A DNA stretch of 64,000 bases from an uncultured virus (IMG/VR IMGVR_UViG_3300042558_004670) (IMGVR_UViG_3300042558_004670), one strand, 5' to 3'. Positions 1 to 64,000 are shown, numbered from the stretch's first letter. A program made the numbers and translations. The notes: a model not told the origin generated them from the letters alone.

Positions 1-1208
1 TCCAATGCCAACTGTACGCCTGTGTCTTCCGAAGCGTAGGCTTCCACGTCATACTCAGATAGGATCGGCCACGCGTATCCACGGTCCTGACCCGATGCGC
101 CTAGATTGCTCCGGAACTTCTTGTTCAACCAAGCTAGTTCCTTGGCAATCTTCTCTGGCGAGGTGTCGCCGCTTCGTGCAGCGCGCTCTGCTGCCAGCGC
201 ATCAGGGTCCCGGAAGAACGATGCGGCCTCAGCAGATTTCCACTTCAGGTTCTTCCCTGTGACCAGTGAGTCCCCCACTGTTGGGTGGGACAACCACGCG
301 TGGAACTTCATCCGGTCGATGCCCTTCAACTTGACCTTCTTGAGGTCACCTTTTGCCGCAACCAGCATATCCCAGAAAGCAGCACGCTGCTCATAGGTCA
401 CCTTTCGAACGGCTTCTTTCTTCTGCTTTGCGTCTTTTACTTCATCCCAACCAGAGTCCCACTCCTGCGCAGCGGACTTGTCCATCACAGACATGTGCAC
501 GTGGTGACCGACCTCATGCAAGAAGACCTCATTGATGAAGCGATCCAGCTGTCTCCCTTTGGAAGGGGGAACCGGTGTCAGAATGACTTCTTTCTGTGCA
601 AGGCGATACAAACCAACGACGTTACTACCCTTGTCGGTCTGCTTTCTAAGTGTCACTTGCGTCAATGAGTCCTTCAGGACTTCTTCGACTCCGCGACTCT
701 TGAACAGATCCACCACATAGTCGATGCTTGATAGCATCGACTTCACGGTGTCCTCTGGGAGGAGTTCCGGGTTGTTGACCCTCAGTCCACGGTGCTCGAA
801 TCGCTCAGTGGAAACTTGTCTCAAGAACGGGTTCAGGGCGATTGTGAACTTCCTCGTCGCTGCAAGGAAGTTCTTCATCCACCTCAAGGGCGGGATGCTG
901 TGCCCAAACGACTCAGGACGGTTGATGGCGTTCAGGAGGTTGCGCGCTGACGTTGCAAGCTCACTCCGGGCATAGTCAAGGTCTTTTCGGCTCTCTTCTG
1001 TCCAGTTTTCCGCAATCCACTGTACAGGTTCACTGTTCAGTACCCGACCACCATTGGAAAGCCCCATGAGGTATGGATTATCAAGCACCAGATCAGCAAC
1101 GGCTTCGTCCTTGTCAGAATTGAAAGCGTTCAATGCTTCCTCACAGAAGGCATTGAACTCTTCAAGTTCCCGCGTATTGAGGGACGCTGTGACCTTGGCT
1201 GCTGGCAT
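1..1208 (-). CDS. Zincin-like metallopeptidase-domain protein (partial, runs off the window start)
   Basis: Not in the ORF track; manual translation from ATG 1208 (MPAAKVTASL...) is open to position 1 and contains VVGLY...EVFLHEVGHHVH (HExxH). Confidence 0.7.
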   Translation of the reverse strand, partial: MPAAKVTASLNTRELEEFNAFCEEALNAFNSDKDEAVADLVLDNPYLMGLSNGGRVLNSEPVQWIAENWTEESRKDLDYARSELATSARNLLNAINRPESFGHSIPPLRWMKNFLAATRKFTIALNPFLRQVSTERFEHRGLRVNNPELLPEDTVKSMLSSIDYVVDLFKSRGVEEVLKDSLTQVTLRKQTDKGSNVVGLYRLAQKEVILTPVPPSKGRQLDRFINEVFLHEVGHHVHMSVMDKSAAQEWDSGWDEVKDAKQKKEAVRKVTYEQRAAFWDMLVAAKGDLKKVKLKGIDRMKFHAWLSHPTVGDSLVTGKNLKWKSAEAASFFRDPDALAAERAARSGDTSPEKIAKELAWLNKKFRSNLGASGQDRGYAWPILSEYDVEAYASEDTGVQLAL

Positions 1209-1240
1209 GCCAGAGGATGCGCGCCAACAACCAAAATAGG

Positions 1241-1399
1241 TCAAACGTCGCTTGGCTTCTTCTGCGGTTTGATGACGATGGCAAGGCCCTTTGTGCGAAG
1301 GAACTCCACAGCACGATCAAAGTCGTAGTCGTGCATGACCAGCGCCTTCTTACAGTCCAGCAAGCCCGCAGATGTCAGCTCTCGCAGGCGCGCAAGCAT
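1241..1399 (-). CDS. Stand-alone EF-Ts N-terminal (UBA-like) domain protein, 52 aa
   Basis: Manual translation [52 protein letters not shown] matches the EF-Ts N-terminal signature LRExTGAGMMDCKKAL...A.E.LR.KG; below the ORF-track length cutoff. Confidence 0.8.
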
Positions 1400-1422
1400 T
1401 TGTCGTTTCTCTTCTTCAGGAA

Positions 1423-2181
1423 TTACTTGTTCGCAAGGCGGATGAACGTTCCGCCGTTGTTGAATGCCATGTGCTCACCGGGGCGAAGCTGGGTCAGGCG
1501 ACGCAGCAGACCAGCGCCACCCTCCCCATCGCTTTCCCGTTCGCGGTCCGACATGAGCGCTTCGGCCACATCGTATGCCTTTGCTCCGTCAAGCACGCCC
1601 TTCCCAACAAGGAAGGTCTTCCCCAGCATGCCGCGCTTGCGGAGCACATCCGCGCTCTCAATCGAGATGTTGTGGATCGCGGTCTTGTAGGCCAACACCC
1701 GCTCCACAAAGATGTCGACGTCGTCCTTGTGGATCTCGATATCGTGATAGTCAGCGGCGTCAAACTCGGAACCACCGCGACCGCGCAGGCGGATGTCGGC
1801 GGCGAGGCTCAGGCGGTCCTTCTTGGGGAGAAGGTACTCCGACCCGTACTGGGCTTGCATGCCACAACGTTCACGACAAACATCGCCAAACGCGACATAG
1901 TCGCTTTCATCCGCAGTCAGGTCATGGACCTCCTTGCCGTTGCTGTCCACCTGCACCGCTTTCGCTGGGATGGAAGCATTGGCGAAGTGCTTGATCAGGA
2001 ACTCCACTTCCGTTGCGGCAGTGCCCACAGGAACAGGGATGGTCAAGCTCGCAAGCGCTTCCTCAGCGGCGTCAGCATTCATGCCCAACACCGACCCCAA
2101 AAGGCGAACGGACTTGGTGTTGTTCACCATGGACTTGGTGTTGTTCAGAACGGCAGCACTCAGCTTGATCACGACTTGCAT
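1423..2181 (-). CDS. Hypothetical protein
   Basis: ORF 1423..2232; probable start MQVVIK after AAGGAG and a dyad promoter. Confidence 0.65.
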
Positions 2182-2228
2182 CACGTACTCCTTGTTACAC
2201 CAACAACGTACACGCGCACAGGAACACG

Positions 2229-2816
2229 TCAAGCCATGTTGACAGATTCCTTCTTCTTGGCGGCAACGCTTTGGTCGTCCTTACCCCAACGGTTGAGGCA
2301 GTACGGGCAGTGGCCTGACCCACCGTAGTTCTCTTCCGCGAGAACTTCCTTCTCCAGCTCATGCAGGAGGTCTTGCACTGCTGGACGATGCTGACCAACG
2401 GAGCAGTTCATATCCATGAAGCCAAGCAGAGCAATGCCTTGCAGGACCCCATATGCGTTCGCCCAGTCGAGGTTGTTGGGTCCTCCGCAATGAGGACCCT
2501 CTTGGTCACGGTTACGCATCGTGTCACGAGCGCTGTGAAGCATTCGCTTGACGAAATCACGAACTTCTTTCTCCTTTTCGGGGGAAAGCTCCGAGTCCAT
2601 CACAGCCGTTGCGGCTTCGATCGCTGCCGCTTTGGTCTTGCGGTACAGGATAGGCGCCTTCTTGACGGCGGGCTTGGAGTCGACAACTGCCCAGTCACGG
2701 ATGTACCCGCTTTCTGTGCGTTGCGCGAGGATGTCAAAACGGTCAGCCACTCGGAAGTGGCTGTCGTTCAACTTCTTGGAGACGACCTTGGCGGGGGTTG
2801 CGGTCAGCTTGGTCAC
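2229..2816 (-). CDS. Hypothetical protein
   Basis: 195 aa ORF, GTG start preceded by AAGGAG. Confidence 0.65.
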   Translation of the reverse strand: MTKLTATPAKVVSKKLNDSHFRVADRFDILAQRTESGYIRDWAVVDSKPAVKKAPILYRKTKAAAIEAATAVMDSELSPEKEKEVRDFVKRMLHSARDTMRNRDQEGPHCGGPNNLDWANAYGVLQGIALLGFMDMNCSVGQHRPAVQDLLHELEKEVLAEENYGGSGHCPYCLNRWGKDDQSVAAKKKESVNMA

Positions 2817-2827
2817 TGGGTGCTCCT

Positions 2828-3073
2828 TCAGACTTCTTTGACAAGGGCAACGATGTCGTTGCTGGACTCTACCCCAAAGTAGATGCGCCCCGTCTCATGC
2901 CACTTCTCTGGTGTGCCGTCAGGGTACTTCCCGTGGGCGTTGAAGCCAACGAGACCTCCTTTGCACGTCTCAACCACGACCTCTTCACCACCGCGCGTGC
3001 GGTAGACGCCGGGAGCGGCGATGACAACGGGAAGCGGGAGGAAGTCAAGGAAGTACGTGACAGGGCTCAGCAT
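2828..3073 (-). CDS. Hypothetical protein
   Basis: Start re-called at MLSPVTY after GGAGAACGCCATG. Confidence 0.6.
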   Translation of the reverse strand: MLSPVTYFLDFLPLPVVIAAPGVYRTRGGEEVVVETCKGGLVGFNAHGKYPDGTPEKWHETGRIYFGVESSNDIVALVKEV

Positions 3074-3163
3074 GGCGTTCTCCGTTGGTGACAAGCTGAT
3101 TCTACACACCGGTTTTGATCTGTCAAGCTTGATTGACAATCTATCAACGGATCAAGCGATTGG

Positions 3164-3619
3164 CTACTTCTGGTAGCGGTGGCGGTCACGCCAGACATGG
3201 AATTCTTTTCGGTAGAACGTCTGCTCCCAGTTCTGGCACTCGAACCACAGCAAGGCGTCATCGATCAGAAACGGTTCCACACCAGAGGATATGGCCGACG
3301 CGAAGTCATGGTACTCCCTGTACGTGCGCACAATGGGGATACCTGTGAGGCGAGACAGTTCGTCGATATCTGTGTGGGTTGGGTCAACGGCGATGCACAG
3401 ATATGGGTGTGGGCTCTTCAGGAAGGACACCAGCGCAGGCGGTGGCGTCTTTGACACCAGATGCCACTCCCGGTTCTTGAACTCGACGTAACCGTCCTTC
3501 TTCAGCCACTGAAGGTCTTTGTTCACGCCCTTCCCATGGGCTCCCTCCAAGTCACGACGCGTCGCTGGCCCTCGCGTCAATGTTTCAATGATCTCAGAGT
3601 TTGACGCCATATCTGTCAC
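3164..3619 (-). CDS. Hypothetical protein, possible N-terminal winged HTH
   Basis: GPATRRDL...VNKDLQWLKKDGYV pattern; tiles with neighbours. Confidence 0.5.
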   Translation of the reverse strand: MTDMASNSEIIETLTRGPATRRDLEGAHGKGVNKDLQWLKKDGYVEFKNREWHLVSKTPPPALVSFLKSPHPYLCIAVDPTHTDIDELSRLTGIPIVRTYREYHDFASAISSGVEPFLIDDALLWFECQNWEQTFYRKEFHVWRDRHRYQK

Positions 3620-4104
3620 CAGTGGAGTGTTGCTGTTGGCCCAACGTAGACGTGAAAAGGCTCCTGCCAGTCATCAGGCGACACCAGCGTTTCCACGATG
3701 ACCTCACACCTGTCCACGTCCTTGTACAGGGACCAGACAGCATCGTGGCCGTAGAAACGCTCCAACGCGGAGGGTGGCACTTCTACCTTGAGAGCGGCTT
3801 TCAACGCGTGGAACAGGTCAAGTCTGTCTGGGTTACCGTCGACCATCTCACGTATCATCGACATCCAAGCAGGCTTTTCTGTGTGGACAACTACAGACTC
3901 TCCTCCCTGAGAGACCGCAGCAAGGCGTGCTTGTGCGCGCATGACACCGTCGTTCATCAAACGAAGGTGGTCGTACTTTTCCTTGACCTCAGATGGCTTG
4001 GCCCGACGAAGGTTGCGGTACGCAGCTGCTGCAATGTCCCGATACCGGACAGCTGCTGCCAGATCCGCACGGGCGGAGATCACTTCTTTGGTGGTGATGT
4101 TCAC
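3616..4104 (-). CDS. Hypothetical protein
   Basis: 162 aa ORF with 4-nt overlaps to neighbours. Confidence 0.6.
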   Translation of the reverse strand: MNITTKEVISARADLAAAVRYRDIAAAAYRNLRRAKPSEVKEKYDHLRLMNDGVMRAQARLAAVSQGGESVVVHTEKPAWMSMIREMVDGNPDRLDLFHALKAALKVEVPPSALERFYGHDAVWSLYKDVDRCEVIVETLVSPDDWQEPFHVYVGPTATLHW

Positions 4105-4364
4105 GCTTTCTTCTCCACTGTGGTCAAGGCAAGGTACAGAAGGCGGTCCGCGACAGCATCACGAAGTTCCGCATCGGTCATGACGCCAGCGGCTTCTGCG
4201 CGGGCGTGGACCTCTTCCGAGGTCAAGAGGTTGCGGGCTTCTTTCTCCCACGTGGCCTCACGGTCGTCAAACAACCATGCCTTCACCATGGGGACCTTGG
4301 TGCGCTCAGAAGCAGCGCGAACGACGTCACGGACTTCTGCGGGGGAGGGCTTGGCGAACGGCAT
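4101..4364 (-). CDS. Hypothetical protein
   Basis: 87 aa ORF in operon. Confidence 0.6.
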   Translation of the reverse strand: MPFAKPSPAEVRDVVRAASERTKVPMVKAWLFDDREATWEKEARNLLTSEEVHARAEAAGVMTDAELRDAVADRLLYLALTTVEKKA

Positions 4365-4385
4365 GGTCGTGTCCTTGGTGGGTGG

Positions 4386-4652
4386 TCAAACACCATCATT
4401 GAAGATCTGCGCAGCACGCTCTTCAGTCTGGGCGAAGATCTTCTCGTGGGGGAAGTGACTGTCGATAACGACGAAGCGGAGTACCAGTGCTTCTGGCACG
4501 AAAAACACAGACTTGCTCCCGATGGTAATGGCGCGTCGCACAGCAGTCTTTCGGCCATCATCGCGGATGAGGTTCCCCAGATCGAGTTCTTCATCGTTGG
4601 GTGAGGACTTGACGGCGTCAGCGATGTCTTGTGCGGTGATCTTAATCGTCAT
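4386..4652 (-). CDS. Hypothetical protein
   Basis: 88 aa ORF, AGGAG RBS. Confidence 0.6.
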   Translation of the reverse strand: MTIKITAQDIADAVKSSPNDEELDLGNLIRDDGRKTAVRRAITIGSKSVFFVPEALVLRFVVIDSHFPHEKIFAQTEERAAQIFNDGV

Positions 4653-4682
4653 TTGAATGCTCCTGAATCTTGAAAGAGGCGT

Positions 4683-5036
4683 TCACTCAGCCCACGAGCC
4701 AACGGGACCCTTGTGGTCCTTGCAGCAGATGTCACCGCAGTTGTACTGGTGGCGCGAGAGACCGTGGGCCATACGCACGTCACCGTGGTGCTGCGAAGCG
4801 AAGTAGGAGAAGTCGCGAACCATGTCCCAGTATTCGCTGGGGTAGGAGAGCATCGAATTCGCACGCGAGTTCGCTTCCTTCTCCATGGCCGCGCGGAGGA
4901 TCTTGCGGAGGTCATCGCTCGCCTCGACACTCACTGCGTTGGCGCGGATGAAGGCCTTGCCTGCTTCGCACTTGCCGTTGTAGCCGAGGTTGGGGTTGGC
5001 TTTGGCGGCGGCGAGGACAGCGTTCAAGTTCGACAT
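4683..5036 (-). CDS. Hypothetical protein
   Basis: Start re-called at MSNLNAV after GGAGAACGCCATG and a dyad promoter. Confidence 0.6.
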   Translation of the reverse strand: MSNLNAVLAAAKANPNLGYNGKCEAGKAFIRANAVSVEASDDLRKILRAAMEKEANSRANSMLSYPSEYWDMVRDFSYFASQHHGDVRMAHGLSRHQYNCGDICCKDHKGPVGSWAE

Positions 5037-5139
5037 GGCGTTCTCCGTTGGTGACAAGCACACAATACACGCACCAGTGCGTGCGTCAAGTGTGATTGAC
5101 AAGTTACCGGCTAGAAGATCCAGATCAGGTGAGCCCCAG

Positions 5140-5379
5140 TTACAGAGACTCCTCAACCTTGGTGATCTCATCCTCTTGGACCATGCCATGGACGGTGAAG
5201 TAGACAATCCTTGACGGCCCCGCTGGCTGGAAAGTCGCCCTCTGTTCCTTGGTTGAGTTCCAGTCGTCGTGAAGGTTCTCCACCGTCATCCGCGTGAGGA
5301 CTGGGGCGCTGTGGGGCTTGTCGTTGCGCACATAGTGGATGATGTAACCGAGCTGAACTGCGTCCGAAGTTTTCGACAT
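5140..5379 (-). CDS. Hypothetical protein
   Basis: 79 aa ORF, AGGAG RBS. Confidence 0.55.
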   Translation of the reverse strand: MSKTSDAVQLGYIIHYVRNDKPHSAPVLTRMTVENLHDDWNSTKEQRATFQPAGPSRIVYFTVHGMVQEDEITKVEESL

Positions 5380-5425
5380 GGGATTCTCCTGAGTGACTGA
5401 TTGTCAGCATTTTCGATGGGGCGAG

Positions 5426-5818
5426 TCAGCCGTTCCAGCCGGACCCGTGGTTTTGCCCACCACAAGCACAGTCGCAAACATGACCTTTGCTGTTCACGCA
5501 GCGAGCGTCACATTTGTGCTCGCGATTGAAAGTACCCTTGACCGGGCTGAGGCGAACTTCATTGTCGCAACAAAAGAACACCGGAACGCCGTTGCACACG
5601 GGAAGCCAGTTGTCTTGGCCCGTCAGCATGACGTTACCAGCGGAGACGCCCTTATAGCTCAGGCGCTCTTCTGCTCCGATATCGAAAACGTACACCTCAG
5701 ACCCGATGCGAAGGCCAACCGAGTGTCGGCGCTTGCAGCGAGTGCAACAGCCATTGAAGCGACGGATGACACGCTTAGGCTTGATGACAACTTCAGCGCT
5801 GGCAACTTCGATGTTCAT
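5426..5818 (-). CDS. Cys-rich putative Zn-binding protein (paralogue of 10794..11192)
   Basis: C-terminal CDARCVNSKGHVCDCACGGQNHG. Confidence 0.6.
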   Translation of the reverse strand: MNIEVASAEVVIKPKRVIRRFNGCCTRCKRRHSVGLRIGSEVYVFDIGAEERLSYKGVSAGNVMLTGQDNWLPVCNGVPVFFCCDNEVRLSPVKGTFNREHKCDARCVNSKGHVCDCACGGQNHGSGWNG

Positions 5819-5886
5819 GGCAACCTCTTCCTGCACAGCATACGCAAGCAGCGTATGCTGTCAAGCTTGGTTGACGGCGCCAGATC

Positions 5887-6318
5887 TCAGATCTCGTCTG
5901 CCCGCTTCACGAGAAGAATGCCGCTTTTCATGTCTTCTTCCGTCAGTTGGTCACCAACGTTGAGCACCCGTTGTGTGAACGGCGACCGAATGGAGAATCC
6001 GTCGTTGAGTAGCGCTGTCCCTGCTTCCTTAAGCAGGCCAACCGAGGTGATGTCTGCGGGTGCGATCGACACCGGCCACACCTTGAACCCAGACTTCTTT
6101 GCCGTGATCCCGTTTCTGGCAACACCAAGACTCCCGTGTTGCGACTTCGGTCCGTGCTGCGCCAGCCCAACACGTGCTCGCTTCAGGGCACCCATGACCT
6201 CTTGTGGCAACACCGGCGCACCACTAGCACTCAGCTTGCGCTGTCTACCTGTGGCCACAAGCGTAGCGGCAAGCTGACGGAGTTGTTGAGCAAGCTGGAG
6301 CTGTTTGTTGGTACTCAT
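5887..6318 (-). CDS. Hypothetical protein
   Basis: ORF 5887..6348, probable start MSTNKQ. Confidence 0.5.
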   Translation of the reverse strand: MSTNKQLQLAQQLRQLAATLVATGRQRKLSASGAPVLPQEVMGALKRARVGLAQHGPKSQHGSLGVARNGITAKKSGFKVWPVSIAPADITSVGLLKEAGTALLNDGFSIRSPFTQRVLNVGDQLTEEDMKSGILLVKRADEI

Positions 6319-6344
6319 ATCGTAGTATTGAAAAGATTCTTGCT

Positions 6345-6560
6345 TCACACCGGCTTGTAGTGAAGCACATCAAGGATGTCCCCACTGATTGATACGATCG
6401 ATTCCCGCACCAACTCCACGGCCATGCAGACACGCGTGTTGACCATGATCTGGTCACCCGGATTGACCGTCAGGTTGCGACTTGACTTGATTCCTGTGAC
6501 GAATGAGCCATCCCCAACGGGGAAGGTGTCTTCGTTGTCCCCAGTCACAATATCCTTCAT
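6345..6560 (-). CDS. Hypothetical protein
   Basis: 71 aa, ATGA overlap with the upstream gene. Confidence 0.5.
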   Translation of the reverse strand: MKDIVTGDNEDTFPVGDGSFVTGIKSSRNLTVNPGDQIMVNTRVCMAVELVRESIVSISGDILDVLHYKPV

Positions 6561-6853
6561 GGCTTGTCCTTTTGAACCACTGATATCTTTTTCAGTGGGT
6601 TGCCGTTGTTGAGGTTGATAGTGGTTGCCGAGAGCCGGTTGACGTGCTGCGCGTAGAGCACCACAGACTTCCCTGACCGGAAACCGTTCAGGAACTTCAG
6701 GGTGACGCGGACACTATGCGAGTAGTCCTGCCCCAAGGGCTCAACACCCGTGACGACAGCAGTCACGCCACGGGCGATGTCCAGCGCCTTGCATCCCTTG
6801 TCGATCATGACGCGGGACCCAATGGACAGGCTTTTATCGGGTGCTGTTTCCAC
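6557..6853 (-). CDS. Hypothetical protein (SH3-like beta fold possible)
   Basis: GTG start after AAGGAG, downstream of the dyad promoter at 6902. Confidence 0.55.
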   Translation of the reverse strand: METAPDKSLSIGSRVMIDKGCKALDIARGVTAVVTGVEPLGQDYSHSVRVTLKFLNGFRSGKSVVLYAQHVNRLSATTINLNNGNPLKKISVVQKDKP

Positions 6854-6901
6854 GGCGCGCTCCTTGTTACGAAAGGAGAAGTACACACTCTGGGAAGATA
6901 C

Positions 6902-6940
6902 GTCAAGGTGAGTTGACGGTAAGATCCAAGCGTGTATGGT
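6902..6940. promoter_or_regulatory. Bidirectional dyad promoter GTCAA-N6-TTGAC
   Basis: + strand TTGACG-N16-TATGGT-N6-ATG(6947); - strand TTGACG-N17-TACTTC. Confidence 0.65.
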
Positions 6941-6946
6941 CTGCTC

Positions 6947-7216
6947 ATGGCGAAGATTGATTTCTCCCTCGCGACCACCAACGATGAGTGCAGCAACGAC
7001 GCTGAGGACTTCAGTTCGTTTGTGGACGACGTCTGTGAACTCCTCCCTGACCATGTGTCCGTGTCGGTGGACGTGATTGACGACTGGCATCGTTCAACCA
7101 ATGCTTGCCAGTCGCAGCGACACCAGAACGTCTTTATGGCTCTTTGGGATGCTTACGTTACCAACCGCAATACTGAGGAAGCAGCCACCCTCGTTTGCAC
7201 CGTGATTGGAGTTTGA
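6947..7216 (+). CDS. Hypothetical protein (leaderless)
   Basis: ATG 6 nt after the -10 box; MAKIDFSL... Confidence 0.55.
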   Translation: MAKIDFSLATTNDECSNDAEDFSSFVDDVCELLPDHVSVSVDVIDDWHRSTNACQSQRHQNVFMALWDAYVTNRNTEEAATLVCTVIGV

Positions 7217-7217
7217 T

Positions 7218-7541
7218 ATGGCGATCCGCTACTACGATACACCAGAACAGGCATTCTCCGACATGGATGCGGCGCAACGCGAGGCCGATGCGGCGGTGAC
7301 ACCGTGGCAAGCTGCCCTGAAGGCAGGCGATGTCTTCTTGTACCACGGCCAGCGCGGGGTGGTTCTAGACCTTGCTACCATGGCTGGGGATGATGAGGAG
7401 ATGCAAGAAGAGGCGGAGGTTTACCGTGAACCGCACATGGTGAATTACCGCTTCGCGCGCATTGACGACCCTGTCATGCCCAACGGGCGGCTGACGGATG
7501 TACACGTCAGCCAATGTTTCCCGTATCGAGCGGACAGTTAG
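7218..7541 (+). CDS. Hypothetical protein
   Basis: MAIRYYDTPE..., GGAG upstream. Confidence 0.6.
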   Translation: MAIRYYDTPEQAFSDMDAAQREADAAVTPWQAALKAGDVFLYHGQRGVVLDLATMAGDDEEMQEEAEVYREPHMVNYRFARIDDPVMPNGRLTDVHVSQCFPYRADS

Positions 7542-8416
7542 CGCTTTGGCGCTTCCGCGTTCGGGAACAGACGCTCTTGGGAGTCACGCAGGAACTCCCA
7601 AGCCGCTTTGTCTCCGTCGTCAACTTGCTTTTCGAACTCGCGGTGGTCCATGTCGAAGTCCAATGCATCCACATCTGTTTTGATGTTGACGACATCCGCG
7701 TAGCGCTTGCTGCTAACATGGCCGTTGGTGGCGGCACGCAGCCAAATGCGAACCAGCTTCAGGATCAAGCCAACAAACCCAGTCACCTTCTTCTTTGGTG
7801 GTGGGACATCGGCAATCCGGATTCCGATCGTTGGTACTTCACTGGGCTCACCGTTGATCTGTGTGTCACAAGCCGACATACCGAAGTTCACAGTCAACCC
7901 GCCGTCGGAGCACAAACCAACACCCGGCACTGGGTGCAGTTTGAACGCGAAGGTCAACGCAGCCGTGGCACGAAGCGCGTCTGCGGTCTTGACGTTGGGT
8001 GTTCCCCACGACGACAGGAGCACTGTTTCTTCGGTGTCCGTGTTCACTACGTAGACACCCCATGGGATCTTTGCCTCACCCATGGTTCCGGGAAACTCTT
8101 GCTTCAGTGCTTTGTAGAGGACATCCCCGTTGAAGAATCCGGCACGTGTTGGTGGCCACCAGCTGAGGTCAAGTAGCTTCCACTTTGTCAGCAATCGCTT
8201 GAGCAGGGCAAAACCATCGTCAAAGCTCTTACCATGAGCAACCCATGCGATAGCAATACCACCACCGGATGTGCCAATCAGGCGGTTGATGGGGATTCCA
8301 AGGCTCAGGAAGAGGGTGACCAGCGTGCGCAAGCAGGAAAGCGTCGCCACAAGCAACGCCCCTGTACCGCTCGCAACGATGTCAACGCCGTTTTGGTTCT
8401 CTGGTGCTTTAATCAT
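7538..8416 (-). CDS. Patatin-like phospholipase
   Basis: ASGTG (glycine-rich loop), GTSGG (GxSxG nucleophile), SDGG (DGG). Confidence 0.8.
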   Translation of the reverse strand: MIKAPENQNGVDIVASGTGALLVATLSCLRTLVTLFLSLGIPINRLIGTSGGGIAIAWVAHGKSFDDGFALLKRLLTKWKLLDLSWWPPTRAGFFNGDVLYKALKQEFPGTMGEAKIPWGVYVVNTDTEETVLLSSWGTPNVKTADALRATAALTFAFKLHPVPGVGLCSDGGLTVNFGMSACDTQINGEPSEVPTIGIRIADVPPPKKKVTGFVGLILKLVRIWLRAATNGHVSSKRYADVVNIKTDVDALDFDMDHREFEKQVDDGDKAAWEFLRDSQERLFPNAEAPKR

Positions 8417-8430
8417 GCACTAGAGTGTGG

Positions 8431-8745
8431 TCAGTCGTCGTTTCCATCCTCTTCTTCATACTCATCTTCTTCTTCGTCTTCTTTGTGCCAGTCTTCTTCC
8501 TCGTCTTCCTCGTCTTCGTCAGGATCGGCCAGCGGGTTACCCTCCTCATCGTGAGTGACACCAATGACACCACCAGCGGCGATGACACGCTCCAGACCGT
8601 CAGCAACCCGCTTCTTGTGGGCAGCCACAAAGGCTTGCTTGGTGGCGTACTCTGGGGTTCCGGGGGTGTCTTCCGCTGTCAGCTGTGCCAGCCGCTCCTT
8701 GCGGTCAATCTCAAAGATGTCGTCGAGGGTCAAACGTTCAGGCAT
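8431..8745 (-). CDS. Small protein with highly acidic C-terminal tail
   Basis: MPERLTLDD...DEDEEDEEEDW; AAGGAG RBS. Confidence 0.6.
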   Translation of the reverse strand: MPERLTLDDIFEIDRKERLAQLTAEDTPGTPEYATKQAFVAAHKKRVADGLERVIAAGGVIGVTHDEEGNPLADPDEDEEDEEEDWHKEDEEEDEYEEEDGNDD

Positions 8746-8808
8746 GGTGTCTCCTTCTTTCCAGATCACTCTACTCACAGCACCACGTGTGTCAAGCGCT
8801 GTTGACGG

Positions 8809-9015
8809 TTACCGTCGTCGACGGGCAACGATGTGGTCACCACGGGCGACGAAGTTCGCAATTTCTTGCGAGAGGTTTGGGTGGTTGAAGCGAAGCAACT
8901 CTCGCAAAGATGCGAGGCTCACTGCCCGTGCATCCGTCTCCGACCAACCGAGGGCTTTCGCTGCCCGGTCTCTGAGGTTTTCCACACCGTCGTTCTGGTA
9001 GGTATCGTTTGCCAT
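8809..9015 (-). CDS. Hypothetical protein (leaderless)
   Basis: TTGACG-N16-TATTGT-N6-ATG. Confidence 0.6.
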   Translation of the reverse strand: MANDTYQNDGVENLRDRAAKALGWSETDARAVSLASLRELLRFNHPNLSQEIANFVARGDHIVARRRR

Positions 9016-9061
9016 GACCGCACAATACCCACTGCACGTCAGGCGTCAAGCGCTCTTTACG

Positions 9062-9706
9062 TCAAAGGTCGTCAGCTCTTTGTTTGTTGCAGTCGTCGCA
9101 GATCGCCACGAGGGAGTAGTCTCCGTATCGGTCGCTGTTGTAGGCGTCTGGCTGCATCTTCCCGTCGTCGCAGAGGCATTGGTTGCACGTCACGAAATCC
9201 TTTGGTGGGGCAGACGGTGGAAGGGTCCCCAGACGCCCTGTGACTGTCCCTGCTGGACGAACCACACGAACGCCATCTGGGACAACCAGCACAAGGCCAT
9301 CATCGTCACGGGCGATGCTGATTTCAACTTGCATCGCCTCCGTCCACTCATGCCACTCATCCTTCCTGTTGATGGCGGCAACCAGCTGGACACCATTCTT
9401 CTTTCGCACAACCACGATCTCTTCATCGTCTGCCGGTTCTCCGGTGCACCCCATCTGTGTGAGGAGTTCCAAGAACCACACGAACTCCTTCACAGAGGGA
9501 GTCGTTGCACTGTCCTCCCCAACTGGCGGCGTGAGTTTGAGCGTGGAGAACAGGTCGTAGCTCAGTGTTCCTTTCCGAAAGGCTTCGTTGACAATTGTGC
9601 TCGCGGAGAGAAGGGCAAACGTGCGCGGGGAGAAGATGTCCTTCAGGCGTGTGACTACGCTCAAAACCGACACACCAGACAGCTTGAATGGGACTTCAAT
9701 GTTCAT
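9062..9706 (-). CDS. Hypothetical protein with C-terminal CxxC pairs
   Basis: 214 aa, CNQC...CDDC. Confidence 0.6.
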   Translation of the reverse strand: MNIEVPFKLSGVSVLSVVTRLKDIFSPRTFALLSASTIVNEAFRKGTLSYDLFSTLKLTPPVGEDSATTPSVKEFVWFLELLTQMGCTGEPADDEEIVVVRKKNGVQLVAAINRKDEWHEWTEAMQVEISIARDDDGLVLVVPDGVRVVRPAGTVTGRLGTLPPSAPPKDFVTCNQCLCDDGKMQPDAYNSDRYGDYSLVAICDDCNKQRADDL

Positions 9707-10473
9707 TGTGCACTTTCTTCCTTGACTTCAAGGACACCTTTGATGTCGATCGCAAAGAGGCGTTTTGCGCAGTCCTTCCCAACACGAAGCGAAGCAGGGC
9801 CAGACGGCGTCGTCAGGACCAGTGGCACACGACCAGTCTTGATGCCGTGCCCACACGCCTCACATTGGTGAAAGCCTGAGAAGCGTGAGGTACCATGGCG
9901 CGTTCCTTCCGGCCATTCAATGACGAAGTGCGGCTGTACCTGCCCGTCAACAACGACCATGACTGGCTTCATTGGTGCCATATTGACATCAGTAGCGTCA
10001 AACCCGGCCAGCGTCTTCTGCTGCGTTGGGCTCAGACCTGACTTGGTGATCACAGGCTTCGGGCGAACACTGTCAAGGTAGCTGATCGCTTCCACGACGG
10101 GAAGGAAGGCTTCCTTGTAACGTGTGTACATGTCGACCATTGGCTTCTCATGGTCCATTTTCGGTTCAACAGTGTCATGCTTTGGAAGCTGTTCGAACAA
10201 GCCAAACATGAGCACGTGGCCAAGGGACCACATCTTCTGGTTGTGATCACGATCTTCGCCACCGCCCAGAAGTGACCCGTGTTCTGCCTCATAGGCGTAG
10301 GCGAACTTGTGGGTCACGTTGGTCTTGTTCAACGCTGCACGCACAGTCCGCGACCCAGCTACCCACTCACCGTTCTCCAGAGACTCTTCAATCGTCTTGA
10401 GGGCAGATTGAGCCTTCTCGTATGATTTGCCCGTGAAGAAGCTGAGGACTGCACTGGTATTGATCTTGTTCAT
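9703..10473 (-). CDS. Hypothetical protein with C-terminal Zn ribbon
   Basis: CEACGHGIK...VGKDC. Confidence 0.65.
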   Translation of the reverse strand: MNKINTSAVLSFFTGKSYEKAQSALKTIEESLENGEWVAGSRTVRAALNKTNVTHKFAYAYEAEHGSLLGGGEDRDHNQKMWSLGHVLMFGLFEQLPKHDTVEPKMDHEKPMVDMYTRYKEAFLPVVEAISYLDSVRPKPVITKSGLSPTQQKTLAGFDATDVNMAPMKPVMVVVDGQVQPHFVIEWPEGTRHGTSRFSGFHQCEACGHGIKTGRVPLVLTTPSGPASLRVGKDCAKRLFAIDIKGVLEVKEESAQ

Positions 10474-10505
10474 CGGGCACCACTTTCAGGCAAGACAGGA
10501 AGAGT

Positions 10506-10784
10506 TCAGACGGCTTTGCGTGCCCACGTGCTCTTGGCGTAGACGAGCTTCCCGTCACGCCGAAGCTTTTGGAGCGCCCGGTCAAAGACACGGGAGAGCG
10601 GAAGCCCGTCTTTGGTGTACACTTGTCGAACTGTGTCTGCGTGGCCATCCAATACGCGGCGAGCGCGAACAAGAGACCGCAGGGTAATCTTTTCCCCAAC
10701 CTTTTCGCCGTCTTCGATGCACTTCATAACGTCAGCAATCGCGGCGGCAACTGCTTCGTTCGTCGTCATCTCGTTGATCTTCAT
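10506..10784 (-). CDS. Hypothetical protein, winged-helix-like
   Basis: RVFDRALQKLRRDGKLVY; GAGG RBS. Confidence 0.55.
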   Translation of the reverse strand: MKINEMTTNEAVAAAIADVMKCIEDGEKVGEKITLRSLVRARRVLDGHADTVRQVYTKDGLPLSRVFDRALQKLRRDGKLVYAKSTWARKAV

Positions 10785-10793
10785 GGCCGTACC

Positions 10794-11192
10794 TCAGTGG
10801 ACGTTGAAAGAGATGCCGTGGTTGACACCACCGCAGGAGCACTCGCAAATGTGGTTTTTGCTGTTGAGGCAGCTCGCATTGCACACATGGCCAGCCTTGA
10901 GGATGGCGTGCACCTGCTGAAGTTCAACCAGCTCAGGGAGGTCTTTGCAGCCACAAACCACAACCACACTCACGCTGTTGAGGACACCCGGAAGCATCAA
11001 CCCGGAAGCAGCTTGGAACATCGCGTCAAGGCGCTTACCACTCTGAGTCTTGCGGCAGTTGAAGGGAACGCCTGCGTCGTGGTCGATACGAACGAACCGA
11101 GCCATGACCGAGAAGGCACGCTTACATGCTTTGCACTTCCCGACATGGCGACGAAGTGGGCGGGCTTCAGGGGAGGCGACAGCGTGGTCCAT
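10794..11192 (-). CDS. Cys-rich putative Zn-binding protein (leaderless; paralogue of 5426..5818)
   Basis: CNASCLNSKNHICECSCGGVNHG; TTGACA-N16-TATGCT-N6-ATG. Confidence 0.6.
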   Translation of the reverse strand: MDHAVASPEARPLRRHVGKCKACKRAFSVMARFVRIDHDAGVPFNCRKTQSGKRLDAMFQAASGLMLPGVLNSVSVVVVCGCKDLPELVELQQVHAILKAGHVCNASCLNSKNHICECSCGGVNHGISFNVH

Positions 11193-11243
11193 GTGCGCAG
11201 CATACGCTGCTACACTGATCTGTCAAGCACAGTTGACGCGTTG

Positions 11244-11846
11244 CTACTTCTTCTTCCGGGAGATCTGGCGAATGAGACTGGACACCTCTTTGAGGTGGTT
11301 CACCGTATCGCGCGCCGCAGTCCACTCTTCTGCTGAGAACGACACGGTTCCGTTTTGGTTACGCCCTACAAGGTCAAGGCACTCAGACAAGGCTGGGTGC
11401 GGGTGCACACCGCTTGCAGCCTCCACTGCCGCAATCGGTAGCAGCTTCAGGAGGAGCTTGCGATCCTCTGGCCCTGCTACCGAGACTTCCTCTTCCTCCT
11501 GTACCTCTGGGAGTAGCACAGTCACGCCAGCAGCTTTCGCAAGAGTCGTCATTGACATCGTTCCCCTACCTCCCGGAAAAGCCACAACCATGTCGGGCTT
11601 CCCGTCAACGAGCATTTGTTTGTTGCGGATGAACCCTGCGGACTTGCCATGCTTTTCCCAGTCAGCTGGACAAGCCAATTGTGGGATGCCCTCTTGTTTG
11701 GCCCACCGCTTGGCCAACGTGTCTGCCCCACGGGCATCCCCATGGATGACCTGTGTGAAGTCGTACTGCTTGTGTAGCTTGTCCAACCAGTCGAACACGA
11801 AGTGTTCGTCCTGAAAGTCCCGGCCACCACAGACGAGTACCTTCAT
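11244..11846 (-). CDS. YspA/DUF2493-type SLOG family protein with C-terminal extension
   Basis: MKVLVCGGRDF, IHGDARGAD, ADWEKHGKSAGFIRNKQM, VAFPGGRGT. Confidence 0.85.
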   Translation of the reverse strand: MKVLVCGGRDFQDEHFVFDWLDKLHKQYDFTQVIHGDARGADTLAKRWAKQEGIPQLACPADWEKHGKSAGFIRNKQMLVDGKPDMVVAFPGGRGTMSMTTLAKAAGVTVLLPEVQEEEEVSVAGPEDRKLLLKLLPIAAVEAASGVHPHPALSECLDLVGRNQNGTVSFSAEEWTAARDTVNHLKEVSSLIRQISRKKK

Positions 11847-12355
11847 GCCAGCAGCGCCGATTCAAGGCGTACCATTGCACCTTGGTACTTCTCCAGCAGA
11901 CGAGACTGTACAGCAAGAGGAAGGAATGACATGCGGCTCACACAGCTGTTGTGCATGATGTCTGCCATCTTCACCAGCATAGCATCTCGATTCTCGGACG
12001 CGATGATATTGGAGATGAAGCGCGGGTACGTTACTCCTTTCGCCTTCGTCAGAAGAACAACGACGTCCACTACCTCCTTCGGAAAGGTTGCGTACAACTC
12101 TTCCACTGTGATGTGGGTGTCTTCCAGCACGTCATGCAGGAGCGCAGCGGTCTCCGCAACCGTGGTCGTATCACCTGAGCGGTACTTCTGGTTGAAGACA
12201 AGGCTGTTGCGAACGATCTCCGCCACGGTGATTGGGTGCTCAGCGTAGTCCCTCCCCAGCTTATCCTTCTGTCCGGAGTGGGCATGCTGTGCAAACAGCA
12301 CCGTTTGCTGAAAGCTCAAAGGGCCGGGTCCATGAGGTTGTTGTTTCTGCTTCAT
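11843..12355 (-). CDS. HD-domain hydrolase, Mesh1/SpoT-like small alarmone hydrolase family
   Basis: AHSGQKDKLGRDYAEHP, AALLHDVLEDT, VKMADIMHN; start re-called at MKQKQQ. Confidence 0.8.
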   Translation of the reverse strand: MKQKQQPHGPGPLSFQQTVLFAQHAHSGQKDKLGRDYAEHPITVAEIVRNSLVFNQKYRSGDTTTVAETAALLHDVLEDTHITVEELYATFPKEVVDVVVLLTKAKGVTYPRFISNIIASENRDAMLVKMADIMHNSCVSRMSFLPLAVQSRLLEKYQGAMVRLESALLA

Positions 12356-12613
12356 AACGCTTTCTCCGCTGTGCGATTTGTTGACGCATTTCCCAAAGAG
12401 GGTGGCACGGGTCGGTGTTTGTCGCCCCAAGGCGGGACGCTTTCCTTGCCCGACGGCGGGCACGATGCCGGCTGACGAGATCCCCATCGAACACCTCGGA
12501 GTGAGGCAAGTCGATGTGCACCCCATCAATCAAGAAGGTCCAGAGCACCCGGACAGCAGCAGGAGGTCGTCGACGGAGCCACGCCGGCTCAAAAAAGTCT
12601 TTGGCGAACAAGG

Positions 12614-12934
12614 TCACGCTTGCTTCCCCCGGATAACAGTGACAGCAGCGGAGACTACCTCCCGGTCGATGACGCCTTCGGCTGGGACCCCAGACGCGCG
12701 AAGTGCATTGCGGAGGCGAGAGACCCACCAGCTACTCTCATGCAGGATGTCCGGAACCTCTACCTCTACCCCCAAGCACTCCATCGTTTCTGGAGGCTCA
12801 CCGGAAGAGCGGCCAATCGTGAACCCCATCTTGAATGCTTCGCGCACAAGATAGGCACGGTGCATCTTCCCCAACCTGATCTCAATCAGGATGATTGCAA
12901 TAACAAACACGGCAGCCAAAGCGAGATTGGACAT
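12614..12934 (-). CDS. Membrane-anchored hypothetical protein
   Basis: N-terminal hydrophobic helix LALAAVFVIAIILI. Confidence 0.55.
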   Translation of the reverse strand: MSNLALAAVFVIAIILIEIRLGKMHRAYLVREAFKMGFTIGRSSGEPPETMECLGVEVEVPDILHESSWWVSRLRNALRASGVPAEGVIDREVVSAAVTVIRGKQA

Positions 12935-12982
12935 GGAGAGTACCTTGTTCAGTTTATTGGCCGAGTTCCACACGCATGGAAC

Positions 12983-13384
12983 TTAGGTAGTTTGTGGAAC
13001 TGGGTCGTGGAACTCCACCAGCACCCACACGTCACCTGCTGTCACTCGGCTCATGTAGCGAAGTTGCCCACCACGGACAGACCAGTCATGGATGTGGTCT
13101 TCAAAGAAGACGGTCACGTCGTGCTGGAGGGGGATGGACATCGGGTCCATCGGTGGCGGAGAAGCCGGGTCTTGGTACAGGCCCCGGCTCTCTGACAACA
13201 GCGTGTAGAGCTGACGGATGCCCGGTGGTGCAGGGACGGGAAGAGCCCCCTCTACCATTCCACGAGAAGCACGGGTCTTGTCTTCCGGGATCCACAGGTA
13301 CTCCCGGCGAATGGTCACAGGGACACACGCGTGTGTCTCCAGCACGTGGGCAGGCATGTACTTGAGGCATCGTTCACAGCGCAT
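12983..13384 (-). CDS. Hypothetical protein (leaderless)
   Basis: TTGACA-N17-TACCTT-N6-ATG; N-terminal CERC..H..C. Confidence 0.55.
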   Translation of the reverse strand: MRCERCLKYMPAHVLETHACVPVTIRREYLWIPEDKTRASRGMVEGALPVPAPPGIRQLYTLLSESRGLYQDPASPPPMDPMSIPLQHDVTVFFEDHIHDWSVRGGQLRYMSRVTAGDVWVLVEFHDPVPQTT

Positions 13385-13414
13385 GGCCACAAGGTAGGCA
13401 GGAACTGTGATCCT

Positions 13415-13484
13415 GTCAACCGTAGTTTACGGGCCAGATCCAACCGTCAATCACACTTGACACATCTTGCCGGTTGCGTATTGT
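13415..13484. promoter_or_regulatory. Back-to-back dyad promoters driving divergent genes
   Basis: GTCAA-N6-TTTAC at 13415 and GTCAA-N6-TTGAC at 13446; + strand TTGACA-N16-TATTGT-N6-ATG(13491). Confidence 0.65.
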
Positions 13485-13490
13485 GCCCGT

Positions 13491-13700
13491 ATGCGCTGCA
13501 TCATCTACCCCCTTTCGAACGCCACTGAACAAGTCGGCCTTCCGCGCTCCAACAAGTGGGCACTGGGGAAAGTGGAAGACGATGACACGGTCAGCTTCAA
13601 GTACGCTGCCCGCACCAAACGACAGCTGGTCGATATGGCAGCTGAGAAAGGATGGGAAGTCGTTGCTGACCGACATTTTTCATACGCTCGCTGCCCGTGA
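13491..13700 (+). CDS. Hypothetical protein (leaderless)
   Basis: MRCIIYPL... starts 6 nt after the -10 box. Confidence 0.5.
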   Translation: MRCIIYPLSNATEQVGLPRSNKWALGKVEDDDTVSFKYAARTKRQLVDMAAEKGWEVVADRHFSYARCP

Positions 13701-13928
13701 TGCGGCGGTAAAGCCCCTGCCAGTCAAGAGGGTTGTAGTTGTTTCCGTTCGCTCCCCCACAAAGGAAGGTGCGACACCACGACGCTTCTACACGGAAGCA
13801 CTCGCCGCAGCTGTGATGGCACGGGCATCCCGTCTTGGGGTTCCTGTCTGGCTGGAGTGGACAATCCTGAAACTCAACCGCTTTGAACGCGCAAACCTCA
13901 ACCGCCTTGGAAAGAGAAGGAAGTCGTC

Positions 13929-14219
13929 ATGATGGACCCGCCTTGGAAAGACAACCCAGAAGAACTCTCAGATGCTGACCTTGCCACAGCTTGTGCAGCA
14001 GCACGTGACCAACTGGCAAAGCTCTCGGCGGAAGCTTGCAAGCGGGATAAGGCCAAGCGGGAGACGCTTGCTGTGTACTTGAACCAGCAGAAGGTTCGCT
14101 ACGACAAGTACCTCTCTCGAATCAGTGTGCTCAAAAATAAGGTGATGGACGGGCAACACATCTCCTTCGACACTGACGAAATCGACTACTTCATTCAGAC
14201 AGGAGATTGGCACAAATGA
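13929..14219 (+). CDS. Hypothetical protein
   Basis: 96 aa ORF in operon. Confidence 0.55.
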   Translation: MMDPPWKDNPEELSDADLATACAAARDQLAKLSAEACKRDKAKRETLAVYLNQQKVRYDKYLSRISVLKNKVMDGQHISFDTDEIDYFIQTGDWHK

Positions 14220-14614
14220 AGAACACACCTGTGAAAGGGAGCACCGAAACTCCCTTGGAGCAACTTTCAGAGGAAGCATTTGAGGCGCAAGAACAGCTGC
14301 TGCGCAAACAGCAGGATCGACTTGTCGCAGAGAGGAAACGTCGGACAGAGATCAAAAAGCAGAAGGAACGGGAGGAACGGGAACAGAAGCTCGCCCCGCT
14401 GTTCTCACTTGAGAGCGAAGCATTCCTTGCCATGATCACGGCATTCGGAATTGAGCACATCAAGGACGGGTGCAGCGATGACCGGACGTACAACAGCCAT
14501 TGCGAGAGAGGTGACGACTACCCCCAGTGCCCCCGGTGCTACTTGGTCGAGAAGCATCGCTGTGATGACGCGAGCGAGATCGTTCTGGGCGCATCCCTCA
14601 GCATCTACACCTGA
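14216..14614 (+). CDS. Hypothetical coiled-coil protein
   Basis: ATGA overlap; charged helix followed by a Cys motif. Confidence 0.55.
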   Translation: MKNTPVKGSTETPLEQLSEEAFEAQEQLLRKQQDRLVAERKRRTEIKKQKEREEREQKLAPLFSLESEAFLAMITAFGIEHIKDGCSDDRTYNSHCERGDDYPQCPRCYLVEKHRCDDASEIVLGASLSIYT

Positions 14615-14694
14615 TCTGTAAACTGCCCTTGACGCTCCGTGCTGGTTGGCTATTGTCTCTTTGTCGATAGCAGCCAACCAGCACGGAGAACGCC

Positions 14695-15084
14695 ATGAAG
14701 CCAACCCCCGCCATGAACACCGCCGCCGCCGTTGTCGCTGCACTTGAGGCGGGTGACTACAGCCTCGCCCGCGTCTCGGTCTTCGGTTTCGGTGCTGATA
14801 TGGCGGCTCCCGGTGTTGAACGTGTGCTTCGCCGCCGCTTCGCCCGTGCCTTGGTGAACCTGATCGACCTGCACGAGGCAGCAGTTGCTTTGCGTGCTGC
14901 CAACGCGCCCACCGTTGCTGTGGACGACGATGACGCCGCTGCTGCGCGCGGGGCACACCTGATTGCCGCTGGTGTGAGTGCCGCCGTCTACGGCGCAGCA
15001 GAAGCTGTCAACGCGGCCCTGCTTTCGATGAACCTCGGTCGCCTCACTCCCCGCGTTGACGACATGAACCAGATCAACGCCTGA
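14695..15084 (+). CDS. Hypothetical Ala-rich protein
   Basis: Dyad promoter at 14618 and GGAGAACGCCATG. Confidence 0.65.
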   Translation: MKPTPAMNTAAAVVAALEAGDYSLARVSVFGFGADMAAPGVERVLRRRFARALVNLIDLHEAAVALRAANAPTVAVDDDDAAAARGAHLIAAGVSAAVYGAAEAVNAALLSMNLGRLTPRVDDMNQINA

Positions 15085-15107
15085 ACCAACCGCTGAAGGA
15101 GAACGCC

Positions 15108-15467
15108 ATGTACCAAGACGTTGTTGATGGAAAATACAAGAGCAAGCTTCCCTACCCCTCCAAGCCGAAGAAGCCCAACACAAGTGTCAATGTGGAGAAG
15201 GCGACTGACGCGGACATCGCGGCTGTTCGCAAGGCCATTGCTGACTTCGAAGAGGCTGAAAAGGCGTACAAGAAGGCAGTGGACGCCTACCGCGCCGAGG
15301 AGTCTCGTCTTGCAGACGCCTTCAAGGCTGACCTTCTCTTGCGCTTTAACGTGACGAACAACCCAAAGGCAGACCTCTGCTTCCAGAAGAGTTGGGAGCG
15401 CGGCCACAGCGATGGGCTCACGGAAGTCTTCGACGTCTTCGAAGATCTTGTCGAACTCATCAAATGA
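15108..15467 (+). CDS. Hypothetical phage protein
   Basis: AAGGAGAACGCCATG; C-terminal SWERGHSDGLTEV...LVELIK. Confidence 0.7.
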   Translation: MYQDVVDGKYKSKLPYPSKPKKPNTSVNVEKATDADIAAVRKAIADFEEAEKAYKKAVDAYRAEESRLADAFKADLLLRFNVTNNPKADLCFQKSWERGHSDGLTEVFDVFEDLVELIK

Positions 15468-15498
15468 AAAGAGCCCCGGTTGTCCGGGGCTTCTTTCA
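15467..15498. terminator. Bidirectional intrinsic terminator
   Basis: AAAAG-AGCCCCGG-TTGT-CCGGGGCT-TCTTTC between convergent genes. Confidence 0.7.
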
Positions 15499-15984
15499 CT
15501 CGTCGACTGGCTTTCCGTCGACCCACTTCTTCTGTGGCCCAACCTTGCTCAGCATTTTGTTCACTTCTTGATGCAGGTCGTTCCACTCCTTCATGCTCTT
15601 TCCTCGGGAAAGGACCCTGTCTGCGCCCTCTGGGTCAACTTCGCAGTACGTGCGGGCCTCCTTCTCTGACACTTGCAGCAAGTCCTTCACCTTGCGAAGC
15701 AACTCGCACGCATCACCTGCAAGCAGGGACCAATCCCCCGCAGCAATGTCCATCTTGTTGCGCTCTTCTTCCAAGACAACCAACCGCTGCTTGATCGCGA
15801 CCTCGACGTTTGAGTTGCCAGTTGGGTGCTTCCCCTGTCCCAAGAGCAAGATGATGCTCTTCGCCGTGCCTTCCGCATCTGCTGCTTGGGAGCGCGCCAT
15901 CATCTGAATGCGCTCCTCCAGCACCTTGATTCGTGCCTCCTTGGCCTGCAACTCTTCGCCAAACTCTCCCGTGAAAAGACCCAT
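15496..15984 (-). CDS. Hypothetical coiled-coil protein
   Basis: MGLFTGEF after GGAG. Confidence 0.55.
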   Translation of the reverse strand: MGLFTGEFGEELQAKEARIKVLEERIQMMARSQAADAEGTAKSIILLLGQGKHPTGNSNVEVAIKQRLVVLEEERNKMDIAAGDWSLLAGDACELLRKVKDLLQVSEKEARTYCEVDPEGADRVLSRGKSMKEWNDLHQEVNKMLSKVGPQKKWVDGKPVDE

Positions 15985-16017
15985 GTGCGCTCCTACGTGT
16001 TTGCGCATACCTACAAG

Positions 16018-17340
16018 ATGCGAAAGACTTCCGCCACCACTCTCTCTGCTGGGACCCTGAAGCCACCACCGATGATGGTGAGGACCATTCAGGACCTTGT
16101 GCGGAAGACCTTCGCCTCGTGGTCGTTGTCGATCGTCACACAGCTGATTTCTGAGGTGGAGAAGCAGATCGCCCTGCTGGCCCCGTCAGCAGACACATCC
16201 GTACCACCGCCAAAGATCACACCCGCCATGATGAAGCGTGTTCGTGAGATCTGCGCCCAGATCGCCTCTGGTGAGGTGAGTGAACTTGTTCGTCGGCGTC
16301 TGCGCTCGCTCTACCCGGATCTCAAACTGGACGCACCAGACTCGATTCGCCTTGCGGGGAACTTGGAAAGCGCCAAGAACTTTGAAGCAGCCGACGACGA
16401 CGCGATCGCTTTCGCCCAGAAGATTCTGCGCGTCTATTCAGAGGAGAGCACAGCAGCCCGTGACGCTGTGATCGCCCTGCGCCGTTACCTTCAGGACGTC
16501 TCTGACGTGGAAAGGCGAAAGGGTGGCTCTTCTGACCACACCACCGACATGAACCTCATGGCTGCCAACAAACGCCTGAACGACATGCAGGCCTTCACTG
16601 AGTATCTGTCTGGTCTCGGTGGACAGGGCTTTTCTGGCATCAAGCGCACCACCAAGGGAAAACTCACCACAACGAAAGCACTCAAGGACGCAACTTCCGT
16701 GAAGGTGGAAGTCCCTGTCGACCTGTCAGGCCTACCTGCGAACTACCCAAAGTCAGCTTCCTTCCCATCAATCTTCCTTCACATGGTTCCAATGACCAAT
16801 GTGAATGGTGCATGGCAGGCACCAACCAAGACATTGACAATCACTGTCAATGAAGTGCCTACCAGCAGGGCTATGTTCGACAAAGAGATCGCCACCAAGA
16901 TGTCGACTGTCAAGCATGAGCTTGAGCACATGGTCCAGACCATCATGGCGGAGGAGTTGGAAAGCAAAGGTAAGAAGGCAGCTGCTACTCGTGTGGGTAC
17001 ACCGTATAACAGCAAGCACGGTGCCCTCCCGGAGAGCTATGCAATGAACTTTGAGCGGGTGAAGAAGAGCTACCCGGACGTTACAGAGCGGGAGGCATAC
17101 TACCTTGACCCTCGTGAGTTCTTCCCACAAATCGAAAGCGCTGTTGGTTATGCCTTGCACAGCTACAACGGCGTTGCCGGCGACAGCAAAGGCCTTCTGC
17201 TCCACTGGAAGCAGTTGACGGGGCTCGCACCCTCACCAACCATGTTCCCTTTCTACAAGTCGCTGAAGAAGTACGACAACCGACTCTACAAGAGGGCGGT
17301 TGTCGAGGGTTGGGATGAGATCTCCCGTTCTCTGAGCTGA
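16018..17340 (+). CDS. Zincin-like (HExxH) domain protein
   Basis: TVKHELEHMVQ and downstream YYLDPREF; start re-called at MRKTSA. Confidence 0.6.
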   Translation: MRKTSATTLSAGTLKPPPMMVRTIQDLVRKTFASWSLSIVTQLISEVEKQIALLAPSADTSVPPPKITPAMMKRVREICAQIASGEVSELVRRRLRSLYPDLKLDAPDSIRLAGNLESAKNFEAADDDAIAFAQKILRVYSEESTAARDAVIALRRYLQDVSDVERRKGGSSDHTTDMNLMAANKRLNDMQAFTEYLSGLGGQGFSGIKRTTKGKLTTTKALKDATSVKVEVPVDLSGLPANYPKSASFPSIFLHMVPMTNVNGAWQAPTKTLTITVNEVPTSRAMFDKEIATKMSTVKHELEHMVQTIMAEELESKGKKAAATRVGTPYNSKHGALPESYAMNFERVKKSYPDVTEREAYYLDPREFFPQIESAVGYALHSYNGVAGDSKGLLLHWKQLTGLAPSPTMFPFYKSLKKYDNRLYKRAVVEGWDEISRSLS

Positions 17341-17351
17341 CCTGAAAGACA

Positions 17352-17376
17352 ACGACCCGGAGGTTATCCGGGTCGT
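17352..17376. terminator. Hairpin between convergent genes
   Basis: ACGACCCGGA-GGTTA-TCCGGGTCGT. Confidence 0.5.
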
Positions 17377-17431
17377 CAAGGCGACGCTTTTTCACCACCC
17401 GGTTACCCGGCGCGCTGGTGGTCCCAGCAGC

Positions 17432-18079
17432 TTACTCCTCAATGAGGAAGAGAACAACCATCGGTTGTTTGCCATCGCTGTGGTAGACGTCAATCTCACT
17501 GACGTTGTCGTGCCTGACGTCAGACAGCTTAAACGAAACCTTCTTGGCATAGGTCAAGATCTCGTCCCCAAAGACCTCAAAAGCCTCTTTGGAAACGTTC
17601 GCTTTGTCCTGAGGAGTGATATTGCGCTCACTCTTCCCTTCAAGCGCCTTGAAGTTATATCCTCTGATGAAGACTTTGAAGCCGTCAAAAGTATCGAAAA
17701 GGCTTTCCTTGTCCTCTTGCTCCCACCTGAATGTGATGGTCGCCTTTGAGGTATCTGGCTTCGCTGGCGCCTCCTTGACGAGGCGGGGCGTGACCGCCTT
17801 CAAGACTTCTTTCAGCTTTGGGACGGACCGGAAAGCGATGGACTTGCCAGCGACGTGGAAGGTGGCCGCACCTGTATTCTTCCTCACGTTAACAAAGAAC
17901 AGGTCGTTCTCTCCTTGTTGGAATGAGTACGACACTTCCTTGGTATACTGCTGCTCCGACACTGTGACAGGGACACGCGTCAGCTTGTTCAGCTCCTCCA
18001 AAAGCTGGGGAACCCATACGGGCTTCCCCAGCAGGTTTTCGGCGGCGCGCAACAACTGGAGGACTTCACGGTGACTCAT
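17432..18079 (-). CDS. Hypothetical protein
   Basis: 215 aa; CATACT-N6-ATG upstream. Confidence 0.6.
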   Translation of the reverse strand: MSHREVLQLLRAAENLLGKPVWVPQLLEELNKLTRVPVTVSEQQYTKEVSYSFQQGENDLFFVNVRKNTGAATFHVAGKSIAFRSVPKLKEVLKAVTPRLVKEAPAKPDTSKATITFRWEQEDKESLFDTFDGFKVFIRGYNFKALEGKSERNITPQDKANVSKEAFEVFGDEILTYAKKVSFKLSDVRHDNVSEIDVYHSDGKQPMVVLFLIEE

Positions 18080-18092
18080 GTGACGAGTATGC

Positions 18093-18638
18093 TCACGCTT
18101 TCACAATCGTAACTTCTTTGCTTTGGCGATGGATCAGGAACACCTCCTTGTTGTCCAGCAACCACACCTGTTGGCGAATGGTCTTGTAGAGACGGCGCCG
18201 CTCGCGCTTTCGCTCCACAGCGGCCCTAAAAGCAGGACTCTCCTCCCACCGATCGCAGACATGGAAACCATCACCAATCGGGTCATGTGGGTGATAGCAA
18301 GCAGGAGCGCCACAGCTTGAGCAAGGTTCCGGGTTCTGTCGCAAGCACCACGGCCATTGCTCGTGTCCGCGTTCCACGTCACAAGTGCAATCCATGCTGG
18401 CGACAGCTTCTTTCTGTTCCTTGTAGGCAGCAACCGCTTCCATTGCTGCCTCACGGATCGTTGGTGCCTGCCCGTCAAAGGTGAACTCGCCGTAACTCAC
18501 ATGCCACCACCATTGGCTTGGTTCTGGCTGGAGGATTATGCGCAAGTTCCCCTTTTGATGGGCAAATCCATACCCACCACCCTCGTACGCTTCGTAGCGC
18601 ATGAACCTGCGTCCCAAGAGTGTTTTCGCCTGACTCAT
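18093..18638 (-). CDS. Hypothetical protein with Cys motifs
   Basis: Start re-called at MSQAKT, ATGA overlap. Confidence 0.55.
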   Translation of the reverse strand: MSQAKTLLGRRFMRYEAYEGGGYGFAHQKGNLRIILQPEPSQWWWHVSYGEFTFDGQAPTIREAAMEAVAAYKEQKEAVASMDCTCDVERGHEQWPWCLRQNPEPCSSCGAPACYHPHDPIGDGFHVCDRWEESPAFRAAVERKRERRRLYKTIRQQVWLLDNKEVFLIHRQSKEVTIVKA

Positions 18639-19147
18639 AGCGTGAAGCTCCGCTTTGATGGGTTGTTCGTCTTGTTGGCGTCGCGTTTCGCAATGCGAAG
18701 GTCCTGCCGAAGCTTTGCGTCTCTTACTTTTTGCTCTCGCCTGTAGAGAAAGCCTTCCCGCACCATCCTCTTGTGGGCGAAGCACTGATCGATTGCTTGC
18801 TTCTCTGTCTCAAATGGCTTCGTGGAAATCCTGTCCCAAAAGAACAAGAATACCTGCTGCTCAGCGAGCCAAGAGGGAGCACCAGTCAACGCCAACTCCA
18901 AGCTCTGGGTCACACGATAGCGGATGACAGGCAGTCCGTCTGCGTGGTCGGTAACCAACTTCTCCCCGTCTTCGGGGTAGTGAACTTTCCCCAGCGTTGA
19001 CCAGCCCCAGAAGCGTTTTACCTCGACTGTGACGTCAAGTCCCTCACGAAGGATGCGGTACTGCCGCCCACGGCAAAGGATCAGTTTGCCCCACTTCTCC
19101 GGGTAAGGAACAGCAGCAGACGTCGACAGCGACTCCTCAAGCTCCAC
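18635..19147 (-). CDS. Hypothetical protein
   Basis: GTG start overlapping the upstream stop region. Confidence 0.5.
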   Translation of the reverse strand: MELEESLSTSAAVPYPEKWGKLILCRGRQYRILREGLDVTVEVKRFWGWSTLGKVHYPEDGEKLVTDHADGLPVIRYRVTQSLELALTGAPSWLAEQQVFLFFWDRISTKPFETEKQAIDQCFAHKRMVREGFLYRREQKVRDAKLRQDLRIAKRDANKTNNPSKRSFTL

Positions 19148-19505
19148 GGTGCACCCGCTTCCAGTCGCTGAAATACGACTCAATCTGCTGACGACGGTCG
19201 AAGTTGGCGGAACAGCTGAACACACGGTCTGGCAACTTGTCCGGGAAGTCCTCAATCGCCTTCTTCAGGAAGTCGAGACCTTCAAGACCGGGCGCCAAGT
19301 CGTTGTCCAGAATCCACGTTGTGAATCTATCGTTGCTGGTGATCACGTCAAAAGCGTTTTCGTGGTCAGCAACAATGGAGTCCCCGTCATGCCGAAACGG
19401 ACGGACAAGGACAATGACGGCTTGGTCGCTCCCAATCAGGGAGCGACGCCAGTTGATGGCGTCTGAGACACAACGCACGTCATCGTATATGAAAACAGTG
19501 TTCAT
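19137..19505 (-). CDS. Cyclic-phosphate-processing receiver-like domain protein
   Basis: VFIYDDVR, WILDNDLAPGLEGLDFL, SCSANF match the LDDxR / LDHDLG / HSAN pattern. Confidence 0.65.
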   Translation of the reverse strand: MNTVFIYDDVRCVSDAINWRRSLIGSDQAVIVLVRPFRHDGDSIVADHENAFDVITSNDRFTTWILDNDLAPGLEGLDFLKKAIEDFPDKLPDRVFSCSANFDRRQQIESYFSDWKRVHRGA

Positions 19506-20200
19506 CTGCGCTCTTTCAAGACAGTGATTTTCAATGTGTCATCTGCTGGCTTCTTGTTGACCGTGAGGATCATGTCAACGTACTTCATTGGGAATGAAGC
19601 TCCTCCCGGAATGGGTGCCGGGTACTTCATGTCGTGCTTCACTGCGGCTTCCTTTACCATCTTCGAAAGCTCTTCCACGAGCTTTCTTTTCTCGTCATGT
19701 GGAACTAGCGCGACGGGCTGTCCGATCCAAACATGTCCAATCAGGCCCGCAGAAAGCAGTTCACTCTTCCTGATCGGGTCCCAAGCACACGGCTCGTGTG
19801 TGTGGTCCGCACGCACACACGTTGCTGGGGTTGGCAAGTTGCCCTTGTCTTCAGGGAATGGCTTGAACCCATCAATTACCAGTTCCTCGGCAAAGAAAGA
19901 AACCGAGAACGCCTTTGGCGCCTTTGGCATGGGGTGGCCGAAGCGAAGGTTGTAGTCCCGACGAACCCGGTACAGGGCGTCTTCCCGGTCGATGGGCTTC
20001 CGCACCACCTTCTCCCCAACGGGGGCCAGCAAGAGGTCATCTTCCTCTACCCGAACACGACAGCAGCCGTCACGAACCTCATCCAGCATCACCCACACAC
20101 CAAGGTAGGTGACACGGTCCACGACCCCCGAAAGGACCTCACCACGGCTCCGACAAAGAACCCGCGTCCCAACAGGGAACTTCTCCGCTGCATTCGTCAT
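19502..20200 (-). CDS. Hypothetical protein
   Basis: MTNAAEKFPVG after GGAG and the dyad promoter at 20247. Confidence 0.6.
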   Translation of the reverse strand: MTNAAEKFPVGTRVLCRSRGEVLSGVVDRVTYLGVWVMLDEVRDGCCRVRVEEDDLLLAPVGEKVVRKPIDREDALYRVRRDYNLRFGHPMPKAPKAFSVSFFAEELVIDGFKPFPEDKGNLPTPATCVRADHTHEPCAWDPIRKSELLSAGLIGHVWIGQPVALVPHDEKRKLVEELSKMVKEAAVKHDMKYPAPIPGGASFPMKYVDMILTVNKKPADDTLKITVLKERR

Positions 20201-20247
20201 GACCAACTCCCGGTTACCGGTAACCTGTGCACACGCAACAGGACTTG

Positions 20248-21163
20248 TCAATCGTCGTTTACGATTTCTGCCCACTTCGTGCGCTCCAAAAGAGCGCCTG
20301 CCTGTTCTGGGATGTGCTGCGCCACCAGAGCACGGAGTGCCTTCATGTCGTCCAGCAACGAGCGGGAATCCTGCGCAGACACAGCGACCTCCACGGGGTC
20401 CTTCACTGCTGCCTCAACTCGGCAACCGAGACACAGCGCACAGTCGTCATCGTGGCCATCACTGTCACAACCACACTCACAAGAGCACCCAGCATCTTCC
20501 AAGACCTTTTGTAGGCGCAGCATTGCCACATTCAAGGCAAGGTAGTTGTTGTGCTCCTTCAGCGTGACCCTGCTGAAGGCATCTGCCACCATCCCCAGCT
20601 CTGTGTTCTGACGACGCAACCGGTCCATTTCATCTTCTTGCTCACACAGCTCACGATGTTGAGTGCCCACCAACATCACATTGTCTTTGTTCCACTGCTG
20701 AAGCATCTTCAGGGTCCGGGCATCAACAAAAGTATCCCCATCATACAGTGGTGCGGACCCGTTGCTGGCACTTCGGTCAATCAGGTCTTTGCAAAGACGG
20801 ATGAAAGGACCCAGCCGCGACGACCTTGTCAACCCCAACCACGACAGCGCGGTCAACAGTGCTTCGCGAAGGTCATCCCGATCGCGCCGCGCCCGGAGCA
20901 ACTGGTACTCAAGGTTGCCAACTACCTCGTGAGGTGTCGGCCCTTCGTAGATATCCCGGTAGCGGTCCAGAACGCCCTGCGTGGCCCTCCGCGCCTCTTC
21001 TACCATGGCGGACAAGGGCCGACCCTTCACGTCACCAAGGAAGGCATCGTAGTTCGCCAGCACCTCTCCCAAATGGGAGATCACATCTGTGGTGAACTCG
21101 CGAAGCACTGCTGCGTCAAGGTCCGCAAGGTTCTTCCGCTCTGGCATCGGCACTTCAACCATG
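20248..21163 (-). CDS. Hypothetical protein
   Basis: ~305 aa ORF with a Cys cluster CSCECGC..HDDDCALCLGC. Confidence 0.6.
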
Positions 21164-21595
21164 ACGCTCTCCCACGTATCGAGCAAACAAAGCGGTCAGC
21201 TGTGCGACATCCATTGGTGCCTCAGTCATAACCTGCCGGATGAACTTCTCCCGCTTGTCGTAAGGAATCTTGAACAGGTCCAGCTCACCGCCAGTAGCGG
21301 GCTTTGACCTTGACTCACTTTTCGAATGGTGAATTTGCTTCGCACAAAGCGCACACCGATACGTTGTTGAGCACTCCCGGTCGTTGGTACTCCCAAGAGT
21401 ATCTGTGACGTGGTTGTATACACCAATGTAGTATGGGTGCTGACACAAGCTCACCAACTCGGCGTGCGCCGCCTGAACTTCAGCATGTGCAGCATGCATT
21501 CGCTTCTGAGCCGCCCAATACCGAGCAAGAACATCTTGCGGTAAGTCGTCTGCGAGCGCAACTGAGGCGGGCTTGGTCATTTGGAGTCTTTCCAT
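21155..21595 (-). CDS. Hypothetical protein
   Basis: 146 aa, CQHP...YRCALC. Confidence 0.55.
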   Translation of the reverse strand: MERLQMTKPASVALADDLPQDVLARYWAAQKRMHAAHAEVQAAHAELVSLCQHPYYIGVYNHVTDTLGSTNDRECSTTYRCALCAKQIHHSKSESRSKPATGGELDLFKIPYDKREKFIRQVMTEAPMDVAQLTALFARYVGERHG

Positions 21596-22272
21596 TTCAG
21601 GATGGCTTGAGGGGAGAAGCAGCCTTCGGGCAGACTCTCTGTAGCAGCTTCCTCCCGAGACGAAATGGCGGACATGAGACGCGCAGTATCGACCGCACGG
21701 TCAACCACGTGAAGACTCTCAGTATCGAAAAGAAAGGACTGCCCACCCGAATTGGTATTCACCAACTCGCTGTCAGCCACGGTGGCGATAGCTTCCTTGC
21801 TCTGTCGCTGAATCTCCTCCAACGGCAAGGGTCGGTGATGGAGGTCCGCAAACTGCCGAAGCTCCTCCCGCCGCTCCATGAGCAGGGTGCCAAGCCAGCT
21901 CTCCCCAGCACCACGGCACACACCCCAGAAGCAATCGCCCCAATAGTTTGCCTCCAACAGCACGGCATCTCCCGTGTCCAGAAGACGCTGCGAAAGGTCA
22001 GACCCCGGCTTGAACTTCTCCCGCTGAAGCGTTCGCATCACGTCGATACGAACGGCATCCCAGTCCGGACGTAACGAGACAGATCGACCAAGACGCTTCG
22101 CAGTCCTTGGCGCCACATCCTGAAAACGCTTCCGGTCCTCCAAGTCCAGCGTCTTGGCCGCTTGGTAAGCGTTCTCCGTGGCGCAGTAGGTCATACCGTC
22201 AAACACCACAGGCTCAAGGTGAAAGTTGCTCAAGAACCGGTGCTTACCGAAGAAGCCATTGACAATCTGCAT
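21577..22272 (-). CDS. NADAR (YbiA-like) family protein
   Basis: FLSNFH, ENAYQAAK, AKRLGR, LLDTGDAVLLEANYWGDCFWGV, GESWLGTLLM. Confidence 0.9.
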   Translation of the reverse strand: MQIVNGFFGKHRFLSNFHLEPVVFDGMTYCATENAYQAAKTLDLEDRKRFQDVAPRTAKRLGRSVSLRPDWDAVRIDVMRTLQREKFKPGSDLSQRLLDTGDAVLLEANYWGDCFWGVCRGAGESWLGTLLMERREELRQFADLHHRPLPLEEIQRQSKEAIATVADSELVNTNSGGQSFLFDTESLHVVDRAVDTARLMSAISSREEAATESLPEGCFSPQAILKWKDSK

Positions 22273-22324
22273 AGTTACCACCGTTTGACGGATATGCTGC
22301 GCAGGATAGTTATCCTGCGCAGAG

Positions 22325-23326
22325 TCACTTGGGGACAAGCACAGACAACGTCTTGCCCTTACTGGACAACCAACCGTAGCTTTGTGCCATGTCGAAAAGG
22401 GTTTCGACATCCAAGCGTACACCAAACTCTTTTCGAGTCCTGCTCACAGCGTGCCGGAAAGCTTCGTAGTCCCTGTATGTCACACCATTCAAAGAGCTGA
22501 ACAGGCGATTGATACTGGACTCTGGCGGCGGAACCTTGACAGCAACCTTCTTGGTGGCCCCAGCTTCTTGCCGCAGCTTCTGGTTCTCCTTCTCCAGCAA
22601 CGAAACGAGTGGGTTCCCCGCTTCATCAAGGTCCGGCTCCCCAAGAGCAGCGTTCAAACTTGATAGAGCAGCGGGACCAACTTCACTCTTGCACAGGTCC
22701 AGCACCACCCGCGCCTCGTCAAGTCGGCGCAACGCGCGCTCAAGCGCATTCGACAAGACACCCTCACGACGCGCCATCACACGGGCTAGCAGGTCTACCT
22801 CTACCCGGAACGGACGGTTCAGAATCTCCGTGAGTACCTTTTGTGCCTCCTGAAGCTGACTTTCCGTTGGAGCATTGACTGGCTCCGTGCTCTCCTTCAC
22901 AGGCAAACCTTGCGCCTTCCGGAGGTCTTGGTACATGCGGTTCACTGATTCGAACGCGGGATGCACCCACTCCTTGTCGAAGATACGCGCATCGAACATG
23001 GCGCCACCACGAAGGTCACCAAGGTCCTGACAAGCTTCAAGGTTCCAAATGAACCGCTCGCAATCCTTCTTGAGGTCAGCGTTCTGCTCAAGGCATTCGT
23101 CAAGCGCCGCCTTCATGGCAGCAACACCTGCACCCGCCTTGACCACCATTTCCTTCTCGTGTCGCTCCCGCGCAACCTCAGCTTCAAGGTCCGCGATCCT
23201 CTGCTGGTCCGCCGCTGTCTGGTCTGCCAACAACTGGGCGATGCCATCGCACCGGGCATTTCCCATTGGGTTCTGATCACAAAGATGCTTGGCTGCTGCA
23301 ACGTGCTCTGCTGTTGGTGCATTCAT
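22325..23326 (-). CDS. Coiled-coil hypothetical protein
   Basis: 333 aa, internal repeat NAPT.E. Confidence 0.6.
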   Translation of the reverse strand: MNAPTAEHVAAAKHLCDQNPMGNARCDGIAQLLADQTAADQQRIADLEAEVARERHEKEMVVKAGAGVAAMKAALDECLEQNADLKKDCERFIWNLEACQDLGDLRGGAMFDARIFDKEWVHPAFESVNRMYQDLRKAQGLPVKESTEPVNAPTESQLQEAQKVLTEILNRPFRVEVDLLARVMARREGVLSNALERALRRLDEARVVLDLCKSEVGPAALSSLNAALGEPDLDEAGNPLVSLLEKENQKLRQEAGATKKVAVKVPPPESSINRLFSSLNGVTYRDYEAFRHAVSRTRKEFGVRLDVETLFDMAQSYGWLSSKGKTLSVLVPK

Positions 23327-24087
23327 TTCATGTCCTCCACGAAGCTGAGGATGGCGGCAACGGTCTTGCGCGCCTCCACCCTGTCACTTTCCTTCTCACG
23401 CTCGCTGAGTGAAGCATACGGCGTGGTGCGCTGACGACGCCAACGCTCAACATGAGCTTCAGTGTCACCGGGGCGACGAACCTGCTCAACGCACTTCTCG
23501 CGGTATGACTCCCAATCAGACCAGCGAGCATGCTCAATGTGCGCCAGAATCTCAAGCAAATCAGGATTCGAAAGAAGGTCTACTACGGGTGGACAGCGAA
23601 CACGCTCCAGCTCTGCAATCCGAGCAACATGGTGCTCGCAGGCGCGCTCGAACTCTGCACTCGCACCAGCCGTGCAATTCAGGTCGAACTCCAGCTCTGC
23701 GATGCGCGCTTGTGCAACGGAAAGGTCGTTGCGCAGTTTGTCGTTCTCGATTCTGTCCCGCTCCATCTGCGTGATGGCAGCGGCGGTGACTTCCTTGGCC
23801 TCCTTTGCGAACTCCCCGTGAAGCTCAACTCGCAGCTTGTGCTCACGCTCAGCAATGCACTGGGCAAGGTCATCACCGAAGTACCCCACCCACGGACGCT
23901 TGCACCAAGCGTGAGCAAAAGAAGTCTGCTCCTCAGTCGGCTCAATGACAGGTTCCATGACCGTCGGAACAGGGTCATGCTGGTCTGAGCACGGCCAGCA
24001 TATGACAGGGTCGCTGGTGACAGCATACGTATCGGTTTGCTGGCAGCGGGGGCAACGCATCTTGCAGGTGTTGGCGTCAGTCGTCAT
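23323..24087 (-). CDS. Coiled-coil hypothetical protein
   Basis: MTTDANT; ARIAELE repeats; C-terminal HARW...TPYASLSEREKESDR. Confidence 0.6.
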   Translation of the reverse strand: MTTDANTCKMRCPRCQQTDTYAVTSDPVICWPCSDQHDPVPTVMEPVIEPTEEQTSFAHAWCKRPWVGYFGDDLAQCIAEREHKLRVELHGEFAKEAKEVTAAAITQMERDRIENDKLRNDLSVAQARIAELEFDLNCTAGASAEFERACEHHVARIAELERVRCPPVVDLLSNPDLLEILAHIEHARWSDWESYREKCVEQVRRPGDTEAHVERWRRQRTTPYASLSEREKESDRVEARKTVAAILSFVEDMK

Positions 24088-25108
24088 CGCTGCCCCCGTT
24101 GATGGTAGAAAGAGCATCGTCGATCTTCTCCAGAGTGGACACTTCGCAGATGCCGCTTTCGTCGTCGCACTCGTCTCCCGAGGCAGGCACATGGTGCTCC
24201 ACGACAACCCTCGCCGCTTGCAACGCTTCTGCCAGCACTTTGACAACACTGAGGTGTTGCGCACGCACCTTGCTCAAACGGTTCCGGTAAACCTCAGCAC
24301 GCGCACCCATCTTCACCATGAGGAGTGTATTCTTCGCCGCCAGCTCACCAGTGCGCAGGGAGGCGTGCTGGTGGGCGTACTCCAATGCGTTTTTCGCCTG
24401 CGTCACGCATTCGGAGCAAGCTTCACATGACCCGTCAGCGCAGTCTTTTGCCTGCTCCTCAAGTTCCGCAATCCGAGCGCGTGCAGCACTGACCTCGTCA
24501 GCCAGAGCGAACGCCTTCGCTGGGTCCATGTGCAGGATACGCGCCGTCGTCGGGTCGTACCAGTCCCCAGAACTTGCCACGCGGTCATGCACAATGAAGC
24601 GTGGCTGATCGCTCGTTGGGTAGCGGTGGCCTCCCTCTTTGAGTGCGCACACAAGCTGGTCGTTGTTGGCGTTCAGTACCTCGATTTCCGCGCGTGCAGC
24701 GGCAAGGTCTGCCTTTGACACAGCAAGGTCGACCTCACTGGAAACGCACGACTTTGTAATCTCCCGCAGCTCCTCCCGCAGCTTGTGCTCACGCTCAGTC
24801 GGTCCGATATCCTTTGTCTTCGGACTATCCTCAACAGCCGGCACATCTGCACCGTAACGAGAAAGGAATGCCACGGACGGGCCAAAGGCATCGTCAGCGT
24901 TAACGAGGTAGCCTTGCGCTACCGCTCTCTTCGCAAAGGCAAGAAGGTCGTTGATGGCACTCACAGCATCCGAACGAAGCGTGTGCCCTTTCATGTGCCG
25001 GATTGTGGCCTCCAGCTCTTTGATCCTCTCAACATGCTGGAGGTCGCGCAGTTCAAGGTCATGAATGCGAATCTCAAGGTCTGATTCCCGCTTCTTCTCT
25101 TCCGTCAT
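24077..25108 (-). CDS. Coiled-coil hypothetical protein
   Basis: MTEEKKR; shares EREHKLRxEL and ARIAELE with its neighbour. Confidence 0.6.
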   Translation of the reverse strand: MTEEKKRESDLEIRIHDLELRDLQHVERIKELEATIRHMKGHTLRSDAVSAINDLLAFAKRAVAQGYLVNADDAFGPSVAFLSRYGADVPAVEDSPKTKDIGPTEREHKLREELREITKSCVSSEVDLAVSKADLAAARAEIEVLNANNDQLVCALKEGGHRYPTSDQPRFIVHDRVASSGDWYDPTTARILHMDPAKAFALADEVSAARARIAELEEQAKDCADGSCEACSECVTQAKNALEYAHQHASLRTGELAAKNTLLMVKMGARAEVYRNRLSKVRAQHLSVVKVLAEALQAARVVVEHHVPASGDECDDESGICEVSTLEKIDDALSTINGGSDDD

Positions 25109-25410
25109 GCTTTTTCCTTCCAAGCTTTCAAGGCTTCGATGACGTCCTTACGGTCGCCATCTTTGCTCACGTAAAGTTCATGAGCCTTGCACACTTCACG
25201 AAACGTGTTGAACTTTTCGTTCAGGCGCTTCTTCTCAGCTTCAATTTCCGCAGCGAGAGCGGACAAGGAATCCGCGAAGGGAAGGATCAAGTCAGCGTCA
25301 CCCGCAGCTGATTCTTGCTCAAGGGAGGAAACCATCCTCTCGACCGAGCCTCGGGGGATGTCGAACGCGTCAAACGTTGCGTACAGATAATCGAAGCTTC
25401 CACCGGACAT
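25105..25410 (-). CDS. Hypothetical phage protein
   Basis: MSGGSFDYLY N-terminus, AGGAG RBS. Confidence 0.7.
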   Translation of the reverse strand: MSGGSFDYLYATFDAFDIPRGSVERMVSSLEQESAAGDADLILPFADSLSALAAEIEAEKKRLNEKFNTFREVCKAHELYVSKDGDRKDVIEALKAWKEKA

Positions 25411-25440
25411 GTTCTCTCCTGATCAATGGGCGATGTCTGT

Positions 25441-26256
25441 TTAAGAGTTGGGGGACGATGGGGCACTCGCGAGGCGGCGTTCCAGTACCTGAACCCGCCG
25501 ATTCAGCGTCAGCAAGGCACGCAAGCTCAGGTGTGCCGTCAACTGCGCAAGGTCCTGACGCAAAGACACTTCTTTGTCCCCCGTCAGGACACTCTCTGCC
25601 CAGAACTCCTCATCAGACAAACGCACGTGAACTTCCATCGCTGTGCTGGGAAGGTCCTCAGCAAGCTTGGCTGTCGAATGGCGGCATGCTTCGTCAAAGG
25701 TCACTTCCGTCGCAAGGATGAATTGTCGGGTGGTCAACGCCGCATCCAGCCCAAGGAAGTCGATCACAGACACGAGATTGTCCACGCGATCGGCATATTC
25801 CCGCCGTGACGAGAAGAGACGGAAGAGGTCCGCGTAGACTACATCTTTCAGATTCCCGTGTCGGACAGTACCCATTCGGGACAAGCAAAGAGACGAGACG
25901 AGGCGGCGAAGGTCTGCCTTTCCCGAAGGAACAGCCCAAGGGCCATACTGAACAAGGTCTTGAACTTCTTCCCACACATTGCGAGGGAACTCCCAACGTT
26001 TACGATGGGTGTGACGAGAAGCGAGATCCTTCTCGTTTGAAGGGGTCGCTGCCTGAAGGGCTGCTTCTGCTTCCCGAGCAACCACATCGGTGTCTGTGCC
26101 AAGCCAAGAACGAAGGACACGCTGCACCTCAAGGCGAAGGTAGGCAACGATGGCAGGACTCAGAGGTCCCTTGAATTCGGGTGCCTCAGCTTCAGGTTCC
26201 TTAACTTTCGACTCAGGGATATCCCTCGCTTCAACACGGGACCAGTTCACTGACAT
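25441..26256 (-). CDS. Hypothetical protein
   Basis: 271 aa; first gene after inverted element A. Confidence 0.6.
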   Translation of the reverse strand: MSVNWSRVEARDIPESKVKEPEAEAPEFKGPLSPAIVAYLRLEVQRVLRSWLGTDTDVVAREAEAALQAATPSNEKDLASRHTHRKRWEFPRNVWEEVQDLVQYGPWAVPSGKADLRRLVSSLCLSRMGTVRHGNLKDVVYADLFRLFSSRREYADRVDNLVSVIDFLGLDAALTTRQFILATEVTFDEACRHSTAKLAEDLPSTAMEVHVRLSDEEFWAESVLTGDKEVSLRQDLAQLTAHLSLRALLTLNRRVQVLERRLASAPSSPNS

Positions 26257-26418
26257 GGAGATCTCTTTTCTTGGTGGTTGGAGGAGCTACCAGACTCTGT
26301 GAAGCAATGGGTTATCAGCTTGGGAGGGAAAGCACCTGTCTGTACCCCTTGTTGAGCTATATGACCCACAGAACACAGGAGGTATCTAGTTCATAGAACA
26401 AGTTATGGGGGTGAGAGG
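26254..26418 (-). repeat. Non-coding leader element A (inverted homologue of 29342..29505)
   Basis: Reverse complement starts CCTCTCACCCCCATAACT, contains AAGGGGTACAG and ends AAAAGAGATCTCCATG. Confidence 0.8.
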
Positions 26419-26423
26419 AGAGG

Positions 26424-26771
26424 TCACTGGCAGTCGGGGATCTCAATCCCACGCGCGTCGGCAATCGCCTTGATCTTGCGCCAATCAAAGAAGGCGCTGC
26501 GACGGACCGCGTCATATTCGTTGATTCCCAACATCGCTGCGTGGATCAGCGCAAAGCGAGTTCCCAGCATGACGATTTCGTCAGGGCGGAGGTGTTCCCC
26601 CATATTGGCGGAGAGCATTGCGTTATTCAGCCCGCGCTTGTGGTCTTCTGCCATGTTCGCAACGACCGCTTTCCCAGCAGCAACCTTGCGCGCACGGGCA
26701 GCAGCACGTGTGTTCTCGTCGCTGTCATCACCATAGCCAAACGGACAGTCCCTTTTCGCTCGTGCAGCCAT
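26424..26771 (-). CDS. Hypothetical protein
   Basis: GAGGTG RBS, dyad promoter at 26811. Confidence 0.6.
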   Translation of the reverse strand: MAARAKRDCPFGYGDDSDENTRAAARARKVAAGKAVVANMAEDHKRGLNNAMLSANMGEHLRPDEIVMLGTRFALIHAAMLGINEYDAVRRSAFFDWRKIKAIADARGIEIPDCQ

Positions 26772-26833
26772 ACGTCACCTCAAGGAGACTGTACACTCCT
26801 GCGTGGCTGCGTCAAGCGCGCTTTACGCGTGGA

Positions 26834-27157
26834 TCAGCCAGTAATGAGCTTGGCGAGGTAGTTCAAGCTTCTCGGTTGTGTCTCACGTGTAGGGCGGAAC
26901 CCGTAGAACGTGTCCACCCGCTCATGTCTCGCACCCGTATCGTCAACAACCGTGACAGACGACGTCATACCGTGTCGCGTGAACGCCTCGATTGCGGACT
27001 CTTTGGAGCGGAAGTGCATGATTCCTGTGTTGCAGCAACCACAGGACTGCTGCGCAATGCACGTGAAGTGGCACCCAGCAGTGCGCTTCTTCTCCTTCGC
27101 TGCGGCTCGTTGCTGGCGGATGTGCTCCGCCTTCTGTCGCTTGAACATGTCTTTCAT
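26834..27157 (-). CDS. Hypothetical protein
   Basis: AAGGAG RBS, dyad promoter at 27209. Confidence 0.6.
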   Translation of the reverse strand: MKDMFKRQKAEHIRQQRAAAKEKKRTAGCHFTCIAQQSCGCCNTGIMHFRSKESAIEAFTRHGMTSSVTVVDDTGARHERVDTFYGFRPTRETQPRSLNYLAKLITG

Positions 27158-27255
27158 GGGTGTTGCTCCTTTCCCTCCTCAAGGGAGGGTACACGCCAGA
27201 TCAAAAGCGTCAAGGGGGATTGACGGTTGCTGGCCCTGCGCCTACTGTCTGTCCG

Positions 27256-27744
27256 ATGAAGTTCCCATCGAGCCCAGCAAAGCTGTCGAAACTTCTGAAT
27301 GAGCACATCATTCTGATGCACGACGATGATGTCACCATCCGGCTGGAGGCTCAGCTGCATGAGCTTGGTCACATAGCGACGCTACGCCCTGACAATCAGG
27401 ACGACCTCCTGTCGTCCTTGTCGGAAGAGCATCATGTTGGAGGGGCGATCAACAACGAGGGGAAGCAGGACTCGGCTCATCACGAATGCTTGGCATCGGC
27501 CATCGCCATCCTGATTGCCCGAGAGGTGTGCCCGTCAGCTGCTCAGGCGATTCAGGCGTACGCGGAAGGCAACCTGCGCATGAACACGCCGAAGGCCTTC
27601 ACGTTTCGTGGGACCCCTGTGCGAGGGTCCGCCGATCCTGTTGGATACATGAACAAGCTTTTGGTCAGTCCTGCGACACAAAAACGCGCTCACCGAATAA
27701 TGAAGAAGGTCTTGTCCGCTCTGGAAGAGAGCTTGGAGGGTTGA
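27256..27744 (+). CDS. Small zincin (ImmA/IrrE-like) metallopeptidase, leaderless
   Basis: QLHELGH plus downstream HECLA; TTGACG-N17-TACTGT-N7-ATG. Confidence 0.55.
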   Translation: MKFPSSPAKLSKLLNEHIILMHDDDVTIRLEAQLHELGHIATLRPDNQDDLLSSLSEEHHVGGAINNEGKQDSAHHECLASAIAILIAREVCPSAAQAIQAYAEGNLRMNTPKAFTFRGTPVRGSADPVGYMNKLLVSPATQKRAHRIMKKVLSALEESLEG

Positions 27745-27813
27745 ATGGGTCGAATGTCTACCCAGTGGTTCGAAGAACTTCTGTCTCGTGTTCCTGATAT
27801 TCAAGGAGGCATC

Positions 27814-28137
27814 ATGGCTGACAAGTCATCACCCACCATCCCAAGTTATGTGCAAAGAGCGATTTCACACCTGCCCAGTGGCGAGTTGGCGGTTGTCGCC
27901 CTGAGCGATGTGCTTTGGTGCATGACTGAGGATAAAACGTGTCTTATTCGGGTACAGGCGGAGAGGCATCGCTTGTGTCTCATCGCAGGAACCCAGCGGT
28001 CTCGCGTTGACGAAGACGTTGTTGTCCGCGCGATCATTGATAGCTATCCGGGGGCACAGGTCCGAATGTGCATCGGAAAGCGGTCTCTTGTGCTGGACAA
28101 CGTCGAACGAAGTGTCCACATCACACTGGACGTGTGA
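27814..28137 (+). CDS. Hypothetical protein
   Basis: MADKSS after AAGGAGG. Confidence 0.55.
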   Translation: MADKSSPTIPSYVQRAISHLPSGELAVVALSDVLWCMTEDKTCLIRVQAERHRLCLIAGTQRSRVDEDVVVRAIIDSYPGAQVRMCIGKRSLVLDNVERSVHITLDV

Positions 28138-28193
28138 AGGTTTTTTCTACCCATCACACCAAAGCGTCATCACCAAGTCAAGGGTTGAATTTA

Positions 28194-28217
28194 CCGTTGC
28201 GGGAATTCCCGCAACGG
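28194..28217. repeat. Perfect 24-bp palindrome
   Basis: CCGTTGCGGGAATTCCCGCAACGG, intergenic. Confidence 0.85.
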
Positions 28218-28271
28218 ACCGATCTGTAAAACGTGGTTGACGTGAAACGACAAGGTGTTTAAGGTTTGAGC

Positions 28272-28868
28272 ATGCGAAAGACACCAACGTCAAAGAAGAC
28301 TCCAGACACCGTTCACCGCGTCATCCTGAGTGACGGGAAGTGGTTGCGCAGCCCCAATGTCTCAAACCTTGGCCTTGTGGTTGAAGGACAGTCGGACATG
28401 TCCCTCTTGGGTCGGACGGCTGTCTTGGCAGAGGCGAGTGCGTGGCCGCTGGACCGGGCGCGCAACATCGCTTCCCAGTTCGATGGCGCCTATGTGGACC
28501 GGGTTTCGGTTGAACTGGGAACGACCGAGCACAAGGTTCCGTTGGTCGCAGATGACTACGGGAAGCGCTTGTCGGACTGGCTTTCACAGTGGAAGGGACT
28601 TGACGGTGTTACGCTACACGAGAAAGACGGACGATTCTCGGGTCTCTCTGTGGCTGTGTTCACGAAGCACAAGCCACGTCGCCATAGTGACGCCACTGTG
28701 GAGTTCTTGTTCTGGATGAATCACCAGACATATACTCCCACCCTGACGGAGGTGGCCATTCCAAACATCTCAACAACTGAAGGAGCAGCCATCCTTGAAT
28801 TCCAGATGAAGTTGACGCTTGTTCGCCACGTAATCGCCAGCTTCCACAAAGCCTTCCCTGAAACCTGA
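28272..28868 (+). CDS. Hypothetical protein (leaderless)
   Basis: TTGACG-N17-TAAGGT-N6-ATG. Confidence 0.6.
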   Translation: MRKTPTSKKTPDTVHRVILSDGKWLRSPNVSNLGLVVEGQSDMSLLGRTAVLAEASAWPLDRARNIASQFDGAYVDRVSVELGTTEHKVPLVADDYGKRLSDWLSQWKGLDGVTLHEKDGRFSGLSVAVFTKHKPRRHSDATVEFLFWMNHQTYTPTLTEVAIPNISTTEGAAILEFQMKLTLVRHVIASFHKAFPET

Positions 28869-28879
28869 GAGGACCAACC

Positions 28880-29122
28880 ATGGGCAACAATCAAGCTCGC
28901 CAACTGAAAGCCAAGCTCCGTCACCTTCGCGAATTGATGGTGGTTGACCCACAGCGCGCTCACGTCTTTGAAGACAAGGCGCGGGACGTGTCAGCAGAGC
29001 TGGACGCTTTGGCCTTGCCGAAGAAACCAGTTCAGGAACCAGTCCTTTTCTTGGTTCCGCCGCAGCACGATGCGTTCATCAACTTCCGTGCCCTCTGCCG
29101 CAATCCCGGTGGCGAACAGTGA
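28880..29122 (+). CDS. Hypothetical protein
   Basis: 80 aa, GAGGA RBS. Confidence 0.5.
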   Translation: MGNNQARQLKAKLRHLRELMVVDPQRAHVFEDKARDVSAELDALALPKKPVQEPVLFLVPPQHDAFINFRALCRNPGGEQ

Positions 29123-29334
29123 CAGCCGACAATGACCAGCCCATCTTGTCCATGACCGAGGTCAAGGTGCTGCTCTACATAAAGCTGAAAAAGCCAACAA
29201 CTCTCTTCATGATTGCGAGGGAGGCGGGCGTGCCTATCTTCAAAGTGAAGGGCATCGTCGACAAACTGGTTGGTTTACAACTGGTTTCTGTGGATCGGCC
29301 CATGAGGGATGCTGCTGAGAAGATGTGGACCTGA
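29119..29334 (+). CDS. Small winged-helix (TrmB-like) DNA-binding protein
   Basis: EVKVLLYI...PTTLFMIAREAGVPIFKVKGIVDKLVGLQLV. Confidence 0.55.
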   Translation: MTADNDQPILSMTEVKVLLYIKLKKPTTLFMIAREAGVPIFKVKGIVDKLVGLQLVSVDRPMRDAAEKMWT

Positions 29335-29341
29335 CGCTGTC

Positions 29342-29505
29342 CCTCTCACCCCCATAACTAGTTCTCTAGATCTGATAACCTATGGTCCCCATGGTCATCT
29401 AGCGGACAAAGGGGTACAGCAGCTTTCTACCTCTCCTCCCTCGATACCTCGTTGTGTTCATTGGCTCTATGAGTCCCCACAACCCCTGAAAAAGAGATCT
29501 TCATG
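29342..29505 (+). repeat. Non-coding leader element B (inverted homologue of 26254..26418)
   Basis: Starts CCTCTCACCCCCATAACT, contains AAGGGGTACAG, ends AAAAGAGATCTTCATG. Confidence 0.8.
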
Positions 29506-30336
29506 ACCAACCTCCCCAAGCCCATAGCTCTGACCGAGTCGCATCGAAGAGACGCAGCGCAGCATTACTGCGGTACTTTTCCTGATGAGAACGTTGAGCA
29601 CTGGGTCAAAACCGACGAAGGCGTGGAGCATGTGCCTTTTGCTGTGGTTGACCTTGCGTATCTTCTGGCTGAGCGAGATCAATCAGTTCAGAAGGCCGCA
29701 GTTGAGGTTTTCGAGCGGTATAGCGAGAACAAGTTCAACACCCCTCATCCGGCTGTGGACGTTCGTGAAGCCTTTGCCCTTGATCTTGAGGTTCGCTCTT
29801 CGCGAATTCGTGACCTTGGGAAGTTGGTGACCTCCCTTCTGGGAGTTGACGTGTTGCCAGAAGACACGGATGATGCGCGTGCCGCGAAGTTCAAGAAGTT
29901 CACGTCACTGTTCAACGCCGCGATTGTGGCACTATCGGTCGTAACTGATATTGAAAAGCTCGTGATGAAGCAGTTCCAGCTTCCGCAGCGAATTGTTGAG
30001 GAATGGCGCCGTGGGCAAGGCCCAACCAACATGGTGATGACTCGTCGTCAGAGCGCAATTTGGCTGGCTGACATGGTGCAGCGCCACCTGATCGACAAGG
30101 AGGAATACGTGGAGAAGAATCCGGTTAAGGTCCACAAGCTGACTGTGCTCGTCATCGACCATGAGAACTACGGGGTCGAGTCCTGCAAGCAGCAGTTGCA
30201 GGATGTTGACGGCTTCCACGTCTCTGTTCTTTCGTCAGAAACAGCAGAGGTAGACTGGACTGACGACCACCCGCTGAACAAACATGATGGGCGTGACGCT
30301 GCTGTTGCCGCTCTTTTCCCGAAGGATGTGCCTTGA
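29503..30336 (+). CDS. Hypothetical protein
   Basis: 277 aa; first gene after element B. Confidence 0.6.
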   Translation: MTNLPKPIALTESHRRDAAQHYCGTFPDENVEHWVKTDEGVEHVPFAVVDLAYLLAERDQSVQKAAVEVFERYSENKFNTPHPAVDVREAFALDLEVRSSRIRDLGKLVTSLLGVDVLPEDTDDARAAKFKKFTSLFNAAIVALSVVTDIEKLVMKQFQLPQRIVEEWRRGQGPTNMVMTRRQSAIWLADMVQRHLIDKEEYVEKNPVKVHKLTVLVIDHENYGVESCKQQLQDVDGFHVSVLSSETAEVDWTDDHPLNKHDGRDAAVAALFPKDVP

Positions 30337-30944
30337 TGTCGACGATGACTTCCCTTGTGTATCTGTTGCCTCCTGCTCTTGCTTCCCGTGTGTGGGAGCT
30401 GTCTGACCTCTCTTTGGCCAAGCACCGTGAGGTATCTGAGGAGATTCGTGTTTTGTTGGGCGAAGGGACGGTCCGCGAGGTCTGTTCCATTCGCAACAAC
30501 ACCTACGTTGGGTATGTGGCCAAAGACGGGGAGGCTGCTCCTGATGGTCTTGTGGAGATGCGAAATCGGTCATCGGACGGCCACCGCGTGTTTTCTCCGG
30601 GTGGGCGCAAGTTGAAGGCACGGAAGGTCTGGGAGGATTTCTTCGCGAAGAAGAGCGGTGAGCTTCGACGGGACATTCTCCGTATCGAGAAGGAAGTGCT
30701 TGATGCTGTTGACCCTGATGGTGTCTGCCGCGATCGCATTGTCCGTCGGGAGGGACAGCAATTCCTTGTTGTGGCGCAGGTGCTGCCGATCAATAAGGAA
30801 AAGAACACCGCAGTGGTGATGGTTCCCATCGGGCATGAGTTGCCGCCAGACAGTGGCGTGACCTTGCTCAAGGAGTGGGAGTGGTTGAAACTGGTTGACG
30901 ATGAGGAAGAGTCCCGTCGTCAGCAGCAGAAAAAGAAGGTCTGA
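30333..30944 (+). CDS. Hypothetical protein
   Basis: 203 aa ORF in operon. Confidence 0.55.
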   Translation: MMSTMTSLVYLLPPALASRVWELSDLSLAKHREVSEEIRVLLGEGTVREVCSIRNNTYVGYVAKDGEAAPDGLVEMRNRSSDGHRVFSPGGRKLKARKVWEDFFAKKSGELRRDILRIEKEVLDAVDPDGVCRDRIVRREGQQFLVVAQVLPINKEKNTAVVMVPIGHELPPDSGVTLLKEWEWLKLVDDEEESRRQQQKKKV

Positions 30945-30948
30945 GCGC

Positions 30949-31692
30949 ATGACGAAACCGAACACGACTCGCATTGGCATCATTCTCGACGAATCCGGAT
31001 CGATGGCGTCTGTCGCAACAGCCACCGTCGCTGCTGTGAATGCTTTCGTTGCAGAGCAGAAGAAGGCTGCTGGCGATGTGGCCACGATCTCTCTGACGAA
31101 GTTCAACAGCACCGTGTCGATGGGCAAGCCCGTTCCGTTGGAGAAGTGGGTACCGATGGAGTACCAGTCGCCGCTTCTTATGGCGACGGACATGACGAAG
31201 ATTGCGACAGTGATCTCGCCACTTCCCCCAGAGCCGATCGCGGTTGCATCCCACCTGTACTACCCGAAGGGTGGCACAGCTTTGCTGGATGCGATCGGCA
31301 TCACGGTGACGGAGATCGGGAAGGAGTTGGCGGCTCTCCCAGAGGAAGAGCGTCCTTCGGATGTCGTGATTGTGATCCAGACCGACGGTGAGGAGAACGC
31401 GTCTGTGCAGTACACGAGCGCTGTGGTGAAGGCGTTGGTGGAGCACCAGCAGTCGGCCTACAGCTGGCGCTTCGTCTTCCTTGGGGCGAACATCGACGCG
31501 GCTGCTGTTGGGGCACGTATGGGCATCCTGCGCGAGTACGCGAAGTCCTATCAGAGCACCGCCACGGGCACCTCGGAGGCGATTGGTTCGCTGGCGTCGA
31601 GTGTTCGTTCGTACCGGGAGACGAAAGACGTGTCCTGCCTTGTGCAGGACGGGAGTGCTCCTGTCGTTGAACTCAATATGAAGGTGACCTGA
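30949..31692 (+). CDS. von Willebrand factor A domain protein
   Basis: IILDESGSM (MIDAS), GGTALLDAIG, IQTDGEENAS, FVFLGAN. Confidence 0.9.
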   Translation: MTKPNTTRIGIILDESGSMASVATATVAAVNAFVAEQKKAAGDVATISLTKFNSTVSMGKPVPLEKWVPMEYQSPLLMATDMTKIATVISPLPPEPIAVASHLYYPKGGTALLDAIGITVTEIGKELAALPEEERPSDVVIVIQTDGEENASVQYTSAVVKALVEHQQSAYSWRFVFLGANIDAAAVGARMGILREYAKSYQSTATGTSEAIGSLASSVRSYRETKDVSCLVQDGSAPVVELNMKVT

Positions 31693-32111
31693 TGCGGTTC
31701 CGTCAGCGCTCTATCAGTTTTGAAGCCATCCAGTTCACAGCTACGAACGTTCCGGCCATCTTGAATATGACATCTGGTCGGTTTGTTGCGCACGTGAGTC
31801 AGTTCAACCCTCTGGTTGGTGACCTTGCGGGAGGCATCCGTGTGACCTTGAATGACTGGGTGTGCAGGAGTGATGACGGGCTGTTCTTCACGTTGCCGGA
31901 TGTGCACTTCCGTGACCGGTATGAGCCAGAGCCTACGGGACTGGTGAAGCAGTTGGTGGAGGCTTTGACGGACCCAGTGCAAAAGGGCGTTGTGCATCCT
32001 GCGACGACGTTGATTCAGTGGCTCCAAAACGACCAGTTGCTTGAACAGGTTCGTGGGGAGCTGGAGAAGACCGACGCGGAAACGCTAGACCTCTTGCTGA
32101 AGCGTCTGTGA
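31692..32111 (+). CDS. Hypothetical phage protein
   Basis: FEAIQFT...DWV...F...HFRDRYEP pattern; TGATG overlap. Confidence 0.6.
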   Translation: MRFRQRSISFEAIQFTATNVPAILNMTSGRFVAHVSQFNPLVGDLAGGIRVTLNDWVCRSDDGLFFTLPDVHFRDRYEPEPTGLVKQLVEALTDPVQKGVVHPATTLIQWLQNDQLLEQVRGELEKTDAETLDLLLKRL

Positions 32112-32118
32112 GGAAGAC

Positions 32119-32144
32119 GGGGCTGGGAACGGCCCCTTTTCTTT
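32119..32144 (+). terminator. Intrinsic terminator
   Basis: GGGGCTG-GGAA-CGGCCCC-TTTTCTTT. Confidence 0.7.
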
Positions 32145-32211
32145 GCCGTCTACGTCAACCTCCCTTGACAGATCTAAAGATGGTCGTATGGTTGTGGGCA
32201 AGAGGTGTTGG

Positions 32212-32598
32212 ATGTCTGTCGCCAAAGCTTTGTCGTATAAGGATTTCATCGCGCTCACGGAACAAGCGAAAGAGAACGCGAAGAAGAAGCGTGAGAAGCT
32301 GGTAGCCTCCCTCGCTGAGGCCGCTGTGCAGCGGATCAACGGCTTGATGGAGGAGAGGGCGGCAAAGGCTCCTCCTCTGGAAGACAACACCTACGAAGTG
32401 AACGAATTCCTCGCAGCAACGGGCTTGGACCGTGCTTTGCGTCTGGATGTGATCGCTGCCGTCTGCGCTCAGTTTCGAGCTGCTGGTTGGCGTGCCCTTG
32501 TGGGCGATGTCTGTGATGACAGTGATGACCCAACCGTTGACAACGAGCACTGGACCATCGCCCCGCCTGTTGCTGAAACCCCTGCCGCTGAAGGATGA
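32212..32598 (+). CDS. Hypothetical protein
   Basis: MSVAKAL after GAGGTG and the dyad promoter at 32154. Confidence 0.6.
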   Translation: MSVAKALSYKDFIALTEQAKENAKKKREKLVASLAEAAVQRINGLMEERAAKAPPLEDNTYEVNEFLAATGLDRALRLDVIAAVCAQFRAAGWRALVGDVCDDSDDPTVDNEHWTIAPPVAETPAAEG

Positions 32599-32966
32599 CC
32601 ATGAGTACCAAAGAAAAATCGGAAGTTGTTGTTGGTCGGCGCTATGTCCCTCGGGATTCGTCGGTTCCGAATCGCGTGTGGGAAGTTGTCAGTCGGATAA
32701 ACACGGGAAAGATCTGGGCGAAGACGACCAGAAACGACGGAAGCCCCACACTTGCAGGGTGGGATGATGACGCTGCGTTCAGTCGTGACATGGTTCCCTT
32801 CGTCGAAAAGCCGCTGAAGATGACCGTGAAGTTCGACGGTGAGAAGACGACGGTGAAGATTGATGGGAAGTCAATCAATGTCGACGGGCTCCAGAAGGAG
32901 GTTGTCGCAGCAATGGGCTACGCTCGCCAGTTTGCGCTGGCAGCGAAGGAACAGGAGAAGGCATGA
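32595..32966 (+). CDS. Hypothetical protein
   Basis: ATGA overlaps on both sides. Confidence 0.6.
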   Translation: MTMSTKEKSEVVVGRRYVPRDSSVPNRVWEVVSRINTGKIWAKTTRNDGSPTLAGWDDDAAFSRDMVPFVEKPLKMTVKFDGEKTTVKIDGKSINVDGLQKEVVAAMGYARQFALAAKEQEKA

Positions 32967-33481
32967 TTCCGAAGATCGATCCTCGTGTTCAGTTGACGTT
33001 TCTGGAGATCAAGGAGGAGCCTGTTCCGGGGAAGGTGAACTTCCGAATGCGGATGGAGGGTGAGTTCACGGACCGGCTTGGGTGCACGTTCAAGGGCGAG
33101 TACAGCATGAGCCTTCCTGAGAAGGTGGTGGTGTCTGACCTTCCTGTCGAAGAGCCTGCTCGCTCCATGGCACTCTGCCGTTCCCCCAACTGGAAGTGCT
33201 TGTCATCTGCCCGGTTCAAAGATGGGGTGGCGGCGACCACCACTGAGAAGAGGGCCAAGCTGTCGTTCTGGGACCATGTGGCTTCTGTCAAACGCGAGTT
33301 CGACTCGTGGCCTGAGTGGAAGAAGAGCCTGACCATTGGTGCACCACCCCGTGGACCTGCCAAGGCGGTGTCTTTCCGGTCCGCAGATGTGGCTGAGGTC
33401 AAGGACCTGTTCCGTCGGGCGCTTGGCGCAGAAGAGGGATCCAAGTTCGACCTCTTCGTGGAAGAGAATCTGAAGATCTGA
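32963..33481 (+). CDS. Hypothetical protein
   Basis: 172 aa, ATGA overlap. Confidence 0.6.
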   Translation: MIPKIDPRVQLTFLEIKEEPVPGKVNFRMRMEGEFTDRLGCTFKGEYSMSLPEKVVVSDLPVEEPARSMALCRSPNWKCLSSARFKDGVAATTTEKRAKLSFWDHVASVKREFDSWPEWKKSLTIGAPPRGPAKAVSFRSADVAEVKDLFRRALGAEEGSKFDLFVEENLKI

Positions 33482-33484
33482 TCT

Positions 33485-33524
33485 GTCAATCAAGGTTGAC
33501 GACTAGCGGAGTGGTGTGTATAGG
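33485..33524 (+). promoter_or_regulatory. Dyad sigma70-like promoter
   Basis: GTCAA-N6-TTGACG-N17-TATAGG. Confidence 0.7.
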
Positions 33525-33547
33525 TCTCTTGTAACAAGGAGACCGCC

Positions 33548-33793
33548 ATGTCGCACCAGAACCACGCCGACTACTGGTATAGCTTTGTGGACCACGCCAC
33601 GGATGAGGAGCTTGCTGCTGAGCTGGAGCGGAACAAGAACCGCCCCATCGCGAAGTTCTTGCGTGCGCAACTCAACTGCCGGGAGCGCGCAGCGGTGATG
33701 GCGCCGCTTTACGCTGCCCACCGCAGAGCGAAGCTGGCTGGTCTGTGGGGCGAAGAAGCCCAGCGCTTCGAACGCGAACTCCACGCTCACTGA
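33548..33793 (+). CDS. Hypothetical protein
   Basis: AAGGAGACCGCCATG. Confidence 0.65.
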   Translation: MSHQNHADYWYSFVDHATDEELAAELERNKNRPIAKFLRAQLNCRERAAVMAPLYAAHRRAKLAGLWGEEAQRFERELHAH

Positions 33794-33820
33794 AACACCA
33801 TCACCCGGAAAAGGTACACA

Positions 33821-34207
33821 ATGAAGACTCACAACATTTCTTTCGAGTACAGCAGTTTGCGTGCGTCTGACTCCTTGATCAAAGCAGTGTGTCTTGTCCG
33901 TGACGTGACAGGCGCGTTGCAGAGCGCAATGGACATGGTCCGAGCCGGCCTTTTGCAGCTTCCTGACACAGCATCGGAGACTGTCTCCGAGTTCAAGAAG
34001 ATCTTGTCAGAAGAGAAGATTGAGTTCACGCATACTGAGGTGGAGGCGCCGTTCTCCTCCAAGTCCTTCAAATTGAAGAGCCTTACGACGCTGGCGCAGC
34101 GTCAGGACTCGGTCACCGACCAGCTGAACGACCTGCTGTGGGTGGCCAACCGTCTTGGCATGTACGACGCTGTGGATCTCATCAAGCGATCCGTCAATCA
34201 AGCTTGA
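33821..34207 (+). CDS. Protein with possible bL12 (L7/L12) C-terminal-like domain
   Basis: LIKAVCLVRDVTGALQSAMDMVRAG resembles KIxVIKxVRxITGLGLKEAKxLVE; weak. Confidence 0.35.
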   Translation: MKTHNISFEYSSLRASDSLIKAVCLVRDVTGALQSAMDMVRAGLLQLPDTASETVSEFKKILSEEKIEFTHTEVEAPFSSKSFKLKSLTTLAQRQDSVTDQLNDLLWVANRLGMYDAVDLIKRSVNQA

Positions 34208-34232
34208 CAGCTAAGGGCATTGTGTGTATATC
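34193..34232 (+). promoter_or_regulatory. Dyad sigma70-like promoter
   Basis: GTCAA-N6-TTGACA-N17-TATATC. Confidence 0.7.
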
Positions 34233-34255
34233 TCCTTTGCACCAAGGAGATTGCC

Positions 34256-34510
34256 ATGAGCGCCCGTGACCTGATCCCTCTCAATAGCGAACTCAAAGCT
34301 GCTGCCCGTGCCATGCCGGAAGGCGCCAGCAAGGAAGCTGCTGAGCAGTGGATCGACTTCGCCTCTGCCGGCCTGTGCGTCGGTGAGTACGGGAACAAGG
34401 TTTCCTGCGGTGCTCACATGCTGGTGGCCGCTGGTGTTGTGTGGGCGGCAGACCCTGTGGTCCTGTCCAACTTCGTGAAGCGTGTCCGCGCCATCATCGT
34501 TGAGCTTTGA
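34256..34510 (+). CDS. Hypothetical protein
   Basis: AAGGAGATTGCCATG. Confidence 0.6.
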   Translation: MSARDLIPLNSELKAAARAMPEGASKEAAEQWIDFASAGLCVGEYGNKVSCGAHMLVAAGVVWAADPVVLSNFVKRVRAIIVEL

Positions 34511-34985
34511 CTTCTTTCAGGATGGGTATCGCTATGTCACAGCAGAAGAGCTTCCTTGCCATCGTCGTTGACCGCATCTCTGGTGAAAAGCACCAGATTG
34601 GGTTTTTCGCGGAAAACAACTCCCTTGCATGGGAACATGCCGCACATGTCACCAAGGATGTGCTTCCGTCTTGCTCTGTGTTTCGGGTGAAGCGGGAGCA
34701 AGTGCAGGAAGCGGACATGGGCGTCTTTCGTTCCGTCGCCTGATTCATGGAGAAGTCGGATGAGCTACTTGTTGGGTGAGATCAATCACTTTCGTCGCCA
34801 TTGGTTCAGTTGTTTGTTCAGTTGCGCGATTATGCACGTTGCTTTCGAGGGCGCTGAGCACTTGTACAGCTACTTGGCGAGTCTTTCTTGGCATGACGTG
34901 ATTCGCTTTTTGCTTGGCACCAAGATCTGAGACAAACACGTCAAGCACCATTGACGCCTGTAAACAGGGTGTTTAGGCTATGCGT

Positions 34986-35495
34986 ATGAAGAACGCATTC
35001 CTTGCCCTTCTTGTTGCGGTTGCTGCTCCGGCTTGTTTGCCTGAAGGCATTCAGATTCCGGGTCAGGACGCGGTCTTCATCTGCGATCGGGAAGACGGTT
35101 GCCCGCTTTGGGATGTGGATAACGTCTCTTCCTACATGGACCGCTTCAGCAATGCTTGGGAGGCAGACTTCTTCTCGCCTCCAGCCCTGCCCCACCTTGT
35201 CATTGTGAAGGACGCCCTCTGGGGTGACATGAACTTCAAGGACGAAAAGGGTTGGGACTACATGGGGTACTGTAACTACGATGAAGTCCACATCATCGGC
35301 AGCAACCTTCACACTGGTGAGGGGATCCAGTTCCACAAGTCATCGTTTGCTCATGAGATGGTTCACAGCGCACTGGTTCAGGACCCCAACATTCACAATG
35401 GTGACAAAGACCACAGTGAGGGTGAGGGTCCTTGGAGCGAGCGCCACGATCGGTTCATTGGGTTGATGGTTCGTGATGTGGTTGGGTACTACTGA
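34986..35495 (+). CDS. Putative lipoprotein with HExxH motif (leaderless)
   Basis: MKNAFLALLVAVAAPAC signal/lipobox-like; SFAHEMVH; TTGACG-N17-TAGGCT-N6-ATG. Confidence 0.55.
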   Translation: MKNAFLALLVAVAAPACLPEGIQIPGQDAVFICDREDGCPLWDVDNVSSYMDRFSNAWEADFFSPPALPHLVIVKDALWGDMNFKDEKGWDYMGYCNYDEVHIIGSNLHTGEGIQFHKSSFAHEMVHSALVQDPNIHNGDKDHSEGEGPWSERHDRFIGLMVRDVVGYY

Positions 35496-35497
35496 GT

Positions 35498-35968
35498 ATG
35501 ACGATGCGCTTGAAAGACTTCCGCCGCGTTCTTGGGGAGAGAAACCCACCACTTTTCCCAACAGCTACATACAATGGCACGTTTCGTATGTTTCTTCGTA
35601 GTGCTCCAACGCCACGGAAGGAACGGCCAAAGAAGAAGAGCCCAGAGCAGAAGCGGGTTGAGCAGCTTGCCAAACGCCGCCAGCGGGCCAGAGTCGAGGA
35701 AGTGATCTCCCGTTCCCCTGTGTGGCGAGCGAGCTACCTCGACTGGTACGCAAGAACACAGCACAACCCGGCCTTGGTCACGTGGTTCTGGCTGGTTTGT
35801 TTCCAGTACCCGCTGATCCAGATCCTGAAGTGGATTCGACCCAGAAAGAGGAAAAGTGTTTCACCAGAGAAAGGTCTTCAAAAACCATCCGGCACTTGGT
35901 CCACTCCCGGCCAGACCAACACAAGGTCACGTACCAGAGGGTATGGTCCGCATCTTCTGCGGAGATAG
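35498..35968 (+). CDS. Basic hypothetical protein with one hydrophobic segment
   Basis: 156 aa ORF. Confidence 0.45.
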   Translation: MTMRLKDFRRVLGERNPPLFPTATYNGTFRMFLRSAPTPRKERPKKKSPEQKRVEQLAKRRQRARVEEVISRSPVWRASYLDWYARTQHNPALVTWFWLVCFQYPLIQILKWIRPRKRKSVSPEKGLQKPSGTWSTPGQTNTRSRTRGYGPHLLRR

Positions 35969-36195
35969 GTCTTGGTTGGTTCCGAAGTACCAGTCCCCAC
36001 CAGTGAAGAAGCTCGTGGTGGTCAATCCTCCCCAGAGGGAGGAGAGCTGGTCCCTCCTTGACCGGTTGGTGGACTGGTCGATTCGGGTCAAGCCGCGAGT
36101 CGGCGGGGCCGCTGCGGATTCATCCTGTGTCCTTGTCCCTGCCTTTTAAGTAAAGACGGGTTGACAACTACTCAACAAGTGAGTACGGGTGTGGA

Positions 36196-36723
36196 ATGAC
36201 CAAGCATTCACCAGAGGAGGTCTTTGAACTTGCATCGCAGCATGCACGCGCTCTTGGGTGTGGGCCGAACTCGGTGATGCGGGTCCGCCGTTGGGCGAAG
36301 TGCGAGTCCTTCCTTCACGAGATTGGCCACTTCTGGTTTCTGGTTCCAGAGTCCTTGGAGCAATCGATCGCGGACACGGAAAAGCTTCCTCGCAATGGGG
36401 AGGGTCACCCTCGTCTAGGTCAACATGATTCTTTTGCTGGCAGGTACGACTACAAGCCGGCAGCAAAGGCGTGGTCGATGTCTGAAGCGTGGGCGTGCGC
36501 ATTCTCGCTGGCCGTCATGCGGTCAGCTGATAATGGAAATCCACGGGATCCATTGGCCGACAAGTACGACGAGTTCTCGGTACGTGACGACGGGTACAGC
36601 AACAGCGAGGCAGACAACCACCTGAACATGCTGTATTTGGGGTGGGAAAAGCTGATTGAACGTTTGGTGCGCTCCCGGAACATGGGAAAGCGCTTGCAGT
36701 ATTTCTTCCGGGAAAGGGCGTGA
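36196..36723 (+). CDS. Small zincin-like protein (leaderless)
   Basis: SFLHEIGH and downstream SEAWACAF; dyad promoter at 36150 with ATG 6 nt after the -10. Confidence 0.55.
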   Translation: MTKHSPEEVFELASQHARALGCGPNSVMRVRRWAKCESFLHEIGHFWFLVPESLEQSIADTEKLPRNGEGHPRLGQHDSFAGRYDYKPAAKAWSMSEAWACAFSLAVMRSADNGNPRDPLADKYDEFSVRDDGYSNSEADNHLNMLYLGWEKLIERLVRSRNMGKRLQYFFRERA

Positions 36724-36726
36724 CCA

Positions 36727-37269
36727 TTGTTGCCAAAAAGAGTTGAGGAAGCGCTGGCTGGTACCGACGCAGGAAAGATGGCTTTGTTGGAGATTCGGGG
36801 GTTGCAAGAGCGCTTGTCCTTTGCGGAGGAGAAGCTTGCCCGCACCGTCGCAGAGACAGAGAAGGTCCGCGTCAAGAACAAGGAGATGGGGAAGAAGCTG
36901 GGTGCCGTCACCAGTGCAGGGCTTGCCTTTTTCTCGCAGAAGCGAGGATTGGGCGCGGTCATGGACGCCATCAGCGACATCTTGCGTTTACAGGAAGGTC
37001 CCAATGGTCCCTTCCGACAGACCAAAGTGATGCCTGCCTCCTGTCCGGGACGGACCCTGATCGAGCTACTTCCCTCTGAAGGGAAGGCGGTTTGGCTGTC
37101 TTCGATCTTGAAAGTCGATGAGACGCATGCAGAAGCGATCCTCGACGGCACTGCGGACATCACCGACGCGATGGCGGAGAAGCTGGCGGAGAAGTACCCG
37201 CTCCCGGCTGAGTTCTGGCGTCGACGCCAGTACAACTACCTTGTCGCGCGCGCTGTGAAGGGGGATTGA
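36727..37269 (+). CDS. Coiled-coil plus HigA-like XRE HTH domain protein
   Basis: CPGRTLIELL...AILDGTADITDAMAEKLAEKYPLPAEFWRRRQYNYL matches HigA HPGExL...ITxxxAxKL...AEFWLxLQxxYDL. Confidence 0.65.
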   Translation: MLPKRVEEALAGTDAGKMALLEIRGLQERLSFAEEKLARTVAETEKVRVKNKEMGKKLGAVTSAGLAFFSQKRGLGAVMDAISDILRLQEGPNGPFRQTKVMPASCPGRTLIELLPSEGKAVWLSSILKVDETHAEAILDGTADITDAMAEKLAEKYPLPAEFWRRRQYNYLVARAVKGD

Positions 37270-37312
37270 CAGCTATATTCCTTTGCGTACAAGAGGTCGG
37301 TAGGAGCAAGCC

Positions 37313-37714
37313 ATGTCAAAGTTGGAATCCCTCACTCGCCGGGTGTCAGAACTTCGAAAGCTTCTTGCTGAAGCAGAAGAAGCTTTGATGGACGCAGAAC
37401 TGGAGGAGGCCGCGAAGAAGGATCGCGAAGTTCGCGATGCCGAGCTTCGGCCTGTGCTGGTGACGGATGGGGAGATGTTCCTCGCCCAGTATGTAGCCAC
37501 CAGAGAGAATGGTGAGCCTTTCCAGACATCCCGCTTGGTGAAAGCTGCCTCCTTGGAGGAGGCACGCAAGGTTGCAGACCTCCACAAGAACGGCATCTTC
37601 CCCCTCTTTTCAAGAGGGGATTCTGTGTATGTGTCGGCCATGTTGGTGTCATCGTCCGTCATTGATCACGATGACATCTTCAACAAGGTTATCGAGGAGA
37701 CGCCGCAATGGTGA
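37313..37714 (+). CDS. Hypothetical protein
   Basis: AGGAG RBS. Confidence 0.6.
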   Translation: MSKLESLTRRVSELRKLLAEAEEALMDAELEEAAKKDREVRDAELRPVLVTDGEMFLAQYVATRENGEPFQTSRLVKAASLEEARKVADLHKNGIFPLFSRGDSVYVSAMLVSSSVIDHDDIFNKVIEETPQW

Positions 37715-38271
37715 GTATTTGTGTAAGCAGTGTCTGCTCTGCCTTTGACGACGAGGCCATTGGGTCGAAGGTTGTGCATGAGCGCAAGCTTGCGTTCCTT
37801 GACCTCCTTGAGCGGGAGGTACAGAGGAGCACCTTCAACATGCTTGGGCACTGTGTGGTCGACTTGCCCACTGTGGCAAACGATATGGTGGGGTGCGGCT
37901 ACGGGCCTGCATCGCCACATCCCAGCGACTACGTCATGCGCAGCCATCGACGCCACGTCTCTGCCTACCTGCGGAGGGATCTGGCCTTCCCAACGAAGAA
38001 TGTCTCTGCGGTCGTCTACACGAAAGATGCCACCTTGGCGGACCCTGACATTGATGCACAGGAGTACGAACGTATTTCCCGTAGCACCGCCTCTCACGTG
38101 CTGGTGGCGGTGCTTGCCTCAGACGGACGGAAGGCAACGCTGTCTCCGTACAGGTTCGTCATGAACCTTGCTGGTGGGAACAGGTCTGCGCTTGCTTGGA
38201 CGGCTGACGAGATCCGGGCAGTTGCCCGTGAGATTGCAGCCAATGAACAGACTTCGGTCGTGGCGGATTAG
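37708..38271 (+). CDS. Hypothetical phage protein
   Basis: 187 aa ORF. Confidence 0.6.
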   Translation: MVSICVSSVCSAFDDEAIGSKVVHERKLAFLDLLEREVQRSTFNMLGHCVVDLPTVANDMVGCGYGPASPHPSDYVMRSHRRHVSAYLRRDLAFPTKNVSAVVYTKDATLADPDIDAQEYERISRSTASHVLVAVLASDGRKATLSPYRFVMNLAGGNRSALAWTADEIRAVAREIAANEQTSVVAD

Positions 38272-38279
38272 GGAGATAC

Positions 38280-38630
38280 ATGAGGAAGACATTGTCGTTT
38301 CGGGTCGTGGATGAGCGTGGTGCATGGGATGGTGTGAACGCATCGGCGGGCGCGCGGTGCTTTGTGAGCTTCCAAGGAGTCGTGAAGGAACCGACCCCTT
38401 GGGACCCAGACATGTTCCAAGAGGTCATGACGGTCAACCTGCTGGACCAGCGGAACGACCACAACCGCGTCACGATCGTGGTCCCCGGAAGCGTGCTGGA
38501 CAAGCTGTGGGGCTCCTGTGAGGTGGAAGCGACGCTCCTGCGATCAGGAGATGGCACCATCGCAAACGCTGTGGTCAGCCGCGTCACCCGGAATGGGGAT
38601 GTCGTGTTCAATGGGGCTGGTTGGGTGTAA
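38280..38630 (+). CDS. Hypothetical protein
   Basis: GGGAG RBS. Confidence 0.55.
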   Translation: MRKTLSFRVVDERGAWDGVNASAGARCFVSFQGVVKEPTPWDPDMFQEVMTVNLLDQRNDHNRVTIVVPGSVLDKLWGSCEVEATLLRSGDGTIANAVVSRVTRNGDVVFNGAGWV

Positions 38631-38698
38631 AACCGACTTGACAGATGGGTGTGGGCGCGTAGTGTTGACGCGTCCACACCTAACCGGGCAGGTCCTGT

Positions 38699-39475
38699 AT
38701 GAAGATGACGGTTGATACATCGAACTCGGAAAAGGGTCGCGCTTTCTCCGCCCAGTGCTTGGCATTCCTTCGCTTCAAAGAGGCGGAACCAGAGCCTGAC
38801 AGTGACGCGGTCCGTCCGGTTTGGGCGATGTTCGCGTCAACGGAAACCCAACTTCGCCCGTTTGTTGCGAACGCAGCAACAGGACGTGCCTTCACTGGGG
38901 AGAAACGAGTCTTCTCTTTCCTGAAGTCAAAAGGTTTCAAGACAGCTTGGCAGCGTGTGCCGAGTGGTATGGTCGCAACCGTCTATCGTCAGGATCTATT
39001 CATCACAGACCCCGGAATGGTGGATGCCAATAAGATACAGTTTGTCCTGCTTCCCCCTGAGTCATCGCTGCGACCTGACAACGAGGTCGCTGCGTTCCTT
39101 CACAGTGTCGTTGGTGACGAATGGGTCACCAAAACCAACGCCTATGAGCAGAACTTCGACCCACACTACTTGGCAGCGGTGGCGCCTGTCCTGAGTGCCT
39201 ACCTTGACCGAAGAACTCTTTTTCCGATGATCCCTGACCACCGTTTCTATGCGCTCCTGTTGGCGTCGATGCTGGAAAAGGGGCTTGCTTCGTTGGGCGT
39301 GCCGGATCAGTCCTACAGGGGCATGTACCAACAACCGCGTTGGGGTCACTCCTTCGGAATGGTCTATGACCCCGACAAGTCCCTCAAGACACAGCCGATC
39401 TTCGTCAACACGCAGCCTGCGCTGTTTGCGGAAGTTCTTGCGGCCACGGTTAAGGAATTCGTAAAGCGCACTTGA
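38699..39475 (+). CDS. Hypothetical protein, probable partner of the downstream MTase-helicase
   Basis: 258 aa directly upstream of the fusion gene. Confidence 0.6.
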   Translation: MKMTVDTSNSEKGRAFSAQCLAFLRFKEAEPEPDSDAVRPVWAMFASTETQLRPFVANAATGRAFTGEKRVFSFLKSKGFKTAWQRVPSGMVATVYRQDLFITDPGMVDANKIQFVLLPPESSLRPDNEVAAFLHSVVGDEWVTKTNAYEQNFDPHYLAAVAPVLSAYLDRRTLFPMIPDHRFYALLLASMLEKGLASLGVPDQSYRGMYQQPRWGHSFGMVYDPDKSLKTQPIFVNTQPALFAEVLAATVKEFVKRT

Positions 39476-39507
39476 CAGCAGAGTGATCTGTGTGTTACTT
39501 GTTGCGC

Positions 39508-42500
39508 ATGGCACGTCTTGAATCGGTCGCGGTCGCTGGTTACTACCCAACCCCTACGGGGGTGATGGCTCGGATCACTTCTTGTTTGCAAGTGGCGTCT
39601 GCCAGCTACCGCCGCTCTGTGACGGTGATGGACCCATGCGCGGGTGAGGGTGAAGCGCTCAAGTCGATTTCTGACGCGTTCAAGGCCATGGACATCGGGA
39701 TCAAAGCCGTTGCGATTGAGATGGAGCCCACGCGGTATCGCAAGCTCCAAGAGAAGTTTCACTCTGGTGACCGCGTCAACAGCGACGCTTTCCTTGTGAA
39801 AACAAGCGGTCACGTTGACTTCTTGTACCTCAACCCTCCATACGACATTGACCAAGTTCACGGTCGCCTTGAGCAACGATTCCTTGACCGGTTCAAGGAT
39901 GTGCTGACCACGGGTGGGTTGCTCGCGTTCGTCGTGCCTTTCCATGCCCTGTCTGCCAGCGCGGAATTGCTGGCGAGTGAGTTCGAAGATCTCGCCTGCT
40001 TCCGCTTTCCTGCTGACGAGTGGGACGCCTACAAGCAAGTTGTCCTTTTCGCGACCAAGCGAAACAAGGAAGCCTTCGCCTTCAATGCGAGGAACCATGA
40101 TCAGGTTCTGCGGTGGTCTGAGAACGCGGCACAGATTCCCGTGCTGGAATTCAGCTCAACCGTCCGCACCATCGGCCACAGCGCCTACTTGTCGCGCCTT
40201 GAAGTCTCAGAGGTAGACCTTGTGTCACTCCGGGCGGAGACCACATTGTGGGGTGCAACCCGCAAGCGCAGTGCTGTAGTGGACATTCTTCCGGGTGTTG
40301 GTGCCCCCAACACGGGTTTGCTGATGTCGCGCCAGTACACCTTGGCAACCCCGCCACGTCCGGCCCACATCGCTGCCGGGTTGGCTTCTGGTGTCTTCAA
40401 TGGTGTCCGCATCGTCGCCGACGACAAGGAAAGCGGACTTCCTGACATCATGTTGAAGGGCATGTTCAACAAGGAATTCAAGACAGTGGAGGAGAAGAAG
40501 AACAAGGATGGCACCGTCGTTGCTGCGGTTCAGATTCAACAACCGAAGCTGGTCACCACTGTCCTCAACATGGACACGTACACGTACCACACTGTACGGA
40601 ATAGCACTGAAATCACGGGAACCAAAGACATCGCCCAGATGACGATGGCTGACCTTCTTTCCAACTATGGAAAGGGAATGCTGTCCGCGATGCTGTCGCA
40701 GTGCCCCATCCTCCATGACCCTGCGGTCAATGGTGACGATGTCGTTGTTGCCAAAACCAGCCGAGACTTGTTCCCTGCGCAAGGGGAAGCGGTGAAGGCA
40801 CTGGTCAAGATTCTGGGTGGTGCGGGCAAGCACATCCGCCAACGTCGGAACCGTGGCGCATTTCTGCTGGGTGAGATCGGTTCTGGCAAAACGTCCGTGG
40901 CGCTGGCCACGATTAAGACGCTGGGTGCGCAGAAGACGTTGGTGATGGTGCCGCCGCACCTCATTGACGGATGGAAAGAGCAAATCGAGCTGGTGTGTCC
41001 GGAGGTCAAGGTAGTTGTCCTCTCTTCCGTTGTCGACGTTGACAGCGTCGCCACCATGTCCGGCCCAGTGATCGCACTCCTGTCCCGTGAGACAGCGAAG
41101 CTCGGTCACACGTACGGTGGTGTGAAGCGCTGCCCAGCCTGTATGGAAGAGGCTCCGTTGACTGCCTCGACGAAGCGCCTCACGTGTATGGGTACTGTGC
41201 GTACGTATCCGGGGAAGATGAAAGACCTTGCCCAAGGTCTCTCCGATGCGGTCGTTGGTCGTAAGGTGTCGATCCGTCGCTTGGTCACGCAAGCGCTTGC
41301 CATCGAAATGTACGACATTGTCGGTGACTTGCTTGCCTTCAGCGGGAAGCAGAAGCTGATCAACTATGCGGTTGAGGCTCTTGGTGAAATCACCGACTAC
41401 TCGGACAAGCAACGCCGCGCCAGCAGCTGGATGCACTGCTCAAAGGACTACAACCGTGAGCTGATTCAACGCGTCATGGGGAAGAAAACCTATGACGGTT
41501 TTGAGGCTTGGGAGAAAACGCATACGTCGCTGTGGAGCGAGGATGGTAGCCACCTCTACCATAGCTCCGTATCCAAAAACTGGACAACTAAGAAGCTCGA
41601 ATTCAATGGTATCGTCCTTGGAAGCGGCAGTTTGATCAACCGTGCAAAAAGGTACATCGAAACGTTCTCAACGTCGAAGTTTTGCGGGGAACCGCTCTAC
41701 TTCTCGACACCAGAGCCCCGTCGCTACCCACTGTCGACCTACATCCTCCGCAAGCACCGTTCGCTGTTCGACATGCTGGTTCTTGACGAGGCTCACGAAT
41801 ACCAGAGCCAAGGGTCGGCTCAAGAGGTCGCTGGTCATCGCATGACCGCACTGGGCATTCCAACCTTGTGCCTGACTGGCAGCGTCATGAACGGCTACGC
41901 TGATAGCCTGTTCACCAACCTGTGGGCGTTGTCGCCATCATTCCGTTCCGAGTTTGGCCACGACGACATGGCACTCTTTGTTGACCGCTACGGTTACCGC
42001 CGCGTGTTGACGGAGGACAAGGATGAGAAAGGCGAGGTGATTGAGTTTGGGTCACAGTCGGATCGTGTGCGCCGCACCTCGCGCAACACGGGGCGTGCCC
42101 CCGGTGTGCTTCCGGTCCTGCTGTTCCAGCACCTCTTGCCTATCAGTGTGACATTGCACAAGGCCGACATGTCGATGTCGATCCCAGCGTGCAACCACCA
42201 CGTGGTTGATGTCGCCACAACCCCTGAGATGGACATGCACGCGGGAACGATGCGCTCCCGCATCATGGAGCGGATGCGTGCTGACCGCCACGTGGAAGGC
42301 CGTTCGGGTGCGTTGCTGGGTGCCTTGGCTGGCCTCCCTTCGTACTACGACCTCTGCACCAACGATACGGGCAACACGGAAGGGGCAGACCGTGCCTACG
42401 TGGTGAAGTACCCTGACGCCATCGACAACGGTGCCGAGGTCTACCGTGCTGCTCCAGTGCGTGACGCAATCACACCCAAGGAAGCGTGGATGCTGGAGAA

Positions 42501-43038
42501 GGTGCGGGCATCCATCGCGGCTGGTCGCAATGTGATGATCTTCGGATGGCATTCGGTTACGCTGGCGCGGTTGTCGCGTCTGGTGACGACGGAGCTGGGA
42601 GAGGCTTGCCCCATCCTTGATGCGTCCAAGGTCCCAACCAAAACTCGGCAGGCATGGATCACGAAAGAGGTGGTCAAGAAGAAACACCGCGTTCTCGTCA
42701 CCAACCCGGTGAGTGTACAAACAGGCCTCAACAACCTGACGTGGTTTTCTGATATTATTTGGATGGAGAATCCTTCATGCAACCCCATCGTGTTCCGTCA
42801 AGCGGTGGGTCGTATTGACCGCATTGGGCAGGAGAAAGAGACCAACGTGTGGTTTCCTGTTTACGGTGCGTCCCTTCAGGAGGCAATGCACAATCTCCTG
42901 ATGCGAAAGACATCTGTGTCGATGTCGACGGATGGCCTTGACGCTGAGTCCGCGATGGCAGCATCCGGCATCGGCGAAGAAACCGATGTCTCAAGCCTGA
43001 GCATCGGTCGTTTCTTGTACCAGATCCTTGCAGATTGA
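39508..43038 (+). CDS. N6-adenine methyltransferase-like (DUF6094-type) domain fused to an SNF2-like SF2 helicase
   Basis: GYYPTP, MDPCAGEG, LYLNPPYD; GEIGSGKT, VLDEAH, LTGS, QTGLN, QAVGRIDRIGQ. Confidence 0.85.
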   Translation: MARLESVAVAGYYPTPTGVMARITSCLQVASASYRRSVTVMDPCAGEGEALKSISDAFKAMDIGIKAVAIEMEPTRYRKLQEKFHSGDRVNSDAFLVKTSGHVDFLYLNPPYDIDQVHGRLEQRFLDRFKDVLTTGGLLAFVVPFHALSASAELLASEFEDLACFRFPADEWDAYKQVVLFATKRNKEAFAFNARNHDQVLRWSENAAQIPVLEFSSTVRTIGHSAYLSRLEVSEVDLVSLRAETTLWGATRKRSAVVDILPGVGAPNTGLLMSRQYTLATPPRPAHIAAGLASGVFNGVRIVADDKESGLPDIMLKGMFNKEFKTVEEKKNKDGTVVAAVQIQQPKLVTTVLNMDTYTYHTVRNSTEITGTKDIAQMTMADLLSNYGKGMLSAMLSQCPILHDPAVNGDDVVVAKTSRDLFPAQGEAVKALVKILGGAGKHIRQRRNRGAFLLGEIGSGKTSVALATIKTLGAQKTLVMVPPHLIDGWKEQIELVCPEVKVVVLSSVVDVDSVATMSGPVIALLSRETAKLGHTYGGVKRCPACMEEAPLTASTKRLTCMGTVRTYPGKMKDLAQGLSDAVVGRKVSIRRLVTQALAIEMYDIVGDLLAFSGKQKLINYAVEALGEITDYSDKQRRASSWMHCSKDYNRELIQRVMGKKTYDGFEAWEKTHTSLWSEDGSHLYHSSVSKNWTTKKLEFNGIVLGSGSLINRAKRYIETFSTSKFCGEPLYFSTPEPRRYPLSTYILRKHRSLFDMLVLDEAHEYQSQGSAQEVAGHRMTALGIPTLCLTGSVMNGYADSLFTNLWALSPSFRSEFGHDDMALFVDRYGYRRVLTEDKDEKGEVIEFGSQSDRVRRTSRNTGRAPGVLPVLLFQHLLPISVTLHKADMSMSIPACNHHVVDVATTPEMDMHAGTMRSRIMERMRADRHVEGRSGALLGALAGLPSYYDLCTNDTGNTEGADRAYVVKYPDAIDNGAEVYRAAPVRDAITPKEAWMLEKVRASIAAGRNVMIFGWHSVTLARLSRLVTTELGEACPILDASKVPTKTRQAWITKEVVKKKHRVLVTNPVSVQTGLNNLTWFSDIIWMENPSCNPIVFRQAVGRIDRIGQEKETNVWFPVYGASLQEAMHNLLMRKTSVSMSTDGLDAESAMAASGIGEETDVSSLSIGRFLYQILAD

Positions 43039-43050
43039 AAGGAAGGCAAC

Positions 43051-43698
43051 ATGCTATGTACCGCGTTCACAATCATCACCAGTCTGAAAAGACGTGACTT
43101 CACCAGCGTACAGAGGGTGTTCACGATGGACGTGCTTCTCCCGCAAGCAATCGTGGATGACTGTCTGTACGACGAAGGAGGCACATATACAGTGATAAAT
43201 GATATTGTTGGTGAGCTGCTTCAGGCGTGTGCACCAACACTACTACGTGGGAAGGTAGAGGTCTCAAAGGACGCAGATGCGACCGAAGGATTGCAGCCAG
43301 TCATGCCAATCGACATGACACTGGATCTGGCCCTTATGCACAAGAGGTATCACCAAGAGGGTCAGCCCATCCAGATGGAGAGGTTATTCTCTTTGTCGGC
43401 TGACCTCTACACCAGCAACGGAAAGGTCTTTGCGTCTTACGTGTATGAGGCCATCGCAGACTCCGTGGGGAAGCGCTTCGGTCTGTGTGACCTTGACCTC
43501 TCAGAGAGAGAAAGCCGCTGCATTGTAGAGGCGAACAACTACATCTTTGACGGAGTGGCCGTCTACGACCGGCAGACGTGGGCCAGTAAGGGTGACCGGC
43601 ACCATATGCCCCGCGAGAAAGCAAACATTGTGGCAGCGCTATGCTCAGGAGTCGCCACCCAGACTGATGCCGTGAACACGTCCGTTGCAGAAGTCTGA
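43051..43698 (+). CDS. Hypothetical protein (start possibly 43126)
   Basis: 215 aa ORF. Confidence 0.55.
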   Translation: MLCTAFTIITSLKRRDFTSVQRVFTMDVLLPQAIVDDCLYDEGGTYTVINDIVGELLQACAPTLLRGKVEVSKDADATEGLQPVMPIDMTLDLALMHKRYHQEGQPIQMERLFSLSADLYTSNGKVFASYVYEAIADSVGKRFGLCDLDLSERESRCIVEANNYIFDGVAVYDRQTWASKGDRHHMPREKANIVAALCSGVATQTDAVNTSVAEV

Positions 43699-43742
43699 CC
43701 AACGGTATTGCAGCAGCTAAGCAACCCTGACAGGGTGCAGGA

Positions 43743-44273
43743 ATGGAAAACCTTCTTGCACACCTTGTCGGGGACTACGTACTTCAAAGCGACTGGGCAG
43801 CCAATAATAAGCAGCAGAGATGGCTCCCTGCCATCGCGCATGCGTTGACCTACGGTCTCTGTTTCCTCGTCCTGATGTTGGTGACGGGAACCGTGTCGGT
43901 CCCTGCACTGCTGGTCATCACTCTGACCCACCTTGCCATCGACCACTGGCGGCTCGCCCGGTATGTGGTCTACGCGAAGAATTTCCTCGCACCACGCAAG
44001 ACAGTGGAGACGAAGGTTGTGGTGTTCGAGAAGGACAAGGAGGGAGACGCCATCATCCCGCCGAACGTAGAACCGTTGCACGAAATCGCAGATGTCAATG
44101 GATTCCTCAAAGCAGAGGCGAGGGTCACCACACAGTGGTGGTACGATTGGAAGGACTGCGCCGGTACGGGCTACCACAAGGATCGTCCTGTGTGGATGTC
44201 GGTGTGGCTCCTGATCATTGCGGACAACACCTTGCATCTCATTCTGAATGAACTGGCGATTCGCTACCTTTGA
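43743..44273 (+). CDS. DUF3307-like membrane protein
   Basis: LAHLVGDYVLQSDW, HALTY, THLAIDHW, IIADNTLH. Confidence 0.8.
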   Translation: MENLLAHLVGDYVLQSDWAANNKQQRWLPAIAHALTYGLCFLVLMLVTGTVSVPALLVITLTHLAIDHWRLARYVVYAKNFLAPRKTVETKVVVFEKDKEGDAIIPPNVEPLHEIADVNGFLKAEARVTTQWWYDWKDCAGTGYHKDRPVWMSVWLLIIADNTLHLILNELAIRYL

Positions 44274-44282
44274 GGAGACAAC

Positions 44283-44612
44283 ATGGAAGACATCATCTTG
44301 ATTGCGCTTGTGATCACAACAATCGTCGCATCTGAGGTGCGCGCCTACTTTGAGAAAGGGCGGAGAAAGAATGCAATGAAAAACGCATTCATCGCTGGTG
44401 GATCTGTACAAAGAATCATCGACACTGCCGCCTCTGATAGTGAGTTCTCTGGAACGGTTGAGATTGACGGGATTGTGCTGGACATCTCGCTCTTGCAGCA
44501 GAAGAGCCCTGCAAAGCAGGGAGCAAAAGTTCTACTAGACCCAACACCCACTACGGATGCAGTCACAAAAGACGTGCAGGTAGCTTCTGGCGAGGTGCGA
44601 CATGAAGTTTAA
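44283..44612 (+). CDS. Membrane-anchored hypothetical protein
   Basis: N-terminal IILIALVITTIVA; GAGGAG RBS. Confidence 0.55.
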   Translation: MEDIILIALVITTIVASEVRAYFEKGRRKNAMKNAFIAGGSVQRIIDTAASDSEFSGTVEIDGIVLDISLLQQKSPAKQGAKVLLDPTPTTDAVTKDVQVASGEVRHEV

Positions 44613-45192
44613 CGCAATCTTGCTGTCATTCGATACCGAGTTCACACACCCTGTCCCACGGGTAGGCGGGTTGATGCAGATCGGTGCTGTGGCCGTACCT
44701 GTGTCCCTGTCCGAAAACGTGCTGGGAGAGCAAGAGGCTACATTCAAGGCCACCTTCCGCATCGAAGGCGGGCAGACAGTGACGCCGTGGGTTCGTAAGA
44801 ACCAAGGTGCTTTGCTGTCAGAGTGCATGCTGACCACCCAAGAAGTTCATGAGCAGCGGATTGCACGCTTCCGTGAGTGGCTGGCTGACCTACCAGCAGC
44901 ACTCGGCTTTGCGGAGAAGGTTGAGATCATCCCGTACGGTTGGTGCACTGGTAGCGACGTCGCTTATCTATTGGACCTCCTTGGTCCATTCCACGACCTC
45001 GTCAGTTACCGCAGTTACGACCTGAAGTCGTTGATGAGCGCCGCATGGGGTAAGCTGGAGGTGTCTGAGGGCGAAGCACAACGGCGCCTTACGGTCGATC
45101 CAAACAGGAACCGGCATGATGCCCTCTCTGATGCCAAGTACCAGCTGGAGCTGCTACGGGCTTTGATGGAAGACGCCTACCATACGCATTGA
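44602..45192 (+). CDS. DnaQ/DEDDh 3'-5' exonuclease
   Basis: SFDTEF (ExoI), GSDVAYL (ExoII), HDALSDA (ExoIII). Confidence 0.8.
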   Translation: MKFNAILLSFDTEFTHPVPRVGGLMQIGAVAVPVSLSENVLGEQEATFKATFRIEGGQTVTPWVRKNQGALLSECMLTTQEVHEQRIARFREWLADLPAALGFAEKVEIIPYGWCTGSDVAYLLDLLGPFHDLVSYRSYDLKSLMSAAWGKLEVSEGEAQRRLTVDPNRNRHDALSDAKYQLELLRALMEDAYHTH

Positions 45193-45246
45193 TCGCCAAG
45201 GGAAGATCACCTTGACAGGCGCAGGGACAGATCGTATGCATTCCGC

Positions 45247-45306
45247 ATGACTTCCCTGCACGCAACCTCAACCGGCCTAGCGCTCGTCTTTATCGGCGAG
45301 CACTAG
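45247..45306 (+). CDS. Putative 19-aa leaderless leader peptide (uORF)
   Basis: TTGACA(45212)-N17-TATGCA-N6-ATG; MTSLHATSTGLALVFIGEH*. Confidence 0.4.
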   Translation: MTSLHATSTGLALVFIGEH

Positions 45307-45380
45307 GTACGGCACTTTCTGATGAGAAAACAGCACCATAGTGGTGCTCGGACTCGCAGTCAGTAGTCGTCGGTAAGGCG

Positions 45381-46172
45381 ATGATGATGCGCAGTGACAT
45401 GGCGAAGATCTTGATCGATTGCTACCGCACTGGTGGTGATGGCGGTTCACAGAAGCGTGCGAACCGCCGTAGGTTCAACGACGAATCTTCGTTTGAGGAA
45501 GCTCAAACGAAGGGGAGTGCTTCTGCTGGTCGGCAGTACGTTGACCACAAGGAGCTGAACGACCACATCACCCCACTGAAGCGGTATCTGTATGCTCAGG
45601 TGGGTAGGCCTTGGAACAAGGTCTATAGTGAAATTCGTGAACACCTCCGGATGGACTCTGTACAGCAGCGGCATGTTCTTCAGCATGTGTGGGGATATGT
45701 CGACAAAGACGTCGTGATGGTGGGGAAGACGCCATACACCACGTCGGTGAGCTGGCGAGGTTCACGCCCACTGGGCGCAGGTGAACTCTATATCCACCCT
45801 GTGGACGGGTTGTTGAAGAAGGCGAAACAGCTGCCTCGGTCTGAGACAGTTGTTCGACCAAAAACACTCCTCATCTCAGAGTTGGGCATGGTGTGGTATG
45901 AGCACTGCGTGTGGCGGAAGTCCACTCCGCGTATCTTGTACGCAGGCGCGAAGTACAACCCGTTCTTCTTGACCCCCGTGTTGGACTATCGGGTTGGCCT
46001 GCGCTCGGACAAGTTTGGTTTCGTGGAGGCCAGAAACGCTGTCTACGGATGGGACCGCAAGTTCTCTGGGATGTACGCTTCGACAAAGCCAATTGCTTTG
46101 TCGAAGACCGAACTCAAGAAGTTTGGGCTTGCGAACGGGAATCCGCTGGTGCCGCTGGCGCTCTGCCCGTAG
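45381..46172 (+). CDS. Conserved hypothetical basic protein
   Basis: MRSDMAK...KELNDHITPLKRYLYAQVGRPWNKVYSEI...HVLQHV, a pattern I recall from an uncharacterised bacterial/phage family. Confidence 0.65.
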   Translation: MMMRSDMAKILIDCYRTGGDGGSQKRANRRRFNDESSFEEAQTKGSASAGRQYVDHKELNDHITPLKRYLYAQVGRPWNKVYSEIREHLRMDSVQQRHVLQHVWGYVDKDVVMVGKTPYTTSVSWRGSRPLGAGELYIHPVDGLLKKAKQLPRSETVVRPKTLLISELGMVWYEHCVWRKSTPRILYAGAKYNPFFLTPVLDYRVGLRSDKFGFVEARNAVYGWDRKFSGMYASTKPIALSKTELKKFGLANGNPLVPLALCP

Positions 46173-46464
46173 CACCACAGCGACGGCAAGGGACGTACCG
46201 GGTCCCCGTGTCGACGCCCCATCCTGCCCACTGCTGCTTCGTGCCCCGGCAGTCGAAGCAGCATCCGGTGTCCCTTTCGTAGAACACCTTCTCCTGATCG
46301 TACTCTTCCGGGGTGATGACCACAGTGATGCTTTCCGAGTCAGTCTTATAGACCAACTGGATGTTCTCATCCTCAACCAAGCGAAGGGACTCCATCTCGG
46401 CATCCACTGGGATCTCAGGATGTTTGCGACGACCAGCGAGGTTGTAGAAGCTCTTTTCCGTCAT
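46114..46464 (-). CDS. Hypothetical protein with DnaJ-like CxxCxGT Zn motifs
   Basis: CFDCRGT...CRRCGATG. Confidence 0.5.
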   Translation of the reverse strand: MTEKSFYNLAGRRKHPEIPVDAEMESLRLVEDENIQLVYKTDSESITVVITPEEYDQEKVFYERDTGCCFDCRGTKQQWAGWGVDTGTRYVPCRRCGATGRAPAAPADSRSQAQTS

Positions 46465-46723
46465 ACCTAGGAAGGTGCTTCTTTTTGCTCTTGCTGTCAA
46501 CAAACAATCGTGCAAAGAGGGTCAGCTATGCCAGTCACACTCCTGTTGTCGCTCCACTTCGCAGCACTGATCACGGCCAGTTGGTTGGCACCACTGGTCC
46601 AGCAGCACACAACCCTCTGTGGTTCCCTCCTGCTGGGCGCTCGTTTGATGCTGCTGGATTCCGCGACGCTGGGTGTGAACCCGCGCATCCTGTGTGCTGC
46701 TCCTACCTACGACGAGGTCAAAG

Positions 46724-47191
46724 ATGTCTGAGAACCGCTTCAAGTATCTGATCGGTGGCCAATTGCATCCAACGCTTGGGAGTGCCATCGCATACGGCAT
46801 GCAGCAAGGGGGAGAGGGTAAAGACCACCGAATGGTGGTCAGCACCGTGCTCACTGCATCTTCTGTCGTGGATGACCTGAAGAACTGCCCTGCTGACATG
46901 GAGGCGGTCAAGGACTTCCTCATCCAGACAGTGCAGCGACACCTCGCATCGCGGCTTGGCGCTGTCATCAATGACGGCCCCAGCACCTACTGGGCAGTTG
47001 ATGAAGCCGCCCTGCTGAGTGCCATTGTGCCGAGAATCAGCTACCTCATCCTGCAGACGGAGGAAGTGGTTGTGTCCGTGCATAATGCTGGGCACCACGG
47101 CCATGAGGAAGGTACGCAGTCGGCTTTCCAATTCTCCGAGGAACCGCCGTCAGCAACCACAGCAGCACCGGCGCCAGAAACGGCAGGCTGA
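46724..47191 (+). CDS. Hypothetical protein
   Basis: MSENRF after GAGGT. Confidence 0.55.
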   Translation: MSENRFKYLIGGQLHPTLGSAIAYGMQQGGEGKDHRMVVSTVLTASSVVDDLKNCPADMEAVKDFLIQTVQRHLASRLGAVINDGPSTYWAVDEAALLSAIVPRISYLILQTEEVVVSVHNAGHHGHEEGTQSAFQFSEEPPSATTAAPAPETAG

Positions 47192-47516
47192 GGCAAGCTC
47201 GAACCCACGGCAAGGTTTTCCCCATCACCGGGAACCATGCTGACAAAGATGTCCGTGTTGACTTGAGGGTCACACGGACGTCTTTGTATTCAGGAAGGAC
47301 CGCAACTTCAAGGAAAGCGGTTCGAGAAAGTCGGTAAGACACCTTCGCCGTCACCGACCCGTCAACACGTTGGGACATCGCCAAGCTGCTTGGGTCATCA
47401 CCATGGGATGCGCGAATGCTGGTGATGAGATCACCCACATCAACGATACACGTATCCCAAGCACTCTGACTCATATCGTATCCAATATGAGTCAGAGTGC
47501 TCACCTGTAAGGTAAT

Positions 47517-47840
47517 TCAACCAAACAGAAAGACGACCACAAAGGTGACAGCAATCACCAAAGGAACCACGATAAGGCCGACCTCAACCGAAGTCCGTAG
47601 CGAGCGCTGATGCGGTTCAACACCATCAACAGCAGGGTCGTAGTGAGCTGCCCATGGTGCAACTGTCTTCCTTCCGTCGAGGATGATGTCATCGTTGTCA
47701 ATGACAACGGACTTCGCGTAGGGGTAGTGGTAGTCCTTCCCATTTACGTTGATGGTGGTGCCATCACCGCCTGTGTGGATGTTGATGTTGCGCAGGGTGT
47801 TGCCGGGGCCTGAAGATCTGAGGGACTTAACGTACGTCAT
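47517..47840 (-). CDS. Protein with C-terminal transmembrane helix
   Basis: VGLIVVPLVIAVTFVVVFLFG. Confidence 0.55.
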   Translation of the reverse strand: MTYVKSLRSSGPGNTLRNINIHTGGDGTTINVNGKDYHYPYAKSVVIDNDDIILDGRKTVAPWAAHYDPAVDGVEPHQRSLRTSVEVGLIVVPLVIAVTFVVVFLFG

Positions 47841-48328
47841 CAGTGCTTTTCCTGTTGTTGCTTTTTCAATTCATTGACCAACCGGGGCAATAGGTCAACC
47901 ACCATGGCACGGTGTTCCTTCGACGGTCCTTCCACTGGGGCGAAGTCTCGGTACGTCAGGAAGGCTGCAAGTCGTCCGTTGCTGCACTCCCACCAAGCCC
48001 CATCGTCAGTAACACCGACATCGGCGACGTCTGACGCGCTGAAAGTGGACCCGATCACCAGTTCACGTGCCGCAGCTTGTGTCTCTTCAACCAGAACGAC
48101 ATTGCTGGACTTGGGGAACAACCCACGGGCGAGGTGTGTGAAGTCGTGGAGCCCGGTCAAGTAGTCGACCACGCTTTCCCGGCCTCGGACAGGAAGGATG
48201 CGGAGCACACCCGACAACTTTGGGGTATGCACGGCAACCACACCCGTCGTTTCGCAGACCAGCAATGTTGCGGTCTGGTGGTCATTGACAGGGATGCTGA
48301 CGCTGTGCGTTGCGAATTTGTTGATCAT
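47840..48328 (-). CDS. Hypothetical protein (leaderless)
   Basis: TTGACG-N17-TAAGTT-N6-ATG. Confidence 0.6.
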   Translation of the reverse strand: MINKFATHSVSIPVNDHQTATLLVCETTGVVAVHTPKLSGVLRILPVRGRESVVDYLTGLHDFTHLARGLFPKSSNVVLVEETQAAARELVIGSTFSASDVADVGVTDDGAWWECSNGRLAAFLTYRDFAPVEGPSKEHRAMVVDLLPRLVNELKKQQQEKH

Positions 48329-48334
48329 GGCAGT

Positions 48335-48398
48335 AACTTAAGCACAGGAAAAGAACGCGTCAACACCGCTTGACAGATGCGGTTGTGGTGGGTACAGA
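48335..48398. promoter_or_regulatory. Bidirectional dyad promoter, both arms leaderless
   Basis: GTCAA(48359)-N6-TTGAC(48370); - arm gives ATG 48328; + arm TTGACA-N17-TACAGA-N6-ATG 48405. Confidence 0.65.
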
Positions 48399-48404
48399 CA
48401 CGGG

Positions 48405-48545
48405 ATGGACGATCGGGAAAAGGTTCTGCTCCTACGGGAAACGCTGATGGCGATCAAAAGTGGGGACCACTCGTGTACCTTGGACCCAGAAGAGCCTTGT
48501 CAAGACTGCACGATTGAACATGCACTAGAAATGACCAAGGAATAG
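48405..48545 (+). CDS. 46-aa hypothetical protein (leaderless)
   Basis: MDDREKVLLLRETLMAIKSGDHSCTLDPEEPCQDCTIEHALEMTKE; abuts cca. Confidence 0.5.
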   Translation: MDDREKVLLLRETLMAIKSGDHSCTLDPEEPCQDCTIEHALEMTKE

Positions 48546-48547
48546 CA

Positions 48548-49972
48548 ATGTCGAAACCCTCTTTCCCAGTCAGCCTCCCCCTGCGAAAGCTCGCTTCTGT
48601 CATCACTGATGCTGGTGGCACACCGTTCGTTGTTGGCGGTGCCGTCCGCGACTTCGTCATGGACCAGCGCGAACCAAAGGACATTGACGTTGAATGCTAC
48701 GGCGTTGATAGCGGAGTCCTTCAAACGGCGCTGGAGCGGCACTTCCATGTGGATGCTGTGGGAAAAGCATTCGGTGTGCTCAAGGTTGTCGTAGACGGGG
48801 AGACTTTTGACGTCTCCCTCCCACGGAGCGAGAACAAGGAAGGCCGTGGGCACCGTGGGTTCATCGTCACGACAAACCCTCATCTCACGACGTGGGAGGC
48901 GTGCCAACGTCGTGACCTCACCATCAACACATTGATGGTTGACCTGACCACCGGTCAGGTCCTTGAGCCTGTCGCTGGGGCACTGGCAGACTTGGATGGG
49001 AAGATCCTGCGTGCGGTCTCGCCTGCGTTCGCTGAAGACCCGCTGCGTGTTTTGCGCGTGTGCCAGTTCGCAGCACGATTTGACGCAACTGTGGAAGAGG
49101 GAACAGTCACCCTGTGCCGGTCCCTTGTTGACGAGATGCGAACGCTTCCAACTGAGCGCTTCTGGGAAGAAGTTAAGAAGTTGTTGCTGAAGAGCAAGAA
49201 GCCAAGTCGTGGACTTGAAGCCATGCGGGAGGTTGGGGCGCTGAGTCTCTTCCCAGAGTTGGAAGCACTGATCGGGGTACCCCAAGACCCGGTCTGGCAC
49301 CCAGAAGGCTGTGTTTGGACTCACAATAACATGGTGGTGGACGCTGCTGTCCGCGTGCTCTCTGAGGATGGCGTCACAGACGAAGATGAGCGCCTTGTCG
49401 TGCTGCTGGGCGCTCTGTGCCATGACCTCGGCAAGCCACTGGTGACCGAGTTCAAGGAAGGGAAGGACGGGCCACGGTGGCGCGCACACGACCACGAGGA
49501 ACAGGGTGTCGAACCAACGAGGTCATTCCTCGCACGTATTGGTTGTCCACCATACCTTGTCGAACCCGTCGTGGCGATTGTGGCAAGCCACTTGAAGCCG
49601 TTCCAGATGTACAGGGATCAGGCGTCAGCCAGTGCGATTCGTCGCCTTGCCCTGAAGGTGAACATGACTCAGTTGTGCCGGGTGGCCCGTGCAGACTTCC
49701 TTGGACGCACCACACCGGATGCCCTGTCCTGTGCGGACAGCAGGGAGATCCCAGACACGGTTTGGTTCATGGAGCAGGCATCGCGGTTGAAGGTGACCAT
49801 GTCTGCACCTGCTCCAATCGTGATGGGTCGTCACTTGCTGGAGAAGGGGTTCATTCAGGGTCCGAAAATGGGTGAAATGCTCAAAGAAATCTTCCAACGT
49901 CAGCTTGACGGGGAGTTCGAGGACCTTACTGGTGGGCTGGAAGTTCTTGAACGACTGATGACGAGAGTTTGA
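48548..49972 (+). CDS. cca: CCA-adding tRNA nucleotidyltransferase / poly(A) polymerase family protein with HD domain
   Basis: VGGAVRD, DIDVE, RRDLTIN, EDPLRVLR, WHPEG..WTH, LCHDLGKP. Confidence 0.9.
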   Translation: MSKPSFPVSLPLRKLASVITDAGGTPFVVGGAVRDFVMDQREPKDIDVECYGVDSGVLQTALERHFHVDAVGKAFGVLKVVVDGETFDVSLPRSENKEGRGHRGFIVTTNPHLTTWEACQRRDLTINTLMVDLTTGQVLEPVAGALADLDGKILRAVSPAFAEDPLRVLRVCQFAARFDATVEEGTVTLCRSLVDEMRTLPTERFWEEVKKLLLKSKKPSRGLEAMREVGALSLFPELEALIGVPQDPVWHPEGCVWTHNNMVVDAAVRVLSEDGVTDEDERLVVLLGALCHDLGKPLVTEFKEGKDGPRWRAHDHEEQGVEPTRSFLARIGCPPYLVEPVVAIVASHLKPFQMYRDQASASAIRRLALKVNMTQLCRVARADFLGRTTPDALSCADSREIPDTVWFMEQASRLKVTMSAPAPIVMGRHLLEKGFIQGPKMGEMLKEIFQRQLDGEFEDLTGGLEVLERLMTRV

Positions 49973-50394
49973 CGAGGTGCACCGTGTTTATGCAGGGATA
50001 TGAATGTCGGACGTGTGGCACTGCGCCTACTCGTGTGGAGCTGCAAGAAGGGCGGTGCCGGTATTGTCACCCAAGGAAGCAAACGACACAGGCTTTTGTC
50101 GTGGGCATGGTTCACCTGTCCCCTCCAGAGGAACCCTTCTTTGTTGTCCTTGCTGCGATACCAGTGGCCCAGAACCTGTACACGTTCATTCATGCCACTG
50201 TTCAAGGTGATGATGAAGGCAGCGCCATCGCTGAGGCAACGAAGCTGATGGATCAGGATCGAAGGTTCACGCGCAGTGTGGACGGGAAAAGCTGGTCGCT
50301 TGTGGACCAACCACACCCGCAGCCCGAGGTGGAAAAACCGAAGACGCGCATGGCCATGGTCGATTGCTTGCGCGGTGGCTTCTCGTCGATATGA
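49969..50394 (+). CDS. Hypothetical protein with N-terminal Zn motif
   Basis: CRTCG...CRYC. Confidence 0.5.
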   Translation: MTRCTVFMQGYECRTCGTAPTRVELQEGRCRYCHPRKQTTQAFVVGMVHLSPPEEPFFVVLAAIPVAQNLYTFIHATVQGDDEGSAIAEATKLMDQDRRFTRSVDGKSWSLVDQPHPQPEVEKPKTRMAMVDCLRGGFSSI

Positions 50395-50495
50395 TGACCA
50401 TAGCCGTTGAGGTGCCCGAAAGGGCGAGGCGTCACCCCGCTAACAAGCGGAGAAGTTTGATCGGCCGACGGGTTTGAAGACCGGTGATAAACCTG

Positions 50496-50527
50496 AGAAG
50501 CACCACTTTTAGTGGTGCTTCTGTTTT
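50496..50527 (+). terminator. Intrinsic terminator
   Basis: AGAAGCACCAC-TTTTA-GTGGTGCTTCT-GTTTT. Confidence 0.65.
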
Positions 50528-50575
50528 ATGTACGTTGCGATTGACCCACCCCTTGACCAACAGTAGGGTTGAAGG

Positions 50576-51250
50576 ATGGCCAAGCAGTCTGAAGCAGACC
50601 TCGCCCGCGTTGTCGTTTCCTATTTCCAAGGAAAGCCAGATGCACAGGTCTACCAAGAGGTTTTGGGTCCCAACGGAAGGGTCGCAGACATCGTTGTTGT
50701 GTCTGGTAAGTATCGGCACATCGTTGAAACGAAGACCTCTTTCAACTTCGATGTTCTTGAGCAGGCCTACCAGTGGCGAAAGTACGCGCACTGGGTGTCG
50801 GTGGCTGTCCCTAGAGGGAAGCACGCACGCCGCCCTTTCCAAGAGAAGCTGTGTGCGCACCTCGGTATTGGCGTGCTATACGTCAGCACCAATGAGTTCT
50901 TATACGAAGCCTCCCCTCCTTCCCTTTTGAGAAGGGTGCTGCCGATGCCTCTCCGGGATGAGCAGAAGACAGGGAGTTACGCACAGGCTGGCAGTGCCGG
51001 TGGCGGGCATTGGACTCCTTTCCGTGGCACTACAGACAACCTGCGTGCAGCGGTTGCTCGCTCGCCCGGACAGCCACTGGGCCAATACCTGAAGGAGATA
51101 GACCACCACTACACGTCACTATCGTCTGCAAGGTCATCGTTGACGAAGTGGATTGCGGCTGGTTCAGTTCAAGGCCTGAAGATCCAAGATGGCAAGGTGT
51201 ACCCAGCATGTTTAAATCCCACGTGTTGTTCCCAACAACGCGAAAAGTAG
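50576..51250 (+). CDS. PD-(D/E)XK nuclease, MmcB-like (leaderless)
   Basis: VYQEV, GRVADIVV, IVETKTS, LEQA...YAHWVSVAVP; TTGACC-N17-TAGGGT-N6-ATG. Confidence 0.7.
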   Translation: MAKQSEADLARVVVSYFQGKPDAQVYQEVLGPNGRVADIVVVSGKYRHIVETKTSFNFDVLEQAYQWRKYAHWVSVAVPRGKHARRPFQEKLCAHLGIGVLYVSTNEFLYEASPPSLLRRVLPMPLRDEQKTGSYAQAGSAGGGHWTPFRGTTDNLRAAVARSPGQPLGQYLKEIDHHYTSLSSARSSLTKWIAAGSVQGLKIQDGKVYPACLNPTCCSQQREK

Positions 51251-51335
51251 GTTTCCCCACTTTGGGCCAACTCGGCTTTCGTCTAGTTGACTTGCAGATA
51301 AGGTCGCATGCCCCAGAAAAGAAAGTCAAGCTAAA

Positions 51336-51800
51336 ATGAGATTCAGCACCAAGGTGTTCACCACCTTCCTCGCCTATCGTCGCGCACAGGTGCAAACCGC
51401 GAACGCGCTGGGTCTCGCCCTTGGGATTCTAGTGGCTTACCATGAAGACCTGTCAAAGGTGGACTGGGTTGGTTTGCCAAAGGACGAAGTGATGCGCGTG
51501 CTGATGCGCAAGGTCGATAGTCAGGACTCTCAGGAAAGCCCTGTGGGGCAACGATGTCGCATGGATGAGGCTGCGTGGCTCCGCACCAACATCATGCGTG
51601 GGACTTTGAAGGTGGGTCCATTGCAGCCTGTCGCGGTGGCTACAGAATGGCTGACGTCGATGTGGGCACAGGCGGATCAGCTTTCCACTCCTTCTGCCCA
51701 TGCAGTGGAACGTAGAACCAAAATCCTTGACAAACAGAGGGAGTTCCCAGTAGAAGTGCCGGTGGACTGGCTCTCCAAATACTCTTACGGGCAGGACTGA
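51336..51800 (+). CDS. Hypothetical protein
   Basis: 154 aa ORF. Confidence 0.55.
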   Translation: MRFSTKVFTTFLAYRRAQVQTANALGLALGILVAYHEDLSKVDWVGLPKDEVMRVLMRKVDSQDSQESPVGQRCRMDEAAWLRTNIMRGTLKVGPLQPVAVATEWLTSMWAQADQLSTPSAHAVERRTKILDKQREFPVEVPVDWLSKYSYGQD

Positions 51801-51803
51801 AGC

Positions 51804-52487
51804 ATGGCGACGAAGAAGGAACTTCCACCGATGAAGGCGTTGTTCAAGCGCCCGCCGCCACCAGCTCCTCCTCCAGTTGAGGAGAAGAAGAAGACTCCCG
51901 CAAAAGAGGTCCTTCCGGAAGACCCTTCCCCGCCATGGGAGGTGGGTGGTTATGACCCGCGTCCATCTCGCGGTGCACCTGCAATTCGGGTCATGTCCGC
52001 CAACAAGGAATGGCTTGGCACACGAGGGTGCATGGTCAAGACCGGGAAGCTCACCAAGGCAGCTGTGGATGCCTTGTCGCACATGCACACGGACAACGTC
52101 GTGGATGACGCTGTCATTGATGCGTTGGTGGCTCGCTTCAGCAATGCCAAGCAGCTCACTGCGCTGAGTCGCGTTGCTGGCGCAGACCTCCGTGTCCGCT
52201 CTGCTGGTGGCGGGGAACAAGGTCTGGACCCGGATCAGACCATTCTGGTCTACGCAAATGCACGAAAGAGTTCGTGGGTGCTCATTGCAGGTGCCTACGC
52301 GCCCCCGGATAAGCTTCACCTTCACGGTACTGGGGAGGAAATGCGCCTTGCGTCGGAGGCAAGGGACTACCTCGTGGCCCCGATCTTCGTTGACAGCTCC
52401 GTGACAGGGAAGGCAATCAACGCTGCCCTGTCTGAGGGTCGCTACAAGGACGCAGAAGAAGCATACAACAAGTTCTTCTTCGGTTGA
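51804..52487 (+). CDS. Hypothetical protein, Pro-rich N-terminus
   Basis: 227 aa ORF. Confidence 0.6.
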   Translation: MATKKELPPMKALFKRPPPPAPPPVEEKKKTPAKEVLPEDPSPPWEVGGYDPRPSRGAPAIRVMSANKEWLGTRGCMVKTGKLTKAAVDALSHMHTDNVVDDAVIDALVARFSNAKQLTALSRVAGADLRVRSAGGGEQGLDPDQTILVYANARKSSWVLIAGAYAPPDKLHLHGTGEEMRLASEARDYLVAPIFVDSSVTGKAINAALSEGRYKDAEEAYNKFFFG

Positions 52488-52546
52488 GGCGAATCGGTAT
52501 CCACCATCCGGTCAGCGACTGCACTCTGGGGAAGAGGTGACCCTGA

Positions 52547-52837
52547 ATGGCGAGCAATCGGAATGCGCTCCTCTCTGACCTGAAGCAGACCAAAGATGCC
52601 CTCCGTGCATCCGAGAAACGCGGAAGAAAAGCTGTCCGACAAATGAGGGCTGTTGAAAAGGTCTTCACTGGTCTGATTCCGAAGTTGGAGAACTGGACAT
52701 CCCTTCCTTTGAGCGACGAGGCTCCATGCCGAGCCATCACGACAGGGGAAGCACGCCAGATCCTCACCCTGCTGAAGGGTGGTCTGGATACGCCGGACAC
52801 CAACGAAGCCGATGAGGAAAAGGACGCAGCGGAATAG
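52547..52837 (+). CDS. Hypothetical protein
   Basis: GAGGTG RBS. Confidence 0.55.
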   Translation: MASNRNALLSDLKQTKDALRASEKRGRKAVRQMRAVEKVFTGLIPKLENWTSLPLSDEAPCRAITTGEARQILTLLKGGLDTPDTNEADEEKDAAE

Positions 52838-52838
52838 G

Positions 52839-52897
52839 TTGCAGGAAGCTGCCGCCTCGCTACTCTCCTTCTGTGCTCAAACAAGCACAGAAGGAGA
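52839..52897 (+). promoter_or_regulatory. Promoter overlapping an SD-sequestering 14-bp hairpin
   Basis: TTGCAG-N16-TACTCT (52839-52866); stem TCTCCTTCTGTGCT-CAAACA-AGCACAGAAGGAGA (52864-52897). Confidence 0.7.
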
Positions 52898-52903
52898 ACG
52901 ACC

Positions 52904-53603
52904 ATGGCCTGTGTAGTTGTTGAAATTCGTGCCGCTGAGGGCGGTGAAGACGCGTGTGACCTTGTCAAAGTGCAGGCGTCGATCTACGCAGCATACGCGC
53001 GGCGGAGTGGTCTTTGACCACGTAGTCATCGAAGAAAGCCACGGCTTCGTCGCTCTTCGCCTGACGGGCAAGGGTGCTGAGAAGCTGAAGGTGTCAGAGC
53101 CCGGTGGGCATAGATTCCAGCGAACACCGCCAACAGAAAAGAAGGGACGCGTACATACCAGTACCGTCACAGTGGCTGTTCTTGATCCCCAAGAACGTGT
53201 CACAGCAACATTGCGCCCTGTTGACGTGGAGATGTGGTTCACGCGGTCAACCGGTGCAGGTGGGCAACATCGAAACAAGACCGAGAGCACGGTGTGCCTC
53301 AAACACCTCCCAACAGGGATCGAGGTTCGCGCGGACAGTGAACGCGACCAGCATGAGAACCGGAGGATAGGGCTGGAACGCCTTCAGGCGAAGGTACAGG
53401 CCTTTGAGGAGGAGAAGGCCATGAGGTCCCGCGCAGGGGATAGAAGGCAGCAGGTCGGGTCTGGGATGCGCGGAGACAAGGTGCGCACCATTCGCTACCA
53501 AGACGACAGTGTCGTCTGCGAAGTGACCGGAAGTCGGTGGTCACTCAAGACATACTTGAGGGGTTCAATCCCGATCAAGTCATTGGGCGGGGAAGCCAAG
53601 TAA
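52904..53603 (+). CDS. Class I peptide chain release factor homologue lacking domain 1, expressed via +1 frameshift (join 52904..53014, 53016..53603; 232 aa)
   Basis: Frame 0: MACVVVEIRAAEGGEDA...YARRSGL* ; +1 frame: GGHRFQRTPPTEKKGRVHTSTVTVAV, STGAGGQHRNKTES, ERDQHEN, RGDKVRTIRY; junction CTT TGA C. Confidence 0.85.
53004..53018 (+). promoter_or_regulatory. prfB-type programmed +1 frameshift site
   Basis: GGAGT GGT CTT TGA C; same geometry as E. coli prfB AGGGGG TAT CTT TGA C. Confidence 0.85.
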
Positions 53604-54113
53604 CTCTCTGGTTTGCTCCACATCATCAAGGTCCGTGGCACCACGGGCCTTGGACCTCTCCATCCCCCAGAACATGGAGACCATCTTCCGCCACTGCGGG
53701 TCTTTCTCTGGGTCACAGCCAGAGGAGATGGCTTCATCCCGCAGTTGGCAGATCGTATCGAAGAAGCCCTGTCGTGTGATTGATGGGTTGACGTAGTCCA
53801 TCACAGCACCAACGAACTCATCTGTGATGACGAGTTCATTCGTCTCCCTGTCGAGTTCAGCAGCTGGATAGAAGAAGTCTTCCAGCTCCTGATTGATAGC
53901 GGGGAATGTTGACCCATGCCGAATGAAGCCATTCATGATGCACGGGTACCCATCACGGTGCTTCAGTGTACCAATGTCGAAACTAAGCTCGACATTTACG
54001 TTCTTCCAAAAGAATGGTGGGTGGACTGCGGGGAGTACAATGCCCCTCACGAGCATGCGCCCGATAACCAGACGAACAATCTTACCACGCCAAAGGAAAG
54101 AAGCGTTGTGCAT
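53580..54113 (-). CDS. Hypothetical protein (leaderless)
   Basis: TTGACT-N17-TATACG-N7-ATG. Confidence 0.55.
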   Translation of the reverse strand: MHNASFLWRGKIVRLVIGRMLVRGIVLPAVHPPFFWKNVNVELSFDIGTLKHRDGYPCIMNGFIRHGSTFPAINQELEDFFYPAAELDRETNELVITDEFVGAVMDYVNPSITRQGFFDTICQLRDEAISSGCDPEKDPQWRKMVSMFWGMERSKARGATDLDDVEQTRELLGFPAQ

Positions 54114-54131
54114 AGATATGCGTATAGACTG

Positions 54132-55358
54132 CTACAAATCGTCAGTCAAGCGCGCTTCGTCGTTGAGGAGTTCGCTAACATCGGGGAGGTGGCTGGTGAT
54201 CAGGTCCCTTGTCCGCTGGCATGTGTAGGAGAGGTCGTCATCCGTCGGTGCTGACCATGATCCCATCATCCGGGACTTGTACCCCGGACCGTCCAAGGCT
54301 TCGACCCACTCATACACCGAACGGTCGTCAAGATGGGAAGCAAGGTCAGAGCAGCGAATCGCCGGTGCGCGTGGCCCCTGATCCAATCGCGCCAGCGAAG
54401 TCCCAGTAGATCCTTTGGCTAGGTACCTACCCAAGCGGCGGGTTGTTTCCTCTCCGGGGGAAACCATCCGAGATAGCATTGGTTTCACCTTCTCGACAGG
54501 AGAAGAGCAACCGCCCCACAGGGCATCGACTTCACTCCACCTTGCAAGCGACTCCACTGGCGGGGAGACCAGCGCGTGAATGTGTGGTTGTGGAAGCCAG
54601 CGTTGACCAGCGACGCGGGTTGCCCGCCACGCTGTCTCAGTCCACCACCACACCGGCCCCAGATCTGCGCGCCTCCAAGCATCCCGGAACTTGTTGCGCG
54701 CTGTTTGGATGATACCCAAGCGTTCAAGGAGAAGATTCTTCCCCGCAGAGCCGCTATTGCGTCCCGGTGTTCGACTCACTGCACCACGGAGCCAAATTGT
54801 GTTGGCAGCACCTCCCAAAGGAGAGAGTGGTGGCGCTGTGCTGCCCTCATTGGCAGGAACCCGCCAGTTGAAATTCAGCGTGATCAAGATCAGTGGGCGG
54901 TCATGGTGGTCAGCGAATCGCTGTGCCTGCTCAACCGCCTCGCGAGAGGACGTAATCCTGTTGTCGTGTGCAAGGCGATAACATTCAATGTGCTGACAAC
55001 CGACGTTACCGCATCGGTGCTCCTGACCTTCGTCAGTAGTCACGCCACAGCGTAGTCCATCATAGAGACGCTGCTTTGTCCCATGCGCTGGCCATGCCTC
55101 CAAAACGAGGGCAGTTGCCCGCGCCTCCGCCATTCGGCAAGAAGAGGGCGGAAGAGGGGTGACCATGTCGCTATCGACCTGCTTTTCCCAGTCATATACT
55201 GAAACAAACGAGTCCAACACGCCTTGTGCCCGCATCCGGGTCACCACACCAGCGCGGATGCTGCTGGCATGGGTGCCTACTCGGACTGCACGCGCCGACA
55301 GGTGTTCAGGCGGAGCATACCGCTGCGCGTATGGTTGCGCATCGGGCGCCTGCTGCAC
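54132..55358 (-). CDS. HUH-superfamily Rep-like endonuclease
   Basis: CGNVGCQHIEC, LILITLNF (motif I-like), WTE, PHIHALV (HUH), RYLAKG (YxxK). Confidence 0.6.
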   Translation of the reverse strand: MQQAPDAQPYAQRYAPPEHLSARAVRVGTHASSIRAGVVTRMRAQGVLDSFVSVYDWEKQVDSDMVTPLPPSSCRMAEARATALVLEAWPAHGTKQRLYDGLRCGVTTDEGQEHRCGNVGCQHIECYRLAHDNRITSSREAVEQAQRFADHHDRPLILITLNFNWRVPANEGSTAPPLSPLGGAANTIWLRGAVSRTPGRNSGSAGKNLLLERLGIIQTARNKFRDAWRRADLGPVWWWTETAWRATRVAGQRWLPQPHIHALVSPPVESLARWSEVDALWGGCSSPVEKVKPMLSRMVSPGEETTRRLGRYLAKGSTGTSLARLDQGPRAPAIRCSDLASHLDDRSVYEWVEALDGPGYKSRMMGSWSAPTDDDLSYTCQRTRDLITSHLPDVSELLNDEARLTDDL

Positions 55359-55403
55359 GTGAACACCTCTGGGTGACCTTCTACCGCTGACGGGAGCCTC
55401 CGT

Positions 55404-55871
55404 CTAGTCCGCCTCAACCGTGGCGTCTGGGTCCGCCTCAACATCGCTGAACAGGCCCATCGGAATCAGGACCACAGGTTCTTGATCTGCCGGGTCACCC
55501 CGGTCGTCCCGCCCACCCATGGCATAGGTGATGCCCTCTTGAAATGCCATCGGCACGTACATCAGCTTGTCTGTGAATTGGACAATCAGCCAAACTGGGA
55601 GCTGAAGATGTGAGGACAGGGAGCAGCCCACGTGCCACTTGTCCATGGAGATCATGTACGTGTCGTACTTGGTATGGTCGTTTGTTCGAACCTTGATCTC
55701 GCCAATCCCAATGACTTCCCCGCTGCGAACAGCAGCGAAGTCGAGGGAGCTTTTTCGAGGGAGCTTCACGATAGATGTGACGTTGTCCGGCCAACGCTGA
55801 AGGCGGAAGGCCTCCGTTGCCCTGCGCTCTTGTCTACGGTTTTCGCTGTTTTCGTACTCTGGACGAACCAT
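55404..55871 (-). CDS. PD-(D/E)XK nuclease
   Basis: SLDFAAVRSGEVIGIGEIKVR. Confidence 0.7.
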   Translation of the reverse strand: MVRPEYENSENRRQERRATEAFRLQRWPDNVTSIVKLPRKSSLDFAAVRSGEVIGIGEIKVRTNDHTKYDTYMISMDKWHVGCSLSSHLQLPVWLIVQFTDKLMYVPMAFQEGITYAMGGRDDRGDPADQEPVVLIPMGLFSDVEADPDATVEAD

Positions 55872-55882
55872 CTACATCTCCT

Positions 55883-57151
55883 TTACAGGTGGGTGATAAC
55901 GCGAAGGTTTTTGGAAGACCGTGTAAAAGCGGTGTACGCCCAGCGAATGCGGTCCTCCCGCTCCATGATACGAAGTGAGTCCGTCATAAGGACCACGACA
56001 TTGTCATCTTGTGAGCCTTGGCTCTTATGGACGGTAAGTGTATACCCGAAATCCCAAAGAGACCCCACAGAGGACCAACTGCGGTGGTCACCCGGAACGT
56101 CTGTGAAGGCGCCAAAGGTTCTCTCTTCTCCAAATTGGTGTTTGGATGCAGGAACGGTCACGATGTGACCACCGCCAAGGTCAACAGTCATCTTGTAGCG
56201 GTGTTCATCAGCGTCTGTGATCTCGACGATCGTCCCTCGTTGCCCATTGGCGATCACACCCTCTGACGTGCGGTAGTTTTTGACACAGATCACAACCTCA
56301 CCATCACGGGGCGGAGAGTTGTGCTTTCTGCCCCAAAATAGCTTTCGCGCTTGGTGGTTCAGGGAAACACGAGTGCGGTTGCTGTGCACCAACACCAGAC
56401 CGCCATCCTCCACAGACGCCAAGGCATCCGTAACAGAACCCCAACCCTTTCCGTGCGTGACACGTGGGTCGTCTGCTTCTTCGATGAACTGGATCATGGT
56501 GGAGAGGTCGATGCCCTCCCGCGCCATTGCAGACAACTCGATCACAGGGTTTCCTCGCGCCTGTCGATGGATCTGATCCAAGACATAGTCTGGCTTCGCC
56601 ATCAGGAATGGCGGCGACCCAACAGGAGGCATCTGCTTGTGGTCACCAACAGCAAGGATAGGGACTTTGTAAGAGGCGATGTCTCGGTAGACGTCTTCGT
56701 CAACCATAGACGCTTCATCAAGGACGATGAGGTCAAGGTCAAGGTCTTCTCGAATTGCCCAGTGAAGGACCCGCCCAGTGTCCTCATCTGCCACAGGACG
56801 ATACACCAAAGAGTGGATGGTGCTGGCACTGGCTGGGATACCGCGTGCCCGCAGGGAGGCGTTCAAGACTTGCGCTGCTTTACCAGTAAGGGTGGCGTAC
56901 CCAACCCGCAGGTTTGGATACCGCTCAAGCCAGAGCTTCGTCAGGTAGCCAGTGAGCGCTGTCTTCCCGCTACCCGCGACGCCAGCCAACGTGCGAAGCA
57001 GTGGGCCACCTCGACCACACACGTGATCGTTGATCCAAGGGTCCAAGCCCTTGATAACGCGGAGCTGGCTTTCGTCGGGAGCCAAAGTGGCGAACTGCTG
57101 TGTCTGCTCAGGGGATGGTGCGACATCCTCTTGGGGCTGGGGGTCAGTCAT
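55883..57151 (-). CDS. RecD/Dda-like SF1B helicase
   Basis: GVAGSGKT, LDEASMV, VGDHKQMPPV, LDQIHRQ, GYTLTVHKSQGSQ; start re-called at MTDPQP. Confidence 0.9.
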   Translation of the reverse strand: MTDPQPQEDVAPSPEQTQQFATLAPDESQLRVIKGLDPWINDHVCGRGGPLLRTLAGVAGSGKTALTGYLTKLWLERYPNLRVGYATLTGKAAQVLNASLRARGIPASASTIHSLVYRPVADEDTGRVLHWAIREDLDLDLIVLDEASMVDEDVYRDIASYKVPILAVGDHKQMPPVGSPPFLMAKPDYVLDQIHRQARGNPVIELSAMAREGIDLSTMIQFIEEADDPRVTHGKGWGSVTDALASVEDGGLVLVHSNRTRVSLNHQARKLFWGRKHNSPPRDGEVVICVKNYRTSEGVIANGQRGTIVEITDADEHRYKMTVDLGGGHIVTVPASKHQFGEERTFGAFTDVPGDHRSWSSVGSLWDFGYTLTVHKSQGSQDDNVVVLMTDSLRIMEREDRIRWAYTAFTRSSKNLRVITHL

Positions 57152-57247
57152 GCGCACAGGCTTATGCGGATAGCAGCATGCTGTCAAGAGCTTTGGACGG
57201 GTGCCCTGAATCCTGTCAGCACACGGACAGCTGTTGCACACTTACCC

Positions 57248-58669
57248 ATGCGCAAGACGTGGCTACCTCTTTCTGACGCGGCAACAGCAACAGGGCAGTC
57301 GAAAGGCGCCATCCGGGGTCAGGCTCGTCGTGGCACCCGTGACGTCAAGGTTGGGACAGACGGGAAGTACCTGTACCGGGTCGATGTGGTACCATCCCCG
57401 AAAGCGGAAAAGGTTCTGGTCGACCTGCCCAGCAAACCCGCAAAGACAGATACGTACGTCTTTGACGGCCAGAACTACTACTTCTCTTTGAGAAGCGTAC
57501 CGAAAGGCCTGTTCACAGTCAGCAAGCAAACGATTGAACAGCTTGTGCAGTCGTATTCCTACGAAGGCCAGCATGCGACTCTTCAGGAGTTGAGTCGGGT
57601 CCTGACATGGAGCCGGCGCACTGTGCGGGAAGTTCTCCGAGCACTGGGTGTGACCCACAGCAGCCTCCCCTTCACTGATGAGCAGATCGAGGATCAGCCA
57701 GAAGAGGTGCTGGTTGAGGACATGGTGCGTGCGAAGGAGCAGCGCATCTACGTAGCGGCACAGCGCAAGGTGTTGGAAGAGCAGAAGTTGCTGGCCACGA
57801 AGGCGAGCAACATCCGGGAGTTCATCCGGTCTGTTCTCCCAGAAGTGTCCTTGCCCACACCACCTGCCCGCGAAGTAGCGAAGGTTGCAAGTGGGGTGAC
57901 CGTCGTCTCACACGCAACCGACCTTCACTTCGGAAAAGATGGCTGGCGCTTGCGTGCTGGTTCTGAGGGCTACTCAAGGGATGAGTGCCGCCGTCGCTTG
58001 TTGTCCGCAACGAATGCCCTCATGGGGCGGGTGGACAAGTGGGGCCACGTCAAGCGTGTCATCTTGGGTGTTGGGGGCGACTGGTTCCATGTCGACAACC
58101 ACAGAAACACAACAACCGCAGGCACCCCACAAGATGCGGATGGCAACTACCGTCGCATCTTCATGGAGGGGTGTCAGCTGGCGTACGAACACATTGAAAT
58201 GTGGCGCACAGCAGGGGCACCGGTAGAAGTTGTTGCTGTTCGGGGCAACCATGATTACTACTCAACAATGATGTTGGTGCTTTGGCTTGAAGCATTGTAC
58301 AGGAACGTGGCGGGTGTGAAGGTCCACGCAGTTGACGAAGACCGCCACTACCTCCATGTTGGCAACACTTTGCTTGGTATGACCCATGGCGACTCCACGA
58401 AAGACCAAGACCTCCGGGCTTTGATGTCCTGTGAGGCAAAGGACTTGTGGGCAAAGACGGAACACCGCTTGTGGTTGACCGGTCACTGGCATTCACAGAT
58501 CGTTAGTGAGCAGTATGGTGTGGTTGTAGAACATCTCCCCTCATTGGCAGGGTCAGATGCGTGGCACACGAAGCACGGTTATGTTGGTAACCGCAAGCTG
58601 CTCATGGCGCACATCATTGATGATAAACATGGGCCAGTGGCCAAGGTGTGGGCTGACGCCAAAGAGTGA
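57248..58669 (+). CDS. Calcineurin-like metallophosphoesterase with N-terminal HTH regions
   Basis: TDLHFG, GGDWFH, RGNHD, THGD, TGHWH; start re-called at MRKTWL. Confidence 0.85.
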   Translation: MRKTWLPLSDAATATGQSKGAIRGQARRGTRDVKVGTDGKYLYRVDVVPSPKAEKVLVDLPSKPAKTDTYVFDGQNYYFSLRSVPKGLFTVSKQTIEQLVQSYSYEGQHATLQELSRVLTWSRRTVREVLRALGVTHSSLPFTDEQIEDQPEEVLVEDMVRAKEQRIYVAAQRKVLEEQKLLATKASNIREFIRSVLPEVSLPTPPAREVAKVASGVTVVSHATDLHFGKDGWRLRAGSEGYSRDECRRRLLSATNALMGRVDKWGHVKRVILGVGGDWFHVDNHRNTTTAGTPQDADGNYRRIFMEGCQLAYEHIEMWRTAGAPVEVVAVRGNHDYYSTMMLVLWLEALYRNVAGVKVHAVDEDRHYLHVGNTLLGMTHGDSTKDQDLRALMSCEAKDLWAKTEHRLWLTGHWHSQIVSEQYGVVVEHLPSLAGSDAWHTKHGYVGNRKLLMAHIIDDKHGPVAKVWADAKE

Positions 58670-58716
58670 TGACACACATTGGTGGATCTTTGCACTCTCC
58701 GAAAGAGGTGTAAGAT

Positions 58717-59241
58717 ATGCCGCCAATCCCAGCGTCGAACCGATACAACATTGAAGCCAGTCGGCCCGCTGTACCGATTGACTTCGATGCGCCGTATGCC
58801 CCAACCACACAAACCTACCACGGCTTTTCGATCCAAGTCGATGGCGTGACCATCGGTCGCCTGACCTCTTGGACCCCGCAGCAGCTTGACCGTGCGATGA
58901 CCCACACACGTGAGCTGAATCCTCGCACATTCGGTCAGCCAGTTGACCTTGTGCCCGGTATCGCAAGCAACTTCACGGTGTCGTTCGCCCGCACCGAAGT
59001 GTGGAACGAAGAGATCGAGCGCGCTCTTGGTATCGCAGCAGACCCCTACAGCCTGTTGTTGAACCAGACCCGGCCCTTCTCGATCGATGAGGTCTACGCG
59101 CGTGGCAACCAGACCTACCGTCGGTTCCGCTACCTTGGTTGCTGGTTCAGCTCCAAGAACGTCAGCGCGTTCGAGGCAGAAGGTGACGGCATCATCCGCA
59201 TTGACGGGGAGATCACCTTCGTAAACAAGATCCTCGTTTGA
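58717..59241 (+). CDS. Putative tail tube / virion structural protein
   Basis: Beta-rich pattern IQVDGVTIGRL...RELN...VDLVPG...YLGCWFSS resembling contractile tail tube proteins; GAGGTG RBS. Confidence 0.55.
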   Translation: MPPIPASNRYNIEASRPAVPIDFDAPYAPTTQTYHGFSIQVDGVTIGRLTSWTPQQLDRAMTHTRELNPRTFGQPVDLVPGIASNFTVSFARTEVWNEEIERALGIAADPYSLLLNQTRPFSIDEVYARGNQTYRRFRYLGCWFSSKNVSAFEAEGDGIIRIDGEITFVNKILV

Positions 59242-59380
59242 AATCAATGGCTTGTCTGAGTGGTTGGGGGAGCTGACGACATCACCGTCGTCCCCTGCAA
59301 GGAAAACTTGAGGGCACCTGTCCAGATCTCTGGACACCACCTGTCCGTTGTGAATACCCTCCCGCAAAACGGAGGGTATT

Positions 59381-59728
59381 TTGCTTACACCCCAACGACT
59401 GGTTGACTGCCCCGCCTGCAAAGAACGCCACACTGAGGGAGACTGCCCCAGAGATCAGGAGGCGGATGTCAACGTGGATGACCCTGCGGTGCAGATCGCG
59501 ATGCGTCGCGGCATCCTCACACGCCCTGCACACTGCTCTGTCTGTAAGGCTGATGGTGAAGTTGTTGGCCACGTCGTTGCTGGCACTGGCGTCGTCGAGT
59601 GGAAATGTGCAGGGTGCCGGACATTCCGCTGCGACTGGTGCTGCGAAAGGACGCGCTCCCGCAACAAGTATTGCTCCGCGAACTGCCTCGTGGCACATTG
59701 GCAGGCGCAACACACCAAAGCGTCTTGA
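59381..59728 (+). CDS. Cys-rich Zn-finger protein
   Basis: Multiple CxxC; KYCSANC. Confidence 0.45.
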   Translation: MLTPQRLVDCPACKERHTEGDCPRDQEADVNVDDPAVQIAMRRGILTRPAHCSVCKADGEVVGHVVAGTGVVEWKCAGCRTFRCDWCCERTRSRNKYCSANCLVAHWQAQHTKAS

Positions 59729-59740
59729 AAGGGTCTACTC

Positions 59741-60763
59741 ATGTGGCACCAAGGGCAAACACCACCTCGTCGAACGGCTGTCATCACTCACGGTGACTGC
59801 TTGGATGGCTTCACTGCCGCCCACACAGTTCACACCTTCCTCTCAAAGAGGGGTGACGACGTTTGCCACTGGTTCTGGCAGCACAACAAGAACCCGCCTG
59901 CGTTTGGGAAGGACGGCGTTGTTCTGCACGTTGACCCATCCTGCTCCGTTGTTGGTACAGGCAGCTTCTACTCAGCTGACGGTGCAGCAACCCGCATGGT
60001 CGCCTCTTTGGACGTCGCCGTCTTTGACGAGATCTTGTTCTTCGACATCTTCCCGACAAGGGAGATGATGCAAGCACTTCGCTCTTTGGGCGCCATTCAG
60101 CGGGTTAAGATCTTTGACCACCACGACGGCGTGCGCCACCGTGACGCGAAGGCACCCGATGCTCCTTCTTTGTTGGAAGTTGCAACAGAGATGGGCTTCT
60201 CGGTTGTCATGTCTGACGACAACAGTGGCGCAGGCCTTGCTCACGCATACGCCTACCCACAAGAAGAAGCGGACCTCTTCACCGTCCTTGTTGAGGACGG
60301 AGACCTTTGGCGATTCAAGCACGAGAAGACCAAGGCACTACGCCTCATGTTGGAGGTCACGGAAAAGACTTTTCCAGATTGGACAGCAGCTCGGGACCGC
60401 GTCAACAGCGACCCGCCCATGCTGGACCGCTGGTCTGAGTGTCTTGATTACAGGGACAGAATCGTCAAGAAGCTTGCCGACCAAGCGATTTGGACTCGGT
60501 TTGCGGACCATCTTGTACCGTTTGTCAACAGTCCTGTTTGGCAGAGTGAGATTGGAAACTTCTTGTGTAAGAAGTATCCTTCTGCCCCCTTTGCGCTGGT
60601 GTACTGCACGGGCGGTCCGGACCACAACACGTACGTAAGCCTACGCGCGAATGGAAATGTCCACGTTGGCCTTCTCGCACAGAAGTTCGGTGGCGGTGGA
60701 CATGCAAACGCAGCTGGTTGCATGCTGACAGCAGACCAGTGGCGCTACACCGTGGCTGGTTAG
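59741..60763 (+). CDS. DHH/DHHA1 family phosphoesterase
   Basis: HGDCLDGF, IFDHH, SGAGLA, GGGGHANAAG. Confidence 0.85.
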   Translation: MWHQGQTPPRRTAVITHGDCLDGFTAAHTVHTFLSKRGDDVCHWFWQHNKNPPAFGKDGVVLHVDPSCSVVGTGSFYSADGAATRMVASLDVAVFDEILFFDIFPTREMMQALRSLGAIQRVKIFDHHDGVRHRDAKAPDAPSLLEVATEMGFSVVMSDDNSGAGLAHAYAYPQEEADLFTVLVEDGDLWRFKHEKTKALRLMLEVTEKTFPDWTAARDRVNSDPPMLDRWSECLDYRDRIVKKLADQAIWTRFADHLVPFVNSPVWQSEIGNFLCKKYPSAPFALVYCTGGPDHNTYVSLRANGNVHVGLLAQKFGGGGHANAAGCMLTADQWRYTVAG

Positions 60764-61593
60764 AACTGGCGGACTGAGTCAAGCATGGAAGCTTCGTAGC
60801 TCTGCACCATTTCCGCAGGGTTGAAGATATCTGGTGAGGATTCGTGGACCAACAGGCTGGTTTCCCAGTTCAGCTCTGGGGAACCTTCTGCTTCCTCTGA
60901 CCAAGATGTTCCTTGTGGGTCAAGGTAGCCCTTGAGGAGTAGATCCGGGAACGCGTTGGAGCTGAAGAATACCCACACATAGTTGTGCGCACCCTCACGG
61001 TCACCACTTGGTACCAGTGGTGGCTGATTCATCAAATCAAGGAAGTAGTAGAAGTCACTCAAACCATGAGGGACTTTTACGGTTTGGTACGCGGTTGGGA
61101 TAGGAAGAATGTTACCGCTCTGCATGGAGAGGGAAACTCGCGGATGCCCAACCCAGACAGGCTTCCCATCGTGACCCGGACGGGGCGAGGCGAAGCGGGC
61201 GTGGCCACCCTTCACTTCCTCTTCACCAGCACGAAGCGGAAGCGTCCACGACGCAGCTTTGAACCCAGCGTGGAGGGCAAGGTACTTCCCCTCCTGTGCC
61301 CACATTGTGCTTGTGATGATGCTGGGGGAAAGGTCACCGCTCTGGAGATACCCACCATAGGGGAGGCGCATTCTTTCGCTGTCAGCAGTGGAGGCGTCTC
61401 GCGAAGAAGCAGCTGTCCCGTTACCTGCAAGGGCCTGTGCCGTTGCGGACTTCGCCAATGTGGAGCGGTCGACACCCGGCTTGAGGATGATTTGAGCATC
61501 GGAAAGGGACACCAGAGGCATAGGAATAGCTCCATCGCATCCCAAAAAGAAGAGGTCTGCCCCTACAGTATAGGGACAGACCTCTTTGTTCAC
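60760..61593 (-). CDS. Hypothetical protein, possibly virion/baseplate-related
   Basis: 277 aa ORF; function is a guess from composition and context. Confidence 0.5.
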   Translation of the reverse strand: MNKEVCPYTVGADLFFLGCDGAIPMPLVSLSDAQIILKPGVDRSTLAKSATAQALAGNGTAASSRDASTADSERMRLPYGGYLQSGDLSPSIITSTMWAQEGKYLALHAGFKAASWTLPLRAGEEEVKGGHARFASPRPGHDGKPVWVGHPRVSLSMQSGNILPIPTAYQTVKVPHGLSDFYYFLDLMNQPPLVPSGDREGAHNYVWVFFSSNAFPDLLLKGYLDPQGTSWSEEAEGSPELNWETSLLVHESSPDIFNPAEMVQSYEASMLDSVRQF

Positions 61594-61617
61594 CCCATCA
61601 GCGGGTGATCAAGCCTC

Positions 61618-62214
61618 TCAGGCAGCCTTGCCAGAGCGAACGAAGGCCTTGGTTGCCGCAGTCGGCTTGGCCTTGAGCACGCGGTGCGCAGGGACCACGA
61701 TCTTCTTCTCGCGCTCACGTGGGTTGTGGGCCATGCGCTCAGGCTTGTCGACACCTTCGAAGGTCGCAATCAGGGTCTTGACCTTCTTGCCGTCAGCCGC
61801 CGCCTTGAGCACCACCGTCTGGTACGCGTTCAGGACTTCCTTCACCAGCGAGGCACGCATCTGCACACCAAAGATGTGCTTGGTCTCTGCTGCGACCAGA
61901 CGGGCGAGGTCGTTGGCAGAGATCGTGTCATCGGCGTACTCCGAGGTGTACGCGTCAGCGCTGTTCTTGCCGTCAAAGACGCGGCTGACGATGGGCTTGC
62001 CCTCTTCGTCAAGGGTGACCACCTTGTCCTTGTAGGCGAGGGCGGCAGCGATCTGGCTCTGCTTCTTCTTGCGCTCGCCGGCAGCCTTGGGAGCGGCTGG
62101 GGCTTTTGCCGCCTTGGGAGCAGCTGCCTTGGGAGCAGCAGCGGGAGCCGCAGCTGGCGTGGCAGCTTCGGTCTTGGCGGGGGCGGCAGTGGCGGCTTTT
62201 CGTGCATTCATCAT
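61618..62214 (-). CDS. HU/IHF-like DNA-binding protein with Ala/Lys/Pro-rich N-terminal tail
   Basis: TFEGVDKPERMAHNPREREKKIVVPAHRVLKAKPTAATKAFV matches the HU arm; N-terminal AAAPKAAAPKAAKAPAAPK. Confidence 0.75.
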   Translation of the reverse strand: MMNARKAATAAPAKTEAATPAAAPAAAPKAAAPKAAKAPAAPKAAGERKKKQSQIAAALAYKDKVVTLDEEGKPIVSRVFDGKNSADAYTSEYADDTISANDLARLVAAETKHIFGVQMRASLVKEVLNAYQTVVLKAAADGKKVKTLIATFEGVDKPERMAHNPREREKKIVVPAHRVLKAKPTAATKAFVRSGKAA

Positions 62215-62230
62215 GGTCTTGGTTCTCTCT

Positions 62231-62276
62231 TTTGCCTTTCGGCGGTTTGCCTTTCGGCGGGGTTTCCCTTACGGGG
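62231..62276 (-). promoter_or_regulatory. Three tandem GNRA mini-hairpins in the 5' leader of the HU-like gene
   Basis: Minus strand CCC-GTAA-GGG AAA CCCC GCC-GAAA-GGC AAA CC GCC-GAAA-GGC AAA. Confidence 0.55.
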
Positions 62277-62278
62277 AT

Positions 62279-62896
62279 TCAGTCCTGATCGTCTTCGTCG
62301 TCAAAGTCTTCATCGGCGAAGTCGTCGTCATCGTCATCAACCGAGCCTTCATCTTCTTCGACTTCCTCATCGGAATCACCATCATTGGTGTCTTCATCAG
62401 CGTCGAACGCGTCACTTGTATCCTTATCCTCGCTCTTTTCGAGGAGAGGTGCAAGCCCTTTTCTATTCGCAAGTTCCGTTGCGTAGTGTTCACCCGCCGC
62501 GAATGCAACTTCCACAAGCTGGTAGGGCGTGAAAATGACACCTGTGGCGGACTTCACATCGTCAACACCACCATCATTGATGTCCAAGACACCAAACTTC
62601 TCGAACAGGGCGGCAACGAACTCTGGCGGAAGGACGCGTTCCGGCATCCCCTGTTCCCGTTGCACTTTGTTGTGTGCCTCGACATCCAACTGGTCGACTT
62701 CGATGTATCCTTCAAGGTTGGGCTTGCCTGCAAGGGCTACACACCCAACGGAGGAGGCGAGTTGACCATTCGGGTCAAGAAGCTCCATCAGCGACCACAG
62801 GCGCCCGATCTCTCGCGACTTGTCGAGGATGGTGTTGCGCACAGCGCGGCCAAACTTCTTCTCGGAGTCACGGGCCAACTTCTCACGGTCCTGCAT
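62279..62896 (-). CDS. Hypothetical protein with very acidic C-terminal tail
   Basis: MQDREKL after GAGG; tail DEEVEEDE...DDEDDQD. Confidence 0.6.
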   Translation of the reverse strand: MQDREKLARDSEKKFGRAVRNTILDKSREIGRLWSLMELLDPNGQLASSVGCVALAGKPNLEGYIEVDQLDVEAHNKVQREQGMPERVLPPEFVAALFEKFGVLDINDGGVDDVKSATGVIFTPYQLVEVAFAAGEHYATELANRKGLAPLLEKSEDKDTSDAFDADEDTNDGDSDEEVEEDEGSVDDDDDDFADEDFDDEDDQD

Positions 62897-62979
62897 GTCT
62901 GCCTCTTTCTTTTGGGTTCTCTGCGGTCTCCGCTGAAGAACCAGCGGAATGGGTCGAGTTTCGGGTAGTAGCGGGATCT

Positions 62980-64000
62980 TCACATGTTTACCAGTTCCTT
63001 CTGCAAGAAAGCGATTTGCTTGTCGCTCATCTTGCCGGGGTCTTTGTCGGGAGGCAAGACCAGACCCATTGCGTTGCAGCCGGAAAGACTTTCCAGAATC
63101 TGCACCTGTGCTTCTTGTCCGGCCTTGTCTCCGTCCATGAGAACAAGGAAGTGCGTGACTCCAGCGGCGATGAGAGCATCCCGCTTGATGGGTCCCCAGT
63201 TGCTCACGCCAAGGATCGCGAGGGCAGGAACACCAAGCGACCACAGGCGCATTGCGTCGACCGGGCCTTCCACCAAGACAACGCGCTTCCACCCGTAACG
63301 TAGAACCTTCTCTCCGTTAAAGAAGAGGTCGTTCGCAGGAAGCTCCTTGTCGTGCCAACCAGAACGGTCGGCGTGAAGAGGCGCATACTTTGGGGTTGCA
63401 TCTTCTGGCTCGATTGCGCGACAGGTGTACGCACGGAGCGCGCCTGACATCGTGCGAATGGGCAACCCGATGCGCAGTACGTTGGATCTGAGGTCATCAA
63501 CCCGCACACACCCCTGATCGCGAAGCCACTGGCCACGGAAACCACGCCAGTTCCCTCTCCACTCACTCACCAGCGGCTTGGTGAAGTCCTTGGCCCGGTC
63601 GCGCTTGTGCTCTTTTACACCTGCCTTGGTCAAAGCACGAGCAACACGAGCCATCGCAGCAGCAGAGGCATCTGTCCCAAACGGAGTGGGCACCTCTTGC
63701 GCGTTGATCTTCTTTGCCAGCTTGCCCCATTGGCCACCAGCACCACAGGCGAAGCAGTTGCCAGTAAGGAGGTTACCTTCAAGGCAGAAGGCGCCAGCAC
63801 CCGGCACAACAGCACAGAAGACCTCTTCCTCGATATCGAGGGGGCGCACAGATTCCACGACCCAGCGCAGGCGCTCGAACTTTGTGGTTTGTGGGAACAA
63901 CGGGGACATGCGGTGCCCCTTTCGCAGAGACGCCGTCGTCACCTCAACCTCTCGCGACTTCCCACGAACGAACCATCGGTGCTCTGCCGTGCACCGAATG
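62980..64000 (-). CDS. DnaG-type DNA primase (5' partial) with intein
   Basis: CFACG zinc-finger half; Toprim VVLVEGPVDA, LMDGDKAG, PDKDPG; frame open to the window end. Confidence 0.85.
   Translation of the reverse strand, partial: IRCTAEHRWFVRGKSREVEVTTASLRKGHRMSPLFPQTTKFERLRWVVESVRPLDIEEEVFCAVVPGAGAFCLEGNLLTGNCFACGAGGQWGKLAKKINAQEVPTPFGTDASAAAMARVARALTKAGVKEHKRDRAKDFTKPLVSEWRGNWRGFRGQWLRDQGCVRVDDLRSNVLRIGLPIRTMSGALRAYTCRAIEPEDATPKYAPLHADRSGWHDKELPANDLFFNGEKVLRYGWKRVVLVEGPVDAMRLWSLGVPALAILGVSNWGPIKRDALIAAGVTHFLVLMDGDKAGQEAQVQILESLSGCNAMGLVLPPDKDPGKMSDKQIAFLQKELVNM
63757..64000 (-). mobile_element. Mini-intein (C-terminal part), no homing endonuclease
   Basis: Block B IRCTAEHRWFV; blocks F/G EEVFCAVVPGAGAFCLEGNLLTGN followed by Cys+1. 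Confidence 0.85.

Follow-up and report, generated by a model that had tools for sequence, protein, structure and literature searches.

Two homologous inverted leaders border the promoter island of an uncultured lake phage and may form a shared C-rich transcriptional gate

Two homologous non-coding leaders in inverted orientation (named leader A and leader B) form the borders between the promoter-rich 2.9-kb central island of an uncultured lake phage (IMGVR_UViG_3300042558_004670) and the promoter-less gene runs on either side, which extend ~6 kb leftward and 2.6 kb rightward. The window analyzed here is a stretch of 64,000 nt. Most likely, the leader pair serves as a shared switch that sets when the two promoter-less runs are expressed. 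As to how, we tentatively favor a transcribed, unstructured, C-rich gate, by analogy with the nut/rut arrangement of phage lambda; as part of this reading, the leaders may be paralogous copies of one cis-regulatory cassette.

Homology and block organization of the leader pair

The reverse complement of leader A is collinear with leader B with one 1-nt gap in the MAFFT alignment, as the first-pass annotation had proposed, and 117 of 169 columns are identical in a gapped global alignment. The local alignment score of the pair is 71, against 16.1 ± 2.3 (maximum 31) for 2000 mononucleotide shuffles. The cores, stripped of the first 24 and the last 16 nt, still score 32 against 14.9 ± 2.2, a value reached by 0 of 2000 shuffles. 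A repeat search recovered the two strongest pieces in register, one corresponding to block 1 (24 nt, 96%) and the other to blocks 3–4 (27 nt, 81%). The alignment bears out the finer claims of that annotation as well: the first 18 nt are identical, conserved blocks alternate with diverged spacers of kept spacing, two GATA-type motifs occupy swapped slots in the two copies, and the terminal ATG of each leader is the first possible start of the gene behind it. Each leader carries three ATA[AC]C motifs on the sense strand and none on the antisense strand, and no other 170-nt window in the 64 kb has three such motifs on one strand. The genes flanking leader A are unrelated to those flanking leader B; only the leader is duplicated, which points to a modular control cassette.

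The pair stands alone in the window. The 18-mer occurs exactly twice even with three mismatches allowed (0.03 expected), a search for the start-codon block that tolerated two mismatches also gave just the two known sites, and further copies, a prospect raised earlier, did not emerge, the next match to a profile of the pair having E = 4.5. No close relative of the phage was found in any collection searched. The only distant relative, LR745208, contains one intergenic GGGTCAT-N21-GGGTACAG, the sole match in 485 kb (nhmmer E = 0.027), whose spacing is off by 5 nt relative to the leaders and which has no mirrored partner. In the only divergent strain seen (run X13), 1 of 10 listed leader-B substitutions falls inside a conserved block, which is not significantly below expectation (P = 0.13), the compared stretch holding 59 differences beyond the substitutions listed.

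Table 1 Coordinates of the leaders, their conserved blocks and the surrounding transcription signals in the window.
Feature	Coordinates	Strand	Remarks
Leader A	26254..26418	-	165-nt non-coding spacer; follows the stop codon of the 115-aa island gene (26424-26771) and runs to the ATG of the 271-aa gene (25441-26256), ATG included
Leader B	29342..29505	+	164-nt non-coding spacer; follows the stop codon of the 71-aa HTH-like gene (29119-29334) and runs to the ATG of the 277-aa gene (29503-30336), ATG included
Block 1, leader A	26395..26418	-	Identical 18-mer + GTTCT; 23/24 identical to copy B; first ATA[AC]C motif
Block 1, leader B	29342..29365	+	
Blocks 3-4, leader A	26340..26366	-	GGTCATnTAGC, 5 nt, AAGGGGTACAG; GGGTAC inside
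Blocks 3-4, leader B	29393..29419	+	
Start-codon block, leader A	26254..26269	-	A-rich, with AGATCT, no Shine-Dalgarno; 15/16 identical to copy B
Start-codon block, leader B	29490..29505	+	
Bidirectional TTGAC dyad promoter (strand switch)	27209..27224	.	Heads 26834-27157(-) and leaderless 27256-27744(+)
TTGAC-type promoter of the 115-aa gene	26811..26826	-	No terminator hairpin between its gene and leader A
TTGAC-type promoter of genes 28272-28868, 28880-29122 and 29119-29334	28226..28241	+	No terminator hairpin before leader B
Intrinsic-terminator-like hairpin + T run	28121..28147	+	After gene 27745-28137
Intrinsic-terminator-like hairpin + T run	32119..32146	+	End of leader-B run; next TTGAC promoter at 32165
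Leader-A run	20248..26256	-	~6 kb of minus-strand genes; no same-strand TTGAC-type promoter
Leader-B run	29503..32111	+	Four genes (277 aa, 203 aa, vWA-domain protein, 139 aa); no TTGAC dyad promoter

Genomic setting of the leaders

The leaders had been placed at the strand switch, but they do not lie there. The switch itself is the bidirectional promoter dyad inside the island, and leaders A and B follow two and five co-oriented island genes, respectively. Each leader does head an outward gene run, and both runs are promoter-less: the promoter scan listed no TTGAC dyad from 26811 down to 20262 on the minus strand and none from 28241 up to 32154 on the plus strand. The sigma-70-type early promoter of this phage was defined as GT[CA]AA-N6-TTGAC[AG], 16–18 nt and TAnnnT; elsewhere such promoters occur every 1–3 genes, with a good -10 region in 27 of 37 dyad orientations. 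The dyad promoter is absent from both leaders, as stated in the first-pass annotation; neither contains TTGAC[AG], and the combination of a TTGAC -35, an upstream half-site and a -10 region with A at its second and T at its sixth position is not present. The stop codon of the preceding gene, which is co-oriented and has its own TTGAC promoter, lies 5–7 nt upstream of the leader. Among the hairpins listed by the scan, none of the terminator type lies between the last island gene and the leader on either side. Hairpins with a T run do close other units (Table 1), and the one inside the island shows that such hairpins delimit operons in this phage.

The small gene abutting leader B had been described as a TrmB-like wHTH gene. 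The adjacency holds, and the family assignment does not, the match to Pfam TrmB (17.4 bits, E = 0.004) falling below the cut-off of 25.6 bits. The single-sequence structure model of the 71-aa protein has a pLDDT of 73; HTH domains rank first among its fold matches, at E values of 0.48 or more.

Composition, folding and coding capacity

The sense strands of the leaders contain 30–32% C and 17–18% G. Leader B holds the most C-over-G 100-nt sense window of the 3587 in the right arm, the density of YC dinucleotides is highest in leader B (30 per 100 nt against 12.6 ± 3.7), and leader A provides the top C-over-G windows of the 1925 in the left arm, whose sense strands are otherwise G-rich. The diverged spacers keep this bias, on the sense strand only, which points to a role for the RNA. 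The predicted RNA folds no better than shuffled sequence (z-scores of -0.17 and -0.16; +0.2 to +1.5 for DNA folding). A structure shared by the two copies was not recovered: their high-probability helices are entirely different, and the consensus fold of the pair comprises just 22 pairs at -9.9 kcal/mol. Rfam gave no match at the gathering score over the whole window and none within 26100-29700 at E <= 5. Both leaders are non-coding, with no conserved ORF; leader A has stop codons in all three sense frames, and the A/B differences fall at 21/37, 13/37 and 14/36 of the three codon positions, without a third-position excess.

A possible gate and its parallels in known phages

On the favored reading, both of the divergent early transcription units would have a leader of their own. 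Host RNA polymerase would start at the three sigma-70-type promoters of the island (Table 1), pass the last island gene on either side and then transcribe the leader. The resulting RNA of ~165 nt would be untranslated, unstructured, C-rich and G-poor, the type on which Rho loads, and in the default state read-through into the promoter-less run would be limited. The linear blocks (the 18-mer, the three ATA[AC]C motifs, GGTCATnTAGC-N5-AAGGGGTACAG and the start-codon block) may be recognized by a factor of phage or host origin that acts on elongation or translation and would open the gate and also set the translation of the Shine-Dalgarno-less first gene. The delayed-early genes of both arms would thus be held back by one shared device, as in lambda nutL/nutR and tR1.

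Several observations are consistent with such a gate. Both leaders present what a rut-type site presents, namely at least 70–80 nt of untranslated, C-rich, G-poor and weakly structured RNA, and the homology that runs through the start codon together with the sense-strand location of every ATA[AC]C motif fits a single-stranded target. The multi-site protein-binding array suggested in the first-pass annotation survives in part: sequence-specific recognition is plausible given the ATA[AC]C triplets, but a purely DNA-level array leaves the sense-strand C-over-G bias unaccounted for. Other points count against the gate. Rut activity needs composition rather than conserved blocks, so that the blocks call for a second factor, and no island protein matched a known antiterminator or Rho inhibitor. 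Rho sequence preferences differ between phyla, a caveat for this reading. Finally, the GGGTAC in blocks 3–4 is a SigB-type -10 hexamer, which makes a promoter inside the leader possible.

The closest likeness in arrangement is to lambda nutL/nutR with tR1. These are also two homologous inverted cis sites, one per divergent early operon around a central regulatory region, which lie downstream of the early promoters and ahead of the delayed-early genes, with C-rich untranslated Rho-loading RNA nearby. The order is matched on both arms here, with an early promoter, a leader and then a promoter-less run of putatively delayed genes. Lambda nut sites are ~35 nt and are defined by boxA and the boxB hairpin, whereas the present leaders are 165 nt and have no boxB-type hairpin common to the copies, and no N-like protein was recognized; the likeness drawn here is one of arrangement. 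The putL/putR sites of HK022 are likewise paired, inverted and moderately diverged copies, one per early operon, with a cis effect on elongation. The put RNAs work through two conserved stem-loops, however, and the leaders lack these: they fold like shuffled sequence (z about -0.2), with predicted helices that differ between the copies. The lambda OL/PL and OR/PR regions offer a DNA-level parallel, as homologous inverted multi-site sequences around a ~2.5–3-kb regulatory island that head outward operons, with a small HTH protein encoded inside the island as in the lambda immunity region. OL/PL and OR/PR contain canonical sigma-70 promoters and palindromic operators, whereas the leaders have no promoter of the phage class, carry direct motifs on a single strand only, and are entered by the outward-reading genes of the island. 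The PeSLs of T4-type phages are short units of an early promoter and a stem-loop, present in many copies; this description fits the TTGAC dyad promoters of the present phage, not the two leaders. A shuffling of such 'mobile regulatory cassettes' is described for T4-type phages (PMC2839356), and the leaders resemble PeSLs in being non-coding regulatory modules repeated at unrelated genes of one phage genome, which suggests spread by recombination.

Alternative functions of the leaders

The main alternative, somewhat less likely than the gate, is that the leaders are a second class of promoter at the DNA level, dependent on an activator or on a sigma factor other than the usual one, the blocks being promoter elements and operators. 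For example, GGTCAT would be the -35 and GGGTAC the -10 element, the 18-mer and the ATA[AC]C motifs would bind, farther upstream, a regulator encoded in the island (the 71-aa HTH-like protein, for instance), and the remaining ~80 nt would be a 5' UTR. The block-wise conservation with kept spacing, the three ATA[AC]C motifs at fixed positions, the small HTH-like gene next to copy B and the want of any other promoter for the runs would all suit this arrangement. GGGTAC lies within an 11-nt block identical in both copies, with GGTCAT 13 nt upstream in both. The promoter passages of PMC8346170 give GGGTAC/T-type -10 hexamers with a 12–15-nt spacer for the SigB family; the leaders resemble the SigB/SigF-family promoters of Gram-positive bacteria in having GGGTAC with a conserved block 12–14 nt upstream. 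By the consensus in those passages, GGG(T/A)A(C/T), both leaders carry a SigB/SigF-type -10. The -35 candidate is a poor match to the GTTT or GNNT expected 12–16 nt upstream (PMC8346170): copy A agrees with GNNT-N16, copy B has no GNNT at N14–16, and GTCAT agrees with GTTTAA at only 2–3 of 6 positions. Several promoter consensuses were compared, so a single hexamer match is weak.

Other results count against such a promoter. Against a -10 profile derived from 27 promoters of this phage, block 4 stays below 2.2 bits; the best -10 candidates in the leaders reach 6.9 and 7.1 bits (ranks 96 and 86 of 127,980) and have no A at position 2. The 100 ORFs scanned (lots of 16 and 86, two in both) yielded neither a sigma factor nor an RNA polymerase gene. 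The LR745208 site speaks for a promoter element, its altered spacing and missing partner against. A double-stranded site leaves the sense-only C-over-G bias of the diverged spacers and the conservation up to the start codon unexplained.

It is improbable that the leaders affect translation only, as unstructured, pyrimidine-/A-rich intercistronic regions that permit a Shine-Dalgarno-free start or bind a repressor at the start-codon block, with transcription unaffected. This would account for a start-codon block that is 15/16 identical amid diverged sequence, for the missing secondary structure, and for the absence of a Shine-Dalgarno sequence, noted earlier and confirmed here, in a phage whose other genes use AAGGAG-type sites or are leaderless. 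It leaves unexplained why the strongest block is the 18-mer, which lies 145 nt ahead of the start codon, and likewise the 165-nt length and the presence at exactly the two promoter-less runs, and it postulates a factor for which no candidate emerged.

Very unlikely is a DNA-level role in replication, partition, packaging or the organization of the genome (an origin pair, centromere-like arrays or injection-stop signals). The three direct ATA[AC]C motifs per leader, a leader GC content of 48.5–49.7% against a window mean of 56.4%, and a cumulative GC skew minimum near 24–26 kb speak for it. Yet the skew minimum coincides with the gene-strand switch, a sufficient explanation, the repeats are just 5–6 nt, the homology stops exactly at the start codons, and the genes nearby gave no match to a replication initiator or ParB-type family. 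The origin pair entertained in the first-pass annotation is not supported either: the leaders are not among the most AT-rich windows, being only the 235th and 541st lowest in GC of 12,767, and contain none of the window's seven 9-mers within one mismatch of the DnaA box consensus.

A relic duplication without present function has a still slighter chance. There are two copies only and no relatives to show conservation, but the nearly identical blocks (24, 11 and 16 nt) are separated by spacers that differ at most positions yet retain their length and C-richness, a pattern not expected from neutral decay of a duplicate, and both copies occupy the same functional position.

Least probable are recombination sites, either for island inversion through the inverted repeats or as ends or scars of a mobile cassette: a 24-nt inverted repeat (23/24, 96%) adjoins the island on both sides as in Hin/Gin-type invertible segments, inversion would preserve the outward-reading layout, and cassette shuffling is described for T4-type phages (PMC2839356), but the family searches gave neither a recombinase nor a transposase within the island or next to it, and the island was seen in one orientation. 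Inversion of the 2.9-kb segment, as proposed earlier, found no support: a 25,771-nt contig of run X1 bridges both leaders collinearly in the orientation of the window, and the opposite-strand joints listed in four runs lie only at 27869-27966 (X13), none at a leader; contigs drop rare variants, so that a rare inversion could escape such a check. The homology ends at the ATGs of the flanking genes, which fits a 5' leader better than the end of an element.

Two homologous leaders head the promoter-less gene runs

Each of two outward-pointing gene runs is preceded by a non-coding leader (named leader A and leader B). Alignment showed that the reverse complement of leader A is collinear with leader B, with a single 1-nt gap. 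The local score of the pair is 71, against 16.1 ± 2.3 for shuffled sequences (n = 2000), and after removal of the first 24 and the last 16 nt it still lies above 2000 of 2000 shuffles. The conserved blocks described in the first-pass annotation were all recovered in the leader sequences, and the two GATA-type motifs do occupy swapped slots. The 18-mer (block 1), the 11-mer block, and the start-codon block are each confined to the two leaders within the window, and a profile built from both leaders found no third copy when scanned over the whole window. The genes flanking leader A are unrelated to those flanking leader B, so the duplication is limited to the non-coding cassette. Collectively, the two non-coding cassettes are real, statistically well founded, and unusual as a pair.

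The dominant promoter of the phage consists of GT[CA]AA, 6 nt, TTGAC[AG], 16-18 nt, and a TAnnnT -10 preceded by G-rich positions, and a good -10 region was identified in 27 of the 37 dyad orientations of the window. Several of the predicted TTGAC promoters are palindromic dyads firing both ways. In many dyad promoters the ATG lies only 6-7 nt past the -10, so that those mRNAs would be leaderless. This grammar resembles that of Corynebacterium glutamicum, for which an excerpt of PMC3890552 gives a TAnnnT -10 and 33% leaderless mRNAs; by analogy, an actinobacterial host of the phage is possible. AGATCT or GATCTG often stands just upstream of the dyads, and GATC is slightly under-represented in the window (264 vs 315). 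A short 5' UTR cassette that includes a strong Shine-Dalgarno is repeated at 3071-3107 and 5034-5070 (minus strand), with similar short leaders at 33520-33547 and 34228-34250. This cassette is common to unrelated genes behind TTGAC promoters and can be likened to the promoter cassettes described for T4-type phages.

Dyad promoters are spaced every 1-3 genes except in two dyad-free stretches, 26811 to 20262 of the minus strand and 28241 to 32154 of the plus strand. These two promoter-less runs are exactly those headed by the leaders, and a generic sigma-70 scan of them returned two weak 9/12 matches only, both within coding sequence. The leaders had been placed at the strand switch, which was found instead at a bidirectional dyad (27209-27224) in the island, the promoter-rich 2.9-kb segment between them. 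To the left of the switch there are two genes (26834-27157 and 26424-26771), the second of which has a promoter of its own (26811-26826), and leader A starts 5 nt past the last stop codon of these genes. Rightward lie five genes, with a terminator-like hairpin at 28121 and a new promoter at 28226-28241, and leader B starts 7 nt past the stop of a 71-aa gene. No terminator-like hairpin was listed by the hairpin scan between the last island gene and the leader on either side. A hairpin with a T run (32119-32146) closes the leader-B run, and the next promoter stands beyond it. Because of their positions after co-oriented island genes, the leaders are intercistronic spacers within transcription units and not control regions between divergent genes.

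Coordinates of the leaders, the runs they head, and other features.
Feature	Coordinates	Strand	Remark
Leader A	26254-26418	-	ahead of 271-aa gene (25441-26256)
Leader B	29342-29505	+	ahead of 277-aa gene (29503-30336)
Leader-A run	20248-26256	-	promoter-less
Leader-B run	29503-32111	+	promoter-less
Near-consensus TTGAC promoters, examples	3122-3137, 5085-5100, 11222-11237, 33485-33500, 48359-48374		family of ~27 in whole window
GGGTCAT-N21-GGGTACAG site	LR745208.1 about 103036-103067 (L113:8041-8117)	-	co-oriented with LR745208 genes, 4.3 kb from own strand switch
CCA-adding enzyme	48548-49972		close to release-factor-domain gene
Patatin-like phospholipase	7538-8416	-	early arms
NADAR domain protein	21577-22425	-	early arms
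SLOG (YAcAr) domain protein	11244-11846	-	early arms

Composition and folding of the leaders

The sense strand of the leaders contains 30-32% C and 17-18% G, while gene sense strands are otherwise rich in G. Of the 3587 windows of 100 nt in the right arm, the one with the strongest C-over-G bias falls in leader B, and the top windows of the 1925 in the left arm fall in leader A. The density of YC dinucleotides in leader B is as high as 30 per 100 nt, compared with 12.6 ± 3.7. Since the bias extends over spacers whose sequence has diverged, it is a constraint on the composition of one strand, which would be expected of single-stranded RNA and not of a double-stranded binding site. The ATA[AC]C motif occurs three times in each leader, always in the sense orientation, and the two leaders hold the only 170-nt windows with three such motifs in 64 kb. 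CTAG is depleted in the window (25 seen vs 53.5 expected), and 4 of the 25 sites lie within the two leaders.

The RNA folding of the leaders equals that of shuffled sequences (z = -0.17 and -0.16), and as DNA neither strand folds better than shuffles, with some worse (z +0.2 to +1.5). The well-supported helices of leaders A and B do not correspond, the consensus fold is weak, and the leaders match no known RNA family in Rfam.

Possible roles of the leaders

Position and composition implicate the leaders in controlling transcription, at both elongation and initiation, and translation where the early island hands over to the promoter-less operons. Rho loads onto RNA that is untranslated, lacks structure, and is rich in C and poor in G. 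Each leader would place about 165 nt of such RNA inside an operon and would serve as a Rho loading site. On both arms, this gate would limit read-through from the promoter-bearing early genes into the promoter-less runs until a factor recognizing the conserved blocks opens it, and the conserved start region, which lacks a Shine-Dalgarno, would tune translation of the first gene. We tentatively favor this mechanism, which we infer because the composition and position of the leaders match a Rho loading site and the pair follows the logic of lambda nutL/nutR with tR1, where homologous inverted cis sites also stand in two early operons. The defining hairpins of the nut and put families are absent from the leaders, so the likeness is one of mode of action and not of membership. 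The kind of device is known, and the form seen in the leaders has no described family. A more specific version, quite unlikely in our estimate, would be a novel elongation gate of large freshwater phages: nut-like, read as linear blocks on unstructured C-rich RNA, with an island-encoded factor that suppresses Rho-type termination and switches on both promoter-less arms together.

Alternatively, the leaders may be regulator-dependent or alternative-sigma promoters, a rather doubtful reading but the main competitor. Block 4 holds GGGTAC, given as the -10 hexamer of SigB-type promoters in an excerpt of PMC8346170, with a conserved block 13 nt upstream of it. The -35 match is poor, however, no sigma gene was found, and several consensuses were compared, so the hexamer is taken as a lead only. 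The phage's own promoter was correctly reported as missing, TTGAC[AG] being absent from both leaders. On a -10 profile built from the phage's promoters, the best leader scores are 6.9 and 7.1 bits for a motif without the key A, and block 4 stays below 2.2 bits. Either reading, transcribed gate or promoter, gives the leaders the same role of a timing switch shared by both arms.

Inversion of the 2.9-kb segment, raised in the first-pass annotation, finds no support: a 25.7-kb contig of sequencing run X1 spans both leaders in window order, although rare variants could be missed. With the same proviso on rare variants, no joint at a leader occurs among the joints listed in four runs; one joint from 29295 to 29389 in run X13 was set aside, its shorter side being 27 letters only. 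No recombinase family was found by Pfam, PHROG, and PADLOC scans. The suggested replication origin, or a partition site, fares no better, as the GC skew reaches its minimum where the genes switch strand and the leaders are only moderately AT-richer and without initiator boxes. Coding leaders were ruled out by stops in all sense frames of copy A and differences without third-position excess, as was a small antisense ORF from the 18-mer, of which the first five residues alone are common to both copies.

A TrmB-like wHTH gene had been reported beside leader B: the 71-aa gene indeed abuts the leader, but its Pfam TrmB match is below the cut-off and the protein is HTH-like at best. Fold comparison of its single-sequence model (pLDDT 73) matched HTH domains, in every case at E of at least 0.48. 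Apart from this sub-threshold match, the island proteins belong to no Pfam, PHROG, or PADLOC family, and the best ESM Atlas score of the 107-aa island protein (0.78) is uninformative. An X13 contig (depth 57, shorter side 255 letters) skips 91 nt at 26970-27062, within the gene of this basic, cysteine-rich protein; 91 is not a multiple of three, so the X13 strain may carry a broken copy.

To our knowledge, the devices that time immediate-early and delayed expression have been detailed for few model phages only and are essentially uncharted in large uncultured phages. In this phage, one duplicated non-coding cassette marks both hand-over points from a promoter-dense early island to promoter-less operons, and the leaders are a defined, small, and testable candidate for its early-to-delayed switch. 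If they act through unstructured RNA and Rho, the range of known phage antitermination forms would widen; if they are promoters, a second promoter class and its regulon would be defined for the lineage.

Conservation of the leaders

An element-bearing relative was found in none of the collections searched. A megablast search with 25400-30400 gave no match in 50,697 phage records, and the 18-mer occurs at no locus in IMG/VR. A leader 16-mer occurs at 112 loci in JGI metagenomes, which are chance matches because none is similar to the window (blastn, E <= 1e-3), and at 38 loci in GTDB genomes, where the profile matches are weak (E >= 0.068) and anchored on the seeded 16-mer itself. The pattern of blocks 3-4 (GGTCATnTAGC and the GGGTAC part) has 2 loci in IMG/VR, in unrelated contexts. 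Searching for loci by protein, with the 277-aa product or the helicase, returned none; the 277-aa protein has no homologues and the 271-aa protein matches itself only. The 80 IMG/VR loci around vWA homologues (<=41% identity) lack synteny and dyad promoters and give no leader-like match at E <= 1.

The 18-mer, GATA motifs, and blocks 3-4 are intact in the divergent X13 strain, whose changes lie mostly in the spacers among the substitutions listed. In leader B, 1 of 10 listed substitutions falls in the blocks, a depletion that is not significant (P = 0.13); this count covers listed substitutions only, and 59 further differences exist on the compared stretch.

The record closest to the window comes from an uncultured phage of 485 kb, LR745208, which has a helicase of 42% identity with a similar divergent layout upstream of it. 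A marginal match to the leaders (E = 0.027), the sole one in 485 kb, is an intergenic GGGTCAT-N21-GGGTACAG. The site is spaced 5 nt wider than its counterpart in the leaders and is without a partner, so it is treated as unconfirmed.

Gene content and source of the window

The window has a G+C of 56%, no tRNA, and no Rfam match, and no near-identical record exists among the 50,697 phage genomes. The stretch was found in lake-water runs and a slightly different strain in wastewater runs, and the runs compared contain contigs of 78-91 kb. None of the runs listed for the stretch is recorded as RNA; X13 and X24 are labeled RNA-Seq, a label that is a guess, and may be DNA. On a gene map that is approximate, coming from a simple codon-usage caller, the majority of ORFs have no assigned family. 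The recognizable genes belong to phage DNA and RNA metabolism (methylase-helicase fusion, Dda-like helicase, exonuclease, PD-(D/E)XK nuclease, CCA-adding enzyme, DHH phosphoesterase, HU-like protein).

Two long ORFs on opposite strands, 55883-57241 (-) and 56351-58669 (+), overlap by ~890 nt. The Dda-like helicase match fills the former, and the exonuclease match is limited to residues 409-765 of the latter, which places the probable start of the plus gene well downstream. The gene at 52917-53603 (+) encodes a protein whose PCRF and RF-1 domains (E = 7e-24) are those of release factors; this gene and the nearby CCA-adding enzyme point to translation-related accessory genes. The early arms also carry patatin-like phospholipase, NADAR, and SLOG (YAcAr) genes, accessory kinds often linked to phage-host conflict.
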